Source: a virus. Taken from it: a DNA stretch of 64,000 nucleotides. The translations under genes and the position numbers were made by a program. The stretch spans positions 1 to 64,000 of the IMG/VR virus record IMGVR_UViG_3300031548_000002; one strand, given 5' to 3'. How positions within the stretch are numbered: position 1 is the first letter of the stretch; the number at the start of each line of letters is the position of its first letter. Of this stretch, positions 1 through 64,000 are shown in pieces. The notes under the pieces were generated by a model. The model saw nothing but the letters and a program-made list of their open reading frames with translations, was not told the DNA's origin and did not search any database.

Positions 1-315
1 CGCGCGGGTGCGGCACGAGAACGGGGTTGGGCGGCGCGATGCGGACGCGCGGCGCGACCGGCGGCGGAGTGATCGGCCGCGGCGGGTACGCGGGATGCGG
101 CGGAATCCGCGGCGTCTCGGCCGCGATGATTGGCGTGGCCACGGTCACGACGTCGGTCGCGCCCCGCTGGCGGCGTCGGCCGGTCGGGAGTCCAAGGAGT
201 CGCCGCCAGCGGGGCGTCCGGCGGTGTCGAGCGGTCATCTGGTTCACCTTTGCGCGCGTTGGGTAGTCGACATAGTGGCGGCCGAGTCGTGAGCGACTCG
301 ACCGCCTGGACCAGC

Positions 316-1068
316 TTACTGGTTGAGCAGGGTCTTGAGCGTGTCCAGCTGCTTGGCCTTGGAGCGCAGCTCCTCGAGCTCCTCCTCCGTGATCTCGGGT
401 CCGGACTTGGCCTTGAGCTGCTCGCCGATGTGGATGATCTCCACGGCGATCGCGGTGAGTGCCTCGGACGCCTTGCCCAGCTGGTGCGCCAGGGCACGGA
501 CGTTGCGCACGATCTCGTGGACGTCGGCCGGGATCACCGGGGCGCCGCGCTGGCCGGTGGCGTACGCGTGCAGCTGCTCGGCGGGAGTCGCGGTCCTGGA
601 CGCTGATGTGGACACGGTCGTGGTGGTGTTGGCCGAGGCCTTGGTGGTCGTGGTCATCGTCGTGGTCTCTCCGGTGGTAGATGTGGTGCCGCGCGGCTTC
701 TTAGGCGCGGAGCCGCCCGCACGCGCGGAGGCCTTGCGCTCCTCCGCCGTGCGCGAGTGCGACGCCGCGTGCACGACGGCGCTCTGCGCCTTGACGTTGA
801 TGTAGCCGCAGGTGCGGCACTGGTAGACGATCGAGTCGTCGTCCAGCAGGACTTGGTCGACGAGCTTACTGGTCGCCGGTCCGGTGACGACGGGCGAGGG
901 GTGCGTGTACACCGCCGCCTCGCGCTCGATGACCTTCCGTCCGCCGAACCACTTCGGGTGGCTGAGGGCGTCGCCCAGCGCGCTGGCGATGCTGGTGGTG
1001 CCGCGCGCGGCGCTCACCGCACTCGCGACGACGCTAGGCGTGGTGTTGACCTTACTCACTTCACTCAC
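316..1068 (-). CDS. hypothetical protein with C2H2 zinc finger, Thr-rich linker and C-terminal coiled coil
   Basis: 250 aa ORF; CRTC-x12-HAASH motif; GGAG upstream of the start. Confidence 0.75.
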   Translation of the reverse strand: MSEVSKVNTTPSVVASAVSAARGTTSIASALGDALSHPKWFGGRKVIEREAAVYTHPSPVVTGPATSKLVDQVLLDDDSIVYQCRTCGYINVKAQSAVVHAASHSRTAEERKASARAGGSAPKKPRGTTSTTGETTTMTTTTKASANTTTTVSTSASRTATPAEQLHAYATGQRGAPVIPADVHEIVRNVRALAHQLGKASEALTAIAVEIIHIGEQLKAKSGPEITEEELEELRSKAKQLDTLKTLLNQ

Positions 1069-1136
1069 TACTCCGTCTCATCGCTGATCGTGAACGCCGG
1101 GCGACGGGCCGGTGCTCTCCGCCGCCCGGCGCCGTC

Positions 1137-1924
1137 CTATGCGAGCGCCCGCCGGCTCGAGCCACTCAAGCCTACGTCATCGCCCAGGTTCGCGCTCGCT
1201 CCCGCGGACTGCCCCGCGAAGTAGCCGTCGGAGTCGTAGCTGGAGAGCTTGCCGGTCCGGGCGGGTCCGCCCGCGAACTGATCCGCCCAGGCCTGGATGA
1301 CCCGGTCGCGGTCGAGCAGCGCCACCTCCGCACCGACGAGCCCCGCGTCCGCCGCGGCCTGCACGGTCCGGGCGCGCGCCGCCGCGAGCCGGTCGAGGAC
1401 CGTGTTGATGAAGCCGATCAGGAAGGTCCGCTTCCAGACGAACTTCTCCATGGCGGTGTAGTGGCGCAGCCACGGCTCTTCCTTGACCGCCCGGCCCCAC
1501 GCGAGCTTGAGCTCGGACTCGGCCTGCAGCCGCAGCGACGCGTAGAGCACCTGCACGGTGAACGTCGCCGACTCGAAGCCGTACGCGTAGACGTACCGCT
1601 TGGTGTTCTTGCCCGAGACCAGCGGGTACGCACCGGCGACCGCGTGCGCGATCCCGCACGCGAGCTGGCTGTACTGCCGGGCGTAGATGCCGAAGACCTC
1701 GATGATCACGCACTTACGATCTTCGGCGCGGGCGTTCTGCTCCCGGGCGACCATGGACGCATCGAGCCCGTACTTCTGCATGAACTCGAACGCCTTGGCC
1801 TGCGCGAGCTCGCCCTCGGGGGTGTCGCCCGCGGCGCGCGCGCCAGCTCGAGCAGGTACTTGAGCTTGATGACGTACTTCGTGACGTCGTCGCCGTCGTC
1901 GTTGTAGATGTGCTCGTCGGTCAT
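1137..1924 (-). pseudogene. DUF2786-like protein, frameshifted in a (GC)n run near 1833-1845
   Basis: ATG at 1924 gives MTDEHIY...KLKYLLELAR; GDTPEGELAQAKAFEFMQKYG continues in another frame (ORF 1137..1781); own promoter and GACACGA leader upstream. Confidence 0.65.
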
Positions 1925-1993
1925 CGTGATCACCCGTCCCGTCGTGTCGTGTTGTTGGTTACAAACTAGCACAAGAGCACACGTAGTGCAACC
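1925..1993 (-). promoter_or_regulatory. sigma70-like promoter TTGCAC-N17-TAGTTT with ACACGACACGAC leader
   Basis: matches the recurring phage promoter consensus. Confidence 0.6.
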
Positions 1994-2016
1994 ACGACTC
2001 ACAGGTCGCCGCGCGG

Positions 2017-2217
2017 CTAGCGCGATGCGGGACTCGTGAGCTCGATGCGCGTGGGCGTCCGCGGGTCCGCGGCGGGTCGATCGATCGTCGTCATGCCCAC
2101 GACCAGTCCCGCGGCGAAGGCGCCCAGCGCGATGAACGCGACCACGCCGGTGGGCGCGCCCGATGTCGCGCGCTGGTACTCGGACAGGGGCAGTGTGACG
2201 TTGGTTCGCTCGGTCAC
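2017..2217 (-). CDS. small single-TM membrane protein
   Basis: GACACGAGGAG leader/RBS then GTG; hydrophobic VVAFIALGAFAAGLVVG. Confidence 0.6.
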   Translation of the reverse strand: MTERTNVTLPLSEYQRATSGAPTGVVAFIALGAFAAGLVVGMTTIDRPAADPRTPTRIELTSPASR

Positions 2218-2376
2218 GATCTCTCCTCGTGTCGTGTCGACGTGCGAAGCTTGTGCCGTAGGCGTGTACCCTCGCCTTCCATCGTCGTGTGCCGCACCGG
2301 AGGCCGTTCCGCGACGCGTACTGGGCATTCACTGGTAACCGACGATCCGCCCTCGGGGTTGAGCGGCTAACGGCCG

Positions 2377-2448
2377 TGGATGCGGGAGGACTCGAACCTC
2401 CGGTGGAAAAGGCACTGCTCGGCCCACGTCACCCGCCGCCGCGCATCC
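2377..2448 (-). ncRNA. tRNA-like RNA (perfect acceptor stem and T-arm, non-canonical D/anticodon region)
   Basis: GGATGCG/CGCATCC-A acceptor; GGAGG-TTCGAGT-CCTCC T-arm; no canonical D-arm or 7-nt anticodon loop. Confidence 0.6.
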
Positions 2449-2655
2449 TCGATCTTAAGTTGTCTGGTGGGCGCCGCGCCTCGTGGCCACGAGACGCGGC
2501 TTACCCTTCACCGCAGGTACCCGTGCGGTGCGACACCGCCGTACGGCGCGTTGTGGCGCTTGGTCGACCGTGCCACGGGTCAACCTCCCACTCGGCGGGA
2601 TCGGCCCGCATCTCCGCTACTCGTCGCGGCGGCTTGGTTAGACTACGAGTGGTCG

Positions 2656-2727
2656 TGGATCCGGCGGGAATCGAACCCGCGTACCTCCGATTTTAAGTCG
2701 GGCGCTCTGCCACTGAGCTACGGACCC
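2656..2727 (-). tRNA. tRNA with UAA anticodon (Leu, TTA), short variable loop
   Basis: GGGTCCG/CGGATCC acceptor, GCTC/GAGC D-stem, CCCGA-CTTAAAA-TCGGA anticodon arm, GCGGG-TTCGATT-CCCGC T-arm, A73. Confidence 0.85.
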
Positions 2728-2838
2728 GTGTGTCCGAGGGTAACGGCGATCGGCCGCTCACTCCGTCACCTTTCGCGATCTGTCGTGGCGTCCCACGTGA
2801 GTCGCTCCGCCGCTCGGACCAGACGGCGTCGTCTAAAT

Positions 2839-2949
2839 CTAGTTCTTGCGCTGGCCGTGCTGCCGGTCGAGGCACTTGTCGAGGTGACGACGTAGCGCGG
2901 CCTGGTCGCCGAGCCAGCCGCCGCAGTTCGGGCACTGAACGGACGACAC
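2839..2949 (-). CDS. 36-aa C2HC zinc-finger microprotein
   Basis: GAGGAG RBS, GTG; MSSVQCPNCGGWLGDQAALRRHLDKCLDRQHGQRKN. Confidence 0.6.
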   Translation of the reverse strand: MSSVQCPNCGGWLGDQAALRRHLDKCLDRQHGQRKN

Positions 2950-2969
2950 GATCACTCCTCTCTGTGACG

Positions 2970-3043
2970 TAGCTCCGGGGAGATTCGAACTCCCAACCTC
3001 TTGATCCTAAGTCAAGCGCCTCTGCCAGTTGGGCCACGGAGCC
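2970..3043 (-). tRNA. tRNA-Leu(UAG), short variable loop
   Basis: GGCTCCG/CGGAGCT acceptor, Leu-type 3-bp D-stem, CTTGA-CTTAGGA-TCAAG anticodon arm, GGGAG-TTCGAAT-CTCCC T-arm, A73. Confidence 0.88.
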
Positions 3044-3126
3044 TAGGTGGGTGGTGGCGCTGATCGACCCGACATCGCGTCGGACGGAGCACGGCGTGAG
3101 CGCCGTCCGACGGCGCCACCACCTCG

Positions 3127-3206
3127 CTGCCTCGGCGGGTTGCGAACCCGCGCCTCCGAACCCGGAGCGACCGGGTCCGGCGCTCTGCCCACTGAGCTAC
3201 GAGGCA
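3127..3206 (-). ncRNA. tRNA-like RNA with a 10-bp extended anticodon stem and 5-nt loop
   Basis: TGCCTCG/CGAGGCA acceptor; GCTC/GAGC D-arm; CCGGACCCGG-TCGCT-CCGGGTTCGG; GCGGG-TTCGCAA-CCCGC T-arm. Confidence 0.7.
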
Positions 3207-3256
3207 CCGTCGTGCAACCCGCCGTAGGTCCGAAGCCCCGCGGTGGGCGTGAGTGG

Positions 3257-3847
3257 CTACGCGGCGTAGCCGTGCTTGTCCCAGCAGACGGGACCGATGC
3301 CCCGCTCGATCGACAGGTCGTCGGTGAGCAGCCTGCCGCAGCACGCGCACCGGCCGTACAGTGAGCCGTACGCGGCCGCCTGCTCGCGCGTCATGCGGTG
3401 CGCGGGCGTCAGCTTGGCGAGCACCCAGAGGGAGCCCTTGGACCGGAAGGCCGCCGGCTCACCGGGAGCGGCCTCCTGCAAGATCGACGTGTACAGTCGG
3501 CCGTCGTACTGTGAGTGCTTGACCTTGACGACCAGGCCCTCGTAGATGTAGAAGCCGACCGTGACGTCGGGGTGCACGCGCCACTTGGCGGTCGCCGCGG
3601 ACGCGGACGCGGACGCGGACGCGTCCACCGGCCGGGGGTCGCGCTTGATCTGCTTGAGCCGGGTGATGAACCGCGAGGCGCCGACGGTGCTCAGCGCGAG
3701 CAGCTGCGCCTCGGTGGCCGTGAGGCCGAGTGTGGCGAGCTGCTGGCTGCGCTCTGTGATCATGGTGCGGATCAGGTCGAGCTGCGCCTGGGTCGCGGGC
3801 TTGGAACGGGTGGGCTGCGCGTAGTTCATCTTGATCGCCGTCCTCAT
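3257..3847 (-). CDS. DUF6011-like zinc-ribbon protein
   Basis: C-terminal RCACCGRLLTDDLSIERGIGPVC; N-terminal ATQAQLDLIRTM; own promoter at about 3848-3918. Confidence 0.75.
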   Translation of the reverse strand: MRTAIKMNYAQPTRSKPATQAQLDLIRTMITERSQQLATLGLTATEAQLLALSTVGASRFITRLKQIKRDPRPVDASASASASAATAKWRVHPDVTVGFYIYEGLVVKVKHSQYDGRLYTSILQEAAPGEPAAFRSKGSLWVLAKLTPAHRMTREQAAAYGSLYGRCACCGRLLTDDLSIERGIGPVCWDKHGYAA

Positions 3848-3917
3848 CGTGTCGCCGACCGGTGCCTTCCGGTTGGTGCGCTACGACTAATATAGCACAG
3901 GAGTCGGAGGCGTGCAA

Positions 3918-4277
3918 CTAGTAGTCGAGCGGTCCCAGTCCCGCGCGCTCGTCCACGTCCAGGACGTCGTCGACGTCGTGCACATCACGCGCGATGCGGA
4001 GCAGCGCGCGGAGGTCGGCGGCGCGCACGATGACCGCCGACTCGTGCGCGTACAGCTGACCGGAGTCGATCAGGCTGGCGGTGATGCGCGGCGTGACGCG
4101 GCCAATGATGACCACCTCGCCCGTGGGTTGGCCGCCCTCGTACAGGGGCACGGCGCGAAGCGGCGCTCCGCGCATGTTGAGGTAGGGCGGCGGGGCGACG
4201 TCGAGGACGTCGCCCACCGTCACGTCGGCCACGGGCGAGCCGTGGTCGTCGTCGTCGGAGGCCGGGAGGCCCGTCAC
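3918..4277 (-). CDS. hypothetical protein
   Basis: 119 aa, GTGA overlap with the upstream gene. Confidence 0.6.
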   Translation of the reverse strand: MTGLPASDDDDHGSPVADVTVGDVLDVAPPPYLNMRGAPLRAVPLYEGGQPTGEVVIIGRVTPRITASLIDSGQLYAHESAVIVRAADLRALLRIARDVHDVDDVLDVDERAGLGPLDY

Positions 4278-4720
4278 GCGACGAGCCGGTTCTCGTAGGC
4301 GTCGGCGATGTCATCGTCGAGGTCCGACGCCTCGGCCAGCGCCCAGTCGCTGGCGATGGGCAGGCGGGGCTGGCCGTCCTGCCGCACGACCAGCGCGGCG
4401 ACGACCTTGCGGGGCGAGTCGGTCCAGACGGTCCGGATGCGGTCGGTCTCGCCGGGAACGATCGAGCGGCCGACGGTGTACAGGAGGTACTCCACGCCCG
4501 CCTCCTCGTCCTCGGAGACGTTCAGGATCAGCACCTCGAACCAGCGGCACGCGGAGCACCGCTCGCCGCGGCCGGCGTGCGCGCCGACGTGGTCGTTGTG
4601 CTCGTCCTGCTCGCTGGTGGCGCGGCCCAGGAGCGAGCCGAACACCGTGAACTCGGTTCCGCTCTTGTCGCGGAGCTGCCAGGTCCGGGGGACCGGCTCG
4701 GGGGCGCGTGTGCGCGTCAT
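4274..4720 (-). CDS. hypothetical protein
   Basis: 148 aa, GAGGACACG leader, CSAC motif. Confidence 0.7.
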   Translation of the reverse strand: MTRTRAPEPVPRTWQLRDKSGTEFTVFGSLLGRATSEQDEHNDHVGAHAGRGERCSACRWFEVLILNVSEDEEAGVEYLLYTVGRSIVPGETDRIRTVWTDSPRKVVAALVVRQDGQPRLPIASDWALAEASDLDDDIADAYENRLVA

Positions 4721-4973
4721 CGTGTCCTCATCTCTTCGGGGTGGCGCGACCGGAGCGGGCGGGTCGGCGGCGCACCACTTCCCACAGTCAGCCGCGCCGC
4801 CGAGGTCCGCCCGCGCGGCCTCGGTTCGATAGTACCAGCACGTGATCCACTAGCGCCGCACGGCGCGGTGGTCACCACGGTGGTCGGGCGCGAGGCGGCG
4901 CGAGACGGCGTGCGGTGAACGCGACGGACTCGTCACGGCGCGGCGCGCACAATTGGTCTTGGAATTAGGATAG

Positions 4974-7724
4974 TTGAATCCCCCGGTCCCGGCCGGTGGC
5001 GGGCGACGTGAAGTGCCCGTGACCGGCCGTGACGGGGTCGCGAGCCGGCGCGGTGCGCGTCCGGCGGGCACGGCGCGAGAGGAACGACCAGATGACGGCG
5101 ATGACGAGCGCGGGCGCGCACGGCGCCCGCTCCGCGTGGTGACGGCCGTGGACCCGGGCTCGGGCTCGGGTTACGACGACCTCTTGATCGAGTCGGTGGA
5201 GGGCTACCTCACACTCGGCTGGAAGCTGTTCGTGCTTCGGCACAGTCCCAGCGGCGAGAAGACACCCGCGGGCAACTGCCGCGCGTGTGATCTCGCCGGT
5301 CCGGGTCACGACATGACCGCGTGCACGTGCCTACTGTGTCACGGCTTCCACGCGGCGACCGGCGACGTCGCGCGCCTGGCACAGATGTTTGGTGAGCTCA
5401 ACGGGGGCCAGCTGGCGGTGAGGACCGGCTCCGCGTCAGGCATCGTGGTCATCGACGCCGAGGGCCACACCGACGAAGAGCACATGCCCACCGGCGTCGA
5501 GGTGCTGGACACGTGGACGGACTGGGCCGGTGGCTTTCCGCTGACGCCCACCGCGCGCGCCCTGACGCCGTCCGGTGGTGTGCACATGTACTACCGCACC
5601 GGCTCGGATGCGACCGTGCGCCAGCGGGGACGCGTCCTGCCCAACGTCGACATCAAGGGCGAGGGCGGGTACGTCGCGCTCCCGCCCGGCCGAGGTGGAG
5701 ACCGCCGCTGGCTCAACGTCGACGGCGTTGGTCCGTCGACGTTCGAGCTCAGCGAACCCTCGGCGCCCCTCTGGTCCTGGCTGAGGACCGTGCGAGGCGG
5801 GCGAGGCCGTAGTACTAGTAGCAACGGATCGGGTGACTCGGCGGGCCACTCGGGCGAGTACGACTACGACGCTTACTTGCGCGACGGCCCGCCGCGCGGC
5901 GTCCAGTCGGAGTTCTTGAATGACCGGCTCTTCCGACTCATCGCGCACCAGGGCGTCGCGAACGCGACGGAGCTGTTCAAGATCGTCTGGCCGGAAGTCG
6001 AGACGTGGGAGCAGCGTGATGACGACCCGTGGCAAGAGCGCGACGTCCGCGCCAAGATCGACTCGATGGTCCGCAGCATTCCCGCGGCGGAACCCATCCC
6101 CACATGGCGTCCGCGCGTGCGACGACGCGACGGCACGGAGGTCGGCGGGTCGTTCGAGGCCGAGTCGGTCGCCACAACCGTGCCGTCCGAGAATGTGATC
6201 GCCGTCGACTTCGGCGGAGACGGCGTGGCGGGTGCGGCGCCTCCGCCGTTCGTGCCGGTCCCACCCACGGGAGGCGGGGATGACGACGGCGACATTCCGA
6301 TCCGCTTTGACGGCTTTCGCGGCGAGACCACGGACGACTCGGGCAACGCCCAGCGGCTGGTGCGACTGCACGGCGCCGACATCAGGTTCGTCGCGGACCT
6401 CCAGTCGTGGCTCATCTGGAACGGCGTGTACTGGGTCCGCGACCGCGTCAACCGCGTGATGGACCTCACGCTGTCCGTGACCGCGGACATCGAAGATCAC
6501 GCCCTTACGATCGCCGACGACACCGAGCGTCAACGGTGGGGTGCCTTCGCCGCCAAGTCCCGCAGCCGAGCGGGACGCGTCGCCATGCTCAAGAACGCGG
6601 AGTCACACCCCGACCTCGTGCTCACGCCGGAGGCGCTGGACCGGGACAAGTGGAGCCTGGTCGTCCGGAACGGCGTCTTGGACCTACGGACGTCCACGTT
6701 CACAAGGCCGCGACGCGAGGACCTCTGCACACGCGCCGCCGACGTCGCGTACGACCCGACGGCGACGTGCCCGAGGTGGGAAGAGTTCGTCCGGTTCGTC
6801 ACGTGCGACGACGCCGAGCTGGCCACGTACCTCCGGCGGCTGGCGGGCTACACGTTGACGGGCGACACGACCGCGCACGCGTTCTTCTCGCTGGAGGGCG
6901 TAGGCGCCAACGGCAAGAACGTGTTCGTGGAGACGCTTATGTTCATGATGGGCGACTACGCGACCGTCGCGTCGACCAAGCTGCTGACGCAGGGTGACAA
7001 GTCACACGCCGCGATCGTCGCGGACCTCGCCGGCGCGCGGCTGGTGTTCGTCGATGAGATCCCGCAGGGCAAGCACGTGGACGTCGAGCGAATGAAGTCG
7101 TTCACCGGCTCTGCCCGGATCAAGGCGCAGCACATGCGCGAGAACTGGTTCTTCTTCGAGCCGCAGATGAAGTTCTGGATCGCGGGCAACGAGCAGCCGC
7201 GCTTCAAGGACTCCAGCGACGGCATCTGGCGCCGCATGCACCGCATCCTCTTCCGGGCGAAGGTCACGGAGGAGCAGAAGATCGCGGACTACGCGCGCAT
7301 CTTGCACGAGGAGGAGGGCGCGGGGATCCTGAACTGGTGCCTGGCCGGACTGCGCGACTTCCACGAACGTGGTAAGAAGTTGGACGCGCCGGAGTCGGTC
7401 AAGGCCGCGGTCATCGAGCTGCGGACCGACGAGGACCACTTCGCGGCGTTCGTGGACGAGTGCCTCGAGATCACCGGCGACGCGACCCTGACCGGCGACT
7501 GGATCACCAACGCGCAGCTGTTCCAGCTGTACACGGGATGGTGCGACGCGAACGGCGTGTCGAAGGTGGACCGCCACAACGGCGTGCACCTGAGTCGCAC
7601 GGTCGCGAAGATGCCCGGCTTGGAGCGGTTCAACGACCGCCGGTCGGGTAAGAGAGAGCGAGGCTTTGGCGGCGTTCGCGCCGCAACATCGGCGCTGTCG
7701 ATCATGGGTGGCGCGCTGCTCTAG
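4974..7724 (+). CDS. DNA primase-polymerase / SF3 (D5/P4-type) helicase
   Basis: Prim-Pol motifs (VVIDAE, TPSGGVHMYY, DIKGEGGYV); D5_N-like DSGNAQRL; Walker A GVGANGKN; Walker B VFVDE; GIWRR; true start uncertain. Confidence 0.92.
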   Translation: MNPPVPAGGGRREVPVTGRDGVASRRGARPAGTAREERPDDGDDERGRARRPLRVVTAVDPGSGSGYDDLLIESVEGYLTLGWKLFVLRHSPSGEKTPAGNCRACDLAGPGHDMTACTCLLCHGFHAATGDVARLAQMFGELNGGQLAVRTGSASGIVVIDAEGHTDEEHMPTGVEVLDTWTDWAGGFPLTPTARALTPSGGVHMYYRTGSDATVRQRGRVLPNVDIKGEGGYVALPPGRGGDRRWLNVDGVGPSTFELSEPSAPLWSWLRTVRGGRGRSTSSNGSGDSAGHSGEYDYDAYLRDGPPRGVQSEFLNDRLFRLIAHQGVANATELFKIVWPEVETWEQRDDDPWQERDVRAKIDSMVRSIPAAEPIPTWRPRVRRRDGTEVGGSFEAESVATTVPSENVIAVDFGGDGVAGAAPPPFVPVPPTGGGDDDGDIPIRFDGFRGETTDDSGNAQRLVRLHGADIRFVADLQSWLIWNGVYWVRDRVNRVMDLTLSVTADIEDHALTIADDTERQRWGAFAAKSRSRAGRVAMLKNAESHPDLVLTPEALDRDKWSLVVRNGVLDLRTSTFTRPRREDLCTRAADVAYDPTATCPRWEEFVRFVTCDDAELATYLRRLAGYTLTGDTTAHAFFSLEGVGANGKNVFVETLMFMMGDYATVASTKLLTQGDKSHAAIVADLAGARLVFVDEIPQGKHVDVERMKSFTGSARIKAQHMRENWFFFEPQMKFWIAGNEQPRFKDSSDGIWRRMHRILFRAKVTEEQKIADYARILHEEEGAGILNWCLAGLRDFHERGKKLDAPESVKAAVIELRTDEDHFAAFVDECLEITGDATLTGDWITNAQLFQLYTGWCDANGVSKVDRHNGVHLSRTVAKMPGLERFNDRRSGKRERGFGGVRAATSALSIMGGALL

Positions 7725-8130
7725 CCCGTGAAGATGCCGCTGGAACGGTAGGGTGACTGCCGTTCCAGCGGCACTTTTTATGTCATAGGTGGAACGGCAA
7801 GGGTGGAACGGCTTCCGTTCCACCCGACCTGGGACGTATGTTTAGGCTTATGAGTGATGGAAATCACATGTGATTGTGAGGATTTGGAACGGCAAAGGGA
7901 GGACGATTTCGATAGTGTTCCAGGGCAGTGTTCCACATAATCATTTATCACAAGTTTGCCCTGAAGTTGATTTTCTTAGTTAGGAATATTTCAACTGGAA
8001 CAGTTAGAACAGTAGAACAGTAAAACAACGACTATGTCGAGAAACGATGCGACACGCTGGCGCAAGGCCCTTCGACATGCATTTTTTGTGTTCCAATGTT
8101 CCACTGTTCCAGTAGCACACAAGCTGAGGT
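7725..8130. other. candidate replication origin (AT-rich, about a dozen TGGAAC/GTTCCA repeats)
   Basis: most AT-rich non-coding tract in the window; repeats in both orientations; directly follows the primase-helicase. Confidence 0.6.
7735..7780 (+). terminator. intrinsic terminator after the primase-helicase
   Basis: TGCCGCTGGAACGG/CCGTTCCAGCGGCA stem followed by CTTTTT. Confidence 0.7.
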
Positions 8131-8205
8131 TGAATGGAGTGAAGTTGAGGCCTGGGATGGTAGAATGGTTTTGAGGCTGACAGGACGTTGACACGAGGAG
8201 TGAAG

Positions 8206-8484
8206 ATGACCACGAGGAAGACGTTGAGCTTTGTCGAGGAGCTTAACAAAAGGGAGGACCTCGTCGAGGACTTGCACGAGATGATCGGGTGGATCACGGC
8301 GGGAATCAAGTGGGTCGCGGGAACGAACTCGGGCATGGGCGTCTTGGAGGCGAACGCGGTCAAGCAGGCGGAGTCGATGGAGAAGCTGGCCGACGCGGTG
8401 AGCACGGTGGGCGACGGACTTGGTGACGTCGCGAAGGCGATCCGTGAACACACGCGGGCACTCACAAAGAAAGATCAAGCGTAG
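8206..8484 (+). CDS. hypothetical helical protein
   Basis: GACACGAGGAG leader, ATG. Confidence 0.7.
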   Translation: MTTRKTLSFVEELNKREDLVEDLHEMIGWITAGIKWVAGTNSGMGVLEANAVKQAESMEKLADAVSTVGDGLGDVAKAIREHTRALTKKDQA

Positions 8485-8539
8485 CGCCTGGTAGGATGCG
8501 CTGGACACGATCGATCGACACGGACACGAGAGGACCACG

Positions 8540-9496
8540 GTGGAGAACGAAGTGAGCACGGCGGATGCGGGACGCGAGGTGCACCGGCGCGACGCGGACG
8601 GGAACCTGACGGTGTGGGGCGCGCGGGACGTCCTGCTGGATCTGCTCAGTGAGGTCAGCATGGGTCCGGTGCAGCGTGATAAGACCACGCGTCTGCTGGA
8701 GTGCGCGCTGGATGACCTCGAGGACGCCGTGAGGCGGACGCACGACGCGTTCGGCTGTGTGGAGACGCGCGACGCGGACGGCGAGGTGCGTGAGCGGTAC
8801 GTCTGCCCGCCGTGCGCGGCGAGCGAGCTCACGCGCGAGCGGACGTCCGGCGAGTGCGTGACGGTCATCCCGCCGAAGCTCTACGACGAGCTGGTGCGTG
8901 ACGATGACATCGATGATGCGGGCTACGAGGCGTACGCCCGCGCGCCGGACGCTGAGGACCGCGCCGTCGCGGCCGCGCGGCGGGAGCGTCGCATCGTGCG
9001 GTCCGGCGACCCGGCGGCTGACGATGCGCACTGGGTCGAGCTCAAGCGGCTCATCGGCCTGGAGCGCGCGCCGCTGACGGACGATGAGCGCGCGGCGGTG
9101 GACGTCATCAAGCGGCGGATCTTCTCCGGGCTGCCCGTGGAGCGCGACCCGAGCCGGGACGCGGTGCGCGACGTCCGCGCCGACCGCGATACGAATGCCC
9201 GCGACGACGAGAGCCGCTGGGCGACGACGTCACCGCCGATCACGGAGGCGGCGATCGGCGCCGTGCGGCTGGAGAAGCCGGTGATCGTGAGGGCGGGTGA
9301 GAGCGTCGTCCTGCGCTTCACGCTGGACGACGGCACCGTCGTCCCGATGACGCTACGCTGGGCGCACCCGCTGGACACGAGCCGGCCGCCGGGAGGCTGG
9401 GGCGCGCAGGCGGAGGAGCCGTGCGCCGGAGCCGAAGCCGGAGCCGGCGCCGACGACGAGTGGTACGACGAGTGGTACGACGAGGAGAACAGCTGA
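8540..9496 (+). CDS. hypothetical protein
   Basis: 318 aa, GACACGAGAGGA leader. Confidence 0.7.
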   Translation: MENEVSTADAGREVHRRDADGNLTVWGARDVLLDLLSEVSMGPVQRDKTTRLLECALDDLEDAVRRTHDAFGCVETRDADGEVRERYVCPPCAASELTRERTSGECVTVIPPKLYDELVRDDDIDDAGYEAYARAPDAEDRAVAAARRERRIVRSGDPAADDAHWVELKRLIGLERAPLTDDERAAVDVIKRRIFSGLPVERDPSRDAVRDVRADRDTNARDDESRWATTSPPITEAAIGAVRLEKPVIVRAGESVVLRFTLDDGTVVPMTLRWAHPLDTSRPPGGWGAQAEEPCAGAEAGAGADDEWYDEWYDEENS

Positions 9497-9720
9497 TGAC
9501 GATGAGTGAGGACGACGCGGTGCGTGCACCTGCGGAGTGGGTCTCCAAGCACACGAACCCCTGGCGGGCGCCGGAGCTCGTCGCGGAGCTCGAGGCCGAG
9601 GACCCCACCCAGCCCCACCAGCGGCTGGTGTGGGACGACGCGGTGAACGACCTCCGCCGCATCACGGACGCCGAGCTGCTCGCCCTGGGCGTGGCGGCCG
9701 CGGGCGGGGAGGAGTCCTGA
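9496..9720 (+). CDS. hypothetical protein
   Basis: TGATG coupling on both sides. Confidence 0.6.
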   Translation: MTMSEDDAVRAPAEWVSKHTNPWRAPELVAELEAEDPTQPHQRLVWDDAVNDLRRITDAELLALGVAAAGGEES

Positions 9721-10034
9721 TGGGCGTCGAGACCGAGGTGCGCGAGGTGGAGGTCCGCATCGTGCGGTGCGACTGGTTCACGCGGGACGCGTTCGGCGGC
9801 CGCCTGGACGCGTGCGACGCCGTCACGACGGAGTTCCTGCCGGACGTCACGGAGCAGCAGGGCGGGCCCGTGCTGCTCAACGCCCACTGGCTCCAGCTGC
9901 GCACGGGCGGGATTAAGCAGTGGTACTTCTGCTCGCACACCCACCTGGCGGACTGGGTCGCGGGCCCGGGCGCCGAGGTGCTGGATCACGGCGCGCAGTC
10001 GCTCGCCACCAAGCGGACGCGGAGCCTGACGTGA
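9720..10034 (+). CDS. putative Zn-binding protein
   Basis: VRCD...CD...WYFCSHTH; coupled start. Confidence 0.6.
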   Translation: MGVETEVREVEVRIVRCDWFTRDAFGGRLDACDAVTTEFLPDVTEQQGGPVLLNAHWLQLRTGGIKQWYFCSHTHLADWVAGPGAEVLDHGAQSLATKRTRSLT

Positions 10035-10276
10035 GTGGCACGACGGCGCCGGGAAGCGTCGAGGCGGTGGTCACGGACGTCATCACGTTGGCCGGCCGGA
10101 TGATGGAGAACGCCCGGGAGAGCGAGCGCGCCGGTCGCATCTACCCGGGGCCGTACCTAGGTGAGCTCGAGGACCTGCTGGACGAGCACGCCCGCGCCGT
10201 GGAGGCGCGGCTGTTGGGCTGCATGCGCGACGAGCTGGCTCGGCGGATCACAGAGCGCGAGGAGGCAGGCCCGTGA
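10031..10276 (+). CDS. hypothetical protein
   Basis: GTGA overlaps. Confidence 0.55.
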   Translation: MSGTTAPGSVEAVVTDVITLAGRMMENARESERAGRIYPGPYLGELEDLLDEHARAVEARLLGCMRDELARRITEREEAGP

Positions 10277-10416
10277 GGAACCTGCTGCTCGCCCTCGCGG
10301 CCGGCTGCGAGCTCGCGGCGCTGGTGCTGATCGTCGTGCGCAATGACATGCGCGCGTACGTGGCGGCGCCGGTCGCGGTGGGCTGCCTGCTGCTGATCTT
10401 GGGACACGTCACGTGA
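10273..10416 (+). CDS. small 2-TM membrane protein
   Basis: MRNLLLALAAGCELAALVLIVV...; GGAGG RBS, GTGA overlaps. Confidence 0.55.
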   Translation: MRNLLLALAAGCELAALVLIVVRNDMRAYVAAPVAVGCLLLILGHVT

Positions 10417-10679
10417 CCGCCGCGGGCCGCACGTCGCACGTCCTCGATGCGAAGTACCTGGCCCGGCGCATCAACGAGCGCAAGGAGCTGCTGGGCCTCA
10501 CGTGGCACGAGGTCTGCGCGGAGGTCGGCGTCACGCACGACGCGCTGTGGCGGATCCGCTCGCTGGCCCGCACGCCGCGCGGCGACACACTGGTCTCGAT
10601 CCTCGTGTGGCTGGGCGTCACGGACGTCTGGGACTTCACGGTGGAGCGCGGCGCCGAGAGTCTCGCCGCCGATGTTTGA
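10413..10679 (+). CDS. XRE/Cro-like HTH protein
   Basis: GLTWHEVCAEVGVTHDALWRI...PRGDTLVSILVWLG. Confidence 0.7.
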   Translation: MTAAGRTSHVLDAKYLARRINERKELLGLTWHEVCAEVGVTHDALWRIRSLARTPRGDTLVSILVWLGVTDVWDFTVERGAESLAADV

Positions 10680-10743
10680 ACCGGGTCGCCCGCGGGTACA
10701 CTAGTGAGGCGGAGTCGGTGCGACCGCGCCGACGCGCTAAGGA

Positions 10744-11064
10744 GTGATTCGTGTGAGCGGCACCGGCTGGCAAGCGTGGTACGTGGCCAAGCACCCAGAC
10801 GGCTCGTGGAACTTCGGCGTCACCACGAAGGTCGTGGTGATGCAGTGGAACGCGGTGGAGGTCACCGGCGGCCTGGGCGTCGAGGTCCACGGCTTCGTCG
10901 TCGACCCCACGAGGTTCGGCGAGACCGGCGGGCTCGTGCCCGCGGGGACCGTCGTCATCCCGGGCTACGACGGCCCGCACAACGACCAGTACTTCGTCAC
11001 GTACCTGCGCGACGACGAGGACGACGAAGAGTGCTCGCGCATCGCGAGCGTCATGACCTCGTAG
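10744..11064 (+). CDS. hypothetical protein
   Basis: AAGGAG RBS; 106 aa. Confidence 0.6.
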   Translation: MIRVSGTGWQAWYVAKHPDGSWNFGVTTKVVVMQWNAVEVTGGLGVEVHGFVVDPTRFGETGGLVPAGTVVIPGYDGPHNDQYFVTYLRDDEDDEECSRIASVMTS

Positions 11065-11354
11065 GCTAGCGCCGCCGACGGCCGGGTGACCGGCCCGCGC
11101 GGCGCCCGAGATGAGGCGCGAGCCGGTACCGAAGCGGCTCGCGCCTCGCCTGTGCTAGGATCCAACCAGCGGGCGGCCTACGCCGCCTGGAGGACGACCG
11201 GAGGACTCGTGATCGACGTCACGGACCGCGACCGCCCCGCGTTCGCCTTCAGCCACTACGCGCGCGGCGAGTCGGGAGCGCCGTGACCGTGTCTCTGGAC
11301 TGGAAGCCTCACCAGCCTCGGCCCCACGGCGGGGCGGCTGGTGAGGAGAACGAG

Positions 11355-11549
11355 ATGGCGCGCTCGGCGCACCGCAGGTGGAAGGGCTGCTGCATCATGT
11401 GCGGCTTCCACACCCTGCGCGGCAACGGACCGGCGTACCGCGACGCGTTCAGCGCGCAGCGGCGCCTGGGAGTGAAGCGACGGTACGGCCGCACGGAGGT
11501 CACCCGCCTCGCGGAGTGGCTGGCTGAGGTCGACGACGAGAACGAGTGA
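11355..11549 (+). CDS. small basic CxxC protein
   Basis: GAGGAG RBS; MARSAHRRWKGCCIMCGFH. Confidence 0.55.
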   Translation: MARSAHRRWKGCCIMCGFHTLRGNGPAYRDAFSAQRRLGVKRRYGRTEVTRLAEWLAEVDDENE

Positions 11550-11570
11550 CCGGCCGCGCACGTGAGCGGG

Positions 11571-11627
11571 TTGACCGACCCGCTCACGTGTGATATAGTA
11601 GACACGACCGATCGACACGACAGGAGG
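11571..11627 (+). promoter_or_regulatory. promoter TTGACC-N17-TATAGT with GACACGA leader and AGGAGG RBS
   Basis: consensus match; -35 sits inside an inverted repeat (11559-11590). Confidence 0.75.
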
Positions 11628-11632
11628 ACGAC

Positions 11633-11791
11633 GTGCCGGAGCTCGAGGGGTTCTTCGTGGGAGCCGCGCTGGCGGAGCTGGCGTTCACGGCGTTCTACGC
11701 CGTGAAGAAGGATGCGCGCAGGGCGCGGGTCTACGGCACGGCCACGGTGATCTTGATCATCCTGGCGCTCACCTGGCGGCACATCTTCTAG
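11633..11791 (+). CDS. small 2-TM membrane protein
   Basis: AGGAGG RBS; MPELEGFFVGAALAELAF... Confidence 0.6.
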   Translation: MPELEGFFVGAALAELAFTAFYAVKKDARRARVYGTATVILIILALTWRHIF

Positions 11792-11801
11792 GAGCGGCGA
11801 G

Positions 11802-12599
11802 GTGACCGAGCCCCCGGTCCAGCCGCGCTGGATCTTCGTGCACCAGGAGGTGCCCGCGGAGGTCTACCGCGCGCTGGACCGGGGGCTGCGCCGCGTCATC
11901 AGACGGTCCACCGCCACGCACGAGGCGACCCAGGCCGCGCTCCGCGAGGTGCGCGACCGGGACCACCGGCCGGGCGGGCTGCCGCCCCTCGACGTCGCGC
12001 TGGACGAGCACGGCATCCCGGAGGTCGTCGGGCGCGGGCCGAACGTCGCGCACTGCGTCCTGTTCCAGTCGCGCTGGCCGTGGTGCGAGCGGCACGCGGG
12101 AAGTGGTACGATTCATCCAGGAACGGGGCCGTGCCGCATTCACGGCGGCAACGCGCCAAGTGAGAGGAGGCGAGGCGCCGTGGTGACCGCTCACGCCATC
12201 GCGCGGACGATCAACGTCGACCCGTGGGAGGCCCTCATCGTCGTGATGAACCGCGCCTACGCGTGGGGCGCCTTCTACCAGGCCATGCTCGCCACCGTCA
12301 CGGATGATGACGACCTACGCCCCGGCGGCGCGGCGTGGGACTGGGTGAAGGGCGCGGAGCGCTGCACGGACCTCACGGCCCGGTACGCCAAGATGGCGCT
12401 GGACGCCGGGGTCGCGGAGCGCGCGGTCCAGCAGGTCGAGCTGCAGGGCCAGCTCATCGCCCAGGTGCTGGGCGCGACGATCCACGAGCTCGCGCTGGAC
12501 GACGCCACCGAGGTGCGTGCCCGGGCGATCATGGAGACCCAGCTGCGCGCGCTGGCCGAGGCGGGCCGCATCACACTCATCGAGGGGGAGCTCGCGTGA
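11802..12599 (+). CDS. putative terminase small subunit
   Basis: C...GTIHPGTGPCRIHGG motif followed by a helical region (YAKMALDAGVAER), a pattern I recall from actinophage TerS-like proteins. Confidence 0.55.
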   Translation: MTEPPVQPRWIFVHQEVPAEVYRALDRGLRRVIRRSTATHEATQAALREVRDRDHRPGGLPPLDVALDEHGIPEVVGRGPNVAHCVLFQSRWPWCERHAGSGTIHPGTGPCRIHGGNAPSERRRGAVVTAHAIARTINVDPWEALIVVMNRAYAWGAFYQAMLATVTDDDDLRPGGAAWDWVKGAERCTDLTARYAKMALDAGVAERAVQQVELQGQLIAQVLGATIHELALDDATEVRARAIMETQLRALAEAGRITLIEGELA

Positions 12600-12723
12600 G
12601 GATTGTGCGTCGCCCAGCTGGGCATCGCGATCATCGCCGACGCGCTGGCCACCTACGCCGTCGACCGGCACCAGGCGATCTTGGACGACATCACCTGATT
12701 CACCACCCACACGGGCCACGCGG

Positions 12724-12781
12724 TTGACACCGCACGGCTCATGTGATATATTGGAACCAGCACGAACCACCGACACGACAC
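12724..12781 (+). promoter_or_regulatory. promoter TTGACA-N17-TATATT with GACACGACAC leader
   Basis: consensus match. Confidence 0.75.
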
Positions 12782-12805
12782 GTCACAATGAATGAGGATG
12801 ATCAC

Positions 12806-13003
12806 GTGAACACCACCGCCACCGTCACCGTTCCGACCGACGTCGCGTACACCGACAAGATCGACAAGCACATCCAGCGCACCTTCGACTGCACCTTCAA
12901 GATCTGGCGCAAGCGGCCCAGCGGCGGGACCACCACACTGGAGGTCAGCAGCCCGCGGGCCGACGCCATCGCGGCCGAGATCGCGCGAGTCTTCGGCGGC
13001 TGA
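12806..13003 (+). CDS. hypothetical protein
   Basis: GAGGA RBS, downstream of a promoter. Confidence 0.6.
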   Translation: MNTTATVTVPTDVAYTDKIDKHIQRTFDCTFKIWRKRPSGGTTTLEVSSPRADAIAAEIARVFGG

Positions 13004-13007
13004 CGCC

Positions 13008-13202
13008 GTGGCTTGCGACTGGCACGTGAGCCAGCAGGACACCGGCCGTCGGCACGTCCAGGTGAAGAACGGCAGGCGCTACGAGTCGATCATCTGGGTG
13101 TACGACTGGACCGCCACGTGCGGTAAGTGCCGCGGCGGCTACTCGGCCAAGGCGGACGCCGTCACGGCGGCGATCGCGCACTGCCGCGGCTGCACCAAGT
13201 GA
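13008..13202 (+). CDS. small Cys-rich protein
   Basis: WTATCGKC...AHCRGC. Confidence 0.6.
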   Translation: MACDWHVSQQDTGRRHVQVKNGRRYESIIWVYDWTATCGKCRGGYSAKADAVTAAIAHCRGCTK

Positions 13203-13207
13203 CCGCG

Positions 13208-13244
13208 CAACCCAACCCAACCCAATCCAACCCAACCCAACCCA
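13208..13244 (+). repeat. (CAACC)n microsatellite, about 7 copies
   Basis: caacccaacccaacccaatccaacccaacccaaccca upstream of a GAGGAGG RBS. Confidence 0.85.
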
Positions 13245-13266
13245 TCACCCACCGAGGAGGACCATC

Positions 13267-13494
13267 GTGCACGCATTCGACGCGCCGTCCGGGCGCACCT
13301 ACTTCCACGACGGCGACATGGCACCTGGGAGCACGGTGGAGTTCGAGACCACGGTGCGGCGCGAGCGGACGGTGATCTCGATCCCGATGGAGGACGTCCT
13401 CGCGCTGGCCGCCGCGCACCTCCGTGGCCTGCGCATCGCCAAGCTGGAGAGCGCCAGCTACGACGAGATCCTCGGCATTCTGACGAAGGAGTAA
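13267..13494 (+). CDS. hypothetical protein
   Basis: GAGGAGG RBS. Confidence 0.7.
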   Translation: MHAFDAPSGRTYFHDGDMAPGSTVEFETTVRRERTVISIPMEDVLALAAAHLRGLRIAKLESASYDEILGILTKE

Positions 13495-13495
13495 G

Positions 13496-13756
13496 ATGAC
13501 GTACACCGTGAAGTCCACACTGCAGGTTCGCTGTGATGCGGCCTCGTGCGGCAGCATGAGCACCGGGCAGGCCGCCACAGCGTCGGTCGTGGTGGGCGAC
13601 GCCTTCGACCGCGATGAGGTCGCCGACGTCGTCGCGGTCGCCGTGCGCGGCCTGCGCGAGACCGGCTGGAAGATCGTCGTCGAGTTCATCGACGGTCACC
13701 CCGTCGCGTTCTTCTACTGCTGCACGGCGCACGCGCGATCCGGCCTGGGCGGGTAG
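13496..13756 (+). CDS. putative Zn-binding protein
   Basis: VRCDAASC...FYCCTAH; AAGGAG RBS. Confidence 0.65.
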   Translation: MTYTVKSTLQVRCDAASCGSMSTGQAATASVVVGDAFDRDEVADVVAVAVRGLRETGWKIVVEFIDGHPVAFFYCCTAHARSGLGG

Positions 13757-13821
13757 CCCAGGCCGCCGGTTCGGCGGCCCGCCGGAGGCCACTCGGGGAC
13801 TCGGCCTCCGGCGAACCGTCG

Positions 13822-13872
13822 TTGACAACCTAACTCTTGCGTGATATACTGGACCTACTGATCACGACACGA
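13822..13872 (+). promoter_or_regulatory. promoter TTGACA-N17-TATACT with GACACGA leader
   Basis: consensus match, preceded by a hairpin. Confidence 0.75.
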
Positions 13873-13903
13873 CTCGACCCGACCCGACCCGACGGAGACC
13901 ACC

Positions 13904-14239
13904 GTGACGATGATTCACCCCAACGCCCACAAGCTCGTGAGCGCCCTGGACCACCTGATGCGCGCCCGCGCCAGCCTCATGGACTGCCTGAGTGGGCCGG
14001 GCGACGCGCTCAGCACACCCGAGGGCCGGCGACGCATCACCGCATTGGACGACCTCGTCCGCGAGGTGGTGGCCGAGCTGCACGCGTGCACCGGCGTCAC
14101 CACGCCGCCTACCACTGTTACCGGCCGAAACCCCACTGAGAGCGCGCGGTACGACACGGAGTGGTACCGCGCACGCGCTCACGCGCGTGCGTGGGGCTTG
14201 TCGGGCCGTGTCCACGATGAAGAGAGGAATGAGCGATGA
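13904..14239 (+). CDS. hypothetical protein
   Basis: GGAG RBS. Confidence 0.65.
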   Translation: MTMIHPNAHKLVSALDHLMRARASLMDCLSGPGDALSTPEGRRRITALDDLVREVVAELHACTGVTTPPTTVTGRNPTESARYDTEWYRARAHARAWGLSGRVHDEERNER

Positions 14240-14574
14240 AGATCGAGTTCGACTCGCAGGTGCGCTACGCCTGCGACGGCTGCGGCGAGTCCGTCACCGT
14301 GATCGTCGCCACCGGCATCGACGACCTGCACACGCACGAGGAGAACCTGCGCGCCGTGGCGCGCGTCGCGGCCGACACGATCGTGGGCATGCCGCCCAGC
14401 GCGTGGGCGCTGGAGAACATGCCGCCCGCGTGGCGCGCCACCGTCATCAAGCAGGCCGGCCCGGAGGGGAAGATCCAGACGCTCGTCACCTGCACGCAAG
14501 CCTGCGCCGACCGCGCGCTGGGCCGGCGGCCCGACTACCCGCTCGCGGACGCGCCTACCACCTCGGCGTCGTAG
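14236..14574 (+). CDS. putative Zn-binding protein
   Basis: YACDGC...TCTQAC. Confidence 0.65.
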   Translation: MKIEFDSQVRYACDGCGESVTVIVATGIDDLHTHEENLRAVARVAADTIVGMPPSAWALENMPPAWRATVIKQAGPEGKIQTLVTCTQACADRALGRRPDYPLADAPTTSAS

Positions 14575-14692
14575 GTGTGGTGGCTGGTGGGCGCCGTGCT
14601 CTTCACGGCGCCTATCCTGATCTTCACCGCCGCGGTGCTGCTCGACCACATCATACACGGGCCCAACCAGCCCCCACCCCGCAGGAGAGACC

Positions 14693-14866
14693 ATGAGTGA
14701 GTTCCACGTCAACCCGAGCCCGAAGAACGAGAACGAGAACGCCCAGCCGGAGCGGCGGATGTCGGACCGCGAGTACCGGCTCCTCGCGACGATGGTGTAC
14801 GCGCTGGTCGCGCTGCTCACCGTCGCGACGGTGTCGGTCATCGTCTTCGCGTTCACGCGAGGCTAG
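14693..14866 (+). CDS. small single-TM protein
   Basis: AGGAG RBS; MSEFHVNP...LLATMVYALVALLTVATVSVIVFAF. Confidence 0.6.
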   Translation: MSEFHVNPSPKNENENAQPERRMSDREYRLLATMVYALVALLTVATVSVIVFAFTRG

Positions 14867-14928
14867 GCCGCGCCCAGCGCCCGCGGTCACCCGGCCGCCG
14901 GCGCCCCACCTCACGAGAGGAGACCGCC

Positions 14929-15219
14929 GTGACGCACGCATCGAACTCCGACTACGAGTACTACGAGTCACAGGCCCGAGCGCGTGACCTGCTGCACCTG
15001 ATCACCCAGGCCGCCGACGACCTGGCCAACGCGGCCGAGCACTATCACGAGTACACGGCGGACGGCAAGCAGGTCATCGCGAGCCACGCCGCCGCCCTGC
15101 TGGGCCTGCTCGGCGCGCTGAAGAAGATCGGCGAGCTGAGCGCCGAGCTCGACCGGCGCGATGACGCCCTGCTCGAGGCACGAGCGGATGAGGCACGCGC
15201 CTCGTACGACGCGGAGTAA
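14929..15219 (+). CDS. hypothetical helical protein
   Basis: GAGGAG RBS. Confidence 0.65.
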   Translation: MTHASNSDYEYYESQARARDLLHLITQAADDLANAAEHYHEYTADGKQVIASHAAALLGLLGALKKIGELSAELDRRDDALLEARADEARASYDAE

Positions 15220-15277
15220 GCCACGACACATGTGGTAGACTACCGACAACGGACACGATAAGATGCGACGGAGGTGA

Positions 15278-16042
15278 GTGCACGTGAAGCCCAAGACGCC
15301 TCGGCGCGACCCGCGCGCTGCGACGCAGCTTGCGCGTGAACGTGCAGCCCAGGCCCAGGCCGTGGCGACGAGCGACTCACGTGTCACAACCGCCGAGCGG
15401 ATCACCGCGTCCACCGTGGCCATTCAGGCGGCGGTGGAGTCGGTGATCACGGCCGAGTTCGACGGTGAACCTCGGGCCGCGCAGCGCGTTGTCCGGGCCC
15501 TGGCGAATGCGGGCTACGCGTTCTGCCTTGGCCCGGCGGCGCACGCCGCGACGCCCAGCGCTCGGCCCCGCAGGCCGCGCGGCGAGCCGTTGCACGAGCG
15601 CATTGCGGCGGCGTTGATCGCGACGGCTGAGGAGCTTGACCTGCCTATCACCATGGCGCAGGCCGGACGCCTCGCCACGGCAGTGACCGTCGAGGCGCGC
15701 CGGCCCACCGGCGGCACGCGGCGTCTCGAGCCGTACGCCGCCGTGAACGGCGTGCCCGACTACGCGGAGACTCCGCTGACGCACCGCGAGCGCCAGGTGC
15801 TCGCAGGCGCCGCGGCCGGGTGGTCGGATGAAGAGATCGCAGCGTGGCTGGGCATTCGACGCTTTACGGTGAAGTCGCACCTGAGCCGTATCTACAAGCG
15901 CCTTAACGCGCTCAATCGCACCAACGCTGTGGCTCTCGCGCTGAAGTGCGGTGAGCTGAAATTTGCGGATGTTCCCGTGCCGGCCGCGACCGCCGCGACC
16001 GCCGCGACCGCCGCGGCTGGCGCGAGTCAGGAGATGATGTGA
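15278..16042 (+). CDS. LuxR-family HTH regulator
   Basis: LTHRERQVL...GWSDEEIA...TVKSHLSRIYKRL..NRTNAV. Confidence 0.85.
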   Translation: MHVKPKTPRRDPRAATQLARERAAQAQAVATSDSRVTTAERITASTVAIQAAVESVITAEFDGEPRAAQRVVRALANAGYAFCLGPAAHAATPSARPRRPRGEPLHERIAAALIATAEELDLPITMAQAGRLATAVTVEARRPTGGTRRLEPYAAVNGVPDYAETPLTHRERQVLAGAAAGWSDEEIAAWLGIRRFTVKSHLSRIYKRLNALNRTNAVALALKCGELKFADVPVPAATAATAATAAAGASQEMM

Positions 16043-16398
16043 CTACACCGCTGCACGTCCACGCGCAGATCGAGCTCATTCAGGTCTGCGCGCTGGACCG
16101 CGCGCACCCGCTGTACTTCCACTACGCGCTGCGCGTTCAGTGCGTCGATGTGCGCAACGACCGCTGGCGGGTGACGTCGCCCCGCGAGCGGTTCCGGCTG
16201 CCCGACGAGGACGACCGCTCGTACGAGCTGTCCTCCGCGTACGAGCGTCTGGTGTCCACATATGACGAGGTCGAGCCGGTTGTGCTGGACTACGACGACG
16301 CTTGGCAGGATGCGTCCCAGCTCGCGCCGTACGCCCTCTGGGGCGAGGAGACGGCGGCCGACGTCGTCGCCGTCACCGAGAAGGGAGCGGCGCCGTGA
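16039..16398 (+). CDS. hypothetical protein
   Basis: GTGA overlaps. Confidence 0.6.
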   Translation: MTTPLHVHAQIELIQVCALDRAHPLYFHYALRVQCVDVRNDRWRVTSPRERFRLPDEDDRSYELSSAYERLVSTYDEVEPVVLDYDDAWQDASQLAPYALWGEETAADVVAVTEKGAAP

Positions 16399-16667
16399 CT
16401 GCCAAAGTCGAGACCAACATTGTGTTTGAGTGCGACTCACCGGACTGCGTGAAGAGACACTACGTCACGGTGCCCGACGCGGAGTTCCGCACGTGGTCGA
16501 ACACCTACGACTACGCCGACGAGTACCTGCCGGTCGGGTGGGCGCTGGTGAAGGCCAACCCGCGTGGTGTCACGGGGCGTAGGCGCTGGATCATCTGCTC
16601 CGCCGCCTGCATGGGCGAGTCGCTCCGGCACGACACCGTTGGCAGCTACCTGGGAGACACCGAGTGA
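16395..16667 (+). CDS. putative Zn-binding protein
   Basis: FECDSPDC...WIICSAAC. Confidence 0.6.
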   Translation: MTAKVETNIVFECDSPDCVKRHYVTVPDAEFRTWSNTYDYADEYLPVGWALVKANPRGVTGRRRWIICSAACMGESLRHDTVGSYLGDTE

Positions 16668-17173
16668 CCGAGCACGACCACGCGTACGCGCACGACGTCG
16701 ACCGCGCGCCCGCCGAGCACCTGCCGCACGACGTTGTGGTGCGGCAGGGCGCGCACGACTACCTCTCCACCGCGTGCTGGCACGGCCTGCACCCGCGCTG
16801 CCGCGATGACTGCAAGTTCTGCGCGGCGGAGTGCGCGTGCCGCTGCCACCGCGCGAAGTCCGACGATGACAATGGCGGCGGCTCGGCGCGAAGCGAGATC
16901 ACGGCGTTCATCACCGAGTGGACGCACGCGGCGGGCGCCCCGCTGGGCTACGTCCACGAGCGGCTCGAGCCGCTGCTCGACCGGTTCGCGTTCGACGTTC
17001 GCTACGCGGTGGAGAAGCGGACCTACGACGAGGCGATCCGCGAGGCGCTGGACGAGGTCCAGCGCGTCATCGACGCGCAAGACTGGACCGACCTGCTTAC
17101 GGACGGGCTCACTCTGGCGCGCGGTGTGATTCGCGAGCTGCTGATCAACCCGACGACGGAGGCAGTCGAGTGA
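16664..17173 (+). CDS. His/Cys-rich hypothetical protein
   Basis: HDYLSTACWHGLHPRCRDDCKFCAAECACRCH. Confidence 0.7.
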   Translation: MTEHDHAYAHDVDRAPAEHLPHDVVVRQGAHDYLSTACWHGLHPRCRDDCKFCAAECACRCHRAKSDDDNGGGSARSEITAFITEWTHAAGAPLGYVHERLEPLLDRFAFDVRYAVEKRTYDEAIREALDEVQRVIDAQDWTDLLTDGLTLARGVIRELLINPTTEAVE

Positions 17174-17952
17174 CGTACACCGTGAACCCGGACAGCTACG
17201 CAGAGCCGCTCGTGCTGCCCATGACGGTGATCTTCTTCGTGGGACTCGAGCAGGACTACTCGTGGGATGAGGGCCGTCTCTTCCGCCACGATGAGACGGG
17301 GCTCTACGCGTTCATCGCGGAGGGCGGCTGCTCGTGCAACTGGTACCTCTCGCACGTGGACGAGACCGACGCCGAGACCTTCGTGCGCTCGCAGGACTGG
17401 ACGCCGCTCGATCACCAGGTGAGTAAGGTCTTGGCGTACGTCAACTCGGATGAGGGTTACTACGGCAACGGACCGGCGTGGCGCGCCGAGCGCGTCGCCG
17501 CCTTCCAGCTGCTGCTCCGCTCGGAGCGCGCCCGTGAGCGGGCGTGGACAACTGGGACGGCATTGACTACGCGCACGAGCTGCACGCCCAGTACATACTT
17601 GAGGAAGAGGACGAAGAAGATGAGTGAGTACAGCACGGCGGGTATGACGATCACACAGCTGCGGCGGATCCTCGACCACGCCACGAACAAGCAGACCGGC
17701 CACGGGCTGTCCGAGGACACCGTGATCATTCTCGCAAAGGACTCGGAGGGCAACGGCTTCAGCCCCCTGGCCGGTTGGGCCGACGACGGGGTGTATCACC
17801 CGGAGAGCTCGTACGCCGGCGAGCTTCACAACTGGAATGCGGACGACGTCGACGACGATGACAGCTCCGGGCGCTACACATACGAGTACTGGCGCGAGCG
17901 CGCGCTGGCCGACGGCGGACTGCCCTGCCTCGTGCTCTGGCCGACCAACTGA
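17170..17952 (+). CDS. hypothetical; probably two genes in one frame (second starts at ATG 17620)
   Basis: GGCSC motif in the first half; DSEGNGFSPL...LVLWPTN in the second; see finding. Confidence 0.55.
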   Translation: MTYTVNPDSYAEPLVLPMTVIFFVGLEQDYSWDEGRLFRHDETGLYAFIAEGGCSCNWYLSHVDETDAETFVRSQDWTPLDHQVSKVLAYVNSDEGYYGNGPAWRAERVAAFQLLLRSERARERAWTTGTALTTRTSCTPSTYLRKRTKKMSEYSTAGMTITQLRRILDHATNKQTGHGLSEDTVIILAKDSEGNGFSPLAGWADDGVYHPESSYAGELHNWNADDVDDDDSSGRYTYEYWRERALADGGLPCLVLWPTN

Positions 17953-17969
17953 CTCGTTATGCATAGCGG

Positions 17970-18029
17970 TTGACGGCGGTCATCACGTGTGATATAGTAG
18001 TCGCAAGGCACGACACGACACGAGGAGGT
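17970..18029 (+). promoter_or_regulatory. promoter TTGACG-N17-TATAGT with CACGACACGACACGA leader
   Basis: consensus match; GAGGAGG RBS. Confidence 0.75.
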
Positions 18030-18030
18030 A

Positions 18031-18216
18031 GTGGTGTGTAAGCAGACTAACCCGGGTGGAAACGAGCGCCCGTACCCCGCCGCGACGCAGGCCGAGGTGG
18101 CCGTGCTGCGGTCGCGCGTCCACGTCCTGGAGTACAAGCTGCAGGTCGCGTTCTGGCTGATCACGGTGCTTAGCTTCGCGACGCTGATCGCAAACGTCGT
18201 CAACATCACCCAGTAG
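18031..18216 (+). CDS. small membrane protein
   Basis: C-terminal hydrophobic helix. Confidence 0.6.
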   Translation: MVCKQTNPGGNERPYPAATQAEVAVLRSRVHVLEYKLQVAFWLITVLSFATLIANVVNITQ

Positions 18217-18225
18217 GAGGATGCG

Positions 18226-18516
18226 ATGACCACGCTCAAGTTCATCGACCCCGCGGACTGCGGCTGCACCGACTGCCAGACCGGCGTCGCACTGCCGCTG
18301 CAGCACGTGACGCAGCGCACCATCGCACAACTGGTCACCGGCGAGCTGTGCGCGCGCTTCGACGCCGAGGCGACGATCAACATCACCGTGACGTTGGCGC
18401 CGTCGGTGCTCGCGCTGCTGCGGCCGGACGGCTGCCTGCGGTACGGCGTCACCAACCTGCTGGCCGAGGTCCAGCGTTGGAACGGCGAGCTCCGACTCGA
18501 CGTTCGGGAGGTCTAG
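18226..18516 (+). CDS. hypothetical protein (CGCTDC motif)
   Basis: AGGAGG RBS. Confidence 0.65.
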   Translation: MTTLKFIDPADCGCTDCQTGVALPLQHVTQRTIAQLVTGELCARFDAEATINITVTLAPSVLALLRPDGCLRYGVTNLLAEVQRWNGELRLDVREV

Positions 18517-18519
18517 GCC

Positions 18520-18951
18520 GTGGGGTACCAGATCGCGAACGCGGCCATTCCCGGCCTGATCGGCTTCACCGTTCTGTCGCTCGTTCTCGTGGACTCCCCG
18601 CTCACGCCGGGGAACGTGCGCCGCTTTGGGCTGCTGTACCGCGGCCTGAAGACCGCGGGTGGTCCCGGCAACGACCGCCTGCGCCGGGTGATCAAGCTCG
18701 TCTGGGGTCTCACGGCGGCCGCGTACGCGCTGATCGCCCTGTGCTTCATGATCGTACTTCCGCACCAGGACGCGGTCTTCACCCGGGTGTGCAACGTCGG
18801 CGTCACGCTCTTCGAGCTGCTGTCGGCGTACCGGAGCTACCGGCACTGGGAGCGCGAGGATGATGACGACCCGGGCGCCGGCCGCACGGTGAAGCGGGCG
18901 CTGGACAAGCTGAGGCCGCGGGCGCTCAAGCCCGCGACTCAGCGGGTTTGA
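18520..18951 (+). CDS. membrane protein
   Basis: 2-3 hydrophobic segments; GGAGG RBS. Confidence 0.6.
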   Translation: MGYQIANAAIPGLIGFTVLSLVLVDSPLTPGNVRRFGLLYRGLKTAGGPGNDRLRRVIKLVWGLTAAAYALIALCFMIVLPHQDAVFTRVCNVGVTLFELLSAYRSYRHWEREDDDDPGAGRTVKRALDKLRPRALKPATQRV

Positions 18952-19029
18952 CGACGCAGCCCGTCGCTGGTAAGATCAAGTTACCAGCGGCGGGCTTCGG
19001 CGCGTCTTGCACTGAGAAGGGAACACGAC

Positions 19030-20019
19030 ATGACGTACGATGCGGTCGTGTTGGGCGCCGGAGGCTTCATTGGCGGGCACCTGGTGAACCGCCTGGCGTA
19101 CGAGGGCCGTGAGGTCCTCGGCGTCGACAAGAAGCCGGCCAACCAGTGGTACCAGCGTTCTGACCTGGACAACGTCGAGTTCGCGCGCCTGGACGTCTCA
19201 CTGCGCGATGAGGCGAACTGGGCGCTGGAGAACCTGCGCCCGGGCGGCGAGGTGTACGACCTCGCGGCGGACATGGGCGGCATCGGGTTCATCGAGGGCA
19301 ACAAGCTGGACTGCATGCTCTCGGTGCTGACCGGCACGCACGCGCTGCTCGCCGCGGAGCGGTACCAGCCGGGAAGGTTCTTCTTCTCGTCCACCGCGTG
19401 CGTCTACTCCGCGGTGCACCAGGACCGGCCGGACGTCACCGCACTCCACGAGAACCACGCGTACCCCGCGCTACCCGAGGACGGGTACGGCTGGGAGAAG
19501 CTCTTCACGGAGCGCATGTGCCGTCACTTCCGCGAGGACCGCGGACTCGAGACGCGGGTCGCCCGCTACCACAACATCTACGGGCCGTACGGGACCTTCG
19601 ACGGCGGTCGGGAGAAGGCGCCCGCGGCGGCCTGTCGGAAGGTCGCGATCGCCGCCCTGACGGGAGATACGCGGATCGAGGTCTGGGGCGACGGCGAGCA
19701 GACGCGGTCGTTCACGTACGTCGATGACTGCATCGAGGGCACGCTGCGGATCACGCGCTCCGAGTGGCACGAGCCGCTGAACCTCGGCTCGTCGGAGCTC
19801 GTGTCGATCAACCAGCTGTTCGCGCTGGTCGCCGAGGCGGCGGGCATTCAGGTCGAGCTCGTGCACATTCCCGGGCCGCAGGGAGTCCGCGGCCGCAACT
19901 CCGACAACACGCTCATCCGCGACGTCCTCGGCTGGGAGCCGTCCACGCGCCTCGCCGACGGCATCGCGCGGACGTACGCGTGGGTGTACGACCAGGTGAG
20001 GGAGCAGTACGGTGCTTAA
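19030..20019 (+). CDS. NAD-dependent nucleotide-sugar epimerase, GDP-mannose 3,5-epimerase-like
   Basis: GAGGFIG, LAADMGGIGFI, YGWEK (YxxxK), GGREKAPAA, GVRGRNSDN. Confidence 0.88.
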   Translation: MTYDAVVLGAGGFIGGHLVNRLAYEGREVLGVDKKPANQWYQRSDLDNVEFARLDVSLRDEANWALENLRPGGEVYDLAADMGGIGFIEGNKLDCMLSVLTGTHALLAAERYQPGRFFFSSTACVYSAVHQDRPDVTALHENHAYPALPEDGYGWEKLFTERMCRHFREDRGLETRVARYHNIYGPYGTFDGGREKAPAAACRKVAIAALTGDTRIEVWGDGEQTRSFTYVDDCIEGTLRITRSEWHEPLNLGSSELVSINQLFALVAEAAGIQVELVHIPGPQGVRGRNSDNTLIRDVLGWEPSTRLADGIARTYAWVYDQVREQYGA

Positions 20020-20212
20020 CCGCAGGGTGACGCTGGTCACCGGTGTGTCGGCGCAGGCGGCGGACTCCGTGTTCGTGCGCGCCCGGCGCATCGCGGGTCA
20101 GCTGCCCGGCCACGTGAACGTGGAGGCGCGGCGGTCGGGTAAGACGTGGAACGTCACGGTGTCGGGCGCACGGCGCGACGTGGCCGTGTTCATGACGTAC
20201 TGGAACGACTAG
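20012..20212 (+). CDS. small protein, VSG-x3-DV-W family
   Basis: WNVTVSGARRDVAVFMTYW. Confidence 0.6.
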   Translation: MLNRRVTLVTGVSAQAADSVFVRARRIAGQLPGHVNVEARRSGKTWNVTVSGARRDVAVFMTYWND

Positions 20213-20217
20213 CGGCG

Positions 20218-20272
20218 TTGACGGCTTACGTCTTGTGTGATATAATTGCAACAGGTAAGATGACACGACTCG
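20218..20272 (+). promoter_or_regulatory. promoter TTGACG-N17-TATAAT with GACACGA leader
   Basis: near-perfect sigma70 consensus. Confidence 0.8.
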
Positions 20273-20286
20273 ATCAGGGAGATGCC

Positions 20287-20490
20287 GTGGGATCCAACAC
20301 ATTCAAGCTCGGCACGTACGGCACCGAGGCGGAGGCCAAGCGCTGCGTGAGCAGCGCGCGGGTCATGGCCGCGCAGCTGCGCCCGCGCTCGTACTCGTTC
20401 GACATCAGCCGCGGCTCGCGCGGCTGGGTCGTGTGCGTGAGCGGCTCGCGGCCGGACGTCATCGTCTTCCAGAACGCGTGGAGTAAGTGA
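20287..20490 (+). CDS. small protein, VSG-x3-DV-W family
   Basis: WVVCVSGSRPDVIVFQNAW. Confidence 0.6.
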   Translation: MGSNTFKLGTYGTEAEAKRCVSSARVMAAQLRPRSYSFDISRGSRGWVVCVSGSRPDVIVFQNAWSK

Positions 20491-20491
20491 C

Positions 20492-20701
20492 GTGGCCGTC
20501 CAGAACTCACTGCCGTGCCGTAGGTCGGGCTGCTCGAGTCCGGCGACGCGGCACGTGCAGTACAAGCAGGGCAAGTCGTACGTGAAGAGTCACTTCTGCG
20601 ACCGGCACGTCACCATCGAGGTGGCGCGCTTTGAGCGGACGCTCGGCCTCACGGCGTCGTCGTGGCCACTCGGCGACGACTGCCGGCGCGGCCGCTGCTG
20701 A
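20492..20701 (+). CDS. small Cys-rich protein
   Basis: CRRSGC...FCDRH. Confidence 0.55.
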   Translation: MAVQNSLPCRRSGCSSPATRHVQYKQGKSYVKSHFCDRHVTIEVARFERTLGLTASSWPLGDDCRRGRC

Positions 20702-20720
20702 GGCGCACGTGGGGCGACCG

Positions 20721-20776
20721 TTGCCAGGTCGCCCCACGTGTGATATAGTAGAATCACGAACACGACACGATAGGAG
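20721..20776 (+). promoter_or_regulatory. promoter TTGCCA-N17-TATAGT with ACACGACACGA leader
   Basis: -35 lies in the loop of inverted repeat 20706-20740. Confidence 0.75.
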
Positions 20777-20782
20777 ACCACC

Positions 20783-21058
20783 GTGAGCTACCCGCGAGTA
20801 CCTATCCAGACCGAGCACGATGCGGTGGGCGTCGCACTGGCCGAGTATGAGCGCGCCCTGGAGCACTACGCCGACATCAGCCAGAGCGGCGCGGCCGACG
20901 ATGAGCTGCAGGCCGCGTACGCTGAGTGCGACGACCTCTGCGAGCTGCTCGCCGCGGCGCGCGAGGCGCACGGAGCGGCCACGAGGCGCCTCGTCGTCGA
21001 ACCGGTCAAGCCGGCTCCGGGGACCGAGTGGCTGCGCGACGTCACACTGGAGTGGTGA
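20783..21058 (+). CDS. hypothetical protein
   Basis: AGGAG RBS. Confidence 0.7.
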   Translation: MSYPRVPIQTEHDAVGVALAEYERALEHYADISQSGAADDELQAAYAECDDLCELLAAAREAHGAATRRLVVEPVKPAPGTEWLRDVTLEW

Positions 21059-21188
21059 CCTAAGCCACCCGCCGCCACCCGCCGCCAACCGCGGCGGGTG
21101 GTTGCACGACCTAAGATCAGGTGGTAGGATAATTTCATAATCACGCATCTGCACGACGACCGACACGACCAGTGACGTAGGAGGACTG

Positions 21189-21554
21189 ATGAGTGAGCAC
21201 GACACCGCGGGCGCGCCCGAGCCGGACGGACCCGATGCACTGGTGGTGCAGCTCGAGCGCGCCGTGAAGACGTCGTACGACAACGGCTACTCGGACGGTC
21301 GTGCGGATGAGCGGAGCCGGTGTCCGGCGACGTCGCACGAGCGGCGCAAGTACCCGTCGTACCCGCCGATGTCACTCATCATCGTGATGTTCACGCTGAT
21401 GTGGGCGCCAGTTGGGCCGGCGGTGCGGATCATCATGTGCTTCGTCGGCGCCTGGTCACTCCTGGGACTGACCACCGACGCGCTCTTCTGGTGGCACGTG
21501 CGAAGCCAGGCGCGCGCCAAGTCGGCGGGTGACTCCGACGACGCGCGCGAGTAG
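21189..21554 (+). CDS. membrane protein
   Basis: AGGAGG RBS, 2 TM segments; promoter TTGCAC...TAGGAT upstream. Confidence 0.65.
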   Translation: MSEHDTAGAPEPDGPDALVVQLERAVKTSYDNGYSDGRADERSRCPATSHERRKYPSYPPMSLIIVMFTLMWAPVGPAVRIIMCFVGAWSLLGLTTDALFWWHVRSQARAKSAGDSDDARE

Positions 21555-21586
21555 CGCGCGTCACAACTACGAGAAGAGGATCAACG

Positions 21587-22255
21587 ATGGGCACACGTGG
21601 CTTCATCACGTTCGTCGCGCCCGACCTGCGGGAGCCGAAGGGCGAGGTCGAGAAGACGACGTACCAGCAGTTCGACTCGTACCCGGAGGGCGTGGGACTT
21701 CGCGTTCTGGAGTTCCTTCGCGACGAGGTCGGGCCGAGCAACCCGACCAACCGCCTGCGCCTGGGACGAGCGATCACGGACCTGCGCGTCGTGCACGACT
21801 ACCCGGAGGAGAAGCGCACGCCGGTCACGTCCAGCGACGCCAAGCGGCTGGCCGCGTACGCCAACTTCAACGTGGACGCGTACGACGAGAACAACCAGAA
21901 GCGCGACCAGCCCAGCTGGTACCAGCTGCTGCGCGAGACGCAGGGCGACCCGGGCGCGATCATCGCGTGCGGGTACCTGCTGGACGCGAGTGACTTTCCG
22001 CGCGACTCGCTGTTCGCCGAGTGGGGCTACGTGATCGACCTCAGCGGCGACGCCTTCGAGGTGTACGCGGGCTTCCAGGAGAAGCCGCACACCGCGGGCC
22101 GGTTCGCCGACCGCGGCCCGTGGAAGCCTGAGCACCGTATCCAGACGTACTACCCGGTGAAGCTGGTTTCTAGCTACTCGCTGGCCGCGCTGCCGACCAA
22201 CGAGCTGTTCCTCGAGAACTGCTCCGCCTACAGCCGGGCCAAGTACGGCGAGTAG
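21587..22255 (+). CDS. conserved phage hypothetical protein
   Basis: MGTRG...YQQFDSYPEGVG...EWGYVIDL. Confidence 0.75.
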   Translation: MGTRGFITFVAPDLREPKGEVEKTTYQQFDSYPEGVGLRVLEFLRDEVGPSNPTNRLRLGRAITDLRVVHDYPEEKRTPVTSSDAKRLAAYANFNVDAYDENNQKRDQPSWYQLLRETQGDPGAIIACGYLLDASDFPRDSLFAEWGYVIDLSGDAFEVYAGFQEKPHTAGRFADRGPWKPEHRIQTYYPVKLVSSYSLAALPTNELFLENCSAYSRAKYGE

Positions 22256-22310
22256 CCGTCGCACACCGGTGCACCAACCGTACAGCACATCCGCTACGAG
22301 AGGACACGAA

Positions 22311-22481
22311 GTGACCACCAAGACCGAGGTCCGTGGGACCACCACCGCGAAGACCGTTCGCCGGCCCGTGCGGCGCACCCAACTGGGACGCGCCGTCCGC
22401 ACCACCGCGCTCGTGCTCGCCCTGGTCGACACGGCCATCGGCGTCTACGAGCACTTCACCGCCGAGGACCGGCGCGCCTGA
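22311..22481 (+). CDS. small membrane protein
   Basis: GAGGACACGA leader. Confidence 0.5.
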   Translation: MTTKTEVRGTTTAKTVRRPVRRTQLGRAVRTTALVLALVDTAIGVYEHFTAEDRRA

Positions 22482-22552
22482 GGACCGCGAGGCCGGCGGC
22501 AGCGCCGCCGGCCTCCGCCCCGAACCGTACGCAACGACCGTGAGGGAGCCAC

Positions 22553-22819
22553 GTGGCCACCGTGAAGTATCGAGTGTACCTGACGTCCGAGGCCAGCACA
22601 TGCCTGGACTTCGAGCTTGCGGCCGACCGCATCCTCGACCCGGAGGACCCGGACGACTTCAGCGTCATCGAGGACGCCTTCTGGGAGTCCAACGCGAGCA
22701 CGCCGACGCTCTGCCACCAGTGCGCCGGCGGCACTCGCCACTACGGCCAGAACCTGGACCTCGGCGACGAGTGGGAGATCGTCGAGATCACAACGGACGA
22801 GGCGGTCGACGGTGACTGA
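22553..22819 (+). CDS. hypothetical protein (LCHQC)
   Basis: GGGAG RBS. Confidence 0.65.
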   Translation: MATVKYRVYLTSEASTCLDFELAADRILDPEDPDDFSVIEDAFWESNASTPTLCHQCAGGTRHYGQNLDLGDEWEIVEITTDEAVDGD

Positions 22820-23342
22820 CGTCGGCAAGTGGGACCTCTTCTCGACACCGCTGCAGGGCCTCGTCCAGACGCACGGGCCCGACCGGTGCGTCGGCGTGCA
22901 CTGCTGCGTGCATAACCCGTCGGACCACCACATGCGCGACTGGCCACTGGTGTTCCGGTTCGAGCGGTACGGCGTGGGCATGCGCGTCTGCCTGCACGGC
23001 TACGCGCACCCCGACCCGGACGGCGTCGTCTACATGCTGGAGGCGGTGAAGCAGATCGACGTCGACCCGAAGACCATCACGCCGTGGCTGTTCACGCACG
23101 AGTGCGACATGTGCTGTCACGCGGACGCTCCCGCGGCGGGTCCCGCTGTGCTCGTTCCGAGGCAGATGCCCCTGGCGGACAAGGAGGCCGAGCACGCCGA
23201 GCGGTGTCCCATCGAGAACGGCTTCACGATCTGCTACTGCACGTGCAACGACTGCCGCGACGCGGACGGCCGATGCTCGTGTGAGTTCTGCGGCGGCTGG
23301 CACGGTGAGACGCAAGACGTTGGACACGACAAGATGGGATGA
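22812..23342 (+). CDS. His/Cys-rich hypothetical protein
   Basis: HNPSDHHMRDWP...HGYAHPDPD; Cys-rich tail. Confidence 0.65.
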   Translation: MTDVGKWDLFSTPLQGLVQTHGPDRCVGVHCCVHNPSDHHMRDWPLVFRFERYGVGMRVCLHGYAHPDPDGVVYMLEAVKQIDVDPKTITPWLFTHECDMCCHADAPAAGPAVLVPRQMPLADKEAEHAERCPIENGFTICYCTCNDCRDADGRCSCEFCGGWHGETQDVGHDKMG

Positions 23343-23883
23343 GCGCATGCACGTGGAGTCGGCGCTGGACGCGCTGGGCACCATCAAGATTGATAAGATC
23401 AGCGAGGAGATCGCCGAGCTGCGCGCGATCGCCACGTGGGCGCGTGTGAAGGCGGGCATCGACTACGAGGTGGGCGATCGCGTCGTCATCGTGAGCCACG
23501 AGCCGTTCGGTCGCGCGTCAGCCGAGCGCAACCGGGACGGCTCGCACAACGGCTGGTACCGCTACCGTGAGTCGCTGGCGGTGGGGCAGACGGGCATCGT
23601 CCAGCGGGTCTACTTCAGCGAGCACCGAAGCGAGTGGGTCACCGTCGTCGGCCTCGACCGCGCGTGGTCCGTCGACGAGACGCGCAACTGGCAAGACAAC
23701 ACCGTCACGGTGGAGCGCCGCTGGAAGGGTCCCGTGGCCGAGCTTCCGGCGGGCTACGTGCTGCCGAGCCGGTGGACCGTGGACCGGTACCCGGACGGCC
23801 AGATGCAGGTCTTCTACATGGACTCGCACTGGGTGCGCAAGGACGTGCCCGGGGTGGCGGACTTCGTGGGGTGCGACCGTTAG
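23281..23883 (+). CDS. hypothetical protein
   Basis: about 200 aa ORF, start uncertain. Confidence 0.6.
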   Translation: MSSAAAGTVRRKTLDTTRWDERMHVESALDALGTIKIDKISEEIAELRAIATWARVKAGIDYEVGDRVVIVSHEPFGRASAERNRDGSHNGWYRYRESLAVGQTGIVQRVYFSEHRSEWVTVVGLDRAWSVDETRNWQDNTVTVERRWKGPVAELPAGYVLPSRWTVDRYPDGQMQVFYMDSHWVRKDVPGVADFVGCDR

Positions 23884-24089
23884 TGGCGCACACGCACGAG
23901 CTGTGCACGCGACCGTCGACTCCGGGAGCCGTCTGCACCGACGGCGTTCTCACCGGCTACTGCGACTACGAGGACTGTCACAACGAGTACTGCTCCGATT
24001 ACGGGCACTGCGCGTGCCTGTGCCACTCGGGTAGGACCTGCGACTGCGGTCACGTCTGGCCGCGAACGGAGAGGAGCTCACGCACGTGA
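23883..24089 (+). CDS. small Cys-rich protein
   Basis: YCDYEDCHNEYC...CACLCH. Confidence 0.55.
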   Translation: MAHTHELCTRPSTPGAVCTDGVLTGYCDYEDCHNEYCSDYGHCACLCHSGRTCDCGHVWPRTERSSRT

Positions 24090-24318
24090 ACAGCTACCGT
24101 CACGCAGAGTCCAGTGCGAAGAAGTGGGGCGGGGAGTTCACCGGCCCGGACCGGACCGCGCTCGCTACGACCGCTGCCTCGCACTGGCCAACGTGATCGA
24201 CGGCGGCGCGTTCGACGACATACTCCTCGACAACTTCGGCGACCACGCGCTGATCGTGTTCGTGCGCGACGACGACGGTCGCGTCACCGCGCACGTCGAA
24301 GAGTACTCCCACGACTAG
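24086..24318 (+). pseudogene. probable deletion scar joining two gene fragments
   Basis: RBS then MNSYRHAESSAKKWGG in one frame; RYDRCLAL...FGDHA...EEYSHD in another. Confidence 0.45.
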
Positions 24319-24427
24319 GCTAGACTAGTCACGTGCGCGGCGGCGCATACGGTGAGCCACCCGCGGTCTGAGGGGACTGAGTGCGGGTGGCTCACTTATG
24401 CATACTAAAGAATCTTCACGCATGCGG

Positions 24428-24495
24428 TTGACAGACCGCATCACGTGTGATAAGTTGGTAGTAGTTCGAAACAACGACACGACGAAGACGAAGGA
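24428..24495 (+). promoter_or_regulatory. promoter TTGACA-N17-TAAGTT with GACACGA leader
   Basis: consensus match, after terminator hairpin 24352-24395. Confidence 0.7.
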
Positions 24496-24504
24496 CTGAT
24501 CTCC

Positions 24505-24825
24505 ATGCTGAAGATCTTTAAGTCGGCCTCACAGACCCGCAACGAGCGCTTCGCCGCCGACGCCCTGGCTCGTCAGCTCGCCTTCACTCGCGAGGAGCTC
24601 CCGACCGGCGCGCCCGACGAGCTCGTCTCCGTCGTCGCTGACGTGCACGCCTACGCGCGCTTCGGCGGTCGCAAGCTGGACCTGGACGGCGCATCGCTGA
24701 TCAACTGCCGCGTTTTCGGCAGCACCGCCGTCGGCCACTGGACCGAGGAGCGCGGCTGCCACGTGCTCACCGTGACCGGCACCCGCGAGGACGTTCGCCT
24801 CTGGCTCAAGATCTGGGACCGCTGA
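24505..24825 (+). CDS. small protein, VSG-x3-DV-W family
   Basis: HVLTVTGTREDVRLWLKIW. Confidence 0.65.
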   Translation: MLKIFKSASQTRNERFAADALARQLAFTREELPTGAPDELVSVVADVHAYARFGGRKLDLDGASLINCRVFGSTAVGHWTEERGCHVLTVTGTREDVRLWLKIWDR

Positions 24826-24890
24826 CCACGGCGCGTACGCCGCCCGGGCGCTCTGCCCGGGCGGTGTGATGCGCGTGGTAGGATCGACGC

Positions 24891-26495
24891 ATGCGCGACG
24901 ACCGTGTGAACGCCTTTATGGACGCCGAGATCGCCTCCGCGCGCGTCCAGCGCGCCCGATCGCTCAACCCCCTGGCGGTCAGGTCGCTGGCCGTCGCGGG
25001 AGCCACTCAGCCGCATTTGACGGCGGCGGCCGATGTGATCAACCCGCCGGAGCTCGCGTGGCGGTACGACCCCGTGGCGTGGTGGACCGACCGCGCCCGG
25101 ACGGAGATCTGGTCCAAGCAGCGGGAGATCATCGAGGCGCTCGTCGTGCACCGCAAGGTGGCGGTGCACTCCAGCCACGGGCCGGGCAAGTCGTTCACCG
25201 CCGCGCGGGCGACCGGCTGGTGGCTGGACGTCCACCCACCGGGCGAGGCGTTCGCCGTCACGACGGCACCCACCGACGCGCAGGTGAAGGCGATCCTCTG
25301 GCGCGAGATCAACAAGATGCACGCCAGCGTCGGACTGCGCGGCCGCACGAACCTCTCCGAGTGGTACATCGGCAACGAGCTGGTCGCGCTGGGCCGCAAG
25401 CCCAGCGACCACTCGCCCACGGCGTTCCAGGGCATTCACGCGCGCTTCGTGCTGGTCGTGCTGGACGAGGCGTGTGGCATTCCCAAGGACCTGTGGGACA
25501 GCGCCTCCACGCTGGCCACCAACGTGAACGGCCGCATGCTCGCGATCGGCAACCCCGATGACCCGCACTCCGAGTTCGCGAAGATCTGTCAGCCGGGCAG
25601 CGGCTGGCACGTGATCCACATCTCGACGCTGGACACTCCGAACTTCACCGGTGAGCCGGTGTCGCGGGCGCTGGCCGAGATGATGCCCAGCCGCGAGTGG
25701 TATGAGGACCGCAAGCTGGCGTGGGGCGAGGACTCTGCGATCTTCGTCAGCAAGGTGCTCGGGCAGTTCCCGACGGAGGGTGACCCGTTCACGACGGTGC
25801 CGTTCGCGTGGGCGACACGCTGCCGCTACAACGAGCTCGTGCCCGATGACGGCGATGTGCAGGCGGGCATCGACGTCGGCGGTGGCGGCGACCGCACGGT
25901 GATCTTCGAGCGGCGCGGTCCGGTCGCCGGCCGCGTCGAGACGTTCCGCGACACGGACCCGATGCGGACGGTGCACCGCCTCACTGAGAAGATCAACGAG
26001 TGGGGCGTCACACGCGCCAAGGTGGACAGCAACGGCATCGGCTGGGCGCTGGCCGGTCGACTGCGCGAGCTGTCCAGTCGTCACAACCCGGCGGGCGTCA
26101 AGACCGGCACCACGACGCACGCGGCCGAGGTGATCCCGGTGAACTCGGCGACGTCACCCGCGCAGCGTCTCGCGCGCCAGCGGCTGAACAAGCGCGCCGA
26201 GCTGTGGTGGGACGTCGGCCGCGAGAACTCGCGGCTGGGACTGTGGGACCTCTCGCGTGTGTCGGATGACGTCATCGCCGAGCTCTGCCAGCCGCGCTAC
26301 GAGATCTTGGACTCGAACGGCAAGATTAAGATCGAGCGCAAGGATGAGATCATCAAGCGGCTTAAGCGGTCGCCCGACCTGGCGGACGCGCTCCTGCTGG
26401 CGTTCTACGACGTTAAGACGGAAGTGAAGACCAGCTCGGAGGGCCTGCAGCAGCTCGCCAGCCGCAACCTGCTGAGCGGTCTCAAGCCCGTGTAG
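24891..26495 (+). CDS. terL: terminase large subunit
   Basis: WSKQREI, Walker A HGPGKS, Walker B VLDEA, IGNP, nuclease GIDVGG and SPDLADA. Confidence 0.92.
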   Translation: MRDDRVNAFMDAEIASARVQRARSLNPLAVRSLAVAGATQPHLTAAADVINPPELAWRYDPVAWWTDRARTEIWSKQREIIEALVVHRKVAVHSSHGPGKSFTAARATGWWLDVHPPGEAFAVTTAPTDAQVKAILWREINKMHASVGLRGRTNLSEWYIGNELVALGRKPSDHSPTAFQGIHARFVLVVLDEACGIPKDLWDSASTLATNVNGRMLAIGNPDDPHSEFAKICQPGSGWHVIHISTLDTPNFTGEPVSRALAEMMPSREWYEDRKLAWGEDSAIFVSKVLGQFPTEGDPFTTVPFAWATRCRYNELVPDDGDVQAGIDVGGGGDRTVIFERRGPVAGRVETFRDTDPMRTVHRLTEKINEWGVTRAKVDSNGIGWALAGRLRELSSRHNPAGVKTGTTTHAAEVIPVNSATSPAQRLARQRLNKRAELWWDVGRENSRLGLWDLSRVSDDVIAELCQPRYEILDSNGKIKIERKDEIIKRLKRSPDLADALLLAFYDVKTEVKTSSEGLQQLASRNLLSGLKPV

Positions 26496-26616
26496 CCGCA
26501 GAGTTGACTTCATACGGAGTCTGGGCTAGAGTGTTCACATCGCCTCATAAAGAGGTGGACCCCGCGACGCGCTAACGTCCGGGGCCCTGACCGAACACCC
26601 ACCGGGAGAGTGCTCG

Positions 26617-27459
26617 ATGAGTACTGATATTACCACGTTTGTGTTCCCGCAGTCCAATGCGAACGTGCGGACGCTGACCATTGATGAAGAACCGTGGTTC
26701 GTCGCCAAGGACGTCTGTGATGTTTTGGAAATCACTAACGTCTCTCAAGCACTTTCACGCTTGGACGACTCAGAGAAGGACATATACCAGATATATACCC
26801 TCATGGGTGAGCAGTCTGCGCGCATCATCAACGAGTCCGGGCTCTACTCGTTGATCATACGCAGCGACAAGCCCAAGGCTGTGGAGTTCCGCAAGTGGAT
26901 CACCGGCGAGGTGCTGCCGTCCATTCGTAAGACGGGTTCATACGCGCTCGTCGCGAGTAAGAACTCTGAGATCGCGGAGCTGCGCGATGACATGCGCGAG
27001 ATCAAGGGCATGATGCGCCAGCTGATCGACATCGTCACGCGCAACGAGCCGAAGATCGCGACACACGATCTTCTGGTGGCCAGTGACTTGCTTCTCACGA
27101 TGCGTGAAACGGGCGCGATCTTGGGATTCCGCGATGTGCGTGCGTTCACCGCGCTGCTGCGTGAGTATGGCGTGCTGATCAAGCGTAAGTACTCTGTCAC
27201 GTACTCAGGCACGACGTACCAGCGCTTTCGGAACACACCAACGGCAAAGTGGCGCCACCTCATCGATGTGAAGTCGCAGTTCAGCGGTGAGAACGTCGTC
27301 ACAGTGCCGTACGCGAAGCCACAGGCGGTCGCAGCACTGCACATGGAACTGATGCGTCGCGGACACGACGTTCCACCACTACCCACGGTGGATGAGCAGC
27401 GCGAGATCGTGGAGATGCTACGTGCACGTAACGAGATCGAGAGTGTTCACGACAACTGA
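26617..27459 (+). CDS. BRO-N phage antirepressor
   Basis: EPWFVAKDVCDVL...INESGLYSLIIRSDKPKAVEFRKWITGEVLPSIRKTGSY. Confidence 0.9.
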   Translation: MSTDITTFVFPQSNANVRTLTIDEEPWFVAKDVCDVLEITNVSQALSRLDDSEKDIYQIYTLMGEQSARIINESGLYSLIIRSDKPKAVEFRKWITGEVLPSIRKTGSYALVASKNSEIAELRDDMREIKGMMRQLIDIVTRNEPKIATHDLLVASDLLLTMRETGAILGFRDVRAFTALLREYGVLIKRKYSVTYSGTTYQRFRNTPTAKWRHLIDVKSQFSGENVVTVPYAKPQAVAALHMELMRRGHDVPPLPTVDEQREIVEMLRARNEIESVHDN

Positions 27460-27519
27460 TGCCGAGCACGCACGATGCCCGCCGGTCGATTGCCGACCGG
27501 CGGGCTGTGTAAGAATGCA

Positions 27520-27705
27520 TCAGGTGGTGGGGCCGAAGACGCGCGCGACCTGCATCTTGGAGGCGGCGATGTTCAGCGCCCGCATCGTGTGCTCGGCGAC
27601 CGGCTCACCCTCGACGTTGTACGCGGCATCCAGCGCGACGGCGACGGCGTCCTCGGCGGCCTTGATGAGAGCGGCGAGCTCGGCGGGAGTGCAGGTCTTC
27701 GTCAT
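27520..27705 (-). CDS. hypothetical protein
   Basis: AAGGA RBS; own TTGACG promoter at about 27780. Confidence 0.6.
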   Translation of the reverse strand: MTKTCTPAELAALIKAAEDAVAVALDAAYNVEGEPVAEHTMRALNIAASKMQVARVFGPTT

Positions 27706-27867
27706 CTCGATCAGTCCTTCGTCGTTTGTCGTTTCGTTCCAACAACTAGAACAATACCACACGTGAAGCGATGCGTCAATCACGCGGCGTCATAATCTTA
27801 CAAGATCTTCCTGGTACAGTAGATCCAGTGGATTGACCGACCGGCCAACCGGCCGCGACGAAGGTGA

Positions 27868-28050
27868 GTGATCACGATGAGTAGCAAGACGACGATCAAG
27901 GACAGACGCGAGACGAGGCACGGCCTACACCTGATCTTGACGGTGTGTACGTGTGGCATGTGGGCGCTGATCGGCTGGCCACTGTCGTGGCTGTGGAACA
28001 AGCTTGGGCCGCGTAAGCGGACCACCGTCAGGACGAGGAGCTACGAGTGA
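27868..28050 (+). CDS. small membrane protein
   Basis: HGLHLILTVCTCGMW. Confidence 0.65.
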   Translation: MITMSSKTTIKDRRETRHGLHLILTVCTCGMWALIGWPLSWLWNKLGPRKRTTVRTRSYE

Positions 28051-29174
28051 CGAACGCCGACCGCCCGACCGAGGTGCTGCTGACCGGGGCCGCGGGCTTC
28101 GTGGGCAGTCACATGCTGCGGCGGCTGCTGCGCGACACGGACTGGGTCATTCACTGCCCGGTGTCATTCAAGCACCACGGCAACCCGGAGCGGATCACAC
28201 AGGTGATCGCGGAGGCGGAGGCCGAGGACGACCTGAACGGTGAGATCGCGTGGGAGCGCGTGCGCATCGAGCCGTGTGACCTGTCGCTTCCGCTGGGCCC
28301 GACGCTGCGCATGGCGTGGACGCGCTGCAAGTACGTCTTCAACGTCGCATCGTCCAGCCACGTGGACCGGTCGATCGCGGAGCCGGGCGAGTTCATCCAG
28401 AACAACGTCGCCCTGATGACGAACGTCCTGGACGCCGCACGTGATATGCCGTTTCTGCGGGTCTTCATGCAGATGTCGACCGACGAGGTGTACGGTCCCG
28501 CTTCCGCCGATCACAGCCACGAAGAGTGGGAGACCATCCTTCCGAGCAACCCGTACTCCGCGAGCAAGGCGGCGCAGGAGGCCATCGCGTTCGCGTACTG
28601 GCGGACGTACGACCTGCCCATCGTGATCACCAACACGATGAACGTCATAGGAGAGCGGCAGGATCCCGAGAAGTTTCTGCCCATGGTGATTCGTAAGCTG
28701 ATGGATCATGAGGAGATTCTGATCCACTCGGACGTCGACGGCACGTCGGGCAGCCGCTTCTACCTGCACGCGGCCAACCTCGCCGACGCGTGGATGACGA
28801 TCATCGACCAGGTGAAGCGTGATCCGGCGCTGCTCGCGCGGTACTGTGCCGGCGCCGACCGGCCCACGCGCTACAACGTCGTGGGCGAGCGTGAGATCAA
28901 GAACGACGAGCTCGTCCTGCTCGTGGCTCGCGCGCTCTATGCGGCTGGGTCACTGGATGTGACCGCTGCGGAGGTGGACGTGTACGCGCGTGGGCTCATG
29001 CGGTACGTTGACTTTCACACGTCTCGTCCGGGTCATGACCTGCGGTACGCGCTAGACGGCGGTAAGATCGAGCACCAGCTCGACTGGGAGCCGCCCGTGA
29101 AGCTTATCGACTCGATCCACAGCACCGTGCGCTGGTACGTACAGAACCCCGACTGGCTCCACCACGCGAGCTGA
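28047..29174 (+). CDS. dTDP-glucose 4,6-dehydratase-like (RmlB/RfbB family)
   Basis: TGAAGFVG, SHVDRSI, STDEVYG, PSNPYSASK, RPGHDLRYALD. Confidence 0.9.
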   Translation: MTNADRPTEVLLTGAAGFVGSHMLRRLLRDTDWVIHCPVSFKHHGNPERITQVIAEAEAEDDLNGEIAWERVRIEPCDLSLPLGPTLRMAWTRCKYVFNVASSSHVDRSIAEPGEFIQNNVALMTNVLDAARDMPFLRVFMQMSTDEVYGPASADHSHEEWETILPSNPYSASKAAQEAIAFAYWRTYDLPIVITNTMNVIGERQDPEKFLPMVIRKLMDHEEILIHSDVDGTSGSRFYLHAANLADAWMTIIDQVKRDPALLARYCAGADRPTRYNVVGEREIKNDELVLLVARALYAAGSLDVTAAEVDVYARGLMRYVDFHTSRPGHDLRYALDGGKIEHQLDWEPPVKLIDSIHSTVRWYVQNPDWLHHAS

Positions 29175-29186
29175 CCCGCGCACGAC

Positions 29187-29217
29187 GAAGGCCCGCACCT
29201 CATCAGCGCGGGCCTTC
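29187..29217. terminator. hairpin between convergent genes
   Basis: GAAGGCCCGC...GCGGGCCTTC. Confidence 0.6.
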
Positions 29218-29223
29218 ACTACG

Positions 29224-29385
29224 TCAGCAGCCGCTGCGGCAGCCGCTCTCATGACGCTGGAGCGCGACGTCCGCCGCGTTCTTGCTCGTGAAGTTGCCGG
29301 GGCCGTTGGCACCGCACTTCCCGTACCAGTTCCACTTTCGCGTGACGGGGTTCTGGGTGACGAATGACGACGGTCGCTTGGGCAT
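29224..29385 (-). CDS. small Cys-containing protein
   Basis: GACACGAGGAGG leader; promoter TTGCCA...TATACT. Confidence 0.65.
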   Translation of the reverse strand: MPKRPSSFVTQNPVTRKWNWYGKCGANGPGNFTSKNAADVALQRHESGCRSGC

Positions 29386-29589
29386 TGATCCTCCTCGTGT
29401 CGGCGTTGCTGTTACTACTAGTATATCATAAGTTACCTTAATTGGCAACCGAATCGGCGGTACGACGTGACGTGACCTGGTACCGTAGTCGGGTCAGGGT
29501 TCACGTTCGTTCCGGCTGACGTCGACGGTTCGCGCCGTCGGTCCACACCAGCGGCCCCACGGTCTTCGGATCGCGGGGCCGCTGCGTTG

Positions 29590-29859
29590 CTAGCGCGACC
29601 GGCGCGTCAGCAGCATCCAGAGAATGATGAAGATCACCGTCGCTGTGAACAGCGGCCACAGTGCCGCCATGAGGATGTACGACCGGAACGCGGACCTACG
29701 CTCATCGTCGGTTCGGCGCTGACGGCGTCGTCGGTGGTTCCACTCACCCAGCGCGATCACAACGGCGAGCACGATGACCACGCCGTAGAGGTACGCGAGT
29801 GTGGGACTTACTTCGTGTCCAACCGACTGGTCGGCCGGACCCAACTCCCAGTCCACCAC
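29590..29859 (-). CDS. 2-TM membrane protein
   Basis: AGGAGG RBS; two hydrophobic helices. Confidence 0.6.
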   Translation of the reverse strand: MVDWELGPADQSVGHEVSPTLAYLYGVVIVLAVVIALGEWNHRRRRQRRTDDERRSAFRSYILMAALWPLFTATVIFIILWMLLTRRSR

Positions 29860-30027
29860 GCCTCCTACTCGGTCTCACTCCCCCGCTAGGTGACACGCTC
29901 ACACGGCCGTGGCTGCGGCAAGTTGATCCTGGGTTGACGACAACGGTACCGTGCTGACGTTGAAAGTGCAACAAGTCAAGCATCACTGAGGCCGCCACCT
30001 AAGCGGGTGGCGGCCTCAGCGATGCGA

Positions 30028-30363
30028 CTAGTCGGTGCAGCAGGCACCCGCGCAGAGCGGGTAGTCGCACGGACTCGTGCAGCACGGCCCATCGCAGGCG
30101 GCGGCATCCGAGACGTCGGACGTGATGTCCTCGTCATCATCGCCCCAGCGGATGATGACCTCAGCGGATGCGATGCGGAGCTTCACTTGATCAACCAAGT
30201 CATCGTACGCCGGGTCACGTGGGTCTTCATCTACGGCGCGCAAGGCATCCCACGTGATGGTCATCACATCATCGTGTGAGGCCATCTGGCCGTGGTTGGC
30301 GATGATCACAGCGGCGATCACCTTGGGATCCGTGAATCCGATCTTCATTTCACTCATGCTCAC
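30028..30363 (-). CDS. hypothetical protein with Cys-rich tail
   Basis: coupled to the upstream gene; terminator at about 29986-30019. Confidence 0.6.
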   Translation of the reverse strand: MSMSEMKIGFTDPKVIAAVIIANHGQMASHDDVMTITWDALRAVDEDPRDPAYDDLVDQVKLRIASAEVIIRWGDDDEDITSDVSDAAACDGPCCTSPCDYPLCAGACCTD

Positions 30364-30590
30364 TCCTCGTGCCAGCGGCGACTAAACAGCGCGACGTCCT
30401 CGTCGGCGCCGGAGACGTCCACCATGACCTCGGTGAGCGTGCAGTCGTGAAACTCCACGTCCACCTCGGCGCCCACATCGGAGGCGAACTCACCCACAGT
30501 CTCCAACGCGTACTTAACACGCTCATCCTCGGTGTCGCAGTTAAGCAGTGCCAGGTCGTCCACGGTGATCGTGATCATGCGAGCCATCAT
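30360..30590 (-). CDS. small protein, VSG-x3-DV-W family
   Basis: VMVDVSGADEDVALFSRRW; promoter and GACACGA leader. Confidence 0.65.
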   Translation of the reverse strand: MMARMITITVDDLALLNCDTEDERVKYALETVGEFASDVGAEVDVEFHDCTLTEVMVDVSGADEDVALFSRRWHEE

Positions 30591-30690
30591 GTCCTCCGTC
30601 GTGTCATACCGTGTTCCGGTGTTGGTTCCAATATATCACGTGTACATCACGAGTGCAACCGTTGACAACTAAGTCTTGTGTGATTACTGT
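30591..30690. promoter_or_regulatory. back-to-back divergent promoters
   Basis: minus-strand TTGCAC...TATATT and plus-strand TTGACA...TGTGATTACTGT with adjacent -35 boxes. Confidence 0.6.
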
Positions 30691-30704
30691 CGCTGACAAC
30701 AACC

Positions 30705-31022
30705 GTGAACGAGCAACGGGAGGACCTAGTGTTTGTGCTCGCAACGGATCAGTGGCCCGTACGCACAACGGTGCTGCGGCCGGACGCCGCGGGAGACATG
30801 CACCCGTACACGTGCGTGTACGCAACGCTCAGCCAGGGACAGGGCGTGCGACGGTGTCACCACTGTCAGATCTACATGCTCGCGGGTCCGGCGTACCGCG
30901 ATGTGTCGGGACTCCGCGTGTGGCACACTGAGTGCTGGCTCCTTGAGCTACGCACGCACGTGCGCCCGCGATCGATCGAGCGATGGGTCCTCTGCAACGT
31001 CGAGTGGGCCAACGCACTCTAA
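30705..31022 (+). CDS. CxxC...HxEC zinc-finger protein
   Basis: CHHC...WHTECWL. Confidence 0.55.
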   Translation: MNEQREDLVFVLATDQWPVRTTVLRPDAAGDMHPYTCVYATLSQGQGVRRCHHCQIYMLAGPAYRDVSGLRVWHTECWLLELRTHVRPRSIERWVLCNVEWANAL

Positions 31023-31062
31023 GTAGCAGTACTCGCGCACTAGGACACGATAGGAGACCACT

Positions 31063-31344
31063 GTGACCACCACTGTGCCGCCGCTGGATCTGGACACCAC
31101 CGATGTACCCGATGAGCTGACGCTGGGAAGCACCGAGGACCGTGAGATCCCCTCCTGGCTCGCGATGCTCATGACGGCGTACCTGCCGACGTACTGCGGT
31201 ATCTGTCACGAGGTCGCGCCCGTGGGTAGCTCCGTCTACTATGAGGGCGGACGACCGCATCCCGCGCACGTGGAGTGCTGGCTCATCCAGCTGACCGCGC
31301 GACCGGTTCGCGTGCTGGCCGTGCACTACCGCAGGACCCACTAA
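31063..31344 (+). CDS. CxxC...HxEC zinc-finger protein
   Basis: CGIC...AHVECWL; GACACGATAGGAG leader. Confidence 0.65.
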   Translation: MTTTVPPLDLDTTDVPDELTLGSTEDREIPSWLAMLMTAYLPTYCGICHEVAPVGSSVYYEGGRPHPAHVECWLIQLTARPVRVLAVHYRRTH

Positions 31345-31442
31345 CCGCGCACGCACATACGTGCGCATACACGACACCCACTCATGCTGTGAGTGGGTGT
31401 CGGGCGTTCGCGAAAGAATCTTGTGGAACCTCATCTCGGTGG

Positions 31443-31522
31443 TTGACACTCTACACCACGTGTGTTAAATTAGTTGTTGTCAGGAAGTACAGAGACTGAT
31501 CACGACACCGACACGATGAGGG
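31443..31522 (+). promoter_or_regulatory. promoter TTGACA-N17-TAAATT with GACACGA leader
   Basis: consensus match. Confidence 0.7.
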
Positions 31523-31532
31523 ACTGATCACC

Positions 31533-32210
31533 ATGACGAACACCGCTACCGCCGTCGCGACCAACATGACCGAGTGGCTGACCCAGACGATCAACGAGCA
31601 GGGTCCGCTGACGGTCGCCCAGGTCGTCGAGCTGTCCGGTCGATCCGAGACCACCGCGCGCAAGCTGCTCAAGTCGCTGGTCGCGGACGGCACCCTCTGG
31701 AGGAACGACGAGGTGAAGCCCGCCACGTTCGAGCTGATCACCGACACGACCGAGGACGAGGCTTCCGAGGCCGAGGACGAGGCGAAGATCGATGAGATCA
31801 TGGACGCGATCACCGCCGAGCCGAAGCCGAAGAAGTCCGCCAAGTCGAAGAAAGTCGCGCACACCGACGTGCCACACGCTTACGACCGCAACGTGCGGGT
31901 GAACGGTGAGACTCTGGTCGTCACCGAGGCCTACGCCCTGCTGGTCGATCCGCCGACGTTCGACTCGGCCGACGAGGCGTACGCGTGGGCCAACGCGGCG
32001 CAGGACCGCGGCGAGGGCGATCACACTGCGGACGAGATCGCCGGCCTGTACTTCGAGGTCGTGACGGACTACCTGAACGTCCTGCTGCACGACGGCGACA
32101 TCACCAAGCAGGTGTGGTACGGTCGTACCTTCCGGCTGCGTCGCACACTGGTGGGGCACGGCAAGGGCACCGCCTCGGCGCGACCGGAGCTTACGACCAG
32201 CGATGAGTGA
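31533..32210 (+). CDS. winged-helix DNA-binding protein
   Basis: GPLTVAQVVELSGRSETTARKLLKSLVADGTL. Confidence 0.75.
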   Translation: MTNTATAVATNMTEWLTQTINEQGPLTVAQVVELSGRSETTARKLLKSLVADGTLWRNDEVKPATFELITDTTEDEASEAEDEAKIDEIMDAITAEPKPKKSAKSKKVAHTDVPHAYDRNVRVNGETLVVTEAYALLVDPPTFDSADEAYAWANAAQDRGEGDHTADEIAGLYFEVVTDYLNVLLHDGDITKQVWYGRTFRLRRTLVGHGKGTASARPELTTSDE

Positions 32211-32351
32211 TCGCACCGGTGAGGCCGCTTACGCGACAGCGTAGGCGGCCTCTCTGTTTACCAGGCGTTGACTTGATCTTATCTTGTGTGATAGTATGAA
32301 ACCATGACCACCCGATCCAGTGGTGAAGATACGACACGATGAGGTGATGAT

Positions 32352-32942
32352 GTGGTACACGCAGCTGATCCTGTGGGGGCCTTCGAGCGTAAGCACGTTA
32401 CCGAGCTCGCCGAGGACGACCTCGTGTGGGACGCGGACCTGGGCCGCTGGCGGCGCGTCACTTCGGTGGTGCGCTACACCGCGCAGGTGAGTGGCACGAA
32501 GATGATCAAGGTGGTGCTGGACCTCAGCACGTGGACGCGGCGTGAGGTAAGCGGTGAGGCGTACTACGACGTCCTGCTGGACGCCGAGCCGTCGACCGCC
32601 GTCCGCCCGCTGTCCGCGACCGAACGGCGTCGCATCGCACGGCGCGGCGCGTCGGCCGACGTCGACGAAGAGTCGACTCTGCAGCCGCCGGCTGCGCCGG
32701 CCACTACGGCCGCTCAGCCTCCCGCTGAGCGGAGCACGCCGGCGGCTGATCAAACCGACCACGGCGGCGACGTACGCGCTCGCAGGGAGGAGCTGCGCCT
32801 CTCGCGCGCCACGGTCGCCGAGTTGTGCGGCCTGACGCCCGGCGCGCTGTGGCGTGTGGAGAACGGTCGACCCAAGGATGATGAGCTGGACCGCGTGCGC
32901 GCGGCCCTGGACGCCGAGGAGGCGCGCCGTGCTACCCACTAA
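32352..32942 (+). CDS. protein with C-terminal XRE HTH
   Basis: VRARREELRLSRATVAELCGLTPGALWRVENG; promoter at 32268. Confidence 0.75.
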   Translation: MVHAADPVGAFERKHVTELAEDDLVWDADLGRWRRVTSVVRYTAQVSGTKMIKVVLDLSTWTRREVSGEAYYDVLLDAEPSTAVRPLSATERRRIARRGASADVDEESTLQPPAAPATTAAQPPAERSTPAADQTDHGGDVRARREELRLSRATVAELCGLTPGALWRVENGRPKDDELDRVRAALDAEEARRATH

Positions 32943-33441
32943 GGCCCGAGCACGCGGTGCTACCGTAGTCGGACGGCCCGAGCACGCGCCACCGCGGCGC
33001 GCGTACCGGACGTCGCTGGAGGATGCCATCGCCGTCGCACTGCGGCAGGTCGCGCTGCGCACACGGCTGTACGTGGACGACGTCACCGTGGACGCGTTCG
33101 CGCGCGCTCTCGCGCCCATGATCGTCCAGCTACCCTACGCGCGGCGTATCACCGCCGAGAAGCGACGCCGGCAGCGTGTGGCGGTCGATCAGAGTGGTCC
33201 GCTGTCGCCGCGGCAGAAGCGCGCGCTGGTCGGCGTCGCCCTGGGACTGTCGACGCACGAGATCGGCGAGGACACGCAGACGACGTCCAACACGATCAAG
33301 ACGCAACTTAAGGGCGTGTACGCGGCCCTGGGCGCGAGGAACGCGGCCAACGCCGTGGCCATCGCGTTCCGCACGGGCGTCCTGACTCCGCAAGATCTCA
33401 CCATGTACCAGGAGGACACATGTGCGCTGTCTGCAGAGTGA
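32929..33441 (+). CDS. LuxR-family HTH regulator
   Basis: LSPRQKRAL...GLSTHEIG...TIKTQLKGVYAALGARNAANAV. Confidence 0.8.
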   Translation: MLPTKARARGATVVGRPEHAPPRRAYRTSLEDAIAVALRQVALRTRLYVDDVTVDAFARALAPMIVQLPYARRITAEKRRRQRVAVDQSGPLSPRQKRALVGVALGLSTHEIGEDTQTTSNTIKTQLKGVYAALGARNAANAVAIAFRTGVLTPQDLTMYQEDTCALSAE

Positions 33442-33686
33442 TGGGTTCGAATGTGTTCGAGGATGACCCTGAGCACGACGTGAACGAGGGTCTCGAGGTT
33501 GCGGTGGCGCTGGACGGCGACGTCGCGTGGTACGTCTGGCGGCGCAGCGACGGGTTTGTGAACGCGTCGAACGAGCACCCGGACGAGGCCTTCGTCGACG
33601 ACGAGTACCGGTACTTCATGATCGTCGTCTCGACCGACCTCGATGAGGTCCAGGCCACGATCATGATGGCGCTGGCGTGTAACTAG
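33420..33686 (+). CDS. hypothetical acidic protein
   Basis: AGGAGG RBS. Confidence 0.6.
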   Translation: MCAVCRVMGSNVFEDDPEHDVNEGLEVAVALDGDVAWYVWRRSDGFVNASNEHPDEAFVDDEYRYFMIVVSTDLDEVQATIMMALACN

Positions 33687-33768
33687 CTTCACGTGGTTGA
33701 CGGACTGCGCTCTTGTGTGATATAGTGGAACCACGCTGAACAACCGGCGAACGACACGAGGAGTCACG

Positions 33769-34218
33769 ATGCGAACCACTCTCAGCTCGGCGACCTACAT
33801 CATTAACGAGCTCGACAAGCGCGGGCTGCACGGCGTGCTCTACCACACCGGTGGCGGCTGCACGGCCGTCGAGGTCGAGGTGCTGTACATCACCGAGGAC
33901 GGCAATGAGGAGACCGGGCTCGTCGTGATCACCGACGTCTCCGGCACCACGGTGTCGGTGGACATCGACTACGAGCCGGTGTTCCTCGGCTGGGTCGCCG
34001 GCTTCTACGTCAGCGAGGACGGTTTCTCCGGTGGTGACGAGGCCGAGTGGATCCACGCCGAGGCGTACGAGCGCGAGGAGACGGTGGCGCGGGCACGCGG
34101 TGAAGGCAATGAGTTCGCGCAGGCCGTGCTCGAGAACCTGCGTCAGGACTGGCAGACCGACGCCGACGTCATGGTGGCGGCGGTCGCTACATTCATCGAG
34201 GAGAAGAAGCGTGGCTGA
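33769..34218 (+). CDS. hypothetical protein (HTGGGC motif)
   Basis: promoter at 33697, GACACGAGGAG leader. Confidence 0.7.
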   Translation: MRTTLSSATYIINELDKRGLHGVLYHTGGGCTAVEVEVLYITEDGNEETGLVVITDVSGTTVSVDIDYEPVFLGWVAGFYVSEDGFSGGDEAEWIHAEAYEREETVARARGEGNEFAQAVLENLRQDWQTDADVMVAAVATFIEEKKRG

Positions 34219-34441
34219 GCCTACGTACCCGGACTGCGTCGTCAACCTATCCGGTGAGGACGGCAACATCTTCGTCATCATCGGCCGCGTGCGCGTCGCG
34301 CTGCGCGAGCACATGAAGGTGCGCGGTGTGGGGCACGCCGAACGCAACCGACGTCTGGACGAGTTCACCGCCTCGGTGACGAACTCCCAGTCGTACGATG
34401 ACGCCCTGGCGGTCGTCATGCACTGGGTCACCGTGGAGTAG
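34211..34441 (+). CDS. conserved phage hypothetical protein
   Basis: LSGEDGNIFVIIGRV...SYDDAL. Confidence 0.65.
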   Translation: MAEPTYPDCVVNLSGEDGNIFVIIGRVRVALREHMKVRGVGHAERNRRLDEFTASVTNSQSYDDALAVVMHWVTVE

Positions 34442-34529
34442 TCGTGAGAGGGCGTCCCGGTATTGCACGGGACGCCCTCTTGTGGTATATTGATCGCAAC
34501 GGTTCAACCGATCACGATAAGATGAGGTA

Positions 34530-34964
34530 GTGATGACAGCCGTAGCCAACGGCCCACTGGAACCGGGTGACCTCGTGACGACCACGTGCGTGGGAGAGGT
34601 CTACGGTCGCGTCTTCGACGTGATCGGCGACGTCCACCGCGTGTGGTGGGGCGACGCGGTCGCGCCCAACGCTGTGGAGAGCCTGAGTCCGCACACCGCC
34701 GGCGAGCTGCAACTCGTCCAGCGGCCCGTGTGGTACCTCGCCGTCTGGTTCACCGGCGACGATGACGTCGATCCGTACGCGTTCGTCGTCGCGGATGAGC
34801 GGCCACTGAAGTACGTCGACGCGGAGCACGCGTTCGATCGCGCGGAGAACTACGAGATCGTCAGCCGTCGGCTCGGTCACACGCCGACCGGCGAGGACGC
34901 CAACCCCGACACGATGACCGATGAGGACAACGACGATGCTGGAGACGAACGCACCACCGGCTGA
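34530..34964 (+). CDS. hypothetical protein
   Basis: promoter TTGCAC-N17-TATATT at 34463. Confidence 0.6.
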   Translation: MMTAVANGPLEPGDLVTTTCVGEVYGRVFDVIGDVHRVWWGDAVAPNAVESLSPHTAGELQLVQRPVWYLAVWFTGDDDVDPYAFVVADERPLKYVDAEHAFDRAENYEIVSRRLGHTPTGEDANPDTMTDEDNDDAGDERTTG

Positions 34965-35958
34965 CTGCCCGACTCCGCGTAAGATGCGATTCATGACGCG
35001 GAGTGCGGCGAAGAGATCCGCGGCGTACCGAAGCCGCAGCACCGGCTTTCCGCTGTACGTGTACAAGTGCAACTGCAAGTCGTGGCATATGACGCGCCAG
35101 CGACAGGAGCTGACCGACGCGCCCGAGACGCAGATCCACGGTGTACCCCACGCGCTGGGCATGACCGACGATGCGTTCCAGAATGCGGTCATCAACGACG
35201 TCATGTGCTCGATCGCGCCCGACGACGCGCAGTTCTTGCGGCACATCGACGTCATCGACCGCTGGTACGCAACGCTGGTCAAGACGCGTAAGCAGGCCGA
35301 GGCTGAGCTGACCGAGCTGCGCAAGCTGCGCAACCCGTCGGCCGAGGATGCGGAGTGGCGCGACATGCTCAAGGAGTGCGTCGACCTGGTGGACGCGCGT
35401 CAGCGCGAGTGCGCCGAGCTGCGACGCGTTCGCGATGTCGTACCCGCTAAGCCGACTCCGCCGACGTACGTCTCACCGGAGCGCGCGCAGCTTCGTCAGC
35501 TTAAGCAGGCCGCGGCACAGAGTGAGTACCGGCTGACGCGGCGTACGGCGGGTGACCGTGCGATCGGCATCTTGGTGGACCGACACCGCGCCGAGTTCAA
35601 CGAGATCTACACGGTGGAGGGCGCGCGGGCGGGTCTTGATCTCAAGTGGTTCGATGAAGATGAGCCCGTTGACGTCGCGTTCGTACGTGACCAGGATCCG
35701 CCGGGTGTGACGCCGGAGTATCGTGATCCGCGGCTGCCGGACGCGCACCTCGTGATCACCGGCGAGGAGACCTTCGATGAGGCCGCCAACCTGCTGATCG
35801 GCGCCGTGTACCGGCACCTGCGAGAGCACGAAGACGCGAACGTGGCGTCGCGCGCCGTGCGCGACCTGGTGCTGCAGATCGAGCGCGTGCAAGACATCCA
35901 CCGCAACATCCGGTCCATCGCGTACATCGCGCACGACTGGCTGACGCTCCACGTCTGA
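34921..35958 (+). CDS. hypothetical protein with N-terminal Zn ribbon and coiled coil
   Basis: YVYKCNCKSWHMT. Confidence 0.7.
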   Translation: MRTTTMLETNAPPADCPTPRKMRFMTRSAAKRSAAYRSRSTGFPLYVYKCNCKSWHMTRQRQELTDAPETQIHGVPHALGMTDDAFQNAVINDVMCSIAPDDAQFLRHIDVIDRWYATLVKTRKQAEAELTELRKLRNPSAEDAEWRDMLKECVDLVDARQRECAELRRVRDVVPAKPTPPTYVSPERAQLRQLKQAAAQSEYRLTRRTAGDRAIGILVDRHRAEFNEIYTVEGARAGLDLKWFDEDEPVDVAFVRDQDPPGVTPEYRDPRLPDAHLVITGEETFDEAANLLIGAVYRHLREHEDANVASRAVRDLVLQIERVQDIHRNIRSIAYIAHDWLTLHV

Positions 35959-36001
35959 CGGTGGGACGCGGTCGGCGGATCGTTGCCGACCGCGTCCGAT
36001 C

Positions 36002-36301
36002 TTGATAGGATTAATACACGAGCAACGGACGAGGATGATCGATATGACGAAGATCTGGCTGGTGCTGCAGGGCACCGTGAGTCGCAACGTCGACGGCGAG
36101 CGCGTCGTCGTAAAACTTGAGGTCATCGCGCGCTGCGCGTACGAGGTGCAGGCGGAGCGCATCGCCGAGAGCCTGCGGTCGACTCACGCGGTGGCCGCGC
36201 GTCCGACGCGGGTTACCGCGCGCGGGTCGACCGTTGAGGACGCGAACGAGCACTCGTTCGTGGTCGCAGAGATGAGCTCACTGCTGGAGGGTGTACGATG
36301 A
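36002..36301 (+). CDS. hypothetical protein
   Basis: promoter upstream; true start probably later. Confidence 0.55.
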   Translation: MIGLIHEQRTRMIDMTKIWLVLQGTVSRNVDGERVVVKLEVIARCAYEVQAERIAESLRSTHAVAARPTRVTARGSTVEDANEHSFVVAEMSSLLEGVR

Positions 36302-37071
36302 TTGACGAGATGCGCGCCTCCCCACTGAACGCGGTCGAGTACACGAAGTGGCCGCGGCTGCTGCTGCTCGGCGACCCGGTGACGCGGGAGCAGACCAACG
36401 AGATCTTGGTGCGTACCACGTGCCACTACATGCTGATCACCAACGACGATGAGTGGGAGGCGCAGGTTCGCAAGGTCTTGGGCACGCCGCCCGACATGGA
36501 TCACGAGGACTACCGGCTGCCGCACGCCGAGCTCGTCGCACGTGTGGAGGCACGTCACGCTGCCCTGGACGCGCGTCAGCGCGAGCTTGGTGTGCTCGAC
36601 CTGCACTACCTGTACAACGAGCGCGTCATGTCGTGCTACGCCGACGGTCCGCACGGCTGGTGCGACTGGAACGGCGACATCGGCGCGACGCGGTACAACG
36701 TCGGTAAGTGGCCGACGGCGACTGAGGTCGACTGCGACCTGCGCACCATCGCGGCGGCGTTCCCGTTCCTGCGTATGCGGGTCCAGCTGCTGAGCGAGCG
36801 GTACTACGAGGAGGTCAAGGACGCCGACGGCCACGGCACGTACCTGCACGACGACACCGCGCCGGTGATGTGGACGGTCGCGGACGGCGAGGTGACGTAC
36901 GTCATTGCGGACGCTCCGCCGATCACGCCGCCCACGGAGCTCAGCTCTGATGAGCTGGTGCTGTCGTTCAGCAACCCGTACCGCGAGCGCGGCGTCACGC
37001 TCACGCGACTGCGCGAGGCAGTCGCGCAGGTGGAACGAACGTACACCCCCACCCGAGGAGGACAACGATGA
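36298..37071 (+). CDS. conserved phage hypothetical protein
   Basis: KWPRLLL...GPHGWCDWNG...NVGKWP. Confidence 0.75.
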   Translation: MIDEMRASPLNAVEYTKWPRLLLLGDPVTREQTNEILVRTTCHYMLITNDDEWEAQVRKVLGTPPDMDHEDYRLPHAELVARVEARHAALDARQRELGVLDLHYLYNERVMSCYADGPHGWCDWNGDIGATRYNVGKWPTATEVDCDLRTIAAAFPFLRMRVQLLSERYYEEVKDADGHGTYLHDDTAPVMWTVADGEVTYVIADAPPITPPTELSSDELVLSFSNPYRERGVTLTRLREAVAQVERTYTPTRGGQR

Positions 37072-37463
37072 TGGTGACGAGTAAGACCAGCCGTGAGCGG
37101 TCCGAGCGGCTGCTGTTCCCCGAGCGGCAGCGCTGCCGAACGTGCCGCGCGCCGTTCGCGTTCATCGTGATCGACCGGCAGTACTGCTCGTACGACTGCG
37201 CGGGAGTGCAGCCGCCGGACGTACTGGCGAAGCCGCGCTCGTGCTGGACGGACATCGGCGAGCCCAAGTACTGCTACTTCACGCCGGACGACGCGGACCG
37301 CGCCGCGCGCCTGCACAACGAGGCGCGCAACCCGCGGGATCGACTGCACGCGTACTACTGCGACCGGCACCACATGTGGCACATCGGCCAGCCGCAGGAC
37401 GTCACGGGCACCGGCAGCTCGATCGGCGACTGGGCCGACCGTGTGCTGGAGTCGCGCACGTGA
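37068..37463 (+). CDS. Zn-binding hypothetical protein
   Basis: CRTC...YCSYDC; YYCDRHHMWHIG. Confidence 0.7.
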   Translation: MMVTSKTSRERSERLLFPERQRCRTCRAPFAFIVIDRQYCSYDCAGVQPPDVLAKPRSCWTDIGEPKYCYFTPDDADRAARLHNEARNPRDRLHAYYCDRHHMWHIGQPQDVTGTGSSIGDWADRVLESRT

Positions 37464-37696
37464 TGAAGGCGCCCGTTGTGCTCGCGCTCGCGTTTGTGGC
37501 CGGCGTCACCGGAGTGGGAAGTCTCGCGCTGTTCGTCGTGCTCGAAGACTTCGACACGTACACGGCGCGCGGCCTAACGCTACTGCTCACGGCGTTCATC
37601 TTGGGTGGTGCGGGGACGGCGCTACTGCTGTCACACCGTGATGCGATTGAGGCGTGGGTTCACGAAGATAATGACGAAGGCGAGGATGCACCGTGA
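37460..37696 (+). CDS. 2-TM membrane protein
   Basis: two hydrophobic helices. Confidence 0.55.
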   Translation: MMKAPVVLALAFVAGVTGVGSLALFVVLEDFDTYTARGLTLLLTAFILGGAGTALLLSHRDAIEAWVHEDNDEGEDAP

Positions 37697-37965
37697 AGAT
37701 CTACCTGACGAAGACGCGCTGGAACGCGCTCGCGCTGACCGATGATGGCGGCGTGCACCCGCGGCCGCTGTCCGTCGAGCTGCTGACCGGCGAGCTCGGC
37801 CTGGCGACGCGCGATGCGATCGTCACCCTCTCGGGACTCATCAAGCACGGCGTCCTGACGCGGGTGGGCGCCGAGTACCGTTGCACGCGGAAGGGCGCCG
37901 AGCTCGTCCAGCGCATGCGCGTCGGCACGATCGACGACGTCACCCTGGAGGTCGACGATGACTGA
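37693..37965 (+). CDS. winged-helix-like protein
   Basis: TLSGLIKHGVL...YRCTRKGAE. Confidence 0.55.
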   Translation: MKIYLTKTRWNALALTDDGGVHPRPLSVELLTGELGLATRDAIVTLSGLIKHGVLTRVGAEYRCTRKGAELVQRMRVGTIDDVTLEVDDD

Positions 37966-38845
37966 GAGCGACGCTCGTAGGCTGCGAGTTTCACCGGATG
38001 AGGCCGTCGCCATGCTGAAGAACCTGTGGGAGATCTCGGGCACCGGTGAGCTGCGCGTCGCGAAGCACCTACTGCCCGATCGGATCCCGTGGTACAGCGA
38101 CGTTCAGAAGCTGTCGCCTCTGGCGAGCAGCGATCACGACCAGCACACCTTCGGCGGCGCCACCAATCCGCTGTGGGATATCATCCGCTGGATGCCCGCG
38201 GTGGACGGCGACTGCTGGTGCACACGGCACCCGAAGATCGGTCGGTCGTGGATCGAGCTGCGCACGGATGCGTACCAGCGGTACGTTGAGTCGGGCGTCG
38301 AGCGGTTCGCTGTCTGCACTGAGTACGCGTTCTCGATCATCTCGCCCGGTGACGTCGCGTGGATCTCACAGCTCGTGCGGGGCCGGCCGGTCGTCGAGCT
38401 GGGCGCGGGACGCGGGTACTGGGCGTGGCAGCTTCAGCAGGCGGGTGTGACGGTTCACGCGTACGAGCCGTGCCGACCCGGCGACGACAACACGTACTTC
38501 ACGTTCGGAGAGCAGTTCACGAATGTCGTGAAACGCGATCACACGGCGGTGGATGATCACCCCGACGCGGCGCTGCTCATGGTGTGGCCGGGCTACGGCG
38601 CCCCGTGGGCCGCTGACGCCTTGAAGCGCTACCGCGGCGACATGGTGATCTACGCCGGCGAGGGCGAGGGCGGCTGCACGGCGGACGACGAGTTCTACGA
38701 GGTGCTCAAGCGCGACTGGGAGTGGCTCGCCACATCCGACAAGCACGTCACGTGGTGGGGCATCCACGACCACCTGCAGGCGTACGTGCGCAAGCAGAGT
38801 CCGCGCGTCTCGCTGGTCAAGGAGCCCGCGACGGTCGCGGGCTGA
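37958..38845 (+). CDS. class I SAM-dependent methyltransferase-like
   Basis: VVELGAGRGYWA, LMVWP, YAGEGEGGCT. Confidence 0.75.
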   Translation: MTESDARRLRVSPDEAVAMLKNLWEISGTGELRVAKHLLPDRIPWYSDVQKLSPLASSDHDQHTFGGATNPLWDIIRWMPAVDGDCWCTRHPKIGRSWIELRTDAYQRYVESGVERFAVCTEYAFSIISPGDVAWISQLVRGRPVVELGAGRGYWAWQLQQAGVTVHAYEPCRPGDDNTYFTFGEQFTNVVKRDHTAVDDHPDAALLMVWPGYGAPWAADALKRYRGDMVIYAGEGEGGCTADDEFYEVLKRDWEWLATSDKHVTWWGIHDHLQAYVRKQSPRVSLVKEPATVAG

Positions 38846-38859
38846 CACGAGAGGAAGAC

Positions 38860-39828
38860 ATGTCACACTTCACGCTGATCGTCGAGCTGCCCGAGGGCAC
38901 GCTGCCCGACGACTACGAGAGTGAGATCGCGCGCCGCCTGGAGCGCTACGACGAGAACCGCAAGGTCGAGCCGTACCGGGACTACTGGGAGAGCGTCGAC
39001 CCGCGCGACAACTGGGCGTTCGAGTACGTGTACGAGACGCTCCAGAAGAGCGACGAGAACGCGCCGGCGCCGGAGGACGTCACGCTCGAGCGCTTCGTCG
39101 CCGCGTACAACGAGCGCTACCACAACGACGAGGAGGACAGTGAGAAGCCGGTCGAGTACGACGCCGAGACCGGCCGGGCGTTCACGTGGTCGACGTACAA
39201 CCCCGAGTCCAAGTGGGACTGGTGGACCATCGGCGGCCGCTGGCGCGGGTACTTCACCACCGTCGAGAAGATGTCGTCGGATGACGTTCAGCGCGTGCTG
39301 CTGACCGCGCCCCGCTGGATGAACGAAGACTACGAGGTGCACGATCGCGCGTGCGACGGCGGACCGATCCGGCTGCTCGACCTGGAGGGCCAGCGCGCCA
39401 CGGCGGTCGCGAAGGCGGAGGAGCGCTTCGCGACGTACGAGCGCGCGATCGCCGGAACACCCGAGGCGCTGTCGTGGACGGAGTCGCGCGAGTCGCACGA
39501 CGACATCGAAGATGCGCGCGCGTTCTACCGCGAGCAGCCGCGCGTGCAGGCGCTGAATGAGGCGTTCAGCGACTTCGGCTTCGGCTGTCGGATCGAAGAG
39601 TTCCGGTGGGGTCGCGAGCTCTACGTGCACCGTGCGCGGCTGAGTGCCGTGCCGGGCTACGCGTACCTGACGCGCGACGACCGGTGGCTGTCGCCCGGCG
39701 ACATGGGCTGGTTCGGGCTGAGCTCGGACACCGTGGAGAGCCGTGAGGCATACGACACCGCGGTGAACGGGCGGATCACGAGCCTCGGTCCCGATGTCGT
39801 GCTCGTGCTGGTCGACTGTCACATCTGA
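38860..39828 (+). CDS. conserved phage hypothetical protein
   Basis: MSHF...YNPESKWDWWTIGGRW...GDMGWFG...VDCHI. Confidence 0.8.
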   Translation: MSHFTLIVELPEGTLPDDYESEIARRLERYDENRKVEPYRDYWESVDPRDNWAFEYVYETLQKSDENAPAPEDVTLERFVAAYNERYHNDEEDSEKPVEYDAETGRAFTWSTYNPESKWDWWTIGGRWRGYFTTVEKMSSDDVQRVLLTAPRWMNEDYEVHDRACDGGPIRLLDLEGQRATAVAKAEERFATYERAIAGTPEALSWTESRESHDDIEDARAFYREQPRVQALNEAFSDFGFGCRIEEFRWGRELYVHRARLSAVPGYAYLTRDDRWLSPGDMGWFGLSSDTVESREAYDTAVNGRITSLGPDVVLVLVDCHI

Positions 39829-39923
39829 CGTCCTGGGTGCGGGTTCCGTGAATCGCACGGGACCCGCACTTGTGGTATATTCGTATCAGGCGTAGACGCG
39901 CCTCGACACGACAGGAGAAGTCA

Positions 39924-40358
39924 GTGCACTACACTCACTACGTGGAGAAGACGTCCGGCGGGTCGTCCGGTGGGTCGACCGGTGGTAAGTCGGGCGGGAC
40001 CACGTCGGGCGGCAAGTCCGGCGGCTCCACGGGCAAGTCTTCGACCAGCGGCTCCAGTACGTCCAGTGGCTCCAGTATGTCCAGTGGCAAGGTCACGATC
40101 AAGAAGCCCGCGGACCTCGCGAAGCTGCCGCCGGTAAGCGTGCCGCAGCCCAACGGTCCGGCGATCGTGATGAACATGCAGGACTTCTGCGTCCTGCCCA
40201 ACGCCAACGCGATCAACGCCGCCGTGTACGGCCAGTGCGTCGCGCGCAAGCGCAAGAAGGACGATGACGACGTTCCCATGTGGGGCGTCATCCTCATCGT
40301 CGCACTGGTCGTCGTCCTGGTGATCGCGGCGCTCGCGTACTTCCTCAGCAACGACTAG
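39924..40358 (+). CDS. Gly/Ser-rich membrane-anchored protein
   Basis: GGKSGG repeats; C-terminal TM; promoter and GACACGACAGGAG leader. Confidence 0.7.
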   Translation: MHYTHYVEKTSGGSSGGSTGGKSGGTTSGGKSGGSTGKSSTSGSSTSSGSSMSSGKVTIKKPADLAKLPPVSVPQPNGPAIVMNMQDFCVLPNANAINAAVYGQCVARKRKKDDDDVPMWGVILIVALVVVLVIAALAYFLSND

Positions 40359-40370
40359 TCGGGAGACATC

Positions 40371-41156
40371 GTGGGAATCTTCAACCGAGGCCTGTTCGCG
40401 GGTGACATGTACAAGACCATGGACCCGGTGCGCGCCAGTGACGGCAGCAAGTCCGCCGCCATGATGACGAGCACGTTCATGAGCAAGGCGCCGACGCTCG
40501 TCGAGTCGTTCCGCACCGCGGGCGTCTTGCTCGAGAAGAAGGGCGGCCTGGGACTGCGAGCCGCCGTGTACCTCGTCGTCGATCGCTCCGGCTCGATGAG
40601 CGGCTACTTCCGTGACGGCTCGGTCCAGGCGTTCGCGGACCGCATCCTCGCGGCCGCCGCGCAGTTCGATGACGACGGCGTCGTGCCGACCGTGTTCTTC
40701 GGCTCACGCGCTCACCCCACCAAGGACATCGTCCTGGGCCAGCACGCCGGCCGCGTCGCGCAGCTTCACCAGGAGTTCGGCAGCATGGGCTCGACGAACT
40801 ACGCCGACGCCATGGAGACGGTGATCCGGCACTACCGCGGGACGAACCCGCGGGTGCCCGCCCTGGTGTTCTTCCAGACCGACGGCGCGCCGGACAACCA
40901 GTCCGCCGCGGAGGAAATCATCGTCAGGTCGTCGAAGCTGCCGATCTTCTGGCAGTTCGTCGGCTTCGGCCACGACCGGTTCGCGTTCCTCAACCGGCTG
41001 GACACGCTGACGAACCGCACGGTCGACAACGCGGGCTTCTTGGCCGCGGGCTTCGACCCGGCCGCGCTGTCCGACTCGGAGCTGTACGACAAGCTGCTCA
41101 ACGAGTACCCCTCGTGGGTCCGGTCCGCGCAGAACGTCGGCATCGTCGCGCGCTAG
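40371..41156 (+). CDS. vWA domain protein (vWA-TerF-like)
   Basis: MIDAS DRSGSM, GSTNYA, FQTDG, PIFWQFVGFG, DNAGF. Confidence 0.85.
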   Translation: MGIFNRGLFAGDMYKTMDPVRASDGSKSAAMMTSTFMSKAPTLVESFRTAGVLLEKKGGLGLRAAVYLVVDRSGSMSGYFRDGSVQAFADRILAAAAQFDDDGVVPTVFFGSRAHPTKDIVLGQHAGRVAQLHQEFGSMGSTNYADAMETVIRHYRGTNPRVPALVFFQTDGAPDNQSAAEEIIVRSSKLPIFWQFVGFGHDRFAFLNRLDTLTNRTVDNAGFLAAGFDPAALSDSELYDKLLNEYPSWVRSAQNVGIVAR

Positions 41157-41164
41157 TCCGCCGC

Positions 41165-41263
41165 AGCTCGAAGGCTCGCATCCGTTGGATGCGGGCCTTC
41201 AGCGTGCTGTACGGCCGCTGAGACGGCCAACGAACAGGCCCCGCCCGGTAGGGCGGGGCCTGT
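41165..41263 (+). terminator. two tandem hairpins after the vWA gene
   Basis: GAAGGCTCGCATCC/GGATGCGGGCCTTC and CAGGCCCCGCCC/GGGCGGGGCCTG. Confidence 0.55.
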
Positions 41264-41393
41264 GTGCTGCGCCCGCCAACGGGCGCGTAGACGCCTACGG
41301 GTCGCGCGCACATCGGACCAGGTCGCGCCGAACGCTCATCCACTCGTCGGCGACTCTCACATAGGTGTAGTACCGTAGCCGTGGGAGGACAAC

Positions 41394-41741
41394 GTGGAGA
41401 GCACCGTGGACGACACACTGACGATCGTGGCATTCGACCCACTACGACCGATCTTCCTACTCATCATGATCAGCCTGGTGACGTACCGTGTCACGCGACT
41501 GATCGCGGCTGACGCGTTCCCACTGATCGCGACGCCGCGCGAGTGGATCATCGGCAAGCTGGGAGAGGACCACTGGTTCTCGTACTTGATCACATGCATG
41601 TGGTGCGCGTCGATGTACGTCGCGGCGGGCGTGGTCGCCGTGTTCGACCGCTACACAGCGGTGCCGTGGCCCTACGCGATGGTCTTCGTTGCGTCGGCGA
41701 TCACCGGCACCATCGCGATGCACGAGCCGGAGGTTGACTGA
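41394..41741 (+). CDS. DUF1360-like membrane protein (possible holin)
   Basis: YRVTRLI..D...YLITCMWCASMY; TM helices. Confidence 0.7.
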   Translation: MESTVDDTLTIVAFDPLRPIFLLIMISLVTYRVTRLIAADAFPLIATPREWIIGKLGEDHWFSYLITCMWCASMYVAAGVVAVFDRYTAVPWPYAMVFVASAITGTIAMHEPEVD

Positions 41742-42325
41742 TGGAGTGGCGACTGTTCGAAGAGGGCACGACGCCGTACGTCAGCACCGCCGAGTTTCAC
41801 CGGGACCGCGAGCGCGCGCCGCACCTGGAGCAGGCGCACCACCGGGCGCGCATGGAGCTCGCGCTGGAGTGCGTGCGCGCCGCCGAGAACTGGTACGCCA
41901 AGCCGACGCTGTGCGACCTCGGCGCGGGCGACGGTGGGTTCCTGACGCTGGTCGCGCCGTACGTAAGTCGCGCGTGGGGCTACGACCTCTGTCCCGCGAA
42001 CGTCGCGGGTGCGGCGGAGCGCGGAGTGAACGTCGAGCTGCGCGACTTCACCGCGGAGAAGCCCGAGCTGGGCACGGTGGTGACGACGCTGGAGGTCTTG
42101 GAGCACGTCGCCCGCCCGCACGCGCTGGTGAAGGCGCTGTGGCAGGCGGGCGTCCGGGTGCTGATCGCATCATCACCGGTGGATGAGACGGAGGCATCTC
42201 ACGACGCGGTTCACGCGTGGGCGTGGGACATGGACGGCTACCGCGCGCTCGTTGAGAGTGGCGGTTGGACCGTCGTACGGCACGAGACGGCCGGTCGGTA
42301 CCAGGTGGTACTCGCTCGCAGGTAG
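41741..42325 (+). CDS. class I SAM-dependent methyltransferase
   Basis: CDLGAGDGG, GYD, LEVLEH. Confidence 0.85.
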   Translation: MEWRLFEEGTTPYVSTAEFHRDRERAPHLEQAHHRARMELALECVRAAENWYAKPTLCDLGAGDGGFLTLVAPYVSRAWGYDLCPANVAGAAERGVNVELRDFTAEKPELGTVVTTLEVLEHVARPHALVKALWQAGVRVLIASSPVDETEASHDAVHAWAWDMDGYRALVESGGWTVVRHETAGRYQVVLARR

Positions 42326-42333
42326 GAGTAGCG

Positions 42334-43998
42334 GTGGGTTGGCGGAGAACCTCATCGGCGCGACCGCGCGCACGCGTGATGCGCGGTGACCGCGAGAGTA
42401 CGGCGCTCGCGGTCGTCGAGAGCCCCGCGCTGTCGCGCCGCGAGCACCGCGCGTTGCAGCGCGCCGCTAAGAAGAACGCGAAGAAGGAGTCGCTGACCGC
42501 GGCTGCCGCGATCATGCGGTCGGACACGCGCGGCACCGTCATCCAGAAGAAACGCTGGCAGGATGAGGCGTGGGACAACTGGCGTGGTAACGGTGAGCTC
42601 TGGTACGCGACCGAGTGGAAGGGCAACGCGGTCTCACGCGTGCGGTTGAAGGCCGCGAAGATCGTGCCCGGCTCGGATGAGCCGGAGATCGTGGACGACG
42701 GTCCGGCGGCGGAGCTTATGGAGCAGCTCGCTGGTGGCATCGGCGGCCAGTCCGTGCTCATGAAGAGCTTCTCGATCAAGCTCGACATCGCGGGCGACTC
42801 GTATTTCATCATGTACGTGGATGAAGAGGGAGTTACGCACAGCGGGGTGTACTCCGCGGACGTCGTGCGCAAGGACACCAGCGGTGGTTTCTCACTTCAG
42901 CTGGATGAGTCCGGGCCAGTGCCGCTGCCGCGCGAGTCGCTGGTCGTCCGCATCTGGAACCCCGACGAGCAGTACCCGTGGCTGGCCATCTCGCCGACCG
43001 AGCCCGCGCTCAGCGTGCTGCGCGAGGTCGACCTCTACAACCGAAAGATCATCACCGAGCTGACGGCGCGCATCGCCAGCAACGGCGTGTGGCTGATTCC
43101 CGATGAGGTGACGTTCCCCGTCCGCGACGAGTTCTCGGACGCGCCGGACCCGTTCATCTCCGAGTGGATCGACGTCGCATCGAAGGCGATCCAGAACCCG
43201 GGAAGTGCCGCGGCCGCACTGCCGATTCCGATGCGCGTGCCCGCGGACTTCATCGACAAGTTCGAGCACGTCCGCTTCTCGGACAACGTCGTCAAGGAGA
43301 CGTTGGACGGTCGCGACCGCGCGCTGAGCCGACTCGCGAAGATGCTCAACGTTCCGGCTGAAGTTTTGACTGGCATGGGAGACGTGAACCATTGGGGGTC
43401 TTGGAAGATCGAAGACTCCGCGATCAAGATTCACGTGCTTCCCACGGTAGAAACGATTTGTCGTGGTCTCACGGTGGGGTACCTGCAGCCCGCCCTCTCC
43501 AATCAGAGCCTCGAAGAGTTCGACGATAATGACGTCGCGGATGACGCGAATGGCGAGCAGGCGCAATACGTCGTCTGGTATGATGCGTCCGAGCTGGAGA
43601 AGCAGCCCGACCTCGGCGAGCGCGCCGTCCAGCTCCACGACCGCGTCGCGATCTCTGACGAGGCACTGCGCCGCGCGACCGGCTTCGATGACTCCGACGC
43701 GCCGACCGACGAAGAGCGCAACGCGCAGATCCTGAAGAAGCTCGCGTACAGTGGCCAGCAGGTCACCAACGCGTACGAGGAGCTCACCGGAACTCCGGTG
43801 GCCGGCGTCGGGGACGAGGAATCCACGACCTCGCCCGAAGCGAACCTCCCCGCACCGGCGCCGGCCGCCGGGCCTGCGCCCACGGTGGTAAGACCACCGA
43901 GCACGCGCACCGAAGTACCGTCCGGTGAAAGTGGCGGACCTCCGGGCGCGAGCGTCGACACCACCTTCCTCGAGATCGTTGAGAGGACGCGCACGTGA
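42334..43998 (+). CDS. portal protein
   Basis: WQDEAW, SRVRL, RIWNP, GMGDVNHW, WYDASEL; sits upstream of MuF, protease and capsid genes. Confidence 0.85.
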   Translation: MGWRRTSSARPRARVMRGDRESTALAVVESPALSRREHRALQRAAKKNAKKESLTAAAAIMRSDTRGTVIQKKRWQDEAWDNWRGNGELWYATEWKGNAVSRVRLKAAKIVPGSDEPEIVDDGPAAELMEQLAGGIGGQSVLMKSFSIKLDIAGDSYFIMYVDEEGVTHSGVYSADVVRKDTSGGFSLQLDESGPVPLPRESLVVRIWNPDEQYPWLAISPTEPALSVLREVDLYNRKIITELTARIASNGVWLIPDEVTFPVRDEFSDAPDPFISEWIDVASKAIQNPGSAAAALPIPMRVPADFIDKFEHVRFSDNVVKETLDGRDRALSRLAKMLNVPAEVLTGMGDVNHWGSWKIEDSAIKIHVLPTVETICRGLTVGYLQPALSNQSLEEFDDNDVADDANGEQAQYVVWYDASELEKQPDLGERAVQLHDRVAISDEALRRATGFDDSDAPTDEERNAQILKKLAYSGQQVTNAYEELTGTPVAGVGDEESTTSPEANLPAPAPAAGPAPTVVRPPSTRTEVPSGESGGPPGASVDTTFLEIVERTRT

Positions 43999-46151
43999 CG
44001 CGCATCACGATGGTCTCCGAGGCTGAGCTGCAAGCTGCCGCCGACGCGCTCGCCACGGACATGGTCGAGACGCTGCGTGCGGTTCTACGGCGCGCGGGCC
44101 AGGCGCTGGGCCAGACTATCACGGCGGCCGCCGAGCGGCCCGAGCGGGTCGTTCTAGACCAAGCTGAGACGGCCTGGCTGGACGCCGTCAACGGCGACTT
44201 CTTTCCGCGCGTTGTGAACGCCTACGTCTCCGCCGCAGAGCGCGCTCACCTGCAGCTCGTCGACGTCTATGGCGGCGCGCCGGCCGCCGTGCCATTCGTG
44301 AGCCAGTCGGCGGCGGTCGCGTACCTCACGGACTCCGGCAACCGCATGATGAACGTCACGGAGGGCACGTGGGCGCGCGCTCGAGCGCAGCTCATTGAGG
44401 GTTTTCAGGCGGGCGAGTCGATCCAGCAGCTGACCGCTCGCCTGCAGTCGGTGAGCGACTGGAGCGAGTCGCGCGCCGCGACCGTGGCCCGCACTGAGAT
44501 CATCTCCGCGTCCAACGCGGGCGCGCTGGCCGAGGTGCAGGCGACCGGTGCGATCGCGAAGAAGACGTGGCTCGCCACCAAGGATTCGCGCACGCGTGAG
44601 GCGCACCGTAAGGCTGACGGCCAGACGGTTAGCGTCAACAACGTGTTCATCGTGGACGGTGAGGCGCTGGACTTCCCGGGCGACCCGCAGGGTGAGCCGG
44701 AAAATGTGATCAACTGCAGATGTACTTTGTCACTTGACGTCAAAAAGTCGGAGCTGTCCGTCGCGCTGGAAGACCTGCCCGACGTCACCGACGAGTTCGA
44801 CCCAGCGGACTTCGTCGACCTGGACTCGCTGGTCGCGGCGGCGTCGCGCATTGAGCTCGCGCCGCGTAAGAAGTACGACGAGTCGAAGCACAAGCGCGGT
44901 AAGGGTGGACGCTTCGCACCTAAGTCTGGCGGTGGCGGCGGTAAGATCGACTATAAGAAGAAGACCGCCAAGAAGGCGCCCGAGCCGGAGCCCGCCGAAC
45001 CGGCGAAGAAGATCAGCTACAAGAAGACCACCGCTAAGAAGACGGCCGCGCCTCCGACGCCGCCGCCCGCGCCGACTCCGCCGCCCGCTAAGAAGGCCGC
45101 ACCGGCGAAGACGACCGGCAAGAAGATCGCGCCCACCCCGCCTCCGCCGCCGGTCAAAGAACCGCCCGCGCCGGAGATCGAAGAGCTGCCCACACCGGAG
45201 CCGGCTGCACCCGGCGGCATCGAGCCGAGCGCGCCGATCGTGCAGGTGACGCCCGAGGTGCGGGACGCGCTGGACCTGTCGGAGGGCGACTTCGCGGAGA
45301 CGGGTAGCCGTGTGCTGGTCGGCGACCGTGCCGGAACGGTGCGCCACTCGACGACCAACGACGCGGATCTCAGTGATGAGCTCTGGGTGCAGTTCGACGA
45401 TGACCCGACGCGCGTCCAGCGCATGGCCGCGACGGACGCTGAGGTGATCGACGCGGCGGATGACGACTACGCGGACATCACGCGGTCGCCCTTCCCAGCG
45501 GACGTCGTCGAGAACCTGCCCGCGGGCGCGCCGTTGGGCGATGAGGACGAGAATGAAGCTGACGAGGACGCGGGCGACGACGGTGCGGAGCTGCCGTTCG
45601 CGGTCACGCCCGGCTTCGAGCCTCTCACCGAGTCGGATGCCAACGACATGCAGGACGAGATGCTGGCGCGCGAGCCCTGGTCCGTGGCGCAGGAGGAAGC
45701 ACTCACCGTGTACAGCGGCGACGCGTACACAGAGATGAACGGCTGCCTGCGGTTCGATGAGGGCTGCACGGATGACATCGAGTTCGACAACCGGCAGGCG
45801 TCCGCGGCGATGCGTCCCACGACGCGCGCGACGACGGTCACGCGCGGCGCGAACTTCCAGTCGCTGGGCATCAACAACGCGGCACAGCTGGAGTCGCTGG
45901 TCGGCGCCACGGTGAGTGACCACGGCTTCACCAGCACATCGATCGATCCGAACTCCGCGTTCGCCGGCGACGTCCGGCTGCAGATCGAGGTGCCCGAGGG
46001 TGCGCGCGCCGCGTACATCGACCAGATCAGCCAGAACGCGGGCGAGCGTGAGCTGCTGCTCGACAGAGGCACGCGCTTCGAGGTGCTGGAAGTCCAGATG
46101 CCTGCGGAAGAAGGCATGCCCGCCGCGGTGCGAGTGAGGGTGGTTGTGTAA
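43995..46151 (+). CDS. MuF-like minor head protein fused to a VIP2-like ADP-ribosyltransferase (ART1)
   Basis: MuF motifs ARTE, KTWLAT.DSRTREAH, PGDP, INCRC; ART motifs VTRG, GFTSTS, ERELLL. Confidence 0.9.
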   Translation: MTRITMVSEAELQAAADALATDMVETLRAVLRRAGQALGQTITAAAERPERVVLDQAETAWLDAVNGDFFPRVVNAYVSAAERAHLQLVDVYGGAPAAVPFVSQSAAVAYLTDSGNRMMNVTEGTWARARAQLIEGFQAGESIQQLTARLQSVSDWSESRAATVARTEIISASNAGALAEVQATGAIAKKTWLATKDSRTREAHRKADGQTVSVNNVFIVDGEALDFPGDPQGEPENVINCRCTLSLDVKKSELSVALEDLPDVTDEFDPADFVDLDSLVAAASRIELAPRKKYDESKHKRGKGGRFAPKSGGGGGKIDYKKKTAKKAPEPEPAEPAKKISYKKTTAKKTAAPPTPPPAPTPPPAKKAAPAKTTGKKIAPTPPPPPVKEPPAPEIEELPTPEPAAPGGIEPSAPIVQVTPEVRDALDLSEGDFAETGSRVLVGDRAGTVRHSTTNDADLSDELWVQFDDDPTRVQRMAATDAEVIDAADDDYADITRSPFPADVVENLPAGAPLGDEDENEADEDAGDDGAELPFAVTPGFEPLTESDANDMQDEMLAREPWSVAQEEALTVYSGDAYTEMNGCLRFDEGCTDDIEFDNRQASAAMRPTTRATTVTRGANFQSLGINNAAQLESLVGATVSDHGFTSTSIDPNSAFAGDVRLQIEVPEGARAAYIDQISQNAGERELLLDRGTRFEVLEVQMPAEEGMPAAVRVRVVV

Positions 46152-49100
46152 TGGCCAACGGCGAAAAGCTCACGCCGCTGACGGACCCGAGCAACGTCCA
46201 GTGGGTCATCGAGCGCCCGGGTGATGCTGCCGCGACGACGGCTGCGGTCACGCCGCGCCCGAAGATGGCCGCATACTCCGCGCTGGTTGCGGCGACCGCG
46301 GTCAGCCTCAAGAAGAAGTTCGACGAGTCCAAGGTCAAGCGTGGGCCCGGTGGCAAGTTCGCGAAGAAGGCTGGCGGGGGATCGTCGGCGCCCGCGCCCG
46401 CAAAGAAGACCTCCGCGGCGCCGATCGCGTCCGGTAAGAAGATCACCAACAAGGTCATCTACGGGAAGCACGCCAACGGCTCGATCATCCAGTCCACCGA
46501 CGGCCAGCACCGCATGGTCTACAATGCGGCGGGCAACAACTGGACGGTCCAGCGGCGCACGTCCGACGGCGGCTGGGAGGTCGTCGAGGTCCTCGGCAAG
46601 GGCGCCGCGTATAAGAAGGCGAACGCGCTCAGCTCTTCGTGGGGTGAGCTGCGCGCGGACGATGATGAGGAGCCTGACGTCGCGACCGCGGCGACTGTGG
46701 ATGCGGATGCCGGTGACGCCCCTGACGCAGGCACGACAACGAGTAATGCCTCCGCGGGACACGGCGCATTCGCGGACGGCTGGAACGACCTGTCGGCGTC
46801 ACCACTGTCGGCGTATCAGATGGCGAGTCTGCACATCGAGTCGGCATTCTCCAATGAAGATGCTCTGAATGCGGGTCTCGCCGCGCAGCACGTCGCCAAT
46901 TTGGCGAACAAGTACGGCGTCACGCCTGAGCAGGCGCTGGCCATCATCGACCATGAACGCGGCGACAGCGTGTACTCGGATCGCGTTCGCGCTCACCTCG
47001 CGGGCCAGCCATTTCCGCCGTCCACCCTGACCGTACCTCCGGGAACGCCGTTGGGCTCGGCGAAGAAAATCGCCGCGAAGAAGACTGCGGCGAAGAAGGT
47101 GGCGCCGCCCGCGGTCGCGCCGTCGCCGGCACCGGCGAAAAAGGCCGCTAAGAAGATTGCGTACACAAATCCCATGGCGTCCGCACTCGCGGGCGAGGAT
47201 GTGCCTCTCGCGCAGCTGGAGGCGCAGCAGGCCGCATCACAACAGATTCGAGATGCTCTTCACAACTACAACAATGCATTGGCGGATCCCTCACTGACCG
47301 TCACGGACACGAGTAGCTACGCGTCCATCTTGTCGATTCTTAAGAAGCAGTATAAGAATAAGTACGGTGTGGCGTGGTCGCCGTCACATCACGCTGCGGT
47401 CGTCGGGACGTACCAGAAGCAGCTCGCTAAGAGTGGACCCGCCGTAGCTCCAACGTCGGAACCGGCGACGCCCGCTCCGACGAAGAAGCCCGCGAAGTCG
47501 AAGACGTTCGCGAAGGGTGACTCGGTGATCGGACCGACCGGCGCGACGGGCGAGGTCGTCGCCGTTGCGGAGACCACCGGCACGAAGATCAAAATGTCGA
47601 AGGTGCAGTTTCCCGACGGTCAGGTGGGCTGGTTCAAGAACGACGAGCTCTCTGACGCCACGACGGCGTCCAGTCCCGCCGCGGCGGATCGCCTGGACGG
47701 CGCGCAGAAGGGCGTCATTCCGGGAGCTTACGTCTACACGCCAGGAGGTGACATCGCGACCGTCGTAGGCCAGGGGCCGCCTAACGCGTATGGTGATCCG
47801 CAGGTCACGTTCCAGACGGTGAGTGGATCAACGGGCACACTCGCCGCCGGGGACTTGCGACCACTTACGCAGTTTCAGATCGACTCGCTGACCAACGCGC
47901 CCGTCGACGGCGCGTACGTCAGCACTCCCATGGGTGACGGTTACGTCGTAGGTGCACCGTTCGCCAACGCGATCGGTAATCCATCGATCACCGTTGACGT
48001 CAACGGAACGCCCACGAAGTTCAACGTCAACGACGTGACGCCCGCGACGGCACCAACGCCTGCGCCCGCGGCTCCGGTGATCACGCCCGCGACGCCCGCC
48101 GCAGCTCCGGCACTGTCGTACGACGCCGACGGCGTTCCGATTCTTGACGACGCGCAGCAGGCAATGCTCCAGAGTCACTTCAAGGATGCGGGCGTCAACT
48201 GGTACAGCGACACAACGTCGATCTTTGACGCCGCGTACGCCGCGTCCCAGGCGACGGGCATGTCCATGGAGGATGTGCTCAAGTACGCCGATGCGAACTA
48301 CCACAGCTCGGCGAAGTTTGGCGGCAAGCCGTTTCAGGCCAAGGTTGAGAAGTGGGCGAAGTCTTCTAAGGGCAAGGCTCACGTTCAGGCGACGCTGGGC
48401 ACCGCGCCGACCGGGGCGACGCCGACGTCGCTGGTGCCGGTTCGCACACCACCCGTTCCGACGCCGCAGCCGCCGCCCGCGCCCGCGAACATCACCGCGA
48501 CCAACTACGGTTCGACGAGTCAGCCTCACGGTGACTTCTTTCCACTTTCCAGCGGTTACACCACGTTGGATCCCGATGAAGCGCTCGAGCTGCAGCGTGA
48601 GATGGAAGCACAATCGGGTGCACTTGATCCGCGGGAAAGTAGCGCACTCACATACTATACCAGCGAGTCTTACCGTGAAATGAACAACTGCTTGCGGCGT
48701 GGTGAAGACTGTAACGCGGGTGTGATGTATCATAACGGCACGCGCTACACGTCGTACCAGACCAGCGAGTACGCGACGCAGGGAATGCGACCACTTACGC
48801 AGAACGTCACCCTGTACCGCGGCACGAACATCGAGTTCGCGCCGGACCTCAACCTGACGAGCGCGCACGACCTCGAGAATCACGTCGGATACATGGCACA
48901 GGACTTCGCTTTTTCCAGCGCATCGGTGAACCCTACCACCGCGCACAGCTGGGGTGCGGGCCAGTACAACGCGGTGATCATGCAGATCGAGGTACCCGCC
49001 GGCTACCCCGCCACGTACGTCGACCACATTTCCGATAACCCGGGCGAGTATGAAATGGTGCTGCCGCCGGGAACGCGCTACCGCATTGTGGAAGTTAAGC

Positions 49101-49153
49101 CGTCGCGCAGCATTTCGGACGGCGTCATTGTTCGAGTGGAGGTCATTCCGTGA
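46151..49153 (+). CDS. multidomain protein with C-terminal ADP-ribosyltransferase (ART2)
   Basis: LYRG, FSSAS, EYEMVLPPG; YREMNNCLR. Confidence 0.88.
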   Translation: MANGEKLTPLTDPSNVQWVIERPGDAAATTAAVTPRPKMAAYSALVAATAVSLKKKFDESKVKRGPGGKFAKKAGGGSSAPAPAKKTSAAPIASGKKITNKVIYGKHANGSIIQSTDGQHRMVYNAAGNNWTVQRRTSDGGWEVVEVLGKGAAYKKANALSSSWGELRADDDEEPDVATAATVDADAGDAPDAGTTTSNASAGHGAFADGWNDLSASPLSAYQMASLHIESAFSNEDALNAGLAAQHVANLANKYGVTPEQALAIIDHERGDSVYSDRVRAHLAGQPFPPSTLTVPPGTPLGSAKKIAAKKTAAKKVAPPAVAPSPAPAKKAAKKIAYTNPMASALAGEDVPLAQLEAQQAASQQIRDALHNYNNALADPSLTVTDTSSYASILSILKKQYKNKYGVAWSPSHHAAVVGTYQKQLAKSGPAVAPTSEPATPAPTKKPAKSKTFAKGDSVIGPTGATGEVVAVAETTGTKIKMSKVQFPDGQVGWFKNDELSDATTASSPAAADRLDGAQKGVIPGAYVYTPGGDIATVVGQGPPNAYGDPQVTFQTVSGSTGTLAAGDLRPLTQFQIDSLTNAPVDGAYVSTPMGDGYVVGAPFANAIGNPSITVDVNGTPTKFNVNDVTPATAPTPAPAAPVITPATPAAAPALSYDADGVPILDDAQQAMLQSHFKDAGVNWYSDTTSIFDAAYAASQATGMSMEDVLKYADANYHSSAKFGGKPFQAKVEKWAKSSKGKAHVQATLGTAPTGATPTSLVPVRTPPVPTPQPPPAPANITATNYGSTSQPHGDFFPLSSGYTTLDPDEALELQREMEAQSGALDPRESSALTYYTSESYREMNNCLRRGEDCNAGVMYHNGTRYTSYQTSEYATQGMRPLTQNVTLYRGTNIEFAPDLNLTSAHDLENHVGYMAQDFAFSSASVNPTTAHSWGAGQYNAVIMQIEVPAGYPATYVDHISDNPGEYEMVLPPGTRYRIVEVKPSRSISDGVIVRVEVIP

Positions 49154-49599
49154 CGACACCTGCAAGCGGTGAGGTAGAAGAGCGTGGCCCGACGGTAAGC
49201 TCACTGGTGGACCCCACGTCCGTGGAGTGGGTGTCACTGGTGCCCGTCTCCGAAGAGAATCCGTTCGATGAGGGTGAGCTGGATGAGGACGGCCTGACCG
49301 AGTCCGAGTTCGACATGATCTTTCGGCGACCCGCGGCGAGCGTTCCGATCAACCTCATCGCCGCAGTGGACGTCACAGAGAGTCCGCGCGAAGAGCTGCA
49401 GTCAGGCATGCCACGGCAGCTGAAGGACTACTGGCTGCGCGGCGAGGGCGCGGCGCAGATTCGGTGGGGCACCAAGGGTTCGTTCACCCGCTGCGTCCGC
49501 GAGCTGCGCGAGCACTTCCCCACGGGGACCGAGGGCCTGTGCGCGAACCTCTACCACGAGGCAACGGGGCACTGGCCCGGTGAGGATCGTGACAAGTAG
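49150..49599 (+). CDS. head-module protein: acidic N-terminal peptide plus YW...IRWGT...C...GLCA domain
   Basis: GTGA coupling to ART2; LVDP peptide; LIAA site. Confidence 0.75.
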   Translation: MTTPASGEVEERGPTVSSLVDPTSVEWVSLVPVSEENPFDEGELDEDGLTESEFDMIFRRPAASVPINLIAAVDVTESPREELQSGMPRQLKDYWLRGEGAAQIRWGTKGSFTRCVRELREHFPTGTEGLCANLYHEATGHWPGEDRDK

Positions 49600-50948
49600 T
49601 GGAGACGCTCGCACCGCGTAGACGCTTCGATGAGTCGAAGGTCAAGCGCAACAAGGGACGCTTCGCGAGGAAGGCGGTGGGCGCGCTCTTTCGCCCGCCG
49701 CCCGCGCTGGTGCGCGGCACTCCGGAGGCCAACGTCTTTCGACGTCACAACGACGGCGACGTCACGCACGTGTCGGACGACGGCAGCCAGCGGATGGTCT
49801 ACGATGAGGTCACCGACCAGTTCGATCAGCAAGTGCGTCAGCCCGACGGCTCGTGGCAGTCGATCGGTAAGCGTGGTAAGCTTCAGGCGTACCTACTAAC
49901 AAAGCTCGGCTGGCGCGCAGGTGAACAGGAAGATCAGGACGCACCCGCGCTGGCCGTTGACGCGGTGGACGTCGATTCGCCGGACGTTAGTGCACCGGAT
50001 GCGAGTGCATCAGCGACACACTCTTCCATTGCGACGCCCGCGGACGACATCAGTGCACTGACGCCCGAGCAGATCCGTAACGCGTACAACGCGGTCAACG
50101 CCGCGGGCAGCGTGCTCAGCGACCCGTACACACCGCCGGAAGATCTCGCGCAAGTGGCGTCGAACGTCGCTGACGAGCAGTCGCTGACGCCGCTGCAGGT
50201 GCTGCGCGCCGTCGACGCGCACGAGGCATCTCTCTACGGTGATCCCAACACGAATCGCATTGAGAATCGCGTCGTTCAGCACCTAGCGGGTGCGGACTTT
50301 CCCGCACCGGGTGGTCCACTTACGACGGACGGGCCCGCACCGGCACCACTTCCCGCGACCGTGGTCGCGCTACCGCACCAAGATACCGCGCCATTTCCGA
50401 TAAGTGACGACTTCCCCACGCGAACCGACACTGATATGGCGCGCATTCAACGTGAGATGGAAGCGCAGAGCGGCGCGCGAACTCCCGCGGAGATCGCGGC
50501 GATTCGCGACTACTCCGTCACGGCGTACCAGGGCATGAATGAGTGCCTACGAACGGGAAGTGGCTGCGATCCCAATGTGATTGATCGCAATAATGAGCTT
50601 GAAAGTGCGATGCGTCCCATCACCGAACCGGTGACCGTCTTCCGACGCATGATGCTGGATAACCTACCAGGTGTGACGTCGGCCGCTGACCTGCAGTCGC
50701 TGGTCGGCTCAGACATCACAGACGCCGGGTTTACCAGTACGTCGCTGGACCCCGCGCAGACTCAATTGTTCGGCAACGTGCGACTTCAGATCGCGGTGCC
50801 TACCGGAACGAGGGCCACCGTTCCGGGCGCACACAGCGTACACTCTGGCGAGCAGGAGGTCATCTTGGCGCCCGGAACGCGTTATCGCGTCATCGACGTT
50901 GACACCTCGGGCACAACGCCCGCTGTGCAACTGGAGGTAGTGCTGTGA
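49599..50948 (+). CDS. ADP-ribosyltransferase (ART3)
   Basis: VFRR, GFTSTS, EQEVILAPG; YQGMNECLR. Confidence 0.88.
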   Translation: METLAPRRRFDESKVKRNKGRFARKAVGALFRPPPALVRGTPEANVFRRHNDGDVTHVSDDGSQRMVYDEVTDQFDQQVRQPDGSWQSIGKRGKLQAYLLTKLGWRAGEQEDQDAPALAVDAVDVDSPDVSAPDASASATHSSIATPADDISALTPEQIRNAYNAVNAAGSVLSDPYTPPEDLAQVASNVADEQSLTPLQVLRAVDAHEASLYGDPNTNRIENRVVQHLAGADFPAPGGPLTTDGPAPAPLPATVVALPHQDTAPFPISDDFPTRTDTDMARIQREMEAQSGARTPAEIAAIRDYSVTAYQGMNECLRTGSGCDPNVIDRNNELESAMRPITEPVTVFRRMMLDNLPGVTSAADLQSLVGSDITDAGFTSTSLDPAQTQLFGNVRLQIAVPTGTRATVPGAHSVHSGEQEVILAPGTRYRVIDVDTSGTTPAVQLEVVL

Positions 50949-53164
50949 CCACGCCCATCGATGTGAACACTAGTGAGTTCACGCCACTCACTGACCCGAA
51001 CAATGCAGTGATGACGATTATCCCCACCGAAGATGAGGTCATTGAGGAGATCACCGAAGATGAGCTCGCCGCAGTTGGTGACACCTTCACCAGTGGCATG
51101 ATCGCTCTCATTCCTACTGCTGCCAATGCTGAACGTCTCTACGCGGGCGAAGATGATTTTGGCGAGTTGCCTGAGGACTTGCACACCACGGTGATCTACT
51201 TGGGCGACATCACAAGTATGGACGAGCGAACGTTTAGCACGATCGTGGACGAGCTCGTGAACATCGCCGATGAGGAGCTTGGGCCGGTCGTCGCGGAGGG
51301 GTTCAATGTCGCGCTCTTCAACCCACACACTGACGAGCGTGACACATGTGTGACGCTGGGTCTGAGCGGATCAACGCTTCACCTGCTCTGTAAGAAGATC
51401 CGCGACCGGATCATTAAGAAGATCGCCGGTGAGAGTTATCAGATTCCCGAGCAGCACGAGCCGTGGATTCCGCACGTGACGCTCGCGTACACCGAGGACT
51501 ACTCCACGGTGGAGCGCCTGGCAGACCGCACCGGCGACATCACATTTGATCGTGTGCGCTTGGCCCTGGGTGATGATGTCTACGACTTCGATCTCAGAGA
51601 CACGTTCAAGCCAGTGGATCTAGCTGACGTTGAGGACGACGCGGACTACGAAGAACTTAGCGACGGCGAACTCTTTGGTGAGCTCTTCGCGGGCGCGGCA
51701 GTGTCGGAGATCGACCGAGACTCCACGATGGAATATAATGATCGCGAAGGTGAGGTGATGAACGTGACCGACACGGTCGAAGAGGCCGCCGAGGTGGAGG
51801 TCTCCGAGTCCGAGCCCGGCGCGTGGTCCGGCGTCCTGATCGTCGAGGGCGTTGAGTCGGGCGACGGTCGCATGTTCGCGGAGGGCTCGCTCAAGTCCGC
51901 GCCACTGCCGCTGCCGCTGATGTGGCAGAAGCAGACCGCCACGGGGCACGAGACCGCCGTGCAGGCGGGTCGCATCGATGAGGTGTGGCGCGAGGGCAAC
52001 CAGATCTGGGGACGCGGAGTCTTCGACCTGGAGGGCGACGACGGCTACGAGGCGTACCGGCAGGTGGCGCAGGGCTTCCTGCGCGGCGTGTCCGGCGACG
52101 TCGACTCGGTGAAGGACTCTGACGTCGAGCTCGTCTTCCCGAAGTCCGGCGGTGCGGAGAGTGCGGAGGGAGCCGACGGCTTCGGCGACCTCTTCGCGGC
52201 GCCCGAGCTGACGATCTTTCACCGTGGCCGGCTGCGCGGCGCGACGCTCGTGCAGTTTCCCGCCTTCGTGGAGGCGTCCATCGCATTGGACGGTCAGACG
52301 CTCGACACGGACGAGACCGCGATCGAGGAGGGCCCGCACTCAGAGTTCGCCGATGACGACGCGACCGAGCTTGCGATCGAGAGCGCCGGTGAGTCGGTGG
52401 ACGCTGAGGACGAGGAGGAGATCGGTCACCTCGCTCGGCGCGCCGAGCTGACCGCCTGCGGCTGCACCGATGAGGCGCCGCCGACCGACTGGTTCGAGGA
52501 CCCGAAGCTGTCCGGACCGACGCCGCTCACCGTCACGGAGGACGGTCGGATCTTCGGCCACGCCGCCGTCTGGGGAACCTGCCACACCGGCTTCTCCGGC
52601 ACGTGCGTGACGCCGCCGCGCGAGCGACTCCACGAGTACTTCCTACTGGGCGAGACGCTCACCGCGGACGGATCCACCGTTGCCACGGGCTCCATCACAC
52701 TGGGAACGGGTCACGCGGCGACCGGCGGCAAGCTCACCGCACTGCAGGCGATCGATCACTACGACCACACCGGCACCGTCGTGGCGGACGTCGCGACGGG
52801 TGAGGATAAGCACGGCCTCTGGTTCTCCGGCGCGCTGCGGCCGAAGCTGTCGCCGTATAAGCTGCGCGCACTCCGCGCCGCGAAGCTGTCCGGCGACTGG
52901 CGCCGCTTCGGCAATGGGCTGCGCCTCATCGCGCTGCTGGCGGTCAACGTGCCGGGCTTCCCGGTGCCGCGCGTCAAGGCCGGCGCGCGCCGTGGGGTTC
53001 AGACGTCGCTGGTGGCCGCGGGCGTCAACCCGTACGGCCCGGGCGACCAGCAGAGCGCGGTCGAGCAGGAGGCGCTGCAGGCCATCGTGGCGAGCCTGAA
53101 GCAGCGCATCGGACGCGACGACAAGTCGCGGCTGGATGAGATCCGCAAGCGGATTGGGAGGTAG
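50945..53164 (+). CDS. 2H phosphoesterase fused to capsid maturation protease
   Basis: HxT motifs LHTTV and PHVTL; ESGDGR, PLPLMW, GH, GVSGD, PAF; C-terminal GHAAVW...LSGDWR...VNVPGF. Confidence 0.82.
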   Translation: MTTPIDVNTSEFTPLTDPNNAVMTIIPTEDEVIEEITEDELAAVGDTFTSGMIALIPTAANAERLYAGEDDFGELPEDLHTTVIYLGDITSMDERTFSTIVDELVNIADEELGPVVAEGFNVALFNPHTDERDTCVTLGLSGSTLHLLCKKIRDRIIKKIAGESYQIPEQHEPWIPHVTLAYTEDYSTVERLADRTGDITFDRVRLALGDDVYDFDLRDTFKPVDLADVEDDADYEELSDGELFGELFAGAAVSEIDRDSTMEYNDREGEVMNVTDTVEEAAEVEVSESEPGAWSGVLIVEGVESGDGRMFAEGSLKSAPLPLPLMWQKQTATGHETAVQAGRIDEVWREGNQIWGRGVFDLEGDDGYEAYRQVAQGFLRGVSGDVDSVKDSDVELVFPKSGGAESAEGADGFGDLFAAPELTIFHRGRLRGATLVQFPAFVEASIALDGQTLDTDETAIEEGPHSEFADDDATELAIESAGESVDAEDEEEIGHLARRAELTACGCTDEAPPTDWFEDPKLSGPTPLTVTEDGRIFGHAAVWGTCHTGFSGTCVTPPRERLHEYFLLGETLTADGSTVATGSITLGTGHAATGGKLTALQAIDHYDHTGTVVADVATGEDKHGLWFSGALRPKLSPYKLRALRAAKLSGDWRRFGNGLRLIALLAVNVPGFPVPRVKAGARRGVQTSLVAAGVNPYGPGDQQSAVEQEALQAIVASLKQRIGRDDKSRLDEIRKRIGR

Positions 53165-53166
53165 TC

Positions 53167-53340
53167 GTGGGATGTGGATGTGGACGACGGCGCACGACCG
53201 CCGTGACGTCTGTGAATGAGGCCGAGCTGGCGCTTCAGAAGGAGCAGGAGAAGGAGTCGCTCGCTCGCGACCTGGCATCGCTGCGCGCGGCGGTCTACAA
53301 CTCGCAGTCCGATGTGGTGGAGTCCGCCGGCCAGCAGTGA
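53167..53340 (+). CDS. small MGCGC protein of the head module
   Basis: GGAGG RBS; MGCGCGRRR... Confidence 0.6.
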   Translation: MGCGCGRRRTTAVTSVNEAELALQKEQEKESLARDLASLRAAVYNSQSDVVESAGQQ

Positions 53341-53423
53341 CTACTTCACGGTGATTTGCCGAGATCAACACCGTGGTGTACAATGCGCGTAAGGTTCATC
53401 AACGTGAAGCAAGAGGAAGCCGC

Positions 53424-55142
53424 ATGAATGGGTATCAGGGTCTGCCGGAGGACCTCTCCGCGCTGAGCGATGATGAGCTTCGCGCGCTGGAGGAGGCTGC
53501 GGTCGCGGCCTTCGACGAGGCCGCCGACCCGGAGAACGACGTCTCGGCCGAGGTAGTCGCGCAGGCCGCGCAGCTCGCCGACGACATCGACGCCATCCGC
53601 GCCGAGATCGCCTCGCGCGAAGAGATGGCACTGCAGCACGCCGCCGACCGTGAGGCGCTGCAGTCGCGCGTGCACGGCCGGGGCGAGGCACCGACCGAGG
53701 CCGCCGAGGAGACCACGCAGGAACTGGCCACGGAGCTCGCCGTGGAGGAAGGCGAGGAAGTGGACGAAGACGAAGTCGTCGCGGGTGGGCAGCACTACAG
53801 CCCGGCGCGGACGACGCCCCGCAACGCGACCGGGAAGCGCAAGCTCAACGTCTCGCTGTCGGCGATCCAGGCGCGCGCGCCGAAGGTTGAGGTTCCCAAC
53901 ACCCCGTTGCGTTCGACGCTGGTCGCGTCCGCGGACATCCCGGGTTACGCCCAGGGCTCCCGGCTCGACTCGATGTACGACCTGGTTTCTGCGGCGCACA
54001 ACCGTGTGCGCACCGTCGGCACCACGACGCGCGGTGATGACGCCCCGCGGTACACCGTCGCGTCGATGAACCGCAGCTTCAAGTACACGCTCGACCGGCA
54101 GGCCACACCGCAGCAGATCTCCGAGGTCCTGACCGCCGCGACCAACGTCAGCGAGCTCGTCGCCGCCGGCGGCTGGTGCGCCCCGTCCGAGATCTCGTAC
54201 GACCTCTTCAACATCGTCTGCGAAGACGGCATGCTGGACCTGCCGACCGTGGGCATCAACCGCGGTGGCATCCGCTTCCCGATCTCCCCGGACTTCTCCA
54301 GCCTCTCGGGCAACCCGGCCCTCTGGACCTGGACCGAGACGCAGGACATCGCCGCCGTCACCGGCACTGACCAGTCGGGCGTCAAGACCTGCGGTCGCGT
54401 CCCGTGCGCGACGTTCTCTGAGGAGCGCCTCGCGTGCGACGGCGTTTGCCTCACCGTCGGCAACCTCATGGACGACGCGTACCCGGAGCTCATTGCGAAC
54501 CACATGAAGCTCCTGATGGCCTTCCACGCGCACAAGATGAACTTGTCGCGCATCAATAAGCTGGTGGCCGCGTCCGTCGCGGTGTCCGGCACGGTGGGCA
54601 TGGGCGCCGTCGGCGAGTCCGTCATCAACAACGTCCTCGGGGCGCTGGAGCTGCAGGCTCGCGACTACCGCGAGAAGTTCGCGATGTGCGAGGATGCCGT
54701 CCTCGAGGTCGTGCTGCCGCGCTGGATCCTCGACATGATGCGGTCGGACATCCGTCGCCGCACCGGCGTCGAGCTGCTCTCGGTCGCGGACTCGTACATC
54801 GAGGGGCTCTTCGATGCCCTCGACATCCGCATCCAGTTCGTCGGCGACTGGCAGGTGCGCACCACGGGCTTCCCGGGCGGTACCGGAACGCTGCTGGCCT
54901 GGCCGACGCAGGTGCAGGCGCTGATGTTCGCGCCGGGCACCTTCGTTCTCGGCGAGGGTCTCACGCTGGACCTCGGCGTCATCCGCGACTCGGTGCTCAA
55001 CCAGACGAACGACTACACCGCGGCGTGGATGGAAGAGTGCTGGCTGATCGCCAAGCTCGGTCACGAGTCCCGTCTTCTCACGATCAACGTCTGCGCCAAC
55101 GGCCGGACCGGTGCCGCCGACATCACCGCCTGCGGTCTCTGA
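53424..55142 (+). CDS. major capsid protein with N-terminal scaffold-like coiled coil
   Basis: acidic helical N-terminus; LVAAGGWCAPSE, RGGIRF, DLGVIRDS..NQTND. Confidence 0.85.
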   Translation: MNGYQGLPEDLSALSDDELRALEEAAVAAFDEAADPENDVSAEVVAQAAQLADDIDAIRAEIASREEMALQHAADREALQSRVHGRGEAPTEAAEETTQELATELAVEEGEEVDEDEVVAGGQHYSPARTTPRNATGKRKLNVSLSAIQARAPKVEVPNTPLRSTLVASADIPGYAQGSRLDSMYDLVSAAHNRVRTVGTTTRGDDAPRYTVASMNRSFKYTLDRQATPQQISEVLTAATNVSELVAAGGWCAPSEISYDLFNIVCEDGMLDLPTVGINRGGIRFPISPDFSSLSGNPALWTWTETQDIAAVTGTDQSGVKTCGRVPCATFSEERLACDGVCLTVGNLMDDAYPELIANHMKLLMAFHAHKMNLSRINKLVAASVAVSGTVGMGAVGESVINNVLGALELQARDYREKFAMCEDAVLEVVLPRWILDMMRSDIRRRTGVELLSVADSYIEGLFDALDIRIQFVGDWQVRTTGFPGGTGTLLAWPTQVQALMFAPGTFVLGEGLTLDLGVIRDSVLNQTNDYTAAWMEECWLIAKLGHESRLLTINVCANGRTGAADITACGL

Positions 55143-55187
55143 CCGGAGCGGATCGAAGTCAACGGTGAGCAGCGTGAGGGAGGGTAA

Positions 55188-56102
55188 GTGGCAAGCACAC
55201 GGCTGATCGTCTCAGGACCCAACTTCGCGCTGCCGCCGTACAACTTGGCGTCCGTCGTCGACTGGCGAGACGGCGACGGACACTGGCGCGCGGGCGTCGA
55301 GTGGGAGACCGTCTGCGGCGATGCGGACAGCACGTACGACGAGTGCGTCATCATCGGCGCAACCAGCGGTGCGGTCACCGGTGTGCCGGTGCCGTTCCCT
55401 GAGCCGGGACCCAAGGCCGCCACGGCGACGCGCGAGAACTTCGGCGCCACGCCGTTCACGGTGTACGCCGAGGTGGACTGCTCCGCGGTCGGCTTCTACG
55501 ACGACTCGACGGCGTGGGCGCGCGACCGACTGGAGCGCACCGAGTTCAAGGAGCTGGAGAAGATCTTCTTCAGCGGCACGGTCGCCGGCGTCGTCGACGC
55601 ACAGTTTCCCCACCTCGCCGCAAGTGCCGAAGTGACCGACGTTGAGGCGAACGGCAACTCGGTCACACTCCAGCAGGCGGCCACGATCGTCACCGGCTCA
55701 GCGGTGTGCGTCGAGGTAGCCCTCGGCCTGCTGGAGTCCGCCTTCGCCGACTGCTACTCGGGCGCGGGAATCGTACACGTGCCCAACGAGCTGATCCCGA
55801 TCATGGACCAGGCGTACCTCCTGGAGCGCGACGATGACCGGCTGATCACCGGCAACGGCAACGTCGTCGTCGCGGGCACAGGCTACGCCGGGTCCTCGCC
55901 GGCCGGTGTGGTCGACCCCGCCGTGCGCTGGATCTACATGACCCCGCAGATCTTCGGCTACCGGTCGGAGATCCGCACCTTCGCGCCCGAAACAACGCTC
56001 GACCGCTCGGTGAACACGGTCAAGGCCATCGCCGAGCGCACGTACCTGCTGGGCTACGACTGCTGCCTGGTTGCGGTGCCCGTGTCCTTGACGTGCGGTT
56101 AG
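55188..56102 (+). CDS. second capsid protein (pentamer/minor capsid-like)
   Basis: follows MCP; HWRAGVEW, PFTVYA, NTVKAIAER. Confidence 0.65.
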   Translation: MASTRLIVSGPNFALPPYNLASVVDWRDGDGHWRAGVEWETVCGDADSTYDECVIIGATSGAVTGVPVPFPEPGPKAATATRENFGATPFTVYAEVDCSAVGFYDDSTAWARDRLERTEFKELEKIFFSGTVAGVVDAQFPHLAASAEVTDVEANGNSVTLQQAATIVTGSAVCVEVALGLLESAFADCYSGAGIVHVPNELIPIMDQAYLLERDDDRLITGNGNVVVAGTGYAGSSPAGVVDPAVRWIYMTPQIFGYRSEIRTFAPETTLDRSVNTVKAIAERTYLLGYDCCLVAVPVSLTCG

Positions 56103-56113
56103 TGAGGTAAGGA

Positions 56114-56785
56114 ATGGCTGCCACTTGCGTGACGCCGATCAAGGCATCGGTGATCCGCTTCATCAAGCTTGACGCGTGTGGTGTGCCGGTGTCCGGTGCA
56201 TCGTCCGCGGTCGCGGTGTTCAACGGGTTCATCTCCGTGGGTGTGACGCCGGACTACGAGGAGGGCGAGGAGTTCATTCTCAAGCGCGCGGACGGCTCAC
56301 TCTGCGTCAACGAGAAGGACCCCAACGAGCTCAAGCGCGCCGGTCTCGAGGTCGAGGTCTGCACACTCGATCCGGACGTCCAGGTCATCGCGTCCGGTGA
56401 GCGCCTGCTGACCACCGGCACTCCCGCCACGGGCACCGGCGTCGCGTACGGCGAGGGCCAGCTGCTGGCACGCTACTCCATGGAGCTGTGGCAGCCGATC
56501 GCGGGCGCCAACGCGTGCACCCCGGGCGGCCTGCAGCAGTACGTCTACTGGCTGTTCGGCAACGTCGGCAACACGATGATCCAGGACTTCACCTTCGAGA
56601 ACGGAACGTTCACGTTCACCTTCTCGTCGGAGACGAAGGCCTGGTACACTCTCTGGCCCGACCTCATCGGCGCGCTGACGACGGGTCTCGGCGACAACGT
56701 TCTCGAGGCGAGCGAGCACTTCCTCTGGAACATCACAACGACTCCGCCGCCGACCGCCAGCTGCGGCGCCGTCCTACTCGCGTAA
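56114..56785 (+). CDS. major tail (tube) protein
   Basis: RFIKLDACG, YEEGEE...ADGSLC; position. Confidence 0.75.
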   Translation: MAATCVTPIKASVIRFIKLDACGVPVSGASSAVAVFNGFISVGVTPDYEEGEEFILKRADGSLCVNEKDPNELKRAGLEVEVCTLDPDVQVIASGERLLTTGTPATGTGVAYGEGQLLARYSMELWQPIAGANACTPGGLQQYVYWLFGNVGNTMIQDFTFENGTFTFTFSSETKAWYTLWPDLIGALTTGLGDNVLEASEHFLWNITTTPPPTASCGAVLLA

Positions 56786-56797
56786 GGAGGTCGGATC

Positions 56798-57241
56798 TTG
56801 GCCAGCATCGTCTTCAACATCTCCAAGGGACGCTTCATCCAGTACGCGTCGCTACCCGCGGCGAACGACGCGATCATCATCGTGCCTCTGGAGTCCGCTG
56901 GCCTCGAGGCCGACTCGGTGCTCATCGACTACGACACGCTCGCCGCGCTGCTCGCCGCGTCCAACAACGAGCAGACGACCATGGGTCGGAAGACCGCGGC
57001 GGGCATCGTCATCACAGTGGACGACACCGCGAACACCGCGAGCTTCGACATGACGGACCCCGTCTGGGCGGCGGCGACCGGCAACCAGACGGGCGCCGTG
57101 CTGGTGTGCTACGATCCCGACACCACCGGCGGCACCGACGCCGACATCATTCCGCTCACCAAGCACGACTTCGTAATCACGCCCAACGGCGGCGACATCA
57201 CGGGTCAGGTCGCGGCGACCGGAGTCGGACGCGCCTCCTAA
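56798..57241 (+). CDS. putative virion structural protein
   Basis: AAGGAGG RBS and TTG start; beta-rich, TPNGGDIT. Confidence 0.6.
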   Translation: MASIVFNISKGRFIQYASLPAANDAIIIVPLESAGLEADSVLIDYDTLAALLAASNNEQTTMGRKTAAGIVITVDDTANTASFDMTDPVWAAATGNQTGAVLVCYDPDTTGGTDADIIPLTKHDFVITPNGGDITGQVAATGVGRAS

Positions 57242-57256
57242 GCGAGGGGAGGACGC

Positions 57257-58945
57257 GTGGTTGAGAGCATCTTCACGTCGCAGACGCCTGCGACGCCCGA
57301 CGCCAACGACGGCGCGTCGACGCTCGGAACGGTGTTCACCGCGGCAGTGAACGGCACGATCGACGGGTGCCGCTGGTTCGCGCCCAGCGTCGTGCCCAGT
57401 GGCACCGTGCAGGCGCTGCTCTACCAGTGGACGAATGACGCCACGGGTACGCTGCTCGCGCAAATCAACTTCGGCGCGATCACGCCCGGCACGTGGAACA
57501 CCGTCAACTACGCGGCGCCGGTTGCGATCACCGCGGGCCAGCGGTACGTCACGTGCATCTTCACGAACGATCACTACTGCTTCACGAACTTCGTCTTCAC
57601 CAGCTCGCCGATCGTCAACGGTAACCTCACCGCGGTCCAGGACAACCCCGGCGGCAACCCTCACAACGGTAAGTTCATCCAGAACGCCACGCCGGCGTAC
57701 CCCACGCAGGAGTTCCGCCAGTCGAACTACTTCGTGGACGTTCTCTTCACCGCGGCTGCGGCGCCGTCGGGACAGACCGGCGTCATCGCGACGTCGGAAG
57801 AGACGGACGTCGCGTTTCCGTTCAGCATCGCGCTGGGCCTGGGCACCGCCGAAGAGACTGATGAGGCGTTTCCGATCACGGTGCTGATCGGTCCGGTCAC
57901 GGTCGCGATCACCGGCGCGTCCGAGGTGGACGAGGCGTTTGCGATCACCCCGATCGCCGGTGACGCTACAATACCGCTAGAAACCGCCGAAGAGGTTGAC
58001 GAGGCGTTTTCGATCACAGCTCTTGGCGATCAAGTCGTCGCGATCAGCACCGCGGAGGAGACGGACGCAGCCTTCACGATCTCACCGAGGAGCGCGGGTG
58101 TGGCCACGACGTTCAACTCCACCGGACCGTGCTCGCCACTGGACGACTGGCAGCCGATCTGGTGCGAGGAGCTGAGTCCGGAGGCGCAGGCCGTGACCGG
58201 CGACGCGGTCGAGATGGCCGCGGACATCCTGTGGATCGCGACCGGCCAGCGGTTCGGACTCTGCACAACGACCATCCGGCCCTGCCGTGAGGACTGCTCG
58301 TCGGACTGGTTCGGCGTTGAGAACCAGTGGTGGCCCGGAGTCGGCGGGATGTACCGCAGCTTCGGCGGAGGCGGACCACGACCGTGGTGGTACAACGGCG
58401 TGTGGTACAACGTCTGTGGCGGTTGCGCGGGCTCGTGCTCGTGCACGGTGCTGGACTCGGCGAACCTGCCCGCGCCGACGCGCGAGGTCGTCGAGGTGAA
58501 GCTCGACGGCGCCGTGCTGGACCCGTCGAAGTACCGCGTCGACGAGAACCGCAAGCTCGTTCGGACCGACGGACTTCTCTGGCCGATGTGCCAGGACATG
58601 GCCGCGGACGACGACCAGCCGGGCACGTGGTCCGTTACGATCACCGTCGGCGAGGACGTCCCGAAGCTCGCGCGGCGCGCGGTGGGCCAGCTGGCCGCGG
58701 AGTTTGCGAAGGACTGTGCGGGCGAGGCTTGTCAGCTGCCGTATGAGATCACCTCGCTGTCGCGTCAGGGCATCAACATGTCGTTCGGCTCGCCCGATGA
58801 GGTCGATGCGATCACAGGCCAGCTCAACTTGCGCTGGGTAAACCTCTTCATCAACACGTACAACCCGTCCGGACTGCGTCACCGCGCCAAGACGTACGAC
58901 GTCGATCGCAACCCGCGACCGTGGCGAAGGGTGGACACGAGCTGA
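57257..58945 (+). CDS. head-to-tail adaptor fused to an N-terminal DUF4082-like domain via five acidic repeats
   Basis: LGTVF...NYFVDV domain; E[TV]DxAF repeats; adaptor-like TGQRFGLC..TIRPC, WPMCQD, RQGI. Confidence 0.7.
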   Translation: MVESIFTSQTPATPDANDGASTLGTVFTAAVNGTIDGCRWFAPSVVPSGTVQALLYQWTNDATGTLLAQINFGAITPGTWNTVNYAAPVAITAGQRYVTCIFTNDHYCFTNFVFTSSPIVNGNLTAVQDNPGGNPHNGKFIQNATPAYPTQEFRQSNYFVDVLFTAAAAPSGQTGVIATSEETDVAFPFSIALGLGTAEETDEAFPITVLIGPVTVAITGASEVDEAFAITPIAGDATIPLETAEEVDEAFSITALGDQVVAISTAEETDAAFTISPRSAGVATTFNSTGPCSPLDDWQPIWCEELSPEAQAVTGDAVEMAADILWIATGQRFGLCTTTIRPCREDCSSDWFGVENQWWPGVGGMYRSFGGGGPRPWWYNGVWYNVCGGCAGSCSCTVLDSANLPAPTREVVEVKLDGAVLDPSKYRVDENRKLVRTDGLLWPMCQDMAADDDQPGTWSVTITVGEDVPKLARRAVGQLAAEFAKDCAGEACQLPYEITSLSRQGINMSFGSPDEVDAITGQLNLRWVNLFINTYNPSGLRHRAKTYDVDRNPRPWRRVDTS

Positions 58946-59472
58946 TGCCGAGTCAGTACACCCCGCTAGGCCACTACGTCAACGTCACCGGCATCGCGGA
59001 GTGCATCACCGAGCGGCTGGCCGCGACAACCGGCGGCCTGCCCGACCGCGTCTGCATCTACCCGGGCGACGTCGCGTGGGATGAGTGTGAGTGTGGCCTG
59101 CTAGCGCTGACCACGTCGCGGATCTTCGGCTCCGAGACGTTTCCCAACGAGGGGCTGGCGGGCGTCAGCATCTCGCAGTGCGGCCTGCCATACCTCGTCG
59201 CGAACGTCGACATCACGATGCTGCGCTGCGTTCCATCCGTCCAGGCGGGCAAGCGCGCGCCGTCGTGCGCGGCGCTGGGCGATGCGACGCAGATCATGTA
59301 CGAGGATGCATTCGCCGTCTGGCAGGGAACGCTGTGCTGCCTACTGGAGATGCGTAAGCTCGGCATGGTGGCGGAGTACAACCTCGCCGCACAGACGTTC
59401 GTCGGGCCGCAGGGCCAGTGCGCGGGCTCGACGATGTCCATCCAGCTGGGCTACATCGGCCCCTGCTGCTAG
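58945..59472 (+). CDS. tail completion/terminator-like protein
   Basis: TGATG coupling; WDECECG, GPQGQC; position. Confidence 0.6.
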   Translation: MPSQYTPLGHYVNVTGIAECITERLAATTGGLPDRVCIYPGDVAWDECECGLLALTTSRIFGSETFPNEGLAGVSISQCGLPYLVANVDITMLRCVPSVQAGKRAPSCAALGDATQIMYEDAFAVWQGTLCCLLEMRKLGMVAEYNLAAQTFVGPQGQCAGSTMSIQLGYIGPCC

Positions 59473-59481
59473 GAGGTCACG

Positions 59482-59889
59482 ATGGCGCAGGTGAACCTGC
59501 AGATCAACCAGAACGCCGTGCGCGCGCTGCTGCTCGACCCCAACAGCGGTGTGGCGCGCGACCTGCTACGTCGCGGCAACAACGTCGCCACGTTGGCGAA
59601 GAAGTACGCCCCGGTGAACACCGGTCGCTTGCGAGCGAGCATCGAGGCGAAGCTCGTACGCTACGGCGACAACGTGGCGGTGATCGTCGGCACGAACGTC
59701 GAGTACGCGATGTACCAGCACGAGGGCACCGGTATCTACGGGCCGCAGGGTCAGCCCATTCGCCCGCGGAACGCCAAGTTCCTGCGGTTCAAGCCGAAGG
59801 GCTCCGGCGCGTATGTGTTCGCGCGCGAGGTGCGCGGCTCGATGCCGACGTTCTTCCTGAAGCGCGCGCTGGTCGCCGCGGCGGAGTAG
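59482..59889 (+). CDS. HK97 gp10-like neck protein
   Basis: APVNTGRLRASI...TNVEYA...HEGT. Confidence 0.8.
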   Translation: MAQVNLQINQNAVRALLLDPNSGVARDLLRRGNNVATLAKKYAPVNTGRLRASIEAKLVRYGDNVAVIVGTNVEYAMYQHEGTGIYGPQGQPIRPRNAKFLRFKPKGSGAYVFAREVRGSMPTFFLKRALVAAAE

Positions 59890-59952
59890 CCTCTGGACGC
59901 GCACGAAGTGGAGACTAGTACGCTAGAACCGGTCACCACACTGGGAGGTTAG

Positions 59953-60360
59953 ATGACCACCGACGTGCGCTTCAAAGACTTCAGCACCCCGAACCAGCCG
60001 GTCAGCTTCCAGGTCGACGGCGACCTCTTCGAGGCTCCCGCGGTGCTGCCGGTTCCCGTCATGCAGGAGCTGGTCGTCACCGCCGACAAGCTCAAGAACA
60101 TCGGCGAGGACGCATCCGTCTTCACCGCGATGATCGAGATCTTCGATGTGATCCTCGTCGACGCGTCCGCGGCGCGCTTTCGCGAGCGCGTGAACAGCAA
60201 GACGGAGCCGATCGGCATGCAGCAGATCGTCGACATCATGCTGTGGCTGCTGGAGGCGTATGGGCTCCGCCCTACTCAGCCGTCATCGGACTCTTTGACT
60301 GGTGCGCTCGCAGAGATGTCTGGCACGCCTTCAGTGGCTGGTGCGCCGAGCGCCGGGTAG
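59953..60360 (+). CDS. tail assembly chaperone
   Basis: upstream of tape measure; YGLRPTQPSS. Confidence 0.75.
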   Translation: MTTDVRFKDFSTPNQPVSFQVDGDLFEAPAVLPVPVMQELVVTADKLKNIGEDASVFTAMIEIFDVILVDASAARFRERVNSKTEPIGMQQIVDIMLWLLEAYGLRPTQPSSDSLTGALAEMSGTPSVAGAPSAG

Positions 60361-60602
60361 ATCCGCTGCAGCTGCGACCGAGCGCCTTTCTCGACCTCGT
60401 ACAGCACTACCTATACAGCGTGTATGAGATCGAGGAGAAGAAGCGCGTGCAGCTTCAGCGCGAGCTCGTGGGCGTTCCACGGCTGCTGCTACCGGAGGCT
60501 GAAGCGGACTCGGTTCCGAAGTGGGCACCGGCGTGGTGGGGCGGCGATGAGGACGCCACCGCGTCGAACTTCGCCGCAATGGCGGCGTTGAAGCGAGGCT
60601 AG
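60243..60602 (+). CDS. tail assembly chaperone frameshift extension (-1 frame)
   Basis: overlapping -1 ORF without a clear RBS, ending just before the tape measure. Confidence 0.6.
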   Translation: MAAGGVWAPPYSAVIGLFDWCARRDVWHAFSGWCAERRVDPLQLRPSAFLDLVQHYLYSVYEIEEKKRVQLQRELVGVPRLLLPEAEADSVPKWAPAWWGGDEDATASNFAAMAALKRG

Positions 60603-60611
60603 GAGGACGGC

Positions 60612-63600
60612 GTGACCTCACCGACCGGACCAATCGTCGCCACCGCGTCGGTCGCGATCACGCCGTCCACGGCCGCGTTCAACGCGCAACTGCGAGCGGG
60701 ACTTCAGAACGCGCAGCAGGCCGTCAGCGACGCCGCCGACGCGATGGGCGACGCGATCGCGCGGGAGATCACGCGCGGCGTCGCGGAGGCGCGCATCGCG
60801 CTGGCCGCGCTGACGGCGGGACTCAACGAGCGACTGAACGTCACGATCACCAACACCGAGCGCGTGGGCGGCGCGCTACTCGACGTCGGTAAGAAGGCGA
60901 CCACGGCGGGCGTCGCGATCGGCGCCCTGGGAGCGGCGGCGGGAAGCGCGGCGTTCACGCTGGGCGCGCTCTTGGGCACCGCGAGTGAGCTCTCCGGAAT
61001 CCTCGTGGGCCTGCCCGCGCTCATCGGCTCGGCGGCGCTGGTCATGGGCACGCTGAAGCTCGCGACCCAGGGCGTCGGCGAGGCGATGGGCGCGGCGCTG
61101 TCCGGCGACACGGAGGCGTTCGCCGCCGCACTGGAGGAACTCTCACCCGCGGCGCGCGAGCTCGCCTTCGACGTGCAGGCGCTCAGCGGACGCTTCGACA
61201 CGCTGAAGGAGCGGGTCCAGGAGAACTTCTTCGCTCCCCTGGTCGGACCCTTTGAGGCGTTCTCCAAGCAGGCAGCGGGTGTGGCGGAGAAGGGACTGCC
61301 ACGGATCTCCACCGAGCTCGGCAAGATCTCGAGTGAGTTCTTGAAGGTCGCGAACAGCGGTGCATTCTTCGGCGGGCTGCAGGCACTCATCGACCAGACG
61401 GTCAGCGGCCTGCAGCGGTGGCGGGGCGTCACCGGCCAGGTCGCGGACGCCATCGGCAACCTCTTTCGCGTGGGCTCGCAGTTCGCCGGCGACATGATCG
61501 GCGGCATCGGCGGCGTCGTGGAGCAGTTCGCGGCGTGGATCAACACGGCGTCGCAAACGGGCGAGCTGCAGGCGCGACTCCAGAGCGCGCTGGACGCGTT
61601 CGCGCAGCTGGGCCGGATCATCGGAAACGTCGGCGACATCTTCGGCGCCTTCTGGTTCGCGGCGCAGGAGGCGGGCGCAAGCTTCCTCGGCGTCCTGGAG
61701 AACCTCACCTCGAAGTTCGCCGCGTTCCTCAACTCGGATGCGGGCATTGAGAGTCTCACCGCGCTGATGAACGCGGGCGCCACCGCGGCGTCGATCCTAG
61801 GTGATGCGGTCGCCGGGCTGCTGCCGGTCGTGGGTCAGCTCGTGATGACGTTCAGCCAGGCGCTGGTCGGCGCGCTGCAGGCCGTGAAGCCGGGTCTCGA
61901 CGCTCTGATCGAGGGGATAGCTCTCTTCGCGCAGGAAGCATCGGGTGGAGTCAGCAACGCGATCGGAGTGATCGCGGACGTCCTAGGACGATTGCTTACG
62001 GCGGTGGCACCGTTGTTGCCCGCCATCGGCCAGCTGGTGGGTCTGCTGGCGGAGCACTTCGCCGCGGTGCTCGAGGCCGTCGCGCCGCTTCTGGTCGCGT
62101 TCCTCGACGCACTTCAGCCAATGATCCCGATCATCAGCGACCTGGTGTCGCAGGTGCTCACGGCGTTCGTCGGCGCGCTCACCGCGATCTTCACCGCGAT
62201 CGAGCCGCTCATTCCCACGCTGATCCAGCTGGCGACGAAGGTGCTCACGCTGGTCGCAGAGCACTTCATTCACATCTTCGAGGCCGTTGAGCCACTGATC
62301 CCGATCATCGTGGACCTCGCGGAGCAGGGCTTCGCGATCTTGGCGGACGTCCTGCCGGTCATCATGGACGTCCTCGAGCCGCTGCTGCCGATCATCGCTG
62401 ACTTGGCGCGCGAGATCGGCGGCGCACTGGCGCCGGTGCTGCCCGCGATCGCCGAGGCGTTCCGTGAGATCTTCCAGCAGCTGCGCCCGGTGCTGCCGCA
62501 GCTGGCCGAGCTGGCCGGCGACATCCTTGTGACGCTGGCGCAGCTGTTCACCGCGCTGGTGCGCGCGGTCGCGCCGCTGCTGCCGCCGCTGATCCAGATC
62601 GGCACCGAGATCCTCGCGGTGCTCATGCCCGCGTTCAATGACCTGCTGCAGGCGATCATTCCGATCTTGCCGGTGCTCTCGGACCTCGCGGTGCGCGTGC
62701 TGCGCGAGGCGCTGTTGCCGATCATTCAGGCGCTGCTGCCGATCATTCCGATCTTGGTGGACGCGTTCATTCAGCTGCTGCCGTCGGTCGTGGCCCTCGC
62801 GCCACCCATCGCCGAGATCGCGATCGCGCTGACTCCGATCATCGTGCTAGCTGCCCAGCTGGCGACCGTGCTCATTCAGGTGGTCGCGCCCGCGATTGTG
62901 GTTATCATGACCGTCGTCAATGAGCTGCGCAACACAGCTCTCATACTGCTCGCGGCGGCCATCGAGGCCCTGGTCGTTGTGGTGCAAATCGCGTGGGAGA
63001 CGATCGTCAGCGTGATCCAGATCGCGTGGCTCGTCATTAAGGGCGTCTTTGACACCATCATCTCCGTGCTGCAGGGCGACTTCGGCGAGGCGTGGCGTCG
63101 GCTCCAGCGGCTGGTGGACGAGGTCTGGACCAAGATCAAAGAGCTCGTCACCAACGCGGTCAGCAGTGTGGTGACGTACGTCACCGAGTGGGGCCCGAAG
63201 CTCTACACGGCGGGCAAGGACTCCGCGCAGCGCGTGTGGGATGCGTTCAGTGAGATGTTCGGCGGGTTGTTTAAGAGCTTCGGCGGTTGGATCGTCGACA
63301 TCGTCAAGTGGATGGGCGCCATCAAGGGCGCCATCGGACTGTTCTTCATGGACGCCGCTAAGTGGCTCTACAACTTCGGCAAGGACGTCATTCAGGGCTT
63401 CATCAACGGCCTGATCGACAAGGCCCAAGAGCTGTACGATAAGATGCAGGGCATCATCGACAAGGCTAAGGGCCTCTGGGAAGCGGGCACCGGCTGGCTC
63501 TTCGGCTCGCCGTCCAAGTGGATGCTGCAGCGCGGTAAGTGGGTTGTGGAGGGATTCGTTGAGGGGCTGGAGGACAGGGAGTCCCTCGCTGTGAGCGCGT

Positions 63601-63890
63601 CGCAGAGTCTCATCGATGCGACGAAACGCCCGTTTGAGACGTCGCTGACGGCCGGCGTGCCCAACCTATCGAGCATCCTGGGAACGGCCGCCGTCGCCGC
63701 ACCGGGAGCCACCGCGGGCGGTGCGGGAACCACCACGACCGTTACCTTCGCGCAGGGCGCCGTGGTGGTCAGCTTCGAGGGCGTCGTTCCCTCCGAGACG
63801 GAGGCGCTGGCCACCGGCCGCGCGGTCGGACGCGGAATCGCGGAGTCGCTCGCGCGCCGCGACACACAGCTTGCGGTAAGGGTGATGTGA
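60612..63890 (+). CDS. tape measure protein
   Basis: 1092 aa, Ala/Leu-rich, periodic Pro and Trp repeats, SPSK near the C-terminus. Confidence 0.92.
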   Translation: MTSPTGPIVATASVAITPSTAAFNAQLRAGLQNAQQAVSDAADAMGDAIAREITRGVAEARIALAALTAGLNERLNVTITNTERVGGALLDVGKKATTAGVAIGALGAAAGSAAFTLGALLGTASELSGILVGLPALIGSAALVMGTLKLATQGVGEAMGAALSGDTEAFAAALEELSPAARELAFDVQALSGRFDTLKERVQENFFAPLVGPFEAFSKQAAGVAEKGLPRISTELGKISSEFLKVANSGAFFGGLQALIDQTVSGLQRWRGVTGQVADAIGNLFRVGSQFAGDMIGGIGGVVEQFAAWINTASQTGELQARLQSALDAFAQLGRIIGNVGDIFGAFWFAAQEAGASFLGVLENLTSKFAAFLNSDAGIESLTALMNAGATAASILGDAVAGLLPVVGQLVMTFSQALVGALQAVKPGLDALIEGIALFAQEASGGVSNAIGVIADVLGRLLTAVAPLLPAIGQLVGLLAEHFAAVLEAVAPLLVAFLDALQPMIPIISDLVSQVLTAFVGALTAIFTAIEPLIPTLIQLATKVLTLVAEHFIHIFEAVEPLIPIIVDLAEQGFAILADVLPVIMDVLEPLLPIIADLAREIGGALAPVLPAIAEAFREIFQQLRPVLPQLAELAGDILVTLAQLFTALVRAVAPLLPPLIQIGTEILAVLMPAFNDLLQAIIPILPVLSDLAVRVLREALLPIIQALLPIIPILVDAFIQLLPSVVALAPPIAEIAIALTPIIVLAAQLATVLIQVVAPAIVVIMTVVNELRNTALILLAAAIEALVVVVQIAWETIVSVIQIAWLVIKGVFDTIISVLQGDFGEAWRRLQRLVDEVWTKIKELVTNAVSSVVTYVTEWGPKLYTAGKDSAQRVWDAFSEMFGGLFKSFGGWIVDIVKWMGAIKGAIGLFFMDAAKWLYNFGKDVIQGFINGLIDKAQELYDKMQGIIDKAKGLWEAGTGWLFGSPSKWMLQRGKWVVEGFVEGLEDRESLAVSASQSLIDATKRPFETSLTAGVPNLSSILGTAAVAAPGATAGGAGTTTTVTFAQGAVVVSFEGVVPSETEALATGRAVGRGIAESLARRDTQLAVRVM

Positions 63891-64000
63891 TGGCGGACTA
63901 CAACTACCACCGGCCGGACATCGTCGGGCAAGAGTGGGTTCCGATCCTCGATGCGGCGTACCAGCCGGACATCACGCAGGAGCGCGGTTACGCCTTCACG
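63890..64000 (+). CDS. minor tail protein (truncated by window end)
   Basis: TGATG coupling after the tape measure; MADYNYHRPDIVGQEW. Confidence 0.6.
   Translation, partial: MADYNYHRPDIVGQEWVPILDAAYQPDITQERGYAFT

Follow-up and report, generated by a model that had tools for sequence, protein, structure and literature searches.

The window analysed here is a stretch of 64,000 nt, positions 1 to 64,000 of the IMG/VR record IMGVR_UViG_3300031548_000002, and the whole phage record comprises 91 kb. The phage is actinobacterial and looks like a large (91 kb) lytic phage, not like a prophage. The following genes of its head region were identified:

42265..43998, + strand: portal protein (phrog_776, E 6e-106)
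43995..46151, + strand: MuF head protein with C-terminal ART1 (Pfam Phage_Mu_F 1.6e-20, ADPrib_exo_Tox 8.6e-20), comprising a SLVAA site (44826-44840), a [KR]3-YDESK tag (44865-44924), a linker and ART1 (45678-46100)
46151..49153, + strand: cargo protein 2 (P0002), 1000 aa (Pfam ADPrib_exo_Tox 1.7e-17), comprising leader 1, a KKKFDESK tag (46310-46369), small beta and helical domains and ART2 (48620-49105)
49150-49599, + strand: P0003, 149 aa, leader 2 and a phrog_6439 domain
49396..49599, + strand: D6439, the phrog_6439 helical domain that is the host of leader 2 (E 9e-25)
49599..50948, + strand: cargo protein 3 (P0004), with a RRRFDESK tag (49617-49673) and ART3 (50478-50906)
50945..53164, + strand: 2H/LigT phosphoesterase and prohead protease (Pfam 2_5_RNA_ligase2, a weak match; phrog_859/18402)
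53373..55142, + strand: major capsid protein, its N-terminal ~185 aa scaffold-like (phrog_777, E 1e-139)

The real start of the portal gene probably lies downstream of the first TTG. Stop and start codons overlap at all three junctions between an ART and the following leader (TAATG, GTGA and GTGA), and GAGG-like Shine-Dalgarno sequences are located inside the final ART codons. This corresponds to ordinary operon coupling, since the junction between the portal and MuF genes overlaps likewise. A fusion of ART and leader by frameshift or readthrough was considered and set aside, as the overlapping genes are simply in different frames and no slippery sequence was seen by eye.

The genes at 43995, 46151 and 49599 encode ADPrib_exo_Tox domains at their C-termini (Pfam; E 9e-20, 2e-17 and 9e-16), which is in agreement with the three coupled, ART-terminated genes described in the initial annotation. 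They are the only ART matches in the 91-kb record and score 58-71 bits, against a curated cut-off of 23.4 (Pfam PF03496, R-S-E C3/VIP2/Alt-like). The columns of the catalytic Arg, S-x-S and E-x-E show no variation in ART alignments of six and nine sequences, and a profile search of the PDB with the ARTs gave VIP2 as top match (E 4e-28) as well as Tre1 (6dre_B, E 8e-15). Three genes of the head operon end in intact R-S-ExE ART domains, which would be active ADP-ribosyltransferases. A search for Macro or ARH antidote genes found none in the phage. The ARTs of the window clade are paralogs, duplicated along with the sequence downstream of them, and ART2 of the window is not an ortholog of ART2 in the related locus L004.

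Each gene that follows an ART opens with a related short N-terminal peptide, called leader here:

46151..46294, + strand: leader 1, on P0002; core KLTPLTDPSNVQWVIERP (46166-46219), linker, ALVAA site (46280-46294)
49150..49365, + strand: leader 2, on the 149-aa P0003; core VSSLVDPTSVEWVSLVP (49195-49245), acidic linker that includes another conserved element GLTESEFDMIFRRP (49291-49332), NLIAA site (49351-49365)
50945..51073, + strand: leader 3, on the LigT-protease protein; core EFTPLTDPNNAVMTIIP (50975-51025), acidic linker, DELAA site (51059-51073)

The leaders are 45-73 aa long and follow the consensus [LV]x[LV][TSV]DPx[NS][VA]x[WM], in some of them with another short helix behind this core, then a linker, mostly acidic, and a site of the type [LV]xA[AS]; their conserved part lies 25-75 nt past the start codon. 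In the real genes of the window L[TV]DP is present only at 46178, 49204 and 50987, each time within 20 residues of the start of a post-ART gene, and three further six-frame matches lie in unrelated frames. The linker and L-x-A-A-like site reported earlier behind each peptide were also found (SALVAA at residues 43-48, NLIAA at 68-72, DELAA at 39-43). The ortholog of leader 3 in L004 reads LTAVTDPDNVDLVL..EELTAAG. The three host proteins are unrelated, as had been claimed, and differ in their Pfam and phrog domains: one consists of a tag, beta-repeats and an ART, one of the phrog_6439 domain, and one of 2H/LigT and the prohead protease. The two cassette genes without an ART ahead of them indeed lack the peptide. 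The MuF-ART1 gene (43995) follows the portal gene, and P0004 (49599), whose N-terminus is directly the tag, follows D6439.

About 60 related loci were compared, and all fourteen leader-bearing junctions with context lie directly after the stop of an ART. These junctions come from the window (three), L004 (three), L058 (two), L059, L063, L011, L045 and L044; the count covers those with visible upstream context, and most leader-bearing database proteins fall outside it. They come from about five lineages, and their hosts are of four kinds, namely tag-ART cargo, D6439, LigT-D6439-protease and tag-kinase-like cargo. Conversely, the leader is absent from all of the ~35 loci in which D6439 or LigT-protease hosts have no ART upstream. 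The initial annotation had named a peptide occurring independently of an upstream ART as evidence against its proposal, and none was found among the junctions with visible context.

Across 62 loci (882,637 six-frame residues), a regular expression for the leader matched 29 times. Twelve of these matches lie within 150 nt past an ART stop, compared with ~0.07 expected; as part of the sequences had served to build the expression, the enrichment is partly circular. Another two matches lie behind ART fragments truncated at contig ends. Forty homologs bear leader 2. When a leader profile was searched against 1.84 billion proteins, true matches were located solely at protein residues 1-31, and they include a leader-only protein of 52 aa (P0057) on a 52.6-kb contig. 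No free-standing leader of the ART type has been seen so far beside an ART, and a search for leader-only proteins (44-140 aa), together with one for leaders in longer proteins, detected nothing. Phage sequences gave no match, either by tblastn with the leader regions (GenBank phages) or by megablast with the whole region, and a DNA pattern for TDPxNVxWV found nothing in IMG/VR beyond the known relative. The scan of genome contigs revealed two polyprotein prophage loci and no others.

Several ARTs do without such a partner. Those located inside the polyproteins L017 and L073 have no leader of this kind, and no recognisable partner was found for the C-terminal ARTs of the GenBank actinophages Gretchen, London, Janeemi, Zanella, JackieB, prophiFSQJ01-1, Chidiebere and GMA6; a need for inhibition is therefore not general among these enzymes. 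In Gretchen, London, Janeemi and JackieB, small ORFs located behind the ART were considered as distant leader homologs, but this was not supported, since they gave no HMM match and the resemblance is vague. An obligatory free C-terminus of the ART is ruled out, as the ARTs of L017 and L073 are internal. The ARTs followed by leaders may also share one origin, so that part of the association could reflect the descent of a single cassette.

A leader that is short and N-terminal, with a probable prohead-protease site behind it, resembles the capsid-targeting sequence (CTS) of T4. It might accordingly attach to scaffold or capsid and load the protein that carries it, the link with ARTs being an accident of gene order. 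Some other phages do have leaders shared among head cargo proteins whatever the neighbouring gene; in Chidiebere and GMA6 the motif 'VRD.E[YF]WG.P.GTPI' is present in the ART protein itself and in the next protein. We regard this explanation as improbable, because the leader is missing from P0004, from g1 of L044 and from the ~35 homologous hosts that have no ART upstream. The [FY]DESK tag fits the role of a general cargo mark better than the leader does, since it occurs once per ART cargo; a literature search for the DESK motif string returned nothing but noise.

The leader core is 67-94% identical between loci, compared with 40-53% for the ART domain. For leader 1 the core shares 94% and 72% identity with the orthologs in L058 and L004, respectively, versus 43% and 40% for the ART domain, and it is the best-conserved segment of P0002. 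To judge from these alignments, the leader is under strong purifying selection. That would hardly be expected of a relic of cassette duplication, or of a re-initiation signal acting at the nucleotide level, in which the peptide itself has no role. Such an origin would suit the paralogous ARTs of the window clade, which were duplicated with their downstream sequence, and the junctions, which are ordinary coupled stop-start overlaps. Nevertheless, no other protein segment is as conserved as the core, its D-P is invariant although the adjoining ARTs are just 27-33% identical, its codons differ synonymously between loci, and the conserved stretch lies 25-75 nt past the start codon, all of which makes this explanation very improbable. 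The similarity of leaders is also discordant with that of the D6439 domains behind them (P0020: domain 85%, leader 41%; P0009: 72% and 65%). Comparison of the proteins therefore indicates that the leader is modular, occurring on unrelated hosts and with relationships at odds with those of the host domains.

A second module was found after effectors of another type. In L044, two genes located behind PI3_PI4_kinase-like domains share a common N-terminal module different from the leader (blastp E 3e-7). The post-ART gene of the same locus possesses an LxDP leader, AVTAA and the tag, and g1, the gene after D6439, the tag alone. In L073 the kinase-type module is a free, GTGA-coupled ORF of 67 aa behind a kinase-like effector (E 3e-10). 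The type of N-module thus tracks the type of effector in this small sample, with the LxDP leader after ARTs and a WSNGYL module after kinase-like domains. The pairing in L044 is a further argument against a capsid-targeting sequence; as the leader tracks the upstream effector and not the needs of its host, a cognate immunity-like partner is favoured over a general capsid-targeting signal. The occurrence of the kinase-type module both fused and free is, as far as sequence comparison can tell, a signature of immunity-like partners.

Alternatively, the leader could be a docking or tether peptide that does not inhibit. An ancestral MuF-LigT-D6439-protease polyprotein would have been split by the insertion of an ART and its stop codon, and the leader, by binding the preceding ART, would rejoin the pieces non-covalently, so that all parts enter the prohead jointly and are then released by the protease. 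Every leader host is capsid-internal, the same domains form a single polyprotein in MellowYellow, BabyGotBac and L005, with [LV]xA[AS] at the junctions, and L045 looks exactly like such a polyprotein broken by ART, stop and leader. However, the chain has gaps without an adaptor between D6439 and P0004 in the window and between D6439 and g1 in L044, and D6439 and the LigT-protease are leaderless when alone or post-portal (L008, Kithara). Moreover, P0002 and g3 of L044 already carry the cargo tag, and the hostless kinase-type module of L073 cannot be a tether, as there is nothing for it to tether. We therefore consider a tether unlikely, though less so than a capsid-targeting sequence.

The [LV]xA[AS] motif behind the leaders is a probable cut site of the prohead protease, on the basis of where it recurs. 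A motif of this type is present at the scaffold boundary of the capsid protein (STLVAS/ADIPG, 53913-53930), and the capsid protein of L045 has PVTASAGG. It was also found at the protease C-terminus and at the domain junctions of polyproteins. The LigT-protease protein possesses the cut-like sites ELTACG (52445-52462) and SLVAAG (53006-53023), and sites of the SLVAAG type are kept in MellowYellow, Tardus and Kithara. A cut at the motif would leave all three ART cargos with an N-terminus like the native one of P0004.

In the AF2 model of P0002 (m37b02d95049c), residues 1-109 have pLDDT<50, with leader and tag disordered, and the ART is confident. The leader of P0002 is not docked on its own ART, which is a weak test in a single chain because leader and ART are not a cognate pair here and the alignment has little depth. 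The AF2 model of P0003 gives a pLDDT of about 95 for D6439, moderate confidence for the leader and disorder for residues 72-83, at and just past the cut site. A Foldseek search of the PDB with the P0003/D6439 model gave no match and no solved relative. A profile of P0003 and its homologs likewise gave no meaningful match to PDB sequences, and the leader showed no sequence similarity to any PDB chain.

Taken together, these observations point to the leader as a cognate partner of the ART encoded upstream, most likely an inhibitor that is cut off in the prohead, a reading to which we give about an even chance. The initial annotation had proposed such an inhibitor, fused to the next gene. The linkage to ARTs, the modularity, the purifying selection, the cut-like motif and the parallel module after kinase-like effectors speak for it; as a general rule for ARTs the proposal does not hold, given the lone ARTs of L017, L073 and the GenBank phages. 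The model that we infer comprises binding, inhibition, cleavage, packaging and injection. The stop-start overlap would tend to provide ART and leader in roughly equal amounts and close together. The leader would bind the ART and, most likely, keep the enzyme inactive, and perhaps escort it, during late synthesis and prohead assembly. Cleavage of the [LV]xA[AS] site by the prohead protease would then free the host protein, and an ART cargo would afterwards start with its [KR]3[FY]DESK tag, ready for ejection with the DNA.

A broader, more tentative possibility, to which we give somewhat less than an even chance, is a general grammar of effector-specific inhibitor leaders. Cognate N-module, cut site, cargo tag and effector would follow one another gene after gene, and the prohead protease would arm the enzymes. 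If so, ARTs and kinase-like effectors would have separate modules, which could also exist as free small ORFs. How phages escape self-poisoning by the enzymes they pack is largely unaddressed, and the presumed antidotes of MuF toxins are mostly unidentified small ORFs. The inhibitor reading, if true, would offer a testable mechanism that links capsid maturation with the activation of the enzymes, a sequence handle on packaged effectors and their partners in metagenomes, and compact natural binder or inhibitor peptides against C3/VIP2-type ARTs. The [LV]xA[AS] motif represents a concrete predicted cleavage specificity for a widespread actinophage head protease.

MuF polymorphic toxins have a putative immunity ORF directly downstream (Jamet et al. 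2017, PMC5576092; Zhang et al. 2012, PMC3482391). Similar to these, a toxin-type domain is located here at the C-terminus of a head protein, and the candidate partner comes next, coupled and co-inherited as a cassette. In contrast to the MuF toxins, the candidate partner is a leader fused to the next capsid-internal protein and not a separate small protein; the leaders precede a protease-site motif and are chained three times, in a large lytic-looking phage.

Alt and the internal proteins of T4 carry a capsid-targeting sequence that is removed by the prohead protease gp21. T4 Alt is packaged in the head (cited in PMC5512222). A head-carried and injected ART is proposed here as well, with N-terminal leaders and their predicted removal by the prohead protease. 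However, the CTS of T4 is on the cargo itself and independent of its neighbour, whereas the leader belongs to the protein that follows the ART, and cargo not located behind an effector lacks it.

In PKS/NRPS systems, docking domains are short N-terminal elements that recognise the C-terminal part of the preceding subunit. They are an analogy only, since the families are unrelated and PKS/NRPS docking involves no removal by a protease.

Tre1 of Serratia proteamaculans (PDB 6DRE) is blocked partly by an N-terminal extension of Tri1 that occludes the active site (PMC8120803). The window ARTs are R-S-E enzymes like Tre1, which matches their profile (E 8e-15), and the proposed partner is encoded adjacent, as Tri1 is. 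Tri1 differs from the leader and its predicted cleavage in being a dedicated and uncleaved immunity protein with an ADP-ribosylhydrolase domain, and this phage has no hydrolase.

In the polyvalent proteins of phages and of conjugative elements, several effector domains (ART, 2H phosphoesterase) are linked to protease domains and to MuF or portal domains; the predicted fate of these proteins is packaging, processing and injection (Iyer et al. 2017, PMC5512222). L017 and L073 encode such proteins. In contrast to them, the chain in the window is divided over coupled genes, and effector-specific leaders are located where it breaks.

The IMG/VR record holding the window comprises 91,363 bp and was rated complete by CheckV; the window has a G+C content of ~67%. 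No close relative of the window was found among GenBank phages, and its head proteins are 31-42% identical to those of Arthrobacter, Streptomyces, Gordonia, and Microbacterium phages. The head region encodes the following genes:

42265-43998, +, portal protein (phrog_776)
43995-46151, +, P0001, MuF domain with a C-terminal ADP-ribosyltransferase (ART) domain
46151-49153, +, P0002, 1000 aa, with a C-terminal ART
49150-49599, +, P0003, 149 aa, phrog_6439 helical domain (D6439)
49599-50948, +, P0004, with a C-terminal ART
50945-53164, +, P0005, 2H/LigT phosphoesterase and prohead protease
53373-55142, +, major capsid protein

The ART stop overlaps the following start at each junction (TAATG, GTGA, and GTGA), and the sequence coding for the last ART strand contains a GAGG-type ribosome-binding site. 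The 2H/LigT domain that opens the protease gene (50945-51700; Pfam below cut-off, PHROG RNA ligase 3e-26) is fused to MuF in relatives. No stand-alone scaffold gene is evident in the interval from the protease gene to the capsid gene. The N-terminal ~185 aa of the major capsid protein are coiled, acidic, and scaffold-like, terminating at STLVAS/ADIPG.

All three window ARTs score well above the Pfam PF03496 cut-off, and no others are present in the genome. Arg, S-x-S, and E-x-E are invariant in the ART alignments, and the closest solved relatives are VIP2, CDT/iota, and C3-type enzymes, as well as the T6SS toxin Tre1. No Macro or ADP-ribosylhydrolase gene was found in the phage. All six ARTs of the window (~45720-45760, 48680-48720, 50520-50560) and the syntenic relative L004 share an invariant cysteine pair, NxCLRx4C, which is missing from the more distant ARTs of loci L045, L011, and L044. 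Residues 458-625 of P0002 form several SH3-like beta repeats in an AF2 model.

The three short peptides reported in the initial annotation are present. L[TV]DP is confined in window genes to 46178, 49204, and 50987, each near the N-terminus of a gene following an ART, and continues with a linker and then ALVAA, NLIAA, or ELAA. P0001 and P0004, which no ART precedes, lack this leader, as also reported. The annotation did not use a further element, the tag [KR]3[FY]DESKxKRG..G[RK]FAxK, of which there are exactly three copies, one in each ART protein (44865-44924, 46310-46369, 49617-49673). The tag lies immediately after LVAA in P0001 and P0002 and at the extreme N-terminus of P0004, so a cut after LVAA would give three near-identical cargo N-termini, all starting nearly like native P0004. 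Directly after the tag comes a small beta domain common to P0002 and P0004 (..G.H.NG....S.DG.QRMVY....; 46450-46600, 49720-49880). Apparent tag equivalents head cargo modules elsewhere: FDPNQPRD..GRW (L044), KHxDHDQSxHGNW (L017, L018/L021), and KHVRDxE[YF]WGxPxGTPI (Chidiebere, GMA6). Locus L017 (1627-7374) encodes a 1917-aa polyvalent protein with five ART-like domains plus ParB-like and acetyltransferase-like segments, each headed by the KHxDHDQSxHGNW tag.

Searches with the D6439 family, the ART domain, and a kinase-like domain, supplemented with GenBank records, supplied the comparison loci, which were then scanned with local HMMs for ART, leader, and D6439. The association with upstream ARTs was borne out and reaches wider than first reported, with the leader directly after an ART stop at 14 junctions in about five lineages and on four kinds of host protein. 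These junctions are found three times each in the window and L004, twice in L058, and in L059 and L063. In L010/L011, which encodes both a portal-ART fusion and an HK97-type protease, the gene after the ART opens with MSSLSDPKNFAVVW-DDDELAAA, then D6439. Locus L045 possesses MuF...ART followed by LTALTDPENIGWVPVDEGLTDDEAYGLL...LVAA...LVAAA-LigT-D6439-protease, and L044 an ART followed by MTTAKDRIRLDDPMELLVQP-TGDDEE-AVTAA, a cargo tag, and a PI3/PI4-kinase-like domain. The leader is missing from all of the ~35 non-redundant loci with D6439 or LigT-protease hosts but no upstream ART, where the host domains lie within MuF polyproteins, fused to HK97-type proteases, alone, or directly after the portal (Kithara). 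With a motif regex, 882,637 six-frame residues yielded 29 matches, 12 of them within 150 nt after ART stops against ~0.07 expected, an illustrative figure since part of this sequence set went into tuning the regex; two further matches come after truncated ARTs.

A recognisable leader is missing after ~15 ART-terminated genes, including those of Gretchen, London, Janeemi, Zanella, JackieB, prophiFSQJ01-1, Chidiebere, GMA6, and non-actinobacterial contigs. Polyprotein-internal ARTs without partner were found in L017 (five ARTs, with tags between) and L073; either these are inactive before processing, or inhibition can be dispensed with. The ART/leader unit may have arisen just once, and part of the association would then reflect shared descent.

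Across the P0002 orthologs, identity is 94%, 72%, and 67% for the leader core, versus 43%, 40%, and 53% for the ART domain and 24-59% for the linker. D-P is invariant in 13 leaders, though their ARTs share just 27-33% identity. The L-T-D-P codons vary synonymously among loci; that the leader has no function as a peptide seems highly improbable. Among 40 database homologs of P0003, nearly all have both the leader and a [LV][TAV]A[SA] site ahead of D6439. Judged by sequence comparison, the histories of leader and host domain disagree. Relative to P0003, D6439 is 85% identical in P0020 and 72% in P0009, with leaders 41% and 65% identical. In the ART tree, the relatives' ART2 is not orthologous to that of the window, and a 'TPLTDPDNVMWVVE.PA' leader subtype occurs on both tag-ART hosts (L004, P0053, P0060) and D6439 hosts (P0031, P0044). 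The leader profile matched 14 of 1.84 billion representatives at E<=1e-3. Six are true matches, all beginning at residue 1, and half of these are leader-only proteins of 52-63 aa, one on a 52.6-kb contig. The remaining matches were rejected as unrelated large repeat proteins, mostly TPR-like '..AERLAA[ST]DPxNAxWQRDLS..' (P0049, P0054-P0059); these cross-hits hint at a helix-capping turn, and not a strand, as the possible form of the DPxN core.

[LV]xA[AS] is likely the prohead protease specificity, because the motif recurs at domain junctions of polyproteins uniting MuF, LigT, D6439, and protease ([LVI][TVA]A[AS]; MellowYellow, BabyGotBac), where the scaffold-like N-terminal region of the capsid protein ends (STLVAS/ADIPG in the window, PVTASAGG in L045), immediately ahead of the protease domain (ELTACG), and near the protease C-terminus (SLVAAG, kept in MellowYellow, Tardus, and Kithara), and because P0003 residues 72-83, at and just past the site, are modelled as disordered (AF2).

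Locus L044 strings cargo genes together in a chain, and the FDPNQPRD..GRW variant of the tag is present in every one of them. The gene following D6439 has the tag and no N-module, and the gene following the ART has the LxDP leader, AVTAA, and tag. Both genes following PI3_PI4_kinase-like (Pfam) domains share another N-module, ..DTGAA..ALAxWSNGYL (8241-8480, 10429-10760; blastp E 3e-7), fused to the next cargo gene and likewise preceding an xTAA site and tag. Locus L073 encodes a 1301-aa MuF...ART...kinase-like polyprotein; the 67-aa ORF after it (5552-5752) overlaps its gene by GTGA and is a homologue of the second module (E 3e-10). This module has no PHROG family. From the L044 chain and the free L073 ORF, it appears that the upstream effector domain, not the carrier protein, sets the kind of N-module, the kinase part resting on two loci, and that an N-module can exist without any carrier. 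A non-inhibitory tether serving the downstream protein is hard to square with both features and is rather unlikely; a general capsid-targeting signal meets the same difficulty and is more doubtful still.

The mechanism of the initial annotation, a cognate ART inhibitor removed by the prohead protease, stands as the leading candidate, partly supported by the ART association, the modularity, the recurring cut-site motif, and the effector-specific N-modules. We give about even chances to the leader being an ART-directed partner taken off by the protease, inhibition being its most likely action; ART-leader binding and its site, like inhibition, cleavage, and packaging, are predicted parts of this scheme. 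In matching the upstream effector and in occurring free of a carrier, the N-modules behave like the immunity-like partners of polymorphic toxin systems (PMC5576092). The window system is a fresh twist on known themes: MuF toxins paired with an antidote encoded downstream, cleavable leaders of the T4 type, and polyvalent proteins.

What the first reader, a model, noticed from the sequence alone, without database searches (positions are those of the whole stretch)
44850..49680. Shared [FY]DESKxKR..G[RK]FA tag on all three ART proteins: candidate capsid-targeting signal
Seen: LAPRKKYDESKHKRGKGGRFAPK (ART1, internal, just after DSLVAAA), LKKKFDESKVKRGPGGKFAKK (ART2, just after SALVAA) and LAPRRRFDESKVKRNKGRFARK (ART3, at its N-terminus). 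Cleavage at LVAA would put the tag near the N-terminus of every mature effector. I did not see it in other proteins in the window. Inference: a packaging or ejection address analogous to the T4 capsid-targeting sequence.
Basis: partly seen in the sequence, partly recalled or inferred. Interest (0 to 1): 0.75.

Follow-up and report, generated by a model that had tools for sequence, protein, structure and literature searches.

The report
Shared head-cargo tag on three phage ADP-ribosyltransferases
All three ADP-ribosyltransferase enzymes of this 91-kb phage carry the same short peptide at what is probably their mature front end; it is a local variant of a widespread peptide that I found described nowhere and that marks proteins carried in phage heads, though what it binds is still unknown.

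Summary
[FY]DESKxKR..G[RK]F occurs three times in six frames of the whole 91,363-bp phage genome, and the genome has three ART domains, one per tagged protein.

It is a Lys-rich variant of a widespread peptide, [WF]DESKHPRD..G[RK]F. A profile of 20 tags finds 1,447 protein clusters at E<=0.001. Some giant proteins carry up to 17 copies, each heading a module of about 280 aa.

Carriers are head-module proteins: MuF, portal and protease fusions, ARTs and other enzymes.

In ART1 and ART2 the tag lies 8-11 aa after L-x-A-[AS]. That motif also stands at the capsid protein's scaffold-domain boundary and near the protease's C-terminus, so cutting there is plausible but untested.

AlphaFold models the tag as disordered.

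My reading, at 0.5 confidence: the tag is a retained N-terminal handle that ties cargo non-covalently to a head component for carriage and injection. It differs from the T4 capsid-targeting sequence because it lies after the cut, not before it. The binding partner is unknown.

Six literature searches found no description. Earlier notes of this scan report the same tag family in other phages.

The parts
42265..43998 (+). Portal protein gene, start of the head module
   Evidence: phrog_776 portal, E 5.8e-106
43995..46151 (+). ART1: MuF domain (aa 131-245), acidic DVTDEFDPADFVDL segment, LVAA, tag, about 100-aa Pro/Ala/Lys linker, small beta domain, ART domain (aa 562-702)
   Evidence: Pfam Phage_Mu_F 1.6e-20 and ADPrib_exo_Tox 8.6e-20. 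AF2 model: MuF and ART folded, residues 285-305 and 307-407 (i.e. 285-407 bar residue 306) below pLDDT 50.
44829..44840 (+). LVAA, predicted prohead-protease cut site in ART1 (aa 279-282)
   Evidence: L279 is invariant and A281/A282 nearly invariant in 17 MuF::ART homologues. The same motif stands at the MCP and protease sites.
44874..44924 (+). Tag 1: YDESKHKRGKGGRFAPK
   Evidence: HMM 43.5 bits. E296, R301, G305, F307, A308 and K310 invariant in 17 homologues.
46151..49153 (+). ART2: N-terminal leader, LVAA, tag, several unassigned domains, ART domain (aa 825-985)
   Evidence: Pfam ADPrib_exo_Tox 1.7e-17; ART match at 48620-49105
46178..46198 (+). Leader motif LTDPSNV near the ART2 N-terminus (second shared tag)
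   Evidence: 3 matches in six frames of the whole genome, all N-terminal; conserved in homologues
46283..46294 (+). LVAA, predicted cut site in ART2 (aa 45-48)
   Evidence: conserved as L[VI]A[AS] in ART2-type homologues
46319..46369 (+). Tag 2: FDESKVKRGPGGKFAKK
   Evidence: HMM 39.5 bits
49150..49599 (+). 149-aa protein with an SLVDPTSV leader, an LIAA site (49354-49365) and a C-terminal YWLRGEGA domain. It has no FDESK tag.
   Evidence: phrog_6439, E 9.3e-25. The same domain follows MuF plus tag in P0270-72 and P0275 and sits at the protease C-terminus in Gordonia phage Clown.
49599..50948 (+). ART3: tag at the N-terminus, small beta domain (aa 40-110), helical domain, ART domain (aa 295-436)
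   Evidence: Pfam 8.5e-16. AF2: residues 1-30 at pLDDT 43-49, the rest folded. Foldseek matches C3-type ARTs, E 2.5e-12.
49626..49673 (+). Tag 3: FDESKVKRNKGRFARK, 9 aa after the start codon
   Evidence: HMM 35.5 bits. R9, E12, K14, K16, R17, K19, G20, R21, F22, A23 and K25 invariant in 16 homologues.
50945..53164 (+). 2H phosphoesterase fused to the prohead protease. Leader LTDPNNA at 50987-51007 and LVAA at 53009-53020. No FDESK tag.
   Evidence: phrog_18402 head maturation protease 1.3e-70, phrog_2659 RNA ligase 3.3e-26; Pfam 2_5_RNA_ligase2 4.5e-4
53373..55142 (+). Major capsid protein with an acidic N-terminal scaffold-like domain of about 185 aa, ending STLVAS|ADIPGY (LVAS at 53919-53930)
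   Evidence: phrog_777, E 1e-139. LVAS is kept in L001. tblastn matches to other actinophage capsid proteins begin at aa 143-162.

Best explanation
The three tags are the local, Lys-rich form (H/V-K-R instead of H-P-R) of a widespread phage peptide, [WF]-D-E-x-K-H-P-R-x3-G-[RK]-F, that heads cargo modules of head-associated proteins.

Proposed steps in this phage (only the sequences are observed; every step below is inferred):
1. ART1 enters the procapsid as a MuF fusion, ART2 through an N-terminal TPLTDP-type leader, and ART3 through the tag alone.
2. The prohead protease (C-terminal half of 50945-53164) cuts after L-x-A-[AS]. The same motif stands at the capsid protein's scaffold-domain boundary.
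3. The cut frees the ART1 and ART2 modules with the tag 8-11 aa from the new N-terminus. That matches the 9 aa in ART3.
4. The tag is a disordered linear motif that stays on the mature enzyme. It holds cut-free or free-standing cargo non-covalently to a conserved head component, so the cargo is kept in the head and leaves with the DNA.
5. The likeliest partner is MuF or the portal, because cargo elsewhere is covalently fused to those two domains.

In short, the tag replaces a covalent link to the portal/MuF complex. The enzymes are intact R-S-ExE ADP-ribosyltransferases that presumably modify host proteins on entry.
For: One-to-one match: 3 tags, 3 ART domains, none elsewhere in the genome. 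The same three positions carry the tag in relative L001.

Breadth:
- 1,447 clusters at E<=0.001 and 180 at E<=1e-10 among 1.84 billion representatives.
- 518 tags were anchored in 146 top proteins. Median spacing is 281 aa. Only 3 of 146 proteins have fewer than 60 aa after the last tag. The first tag lies within 30 aa of the start in 44 of 146. Tags therefore head modules.

Head association:
- Of the 112 hits to the tag profile, 70 carry PF03496 ART, 18 MuF, 4 a portal domain and 1 DUF2213.
- The only hit in 185,579 bacterial genomes lies in a prophage head module: terminase, Mu portal, 2H-tag-Mu protease, capsid.
- Tags sit in the same chain as XkdF-type proteases in P0128 and P0146.
- The matches in all 14 named phage records found lie under ART (4), portal (3), HI1409-family (1) or hypothetical (6) genes.
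- Orimi01 gp4 is portal-tag-ART.

Link to cutting:
- 29 of 67 internal tags have L[VTILA]A[AS] within 16 aa upstream, against 1.5% of random windows in the same proteins.
- The motif also stands at the MCP and protease sites.
- A protease gene or domain is present in 6 of 6 genomes or loci with internal tags that I examined: the window, L001, L004, Orimi01, PhiXhv-5 and FP_Brigit.
- 4 of 4 cultured phages with MuF- or portal-adjacent ARTs and no tag have no protease gene annotated in the stretch shown; three of them have an annotated scaffolding protein.
- Onyinye has a scaffold-based head, a separate MuF, and a free-standing ART with the tag at residue 7.

Free linear motif: pLDDT below 50 in both AF2 models, with no docking onto MuF or ART.

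Protein-level selection: synonymous differences between the copies. The same peptide occurs in proteins whose composition suggests AT-rich and GC-rich hosts.
Against: - There is no direct evidence for packaging, cutting or ejection of any tagged protein.
- The binding partner is unidentified. Tags occur with at least four portal or protease family sets: actinophage type, Mu type, Phage_portal_3 with phrog_2229, and XkdF. A partner specific to one sequence family is therefore unlikely.
- MuF was not detected in the 14.6-kb locus L004.
- MuF-fused cargo should not need an address, yet it keeps the tag.
- The counts rest on related sequences, so they are not independent events.
- The sample linking tags to proteases is small (6, 4 and 1 genomes) and depends partly on depositors' annotation.
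- Some L-x-A-A junctions (MuF::2H, MuF::protease, the MCP) have no tag, so the tag is not tied to every cut.
- The AF2 alignments were shallow (16 and 17 sequences).
Confidence: 0.5

Rival explanations
1. The tag is a docking or 'cut here' signal for the prohead protease. The protease binds the tag and cleaves just upstream. Free-standing tagged proteins ride into the procapsid on the protease.
For: Tags sit 2-11 aa after cut-like motifs. Internal tags co-occur with a protease in 6 of 6 genomes examined. Protease domains share a chain with tags. Untagged MuF::ART fusions occur in phages with no protease gene annotated in the stretch shown.
Against: The MCP scaffold-domain boundary and the MuF::2H and MuF::protease junctions have L-x-A-A without a tag. 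Of 114 tags, 47 lie within 25 aa of the N-terminus with nothing to cut. Onyinye has an N-terminal tag and a scaffolding protein, with no annotated protease. Several unrelated-looking protease families would all have to bind the same peptide.
Confidence: 0.15
2. The tag acts in the infected cell after injection. For example it binds a universally conserved host factor, or recruits chaperones to refold cargo that passed through the tail unfolded.
For: The tag stays on the mature protein. It is conserved across phages of very different hosts, which fits a universal partner. One tagged protein (P0026) carries a DnaJ module.
Against: It does not explain why covalent fusions in phages with no protease annotated in the stretch shown lack the tag, nor why the tag is always at the module head next to cut-like sites. 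No host factor motif was recognised.
Confidence: 0.12
3. The tag binds the packaged DNA, so cargo is condensed with the genome and dragged out with it, as with the T4 internal proteins.
For: The window's tags are strongly basic: net +4, +4 and +5 over 18 aa. In ART1 and ART2 they are followed by PAKK/KIDYKKP-type basic linkers.
Against: Across 518 tags of the wider family the mean net charge is -0.94 and the median -1, so basic charge is not the conserved property. The invariant residues are aromatic, acidic, His, Pro, Arg and Gly.
Confidence: 0.08
4. The tag has no signalling role. It is a boundary left by duplication or cassette exchange of ART modules, like the conserved junction motifs of polymorphic toxins.
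For: The three ARTs are paralogues: 35-40% identity in the ART domain. Tags mark exchangeable modules.
Against: The flanks have diverged while the tag residues are invariant. The copies differ at synonymous sites. The same peptide is kept in 1,447 clusters, in front of unrelated domains.
Confidence: 0.05

Closest known systems
Phage T4 capsid-targeting sequence (CTS) of the internal proteins and Alt
   Same: A short conserved peptide shared by otherwise diverse head-carried proteins. It loads them into the prohead and can carry foreign proteins (PMC3012670, passages read). T4 Alt is a packaged, injected ART (PMC5512222, passages read).
   Different: The T4 CTS is N-terminal, binds the scaffolding core and is removed by the prohead protease (the removal is recalled, not read here). 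This tag lies after the predicted cut, would stay on the mature protein, can repeat up to 17 times in one chain, and shows no sequence likeness to the T4 CTS. The window's TPLTDP-type leader is closer in layout to a CTS.
MuF-fused polymorphic toxins (Jamet et al. 2017, PMC5576092; Bxa and Apk2, PMC11699363)
   Same: ART1 is a MuF N-terminal domain with a C-terminal toxin-type ART, encoded in the head module. MuF is thought to act as a capsid-targeting domain (PMC11699363, passages read).
   Different: Those papers describe no junction peptide or cut site. A word search of PMC5576092 gave 0 hits for motif, linker, cleavage and HPR. Here two further ARTs lack MuF and carry only the tag. No ADP-ribosylhydrolase or macro-domain immunity gene was found in the genome.
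Phage-type polyvalent proteins (Iyer et al. 2017, PMC5512222)
   Same: Multi-module effector proteins encoded beside portal and MuF genes and predicted to be packaged and injected. The giant tag-bearing proteins (up to 7,334 aa) and the ART-PolyVal, 2H and HipA-like modules fit this class.
   Different: That paper proposes processing by a metallopeptidase (MPTase) domain. Passages found with the words linker, cleav, processed, 'peptide motif', 'short motif' and HPR do not mention this peptide. Its supplementary alignments could not be seen.
Encapsulin cargo-loading peptides
   Same: Short terminal peptides on diverse enzymes that load them non-covalently into an HK97-fold shell.
   Different: Different sequence, usually C-terminal, no proteolysis and no ejection. 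The binding site here is unknown.

Membership tests
HPR-type cargo-head tag (provisional family defined here by profile A3) | Match to [WF]-D-E-x-K-[HV]-[PK]-R-x(2,3)-G-[RK]-F | tested here: met
   3 of 3 tags score 35.5-43.5 bits against the HMM of 20 diverse tags. The K variant is a minority form: HKR 25 and VKR 13 of 518, HPR 396 of 518.
HPR-type cargo-head tag (provisional family defined here by profile A3) | Stands at the N-terminus or at the head of a module, not at the end | tested here: met
   ART3 tag at residue 10. ART1 and ART2 tags precede 400-940 aa of cargo. Family-wide, 3 of 146 proteins have fewer than 60 aa after the last tag.
HPR-type cargo-head tag (provisional family defined here by profile A3) | Encoded in a phage head module | tested here: met
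   The order is portal, MuF::ART, ART2, small protein, ART3, protease, MCP.
T4-type capsid-targeting sequence | N-terminal in the precursor and removed by the prohead protease | tested here: not met
   The tag lies downstream of the predicted L-x-A-A cut in ART1 and ART2, and ART3 has no cut motif before it. The cutting itself is untested.
T4-type capsid-targeting sequence | Sufficient to load a foreign protein into the prohead | not testable with these tools
   Needs a reporter fusion in a cultured phage.
MuF polymorphic toxins | N-terminal MuF domain plus C-terminal toxin domain in a head module | tested here: met
   ART1 only: Phage_Mu_F 1.6e-20 and ADPrib_exo_Tox 8.6e-20. ART2 and ART3 have no MuF.
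MuF polymorphic toxins | Cognate immunity gene next to the toxin | tested here: inconclusive
   No PF03747 or PF01661 match in the genome. The 149-aa gene after ART2 is a head-associated domain, not an evident immunity protein. Non-enzymatic immunity cannot be excluded.
R-S-ExE ADP-ribosyltransferases (PF03496, C3/VIP2 type) | Pfam match above the cut-off, with catalytic Arg, Ser-x-Ser and Glu-x-Glu | tested here: met
   58.3-71.3 bits against a cut-off of 23.4. The sequences show TRG/STS/ERE in ART1, YRG/SAS/EYE in ART2 and FRR/STS/EQE in ART3, and these residues are invariant in the homologues. The ART3 model matches C3bot, Certhrax and CDTa at E 1e-11 to 1e-12.
Phage-type polyvalent proteins | Two or more effector domains in one chain, with an MPTase for processing | tested here: not met
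   Each window protein has one recognised effector domain and no MPTase. Wider tag carriers do fit the class.

The most novel reading that the evidence does not exclude
The [WF]DExKHPR...G[RK]F peptide is a general, portable loading and ejection handle of tailed phages that have a portal and MuF. Any protein bearing it at a free N-terminus, whether made that way or exposed by the head protease, would be held at the portal/MuF complex and injected with the DNA. That would explain how hundreds of phage lineages swap enzyme cargo freely, and it would give a simple way to load chosen proteins into phage heads.
Probability: 0.3. Interest if true: 0.85.

Novelty: new variant of a known kind. Interest (0 to 1): 0.68.

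Why it matters
Phages are known to inject enzymes with their DNA. Outside T4, the rules that decide which proteins get into the head and out again are largely unknown.

A single peptide of about 17 residues heads ARTs, kinase-like, sigma-factor, DnaJ, peptidase and many unknown modules in more than a thousand protein clusters. It would be a common grammar for virion cargo.
- It would allow injected effectors, which are likely anti-defence or takeover factors, to be predicted from sequence.
- It is directly testable in cultured phages that carry it, such as Mycobacterium phage Onyinye and Pseudomonas phage Orimi01.

This window offers a clean natural comparison. One enzyme type is found in three entry formats: a MuF fusion, a leader, and the tag alone. 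All three converge on the same predicted mature N-terminus.

Tried and rejected
- Megablast of the head module against 50,697 phage records gave no match.
- tblastn of the ART1 tag against named phages gave only E=4 matches to the DNA primase/polymerase of 13 Arthrobacter phages. On reading, this is a chance GKGGRF inside a folded domain, 2.3 bits against the tag HMM.
- Pfam and NCBIfam have no model that matches the tag, even at E<=10. Pfam does hold a different 25-aa junction repeat, DUF7211, which co-occurs with the tag.
- Could ART3 be a frameshift fusion to the upstream 149-aa gene? Rejected. Two stop codons lie in ART3's frame just upstream of its GTG.
- Gene conversion or DNA-level conservation of the tags: rejected, because the copies differ at synonymous sites.
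- DNA binding as the conserved function: disfavoured, because canonical tags have a mean net charge of -0.94.
- Docking of the tag onto MuF or ART in cis: not predicted, with pLDDT below 50. These are shallow alignments, so this is a weak negative.
- Literature: six searches, two of them for 12 literal motif strings, found no description.
  - Only passages of PMC5512222, PMC11699363, PMC3012670 and the bioRxiv preprint 10.64898/2026.04.10.717836 were read. In PMC5576092 a word search found nothing. Other papers were seen only as listings.
Alignments in the supplements of PMC5512222 or PMC5576092 might show the peptide.
- The phi24B preprint reports a 2,811-aa polyvalent protein in virions by proteomics, but no tag.
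- One hit, P0021, joins the tag to a permease-like region on a 916-bp contig. I take it for an assembly or gene-call chimera and did not test that.


Full report
WHAT IS THERE

The window is the first 64 kb of a single 91,363-bp virus record. It has 66% G+C, and CheckV estimates it as 100% complete. Its capsid protein finds only actinobacteriophages among named phages: Mycobacterium 496, Gordonia 198 and Microbacterium 131 of 877 records, all below 60% identity. The host is therefore probably an actinobacterium.

The finding lies in the head module, all on the + strand:
- portal (42265-43998)
- MuF::ART 'ART1' (43995-46151)
- 'ART2' (46151-49153)
- a 149-aa protein (49150-49599)
- 'ART3' (49599-50948)
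- a 2H-phosphoesterase::prohead-protease fusion (50945-53164)
- the major capsid protein (53373-55142)
- then the tail genes

All three ARTs pass Pfam's cut-off for ADPrib_exo_Tox and show the R / S-x-S / E-x-E residues. The ART3 model matches C3-type enzymes.

CHECK OF THE OBSERVATION

The three peptides are present exactly as quoted.
- A regex finds 3 matches in six frames of the window and of the whole genome.
- An HMM of 20 diverse tags finds the same 3 at 35.5-43.5 bits and nothing else at E<=1.
- The genome holds exactly 3 ART domains, one per tagged protein.
- The DNA of the copies differs at synonymous positions.
- In 16 ART3 homologues the tag residues R9, E12, K14, K16, R17, K19, G20, R21, F22, A23 and K25 are invariant while the flanks vary.
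- In 17 MuF::ART homologues E296, R301, G305, F307, A308 and K310 are invariant.
- A syntenic 92-kb relative (L001) has the tag at the same three places.

THE TAG IS A VARIANT OF A WIDESPREAD PEPTIDE

A profile of the local tags, searched against 5.8 billion proteins, returned 112 proteins at E<=10, of which 91 were at E<=0.001. Of the 112:
- 70 carry ART (PF03496)
- 18 carry MuF
- 4 carry a portal domain
- 4 carry DUF7211
- 1 each carries DUF2213, DnaJ+LRAT, a 2H domain, and a probable chimera
- 31 have no Pfam domain

Reading the hits showed the canonical form, for example DFDKSKHPRAKDGKF.

A broader profile (A3, 20 tags) read against 1.84 billion cluster representatives gave 1,447 proteins at E<=0.001, 180 at E<=1e-10 and 7 at E<=1e-30. 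Giant proteins matched in up to 17 stretches.

In the 146 new proteins among the best 150 I anchored 518 of 526 tags:
- Consensus: [WF]DESKHPRD..G[RK]F[ATS].KGG
- HPR in 396 of 518, HKR in 25, VKR in 13
- Median spacing 281 aa (quartiles 204-418)
- First tag within 30 aa of the start in 44 of 146 proteins
- Fewer than 60 aa after the last tag in only 3 of 146

So the tag heads modules. Modules seen behind it include C3-type ART, ART-PolyVal, a HipA-like kinase, sigma-70 regions 2 and 4, DnaJ, LRAT/NlpC, an ATLF-like metallopeptidase, and many unknowns. Pfam and NCBIfam have no model for the tag.

HEAD ASSOCIATION

- The one hit in 185,579 bacterial species genomes (Paractinoplanes toevensis) lies in a prophage head module. 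The order there is terminase, Mu-type portal, an 896-aa 2H-tag-...-Mu-protease protein, then capsid.
- P0128 and P0146 join three tags each to an XkdF-type protease (the three P0128 tags are printed).
- A canonical tag used as a tblastn query found 14 named phage records. All matches lie under ART (4), portal (3), HI1409-family (1) or hypothetical (6) genes.
- By HMM, Mycobacterium phage Onyinye gp16 starts MALANHFDESKVKRDNDGKFAKK (36.2 bits).
- Pseudomonas phage Orimi01 gp4 is portal-tag-ART (18.7 bits).
- The portals of FP_Brigit (13.0 bits) and PhiXhv-5 (8.0 bits) carry a tag in a C-terminal extension.
- Gordonia phage Clown shares the capsid and protease types but has a cargo-less MuF, and it has no tag.

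THE CUT SITE

L-x-A-[AS] stands 8-11 aa before the tag in ART1 and ART2. In the two nearest phages it is also found at these places:
- the end of the capsid protein's acidic N-terminal domain (STLVAS|ADIPGY in the window; SVLVAS|ADIPGF in L001)
- near the protease's C-terminus (LVAAG in both)
- in the 149-aa protein (LIAA; LASA in L001)

Among the 112 profile hits, 114 regex tags were found in 102 proteins, and 47 of them start within the first 25 aa. Of the 67 internal tags, 29 have L[VTILA]A[AS] within 16 aa upstream, against 1.5% of random windows in the same proteins. The commonest gap is 2 aa, as in ...LTAAGD-FDESK. These proteins are related to each other, so the ratio overstates the number of independent events.

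In other lineages the few residues before the tag differ but are constant within a protein, for example FSAD, TAAG, INFALP and VACGE.

WHEN THE TAG IS PRESENT AND WHEN IT IS NOT

- A protease gene or domain is present in 6 of 6 genomes or loci with internal tags: the window, L001, L004, Orimi01, PhiXhv-5 and FP_Brigit.
- Four of 4 cultured phages whose ART is fused to or follows MuF or the portal, but has no tag, show no annotated protease in the stretch fetched. Percival, TurboVicky and PaMx28 have scaffolding proteins annotated; Xp12 is mostly unannotated.
- Onyinye has a scaffolding protein (Pfam Phage_scaffold, 1.9e-16), a separate MuF, and a free-standing ART with an N-terminal tag.
- Within the MuF family of this phage:
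  - the MuF::ART proteins printed have L-x-A/S-[AS] plus the tag (L279 invariant, A281/A282 nearly so, in the 17 aligned);
  - MuF proteins of about 400 aa have the tag followed by the YWLRGEGA domain, which the window encodes separately;
  - MuF::2H and MuF::protease fusions have L-x-A-A but no tag.

So the tag is not needed at every cut, and it is not tied to ARTs.

STRUCTURE

AlphaFold2 leaves the tag below pLDDT 50 in both contexts. That covers ART3 residues 1-30 and ART1 residues 285-305, which are followed by a linker (residues 307-407) that is also below 50. The flanking domains fold well, and no docking onto MuF or ART is suggested. The alignments had only 16 and 17 rows.

MECHANISM

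The simplest account of all the patterns is that the tag replaces a covalent link.
- Where cargo stays fused to MuF or the portal, no tag is needed.
- Where a protease cuts it free, or where it is made as a separate protein, an N-terminal tag ties it non-covalently to a head component. It is then kept in the head and leaves with the DNA.
- MuF or the portal are the likeliest partners, because these are the domains to which cargo is otherwise fused. This is inference only.

Points against: the partner is unknown, tags occur with several portal and protease families, and MuF was not found in L004.

Rivals, with my odds:
- a docking signal for the protease (0.15)
- a function in the host after injection (0.12)
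- DNA binding (0.08; the window's tags are +4 to +5, but the family mean is -0.94)
- a mere cassette boundary (0.05)

COMPARISON WITH WHAT IS KNOWN

The T4 CTS is the closest idea: a conserved peptide on diverse internal proteins that loads them, and foreign proteins, into the prohead (PMC3012670). This tag differs in that it stands after the cut and would be retained.

MuF toxins (PMC5576092, PMC11699363) and polyvalent proteins (PMC5512222) cover the protein classes. In the text I could search, they do not cover this peptide.

Six searches of the paper library found no description. Supplements were closed.

Earlier notes of this scan report the same tag family in other phages and reach a similar reading. 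I treat them as agreement, not as evidence.

VERDICT

This is a new variant of a known kind of system, namely peptide-addressed virion cargo. It is widespread and can be tested in cultured phages.

Noticed in passing
window 46178-46198, 49204-49224, 50987-51007: A second shared motif, L[TV]DP[STN][NS][VA] (TPLTDPSNVQWV / SSLVDPTSVEWV / TPLTDPNNAVMT), stands at the N-termini of ART2, the 149-aa protein and the 2H::protease. It occurs 3 times in six frames of the genome, and each of these genes directly follows an ART gene. In ART2 and the 149-aa protein it is followed by an L-x-A-A site (LVAA, LIAA); the 2H::protease has only DELAAVG at that place, its one LVAA lying near the C-terminus. It is conserved in L001 and in ten ART2-type or shorter ART homologues. 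In layout it looks like a removable propeptide of the T4-CTS kind.
   Followed up: partly
window 49150-49599: The C-terminal domain of the 149-aa protein (MPRQLKDYWLRGEGA..., phrog_6439) appears in three other settings. It forms the C-terminus of the protease in Gordonia phage Clown. It follows MuF plus tag in MuF proteins of about 400 aa (P0270-72, P0275). It also lies inside large head fusion families. It is a conserved head-associated domain of unknown role.
   Followed up: partly
window 50945-53164: A 2H phosphoesterase ('RNA ligase'-like) domain is fused N-terminally to the prohead protease. Relatives have MuF::2H fusions or a separate 2H gene. These modules never carry the FDESK tag.
   Followed up: partly
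window about 44925-45215 (ART1 aa 311-407) and ART2 aa about 305-335: Strongly basic Pro/Ala/Lys low-complexity linkers (KIDYKKK..., PAKK/AKKA repeats) follow the tags. They resemble histone-H1-like or HU-tail DNA-binding repeats (a recalled likeness). AF2 models them as disordered.
   Followed up: no
window 53373-53930: The capsid protein has a very acidic, helical N-terminal domain of about 185 aa that looks like a built-in scaffold. No separate scaffolding gene is seen in the module.
   Followed up: no
window 57257-58945: The head-tail adaptor gene encodes 562 aa, but only aa 304-551 match the adaptor family. The N-terminal 300 aa are unassigned.
   Followed up: no
window 40371-41156 and 41741-42325: Just upstream of the portal lie a vWA-TerF-like protein (Pfam 4.8e-63) and a methyltransferase-like ORF.
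   Followed up: no
window 2655-3206, minus strand: Three tRNA genes: Leu-TAA, Leu-TAG and Thr-GGT.
   Followed up: no
proteins P0031, P0093, P0096, P0102 (not in the window): Another short repeated junction motif, H[YF]G[IV]KGMRWG (Pfam DUF7211, 25 aa), occurs in the same large proteins as the tag. P0031 and P0093, the two that I scanned, each match it in 3 stretches.
   Followed up: no
protein P0124 (not in the window): A module with sigma-70 regions 2 and 4 lies between two tags in a 2,256-aa protein. This may be a virion-carried sigma factor.
   Followed up: no
proteins P0273, P0274, P0276 (not in the window): Close MuF homologues carry an intein (PF14890) inserted in the MuF domain.
   Followed up: no
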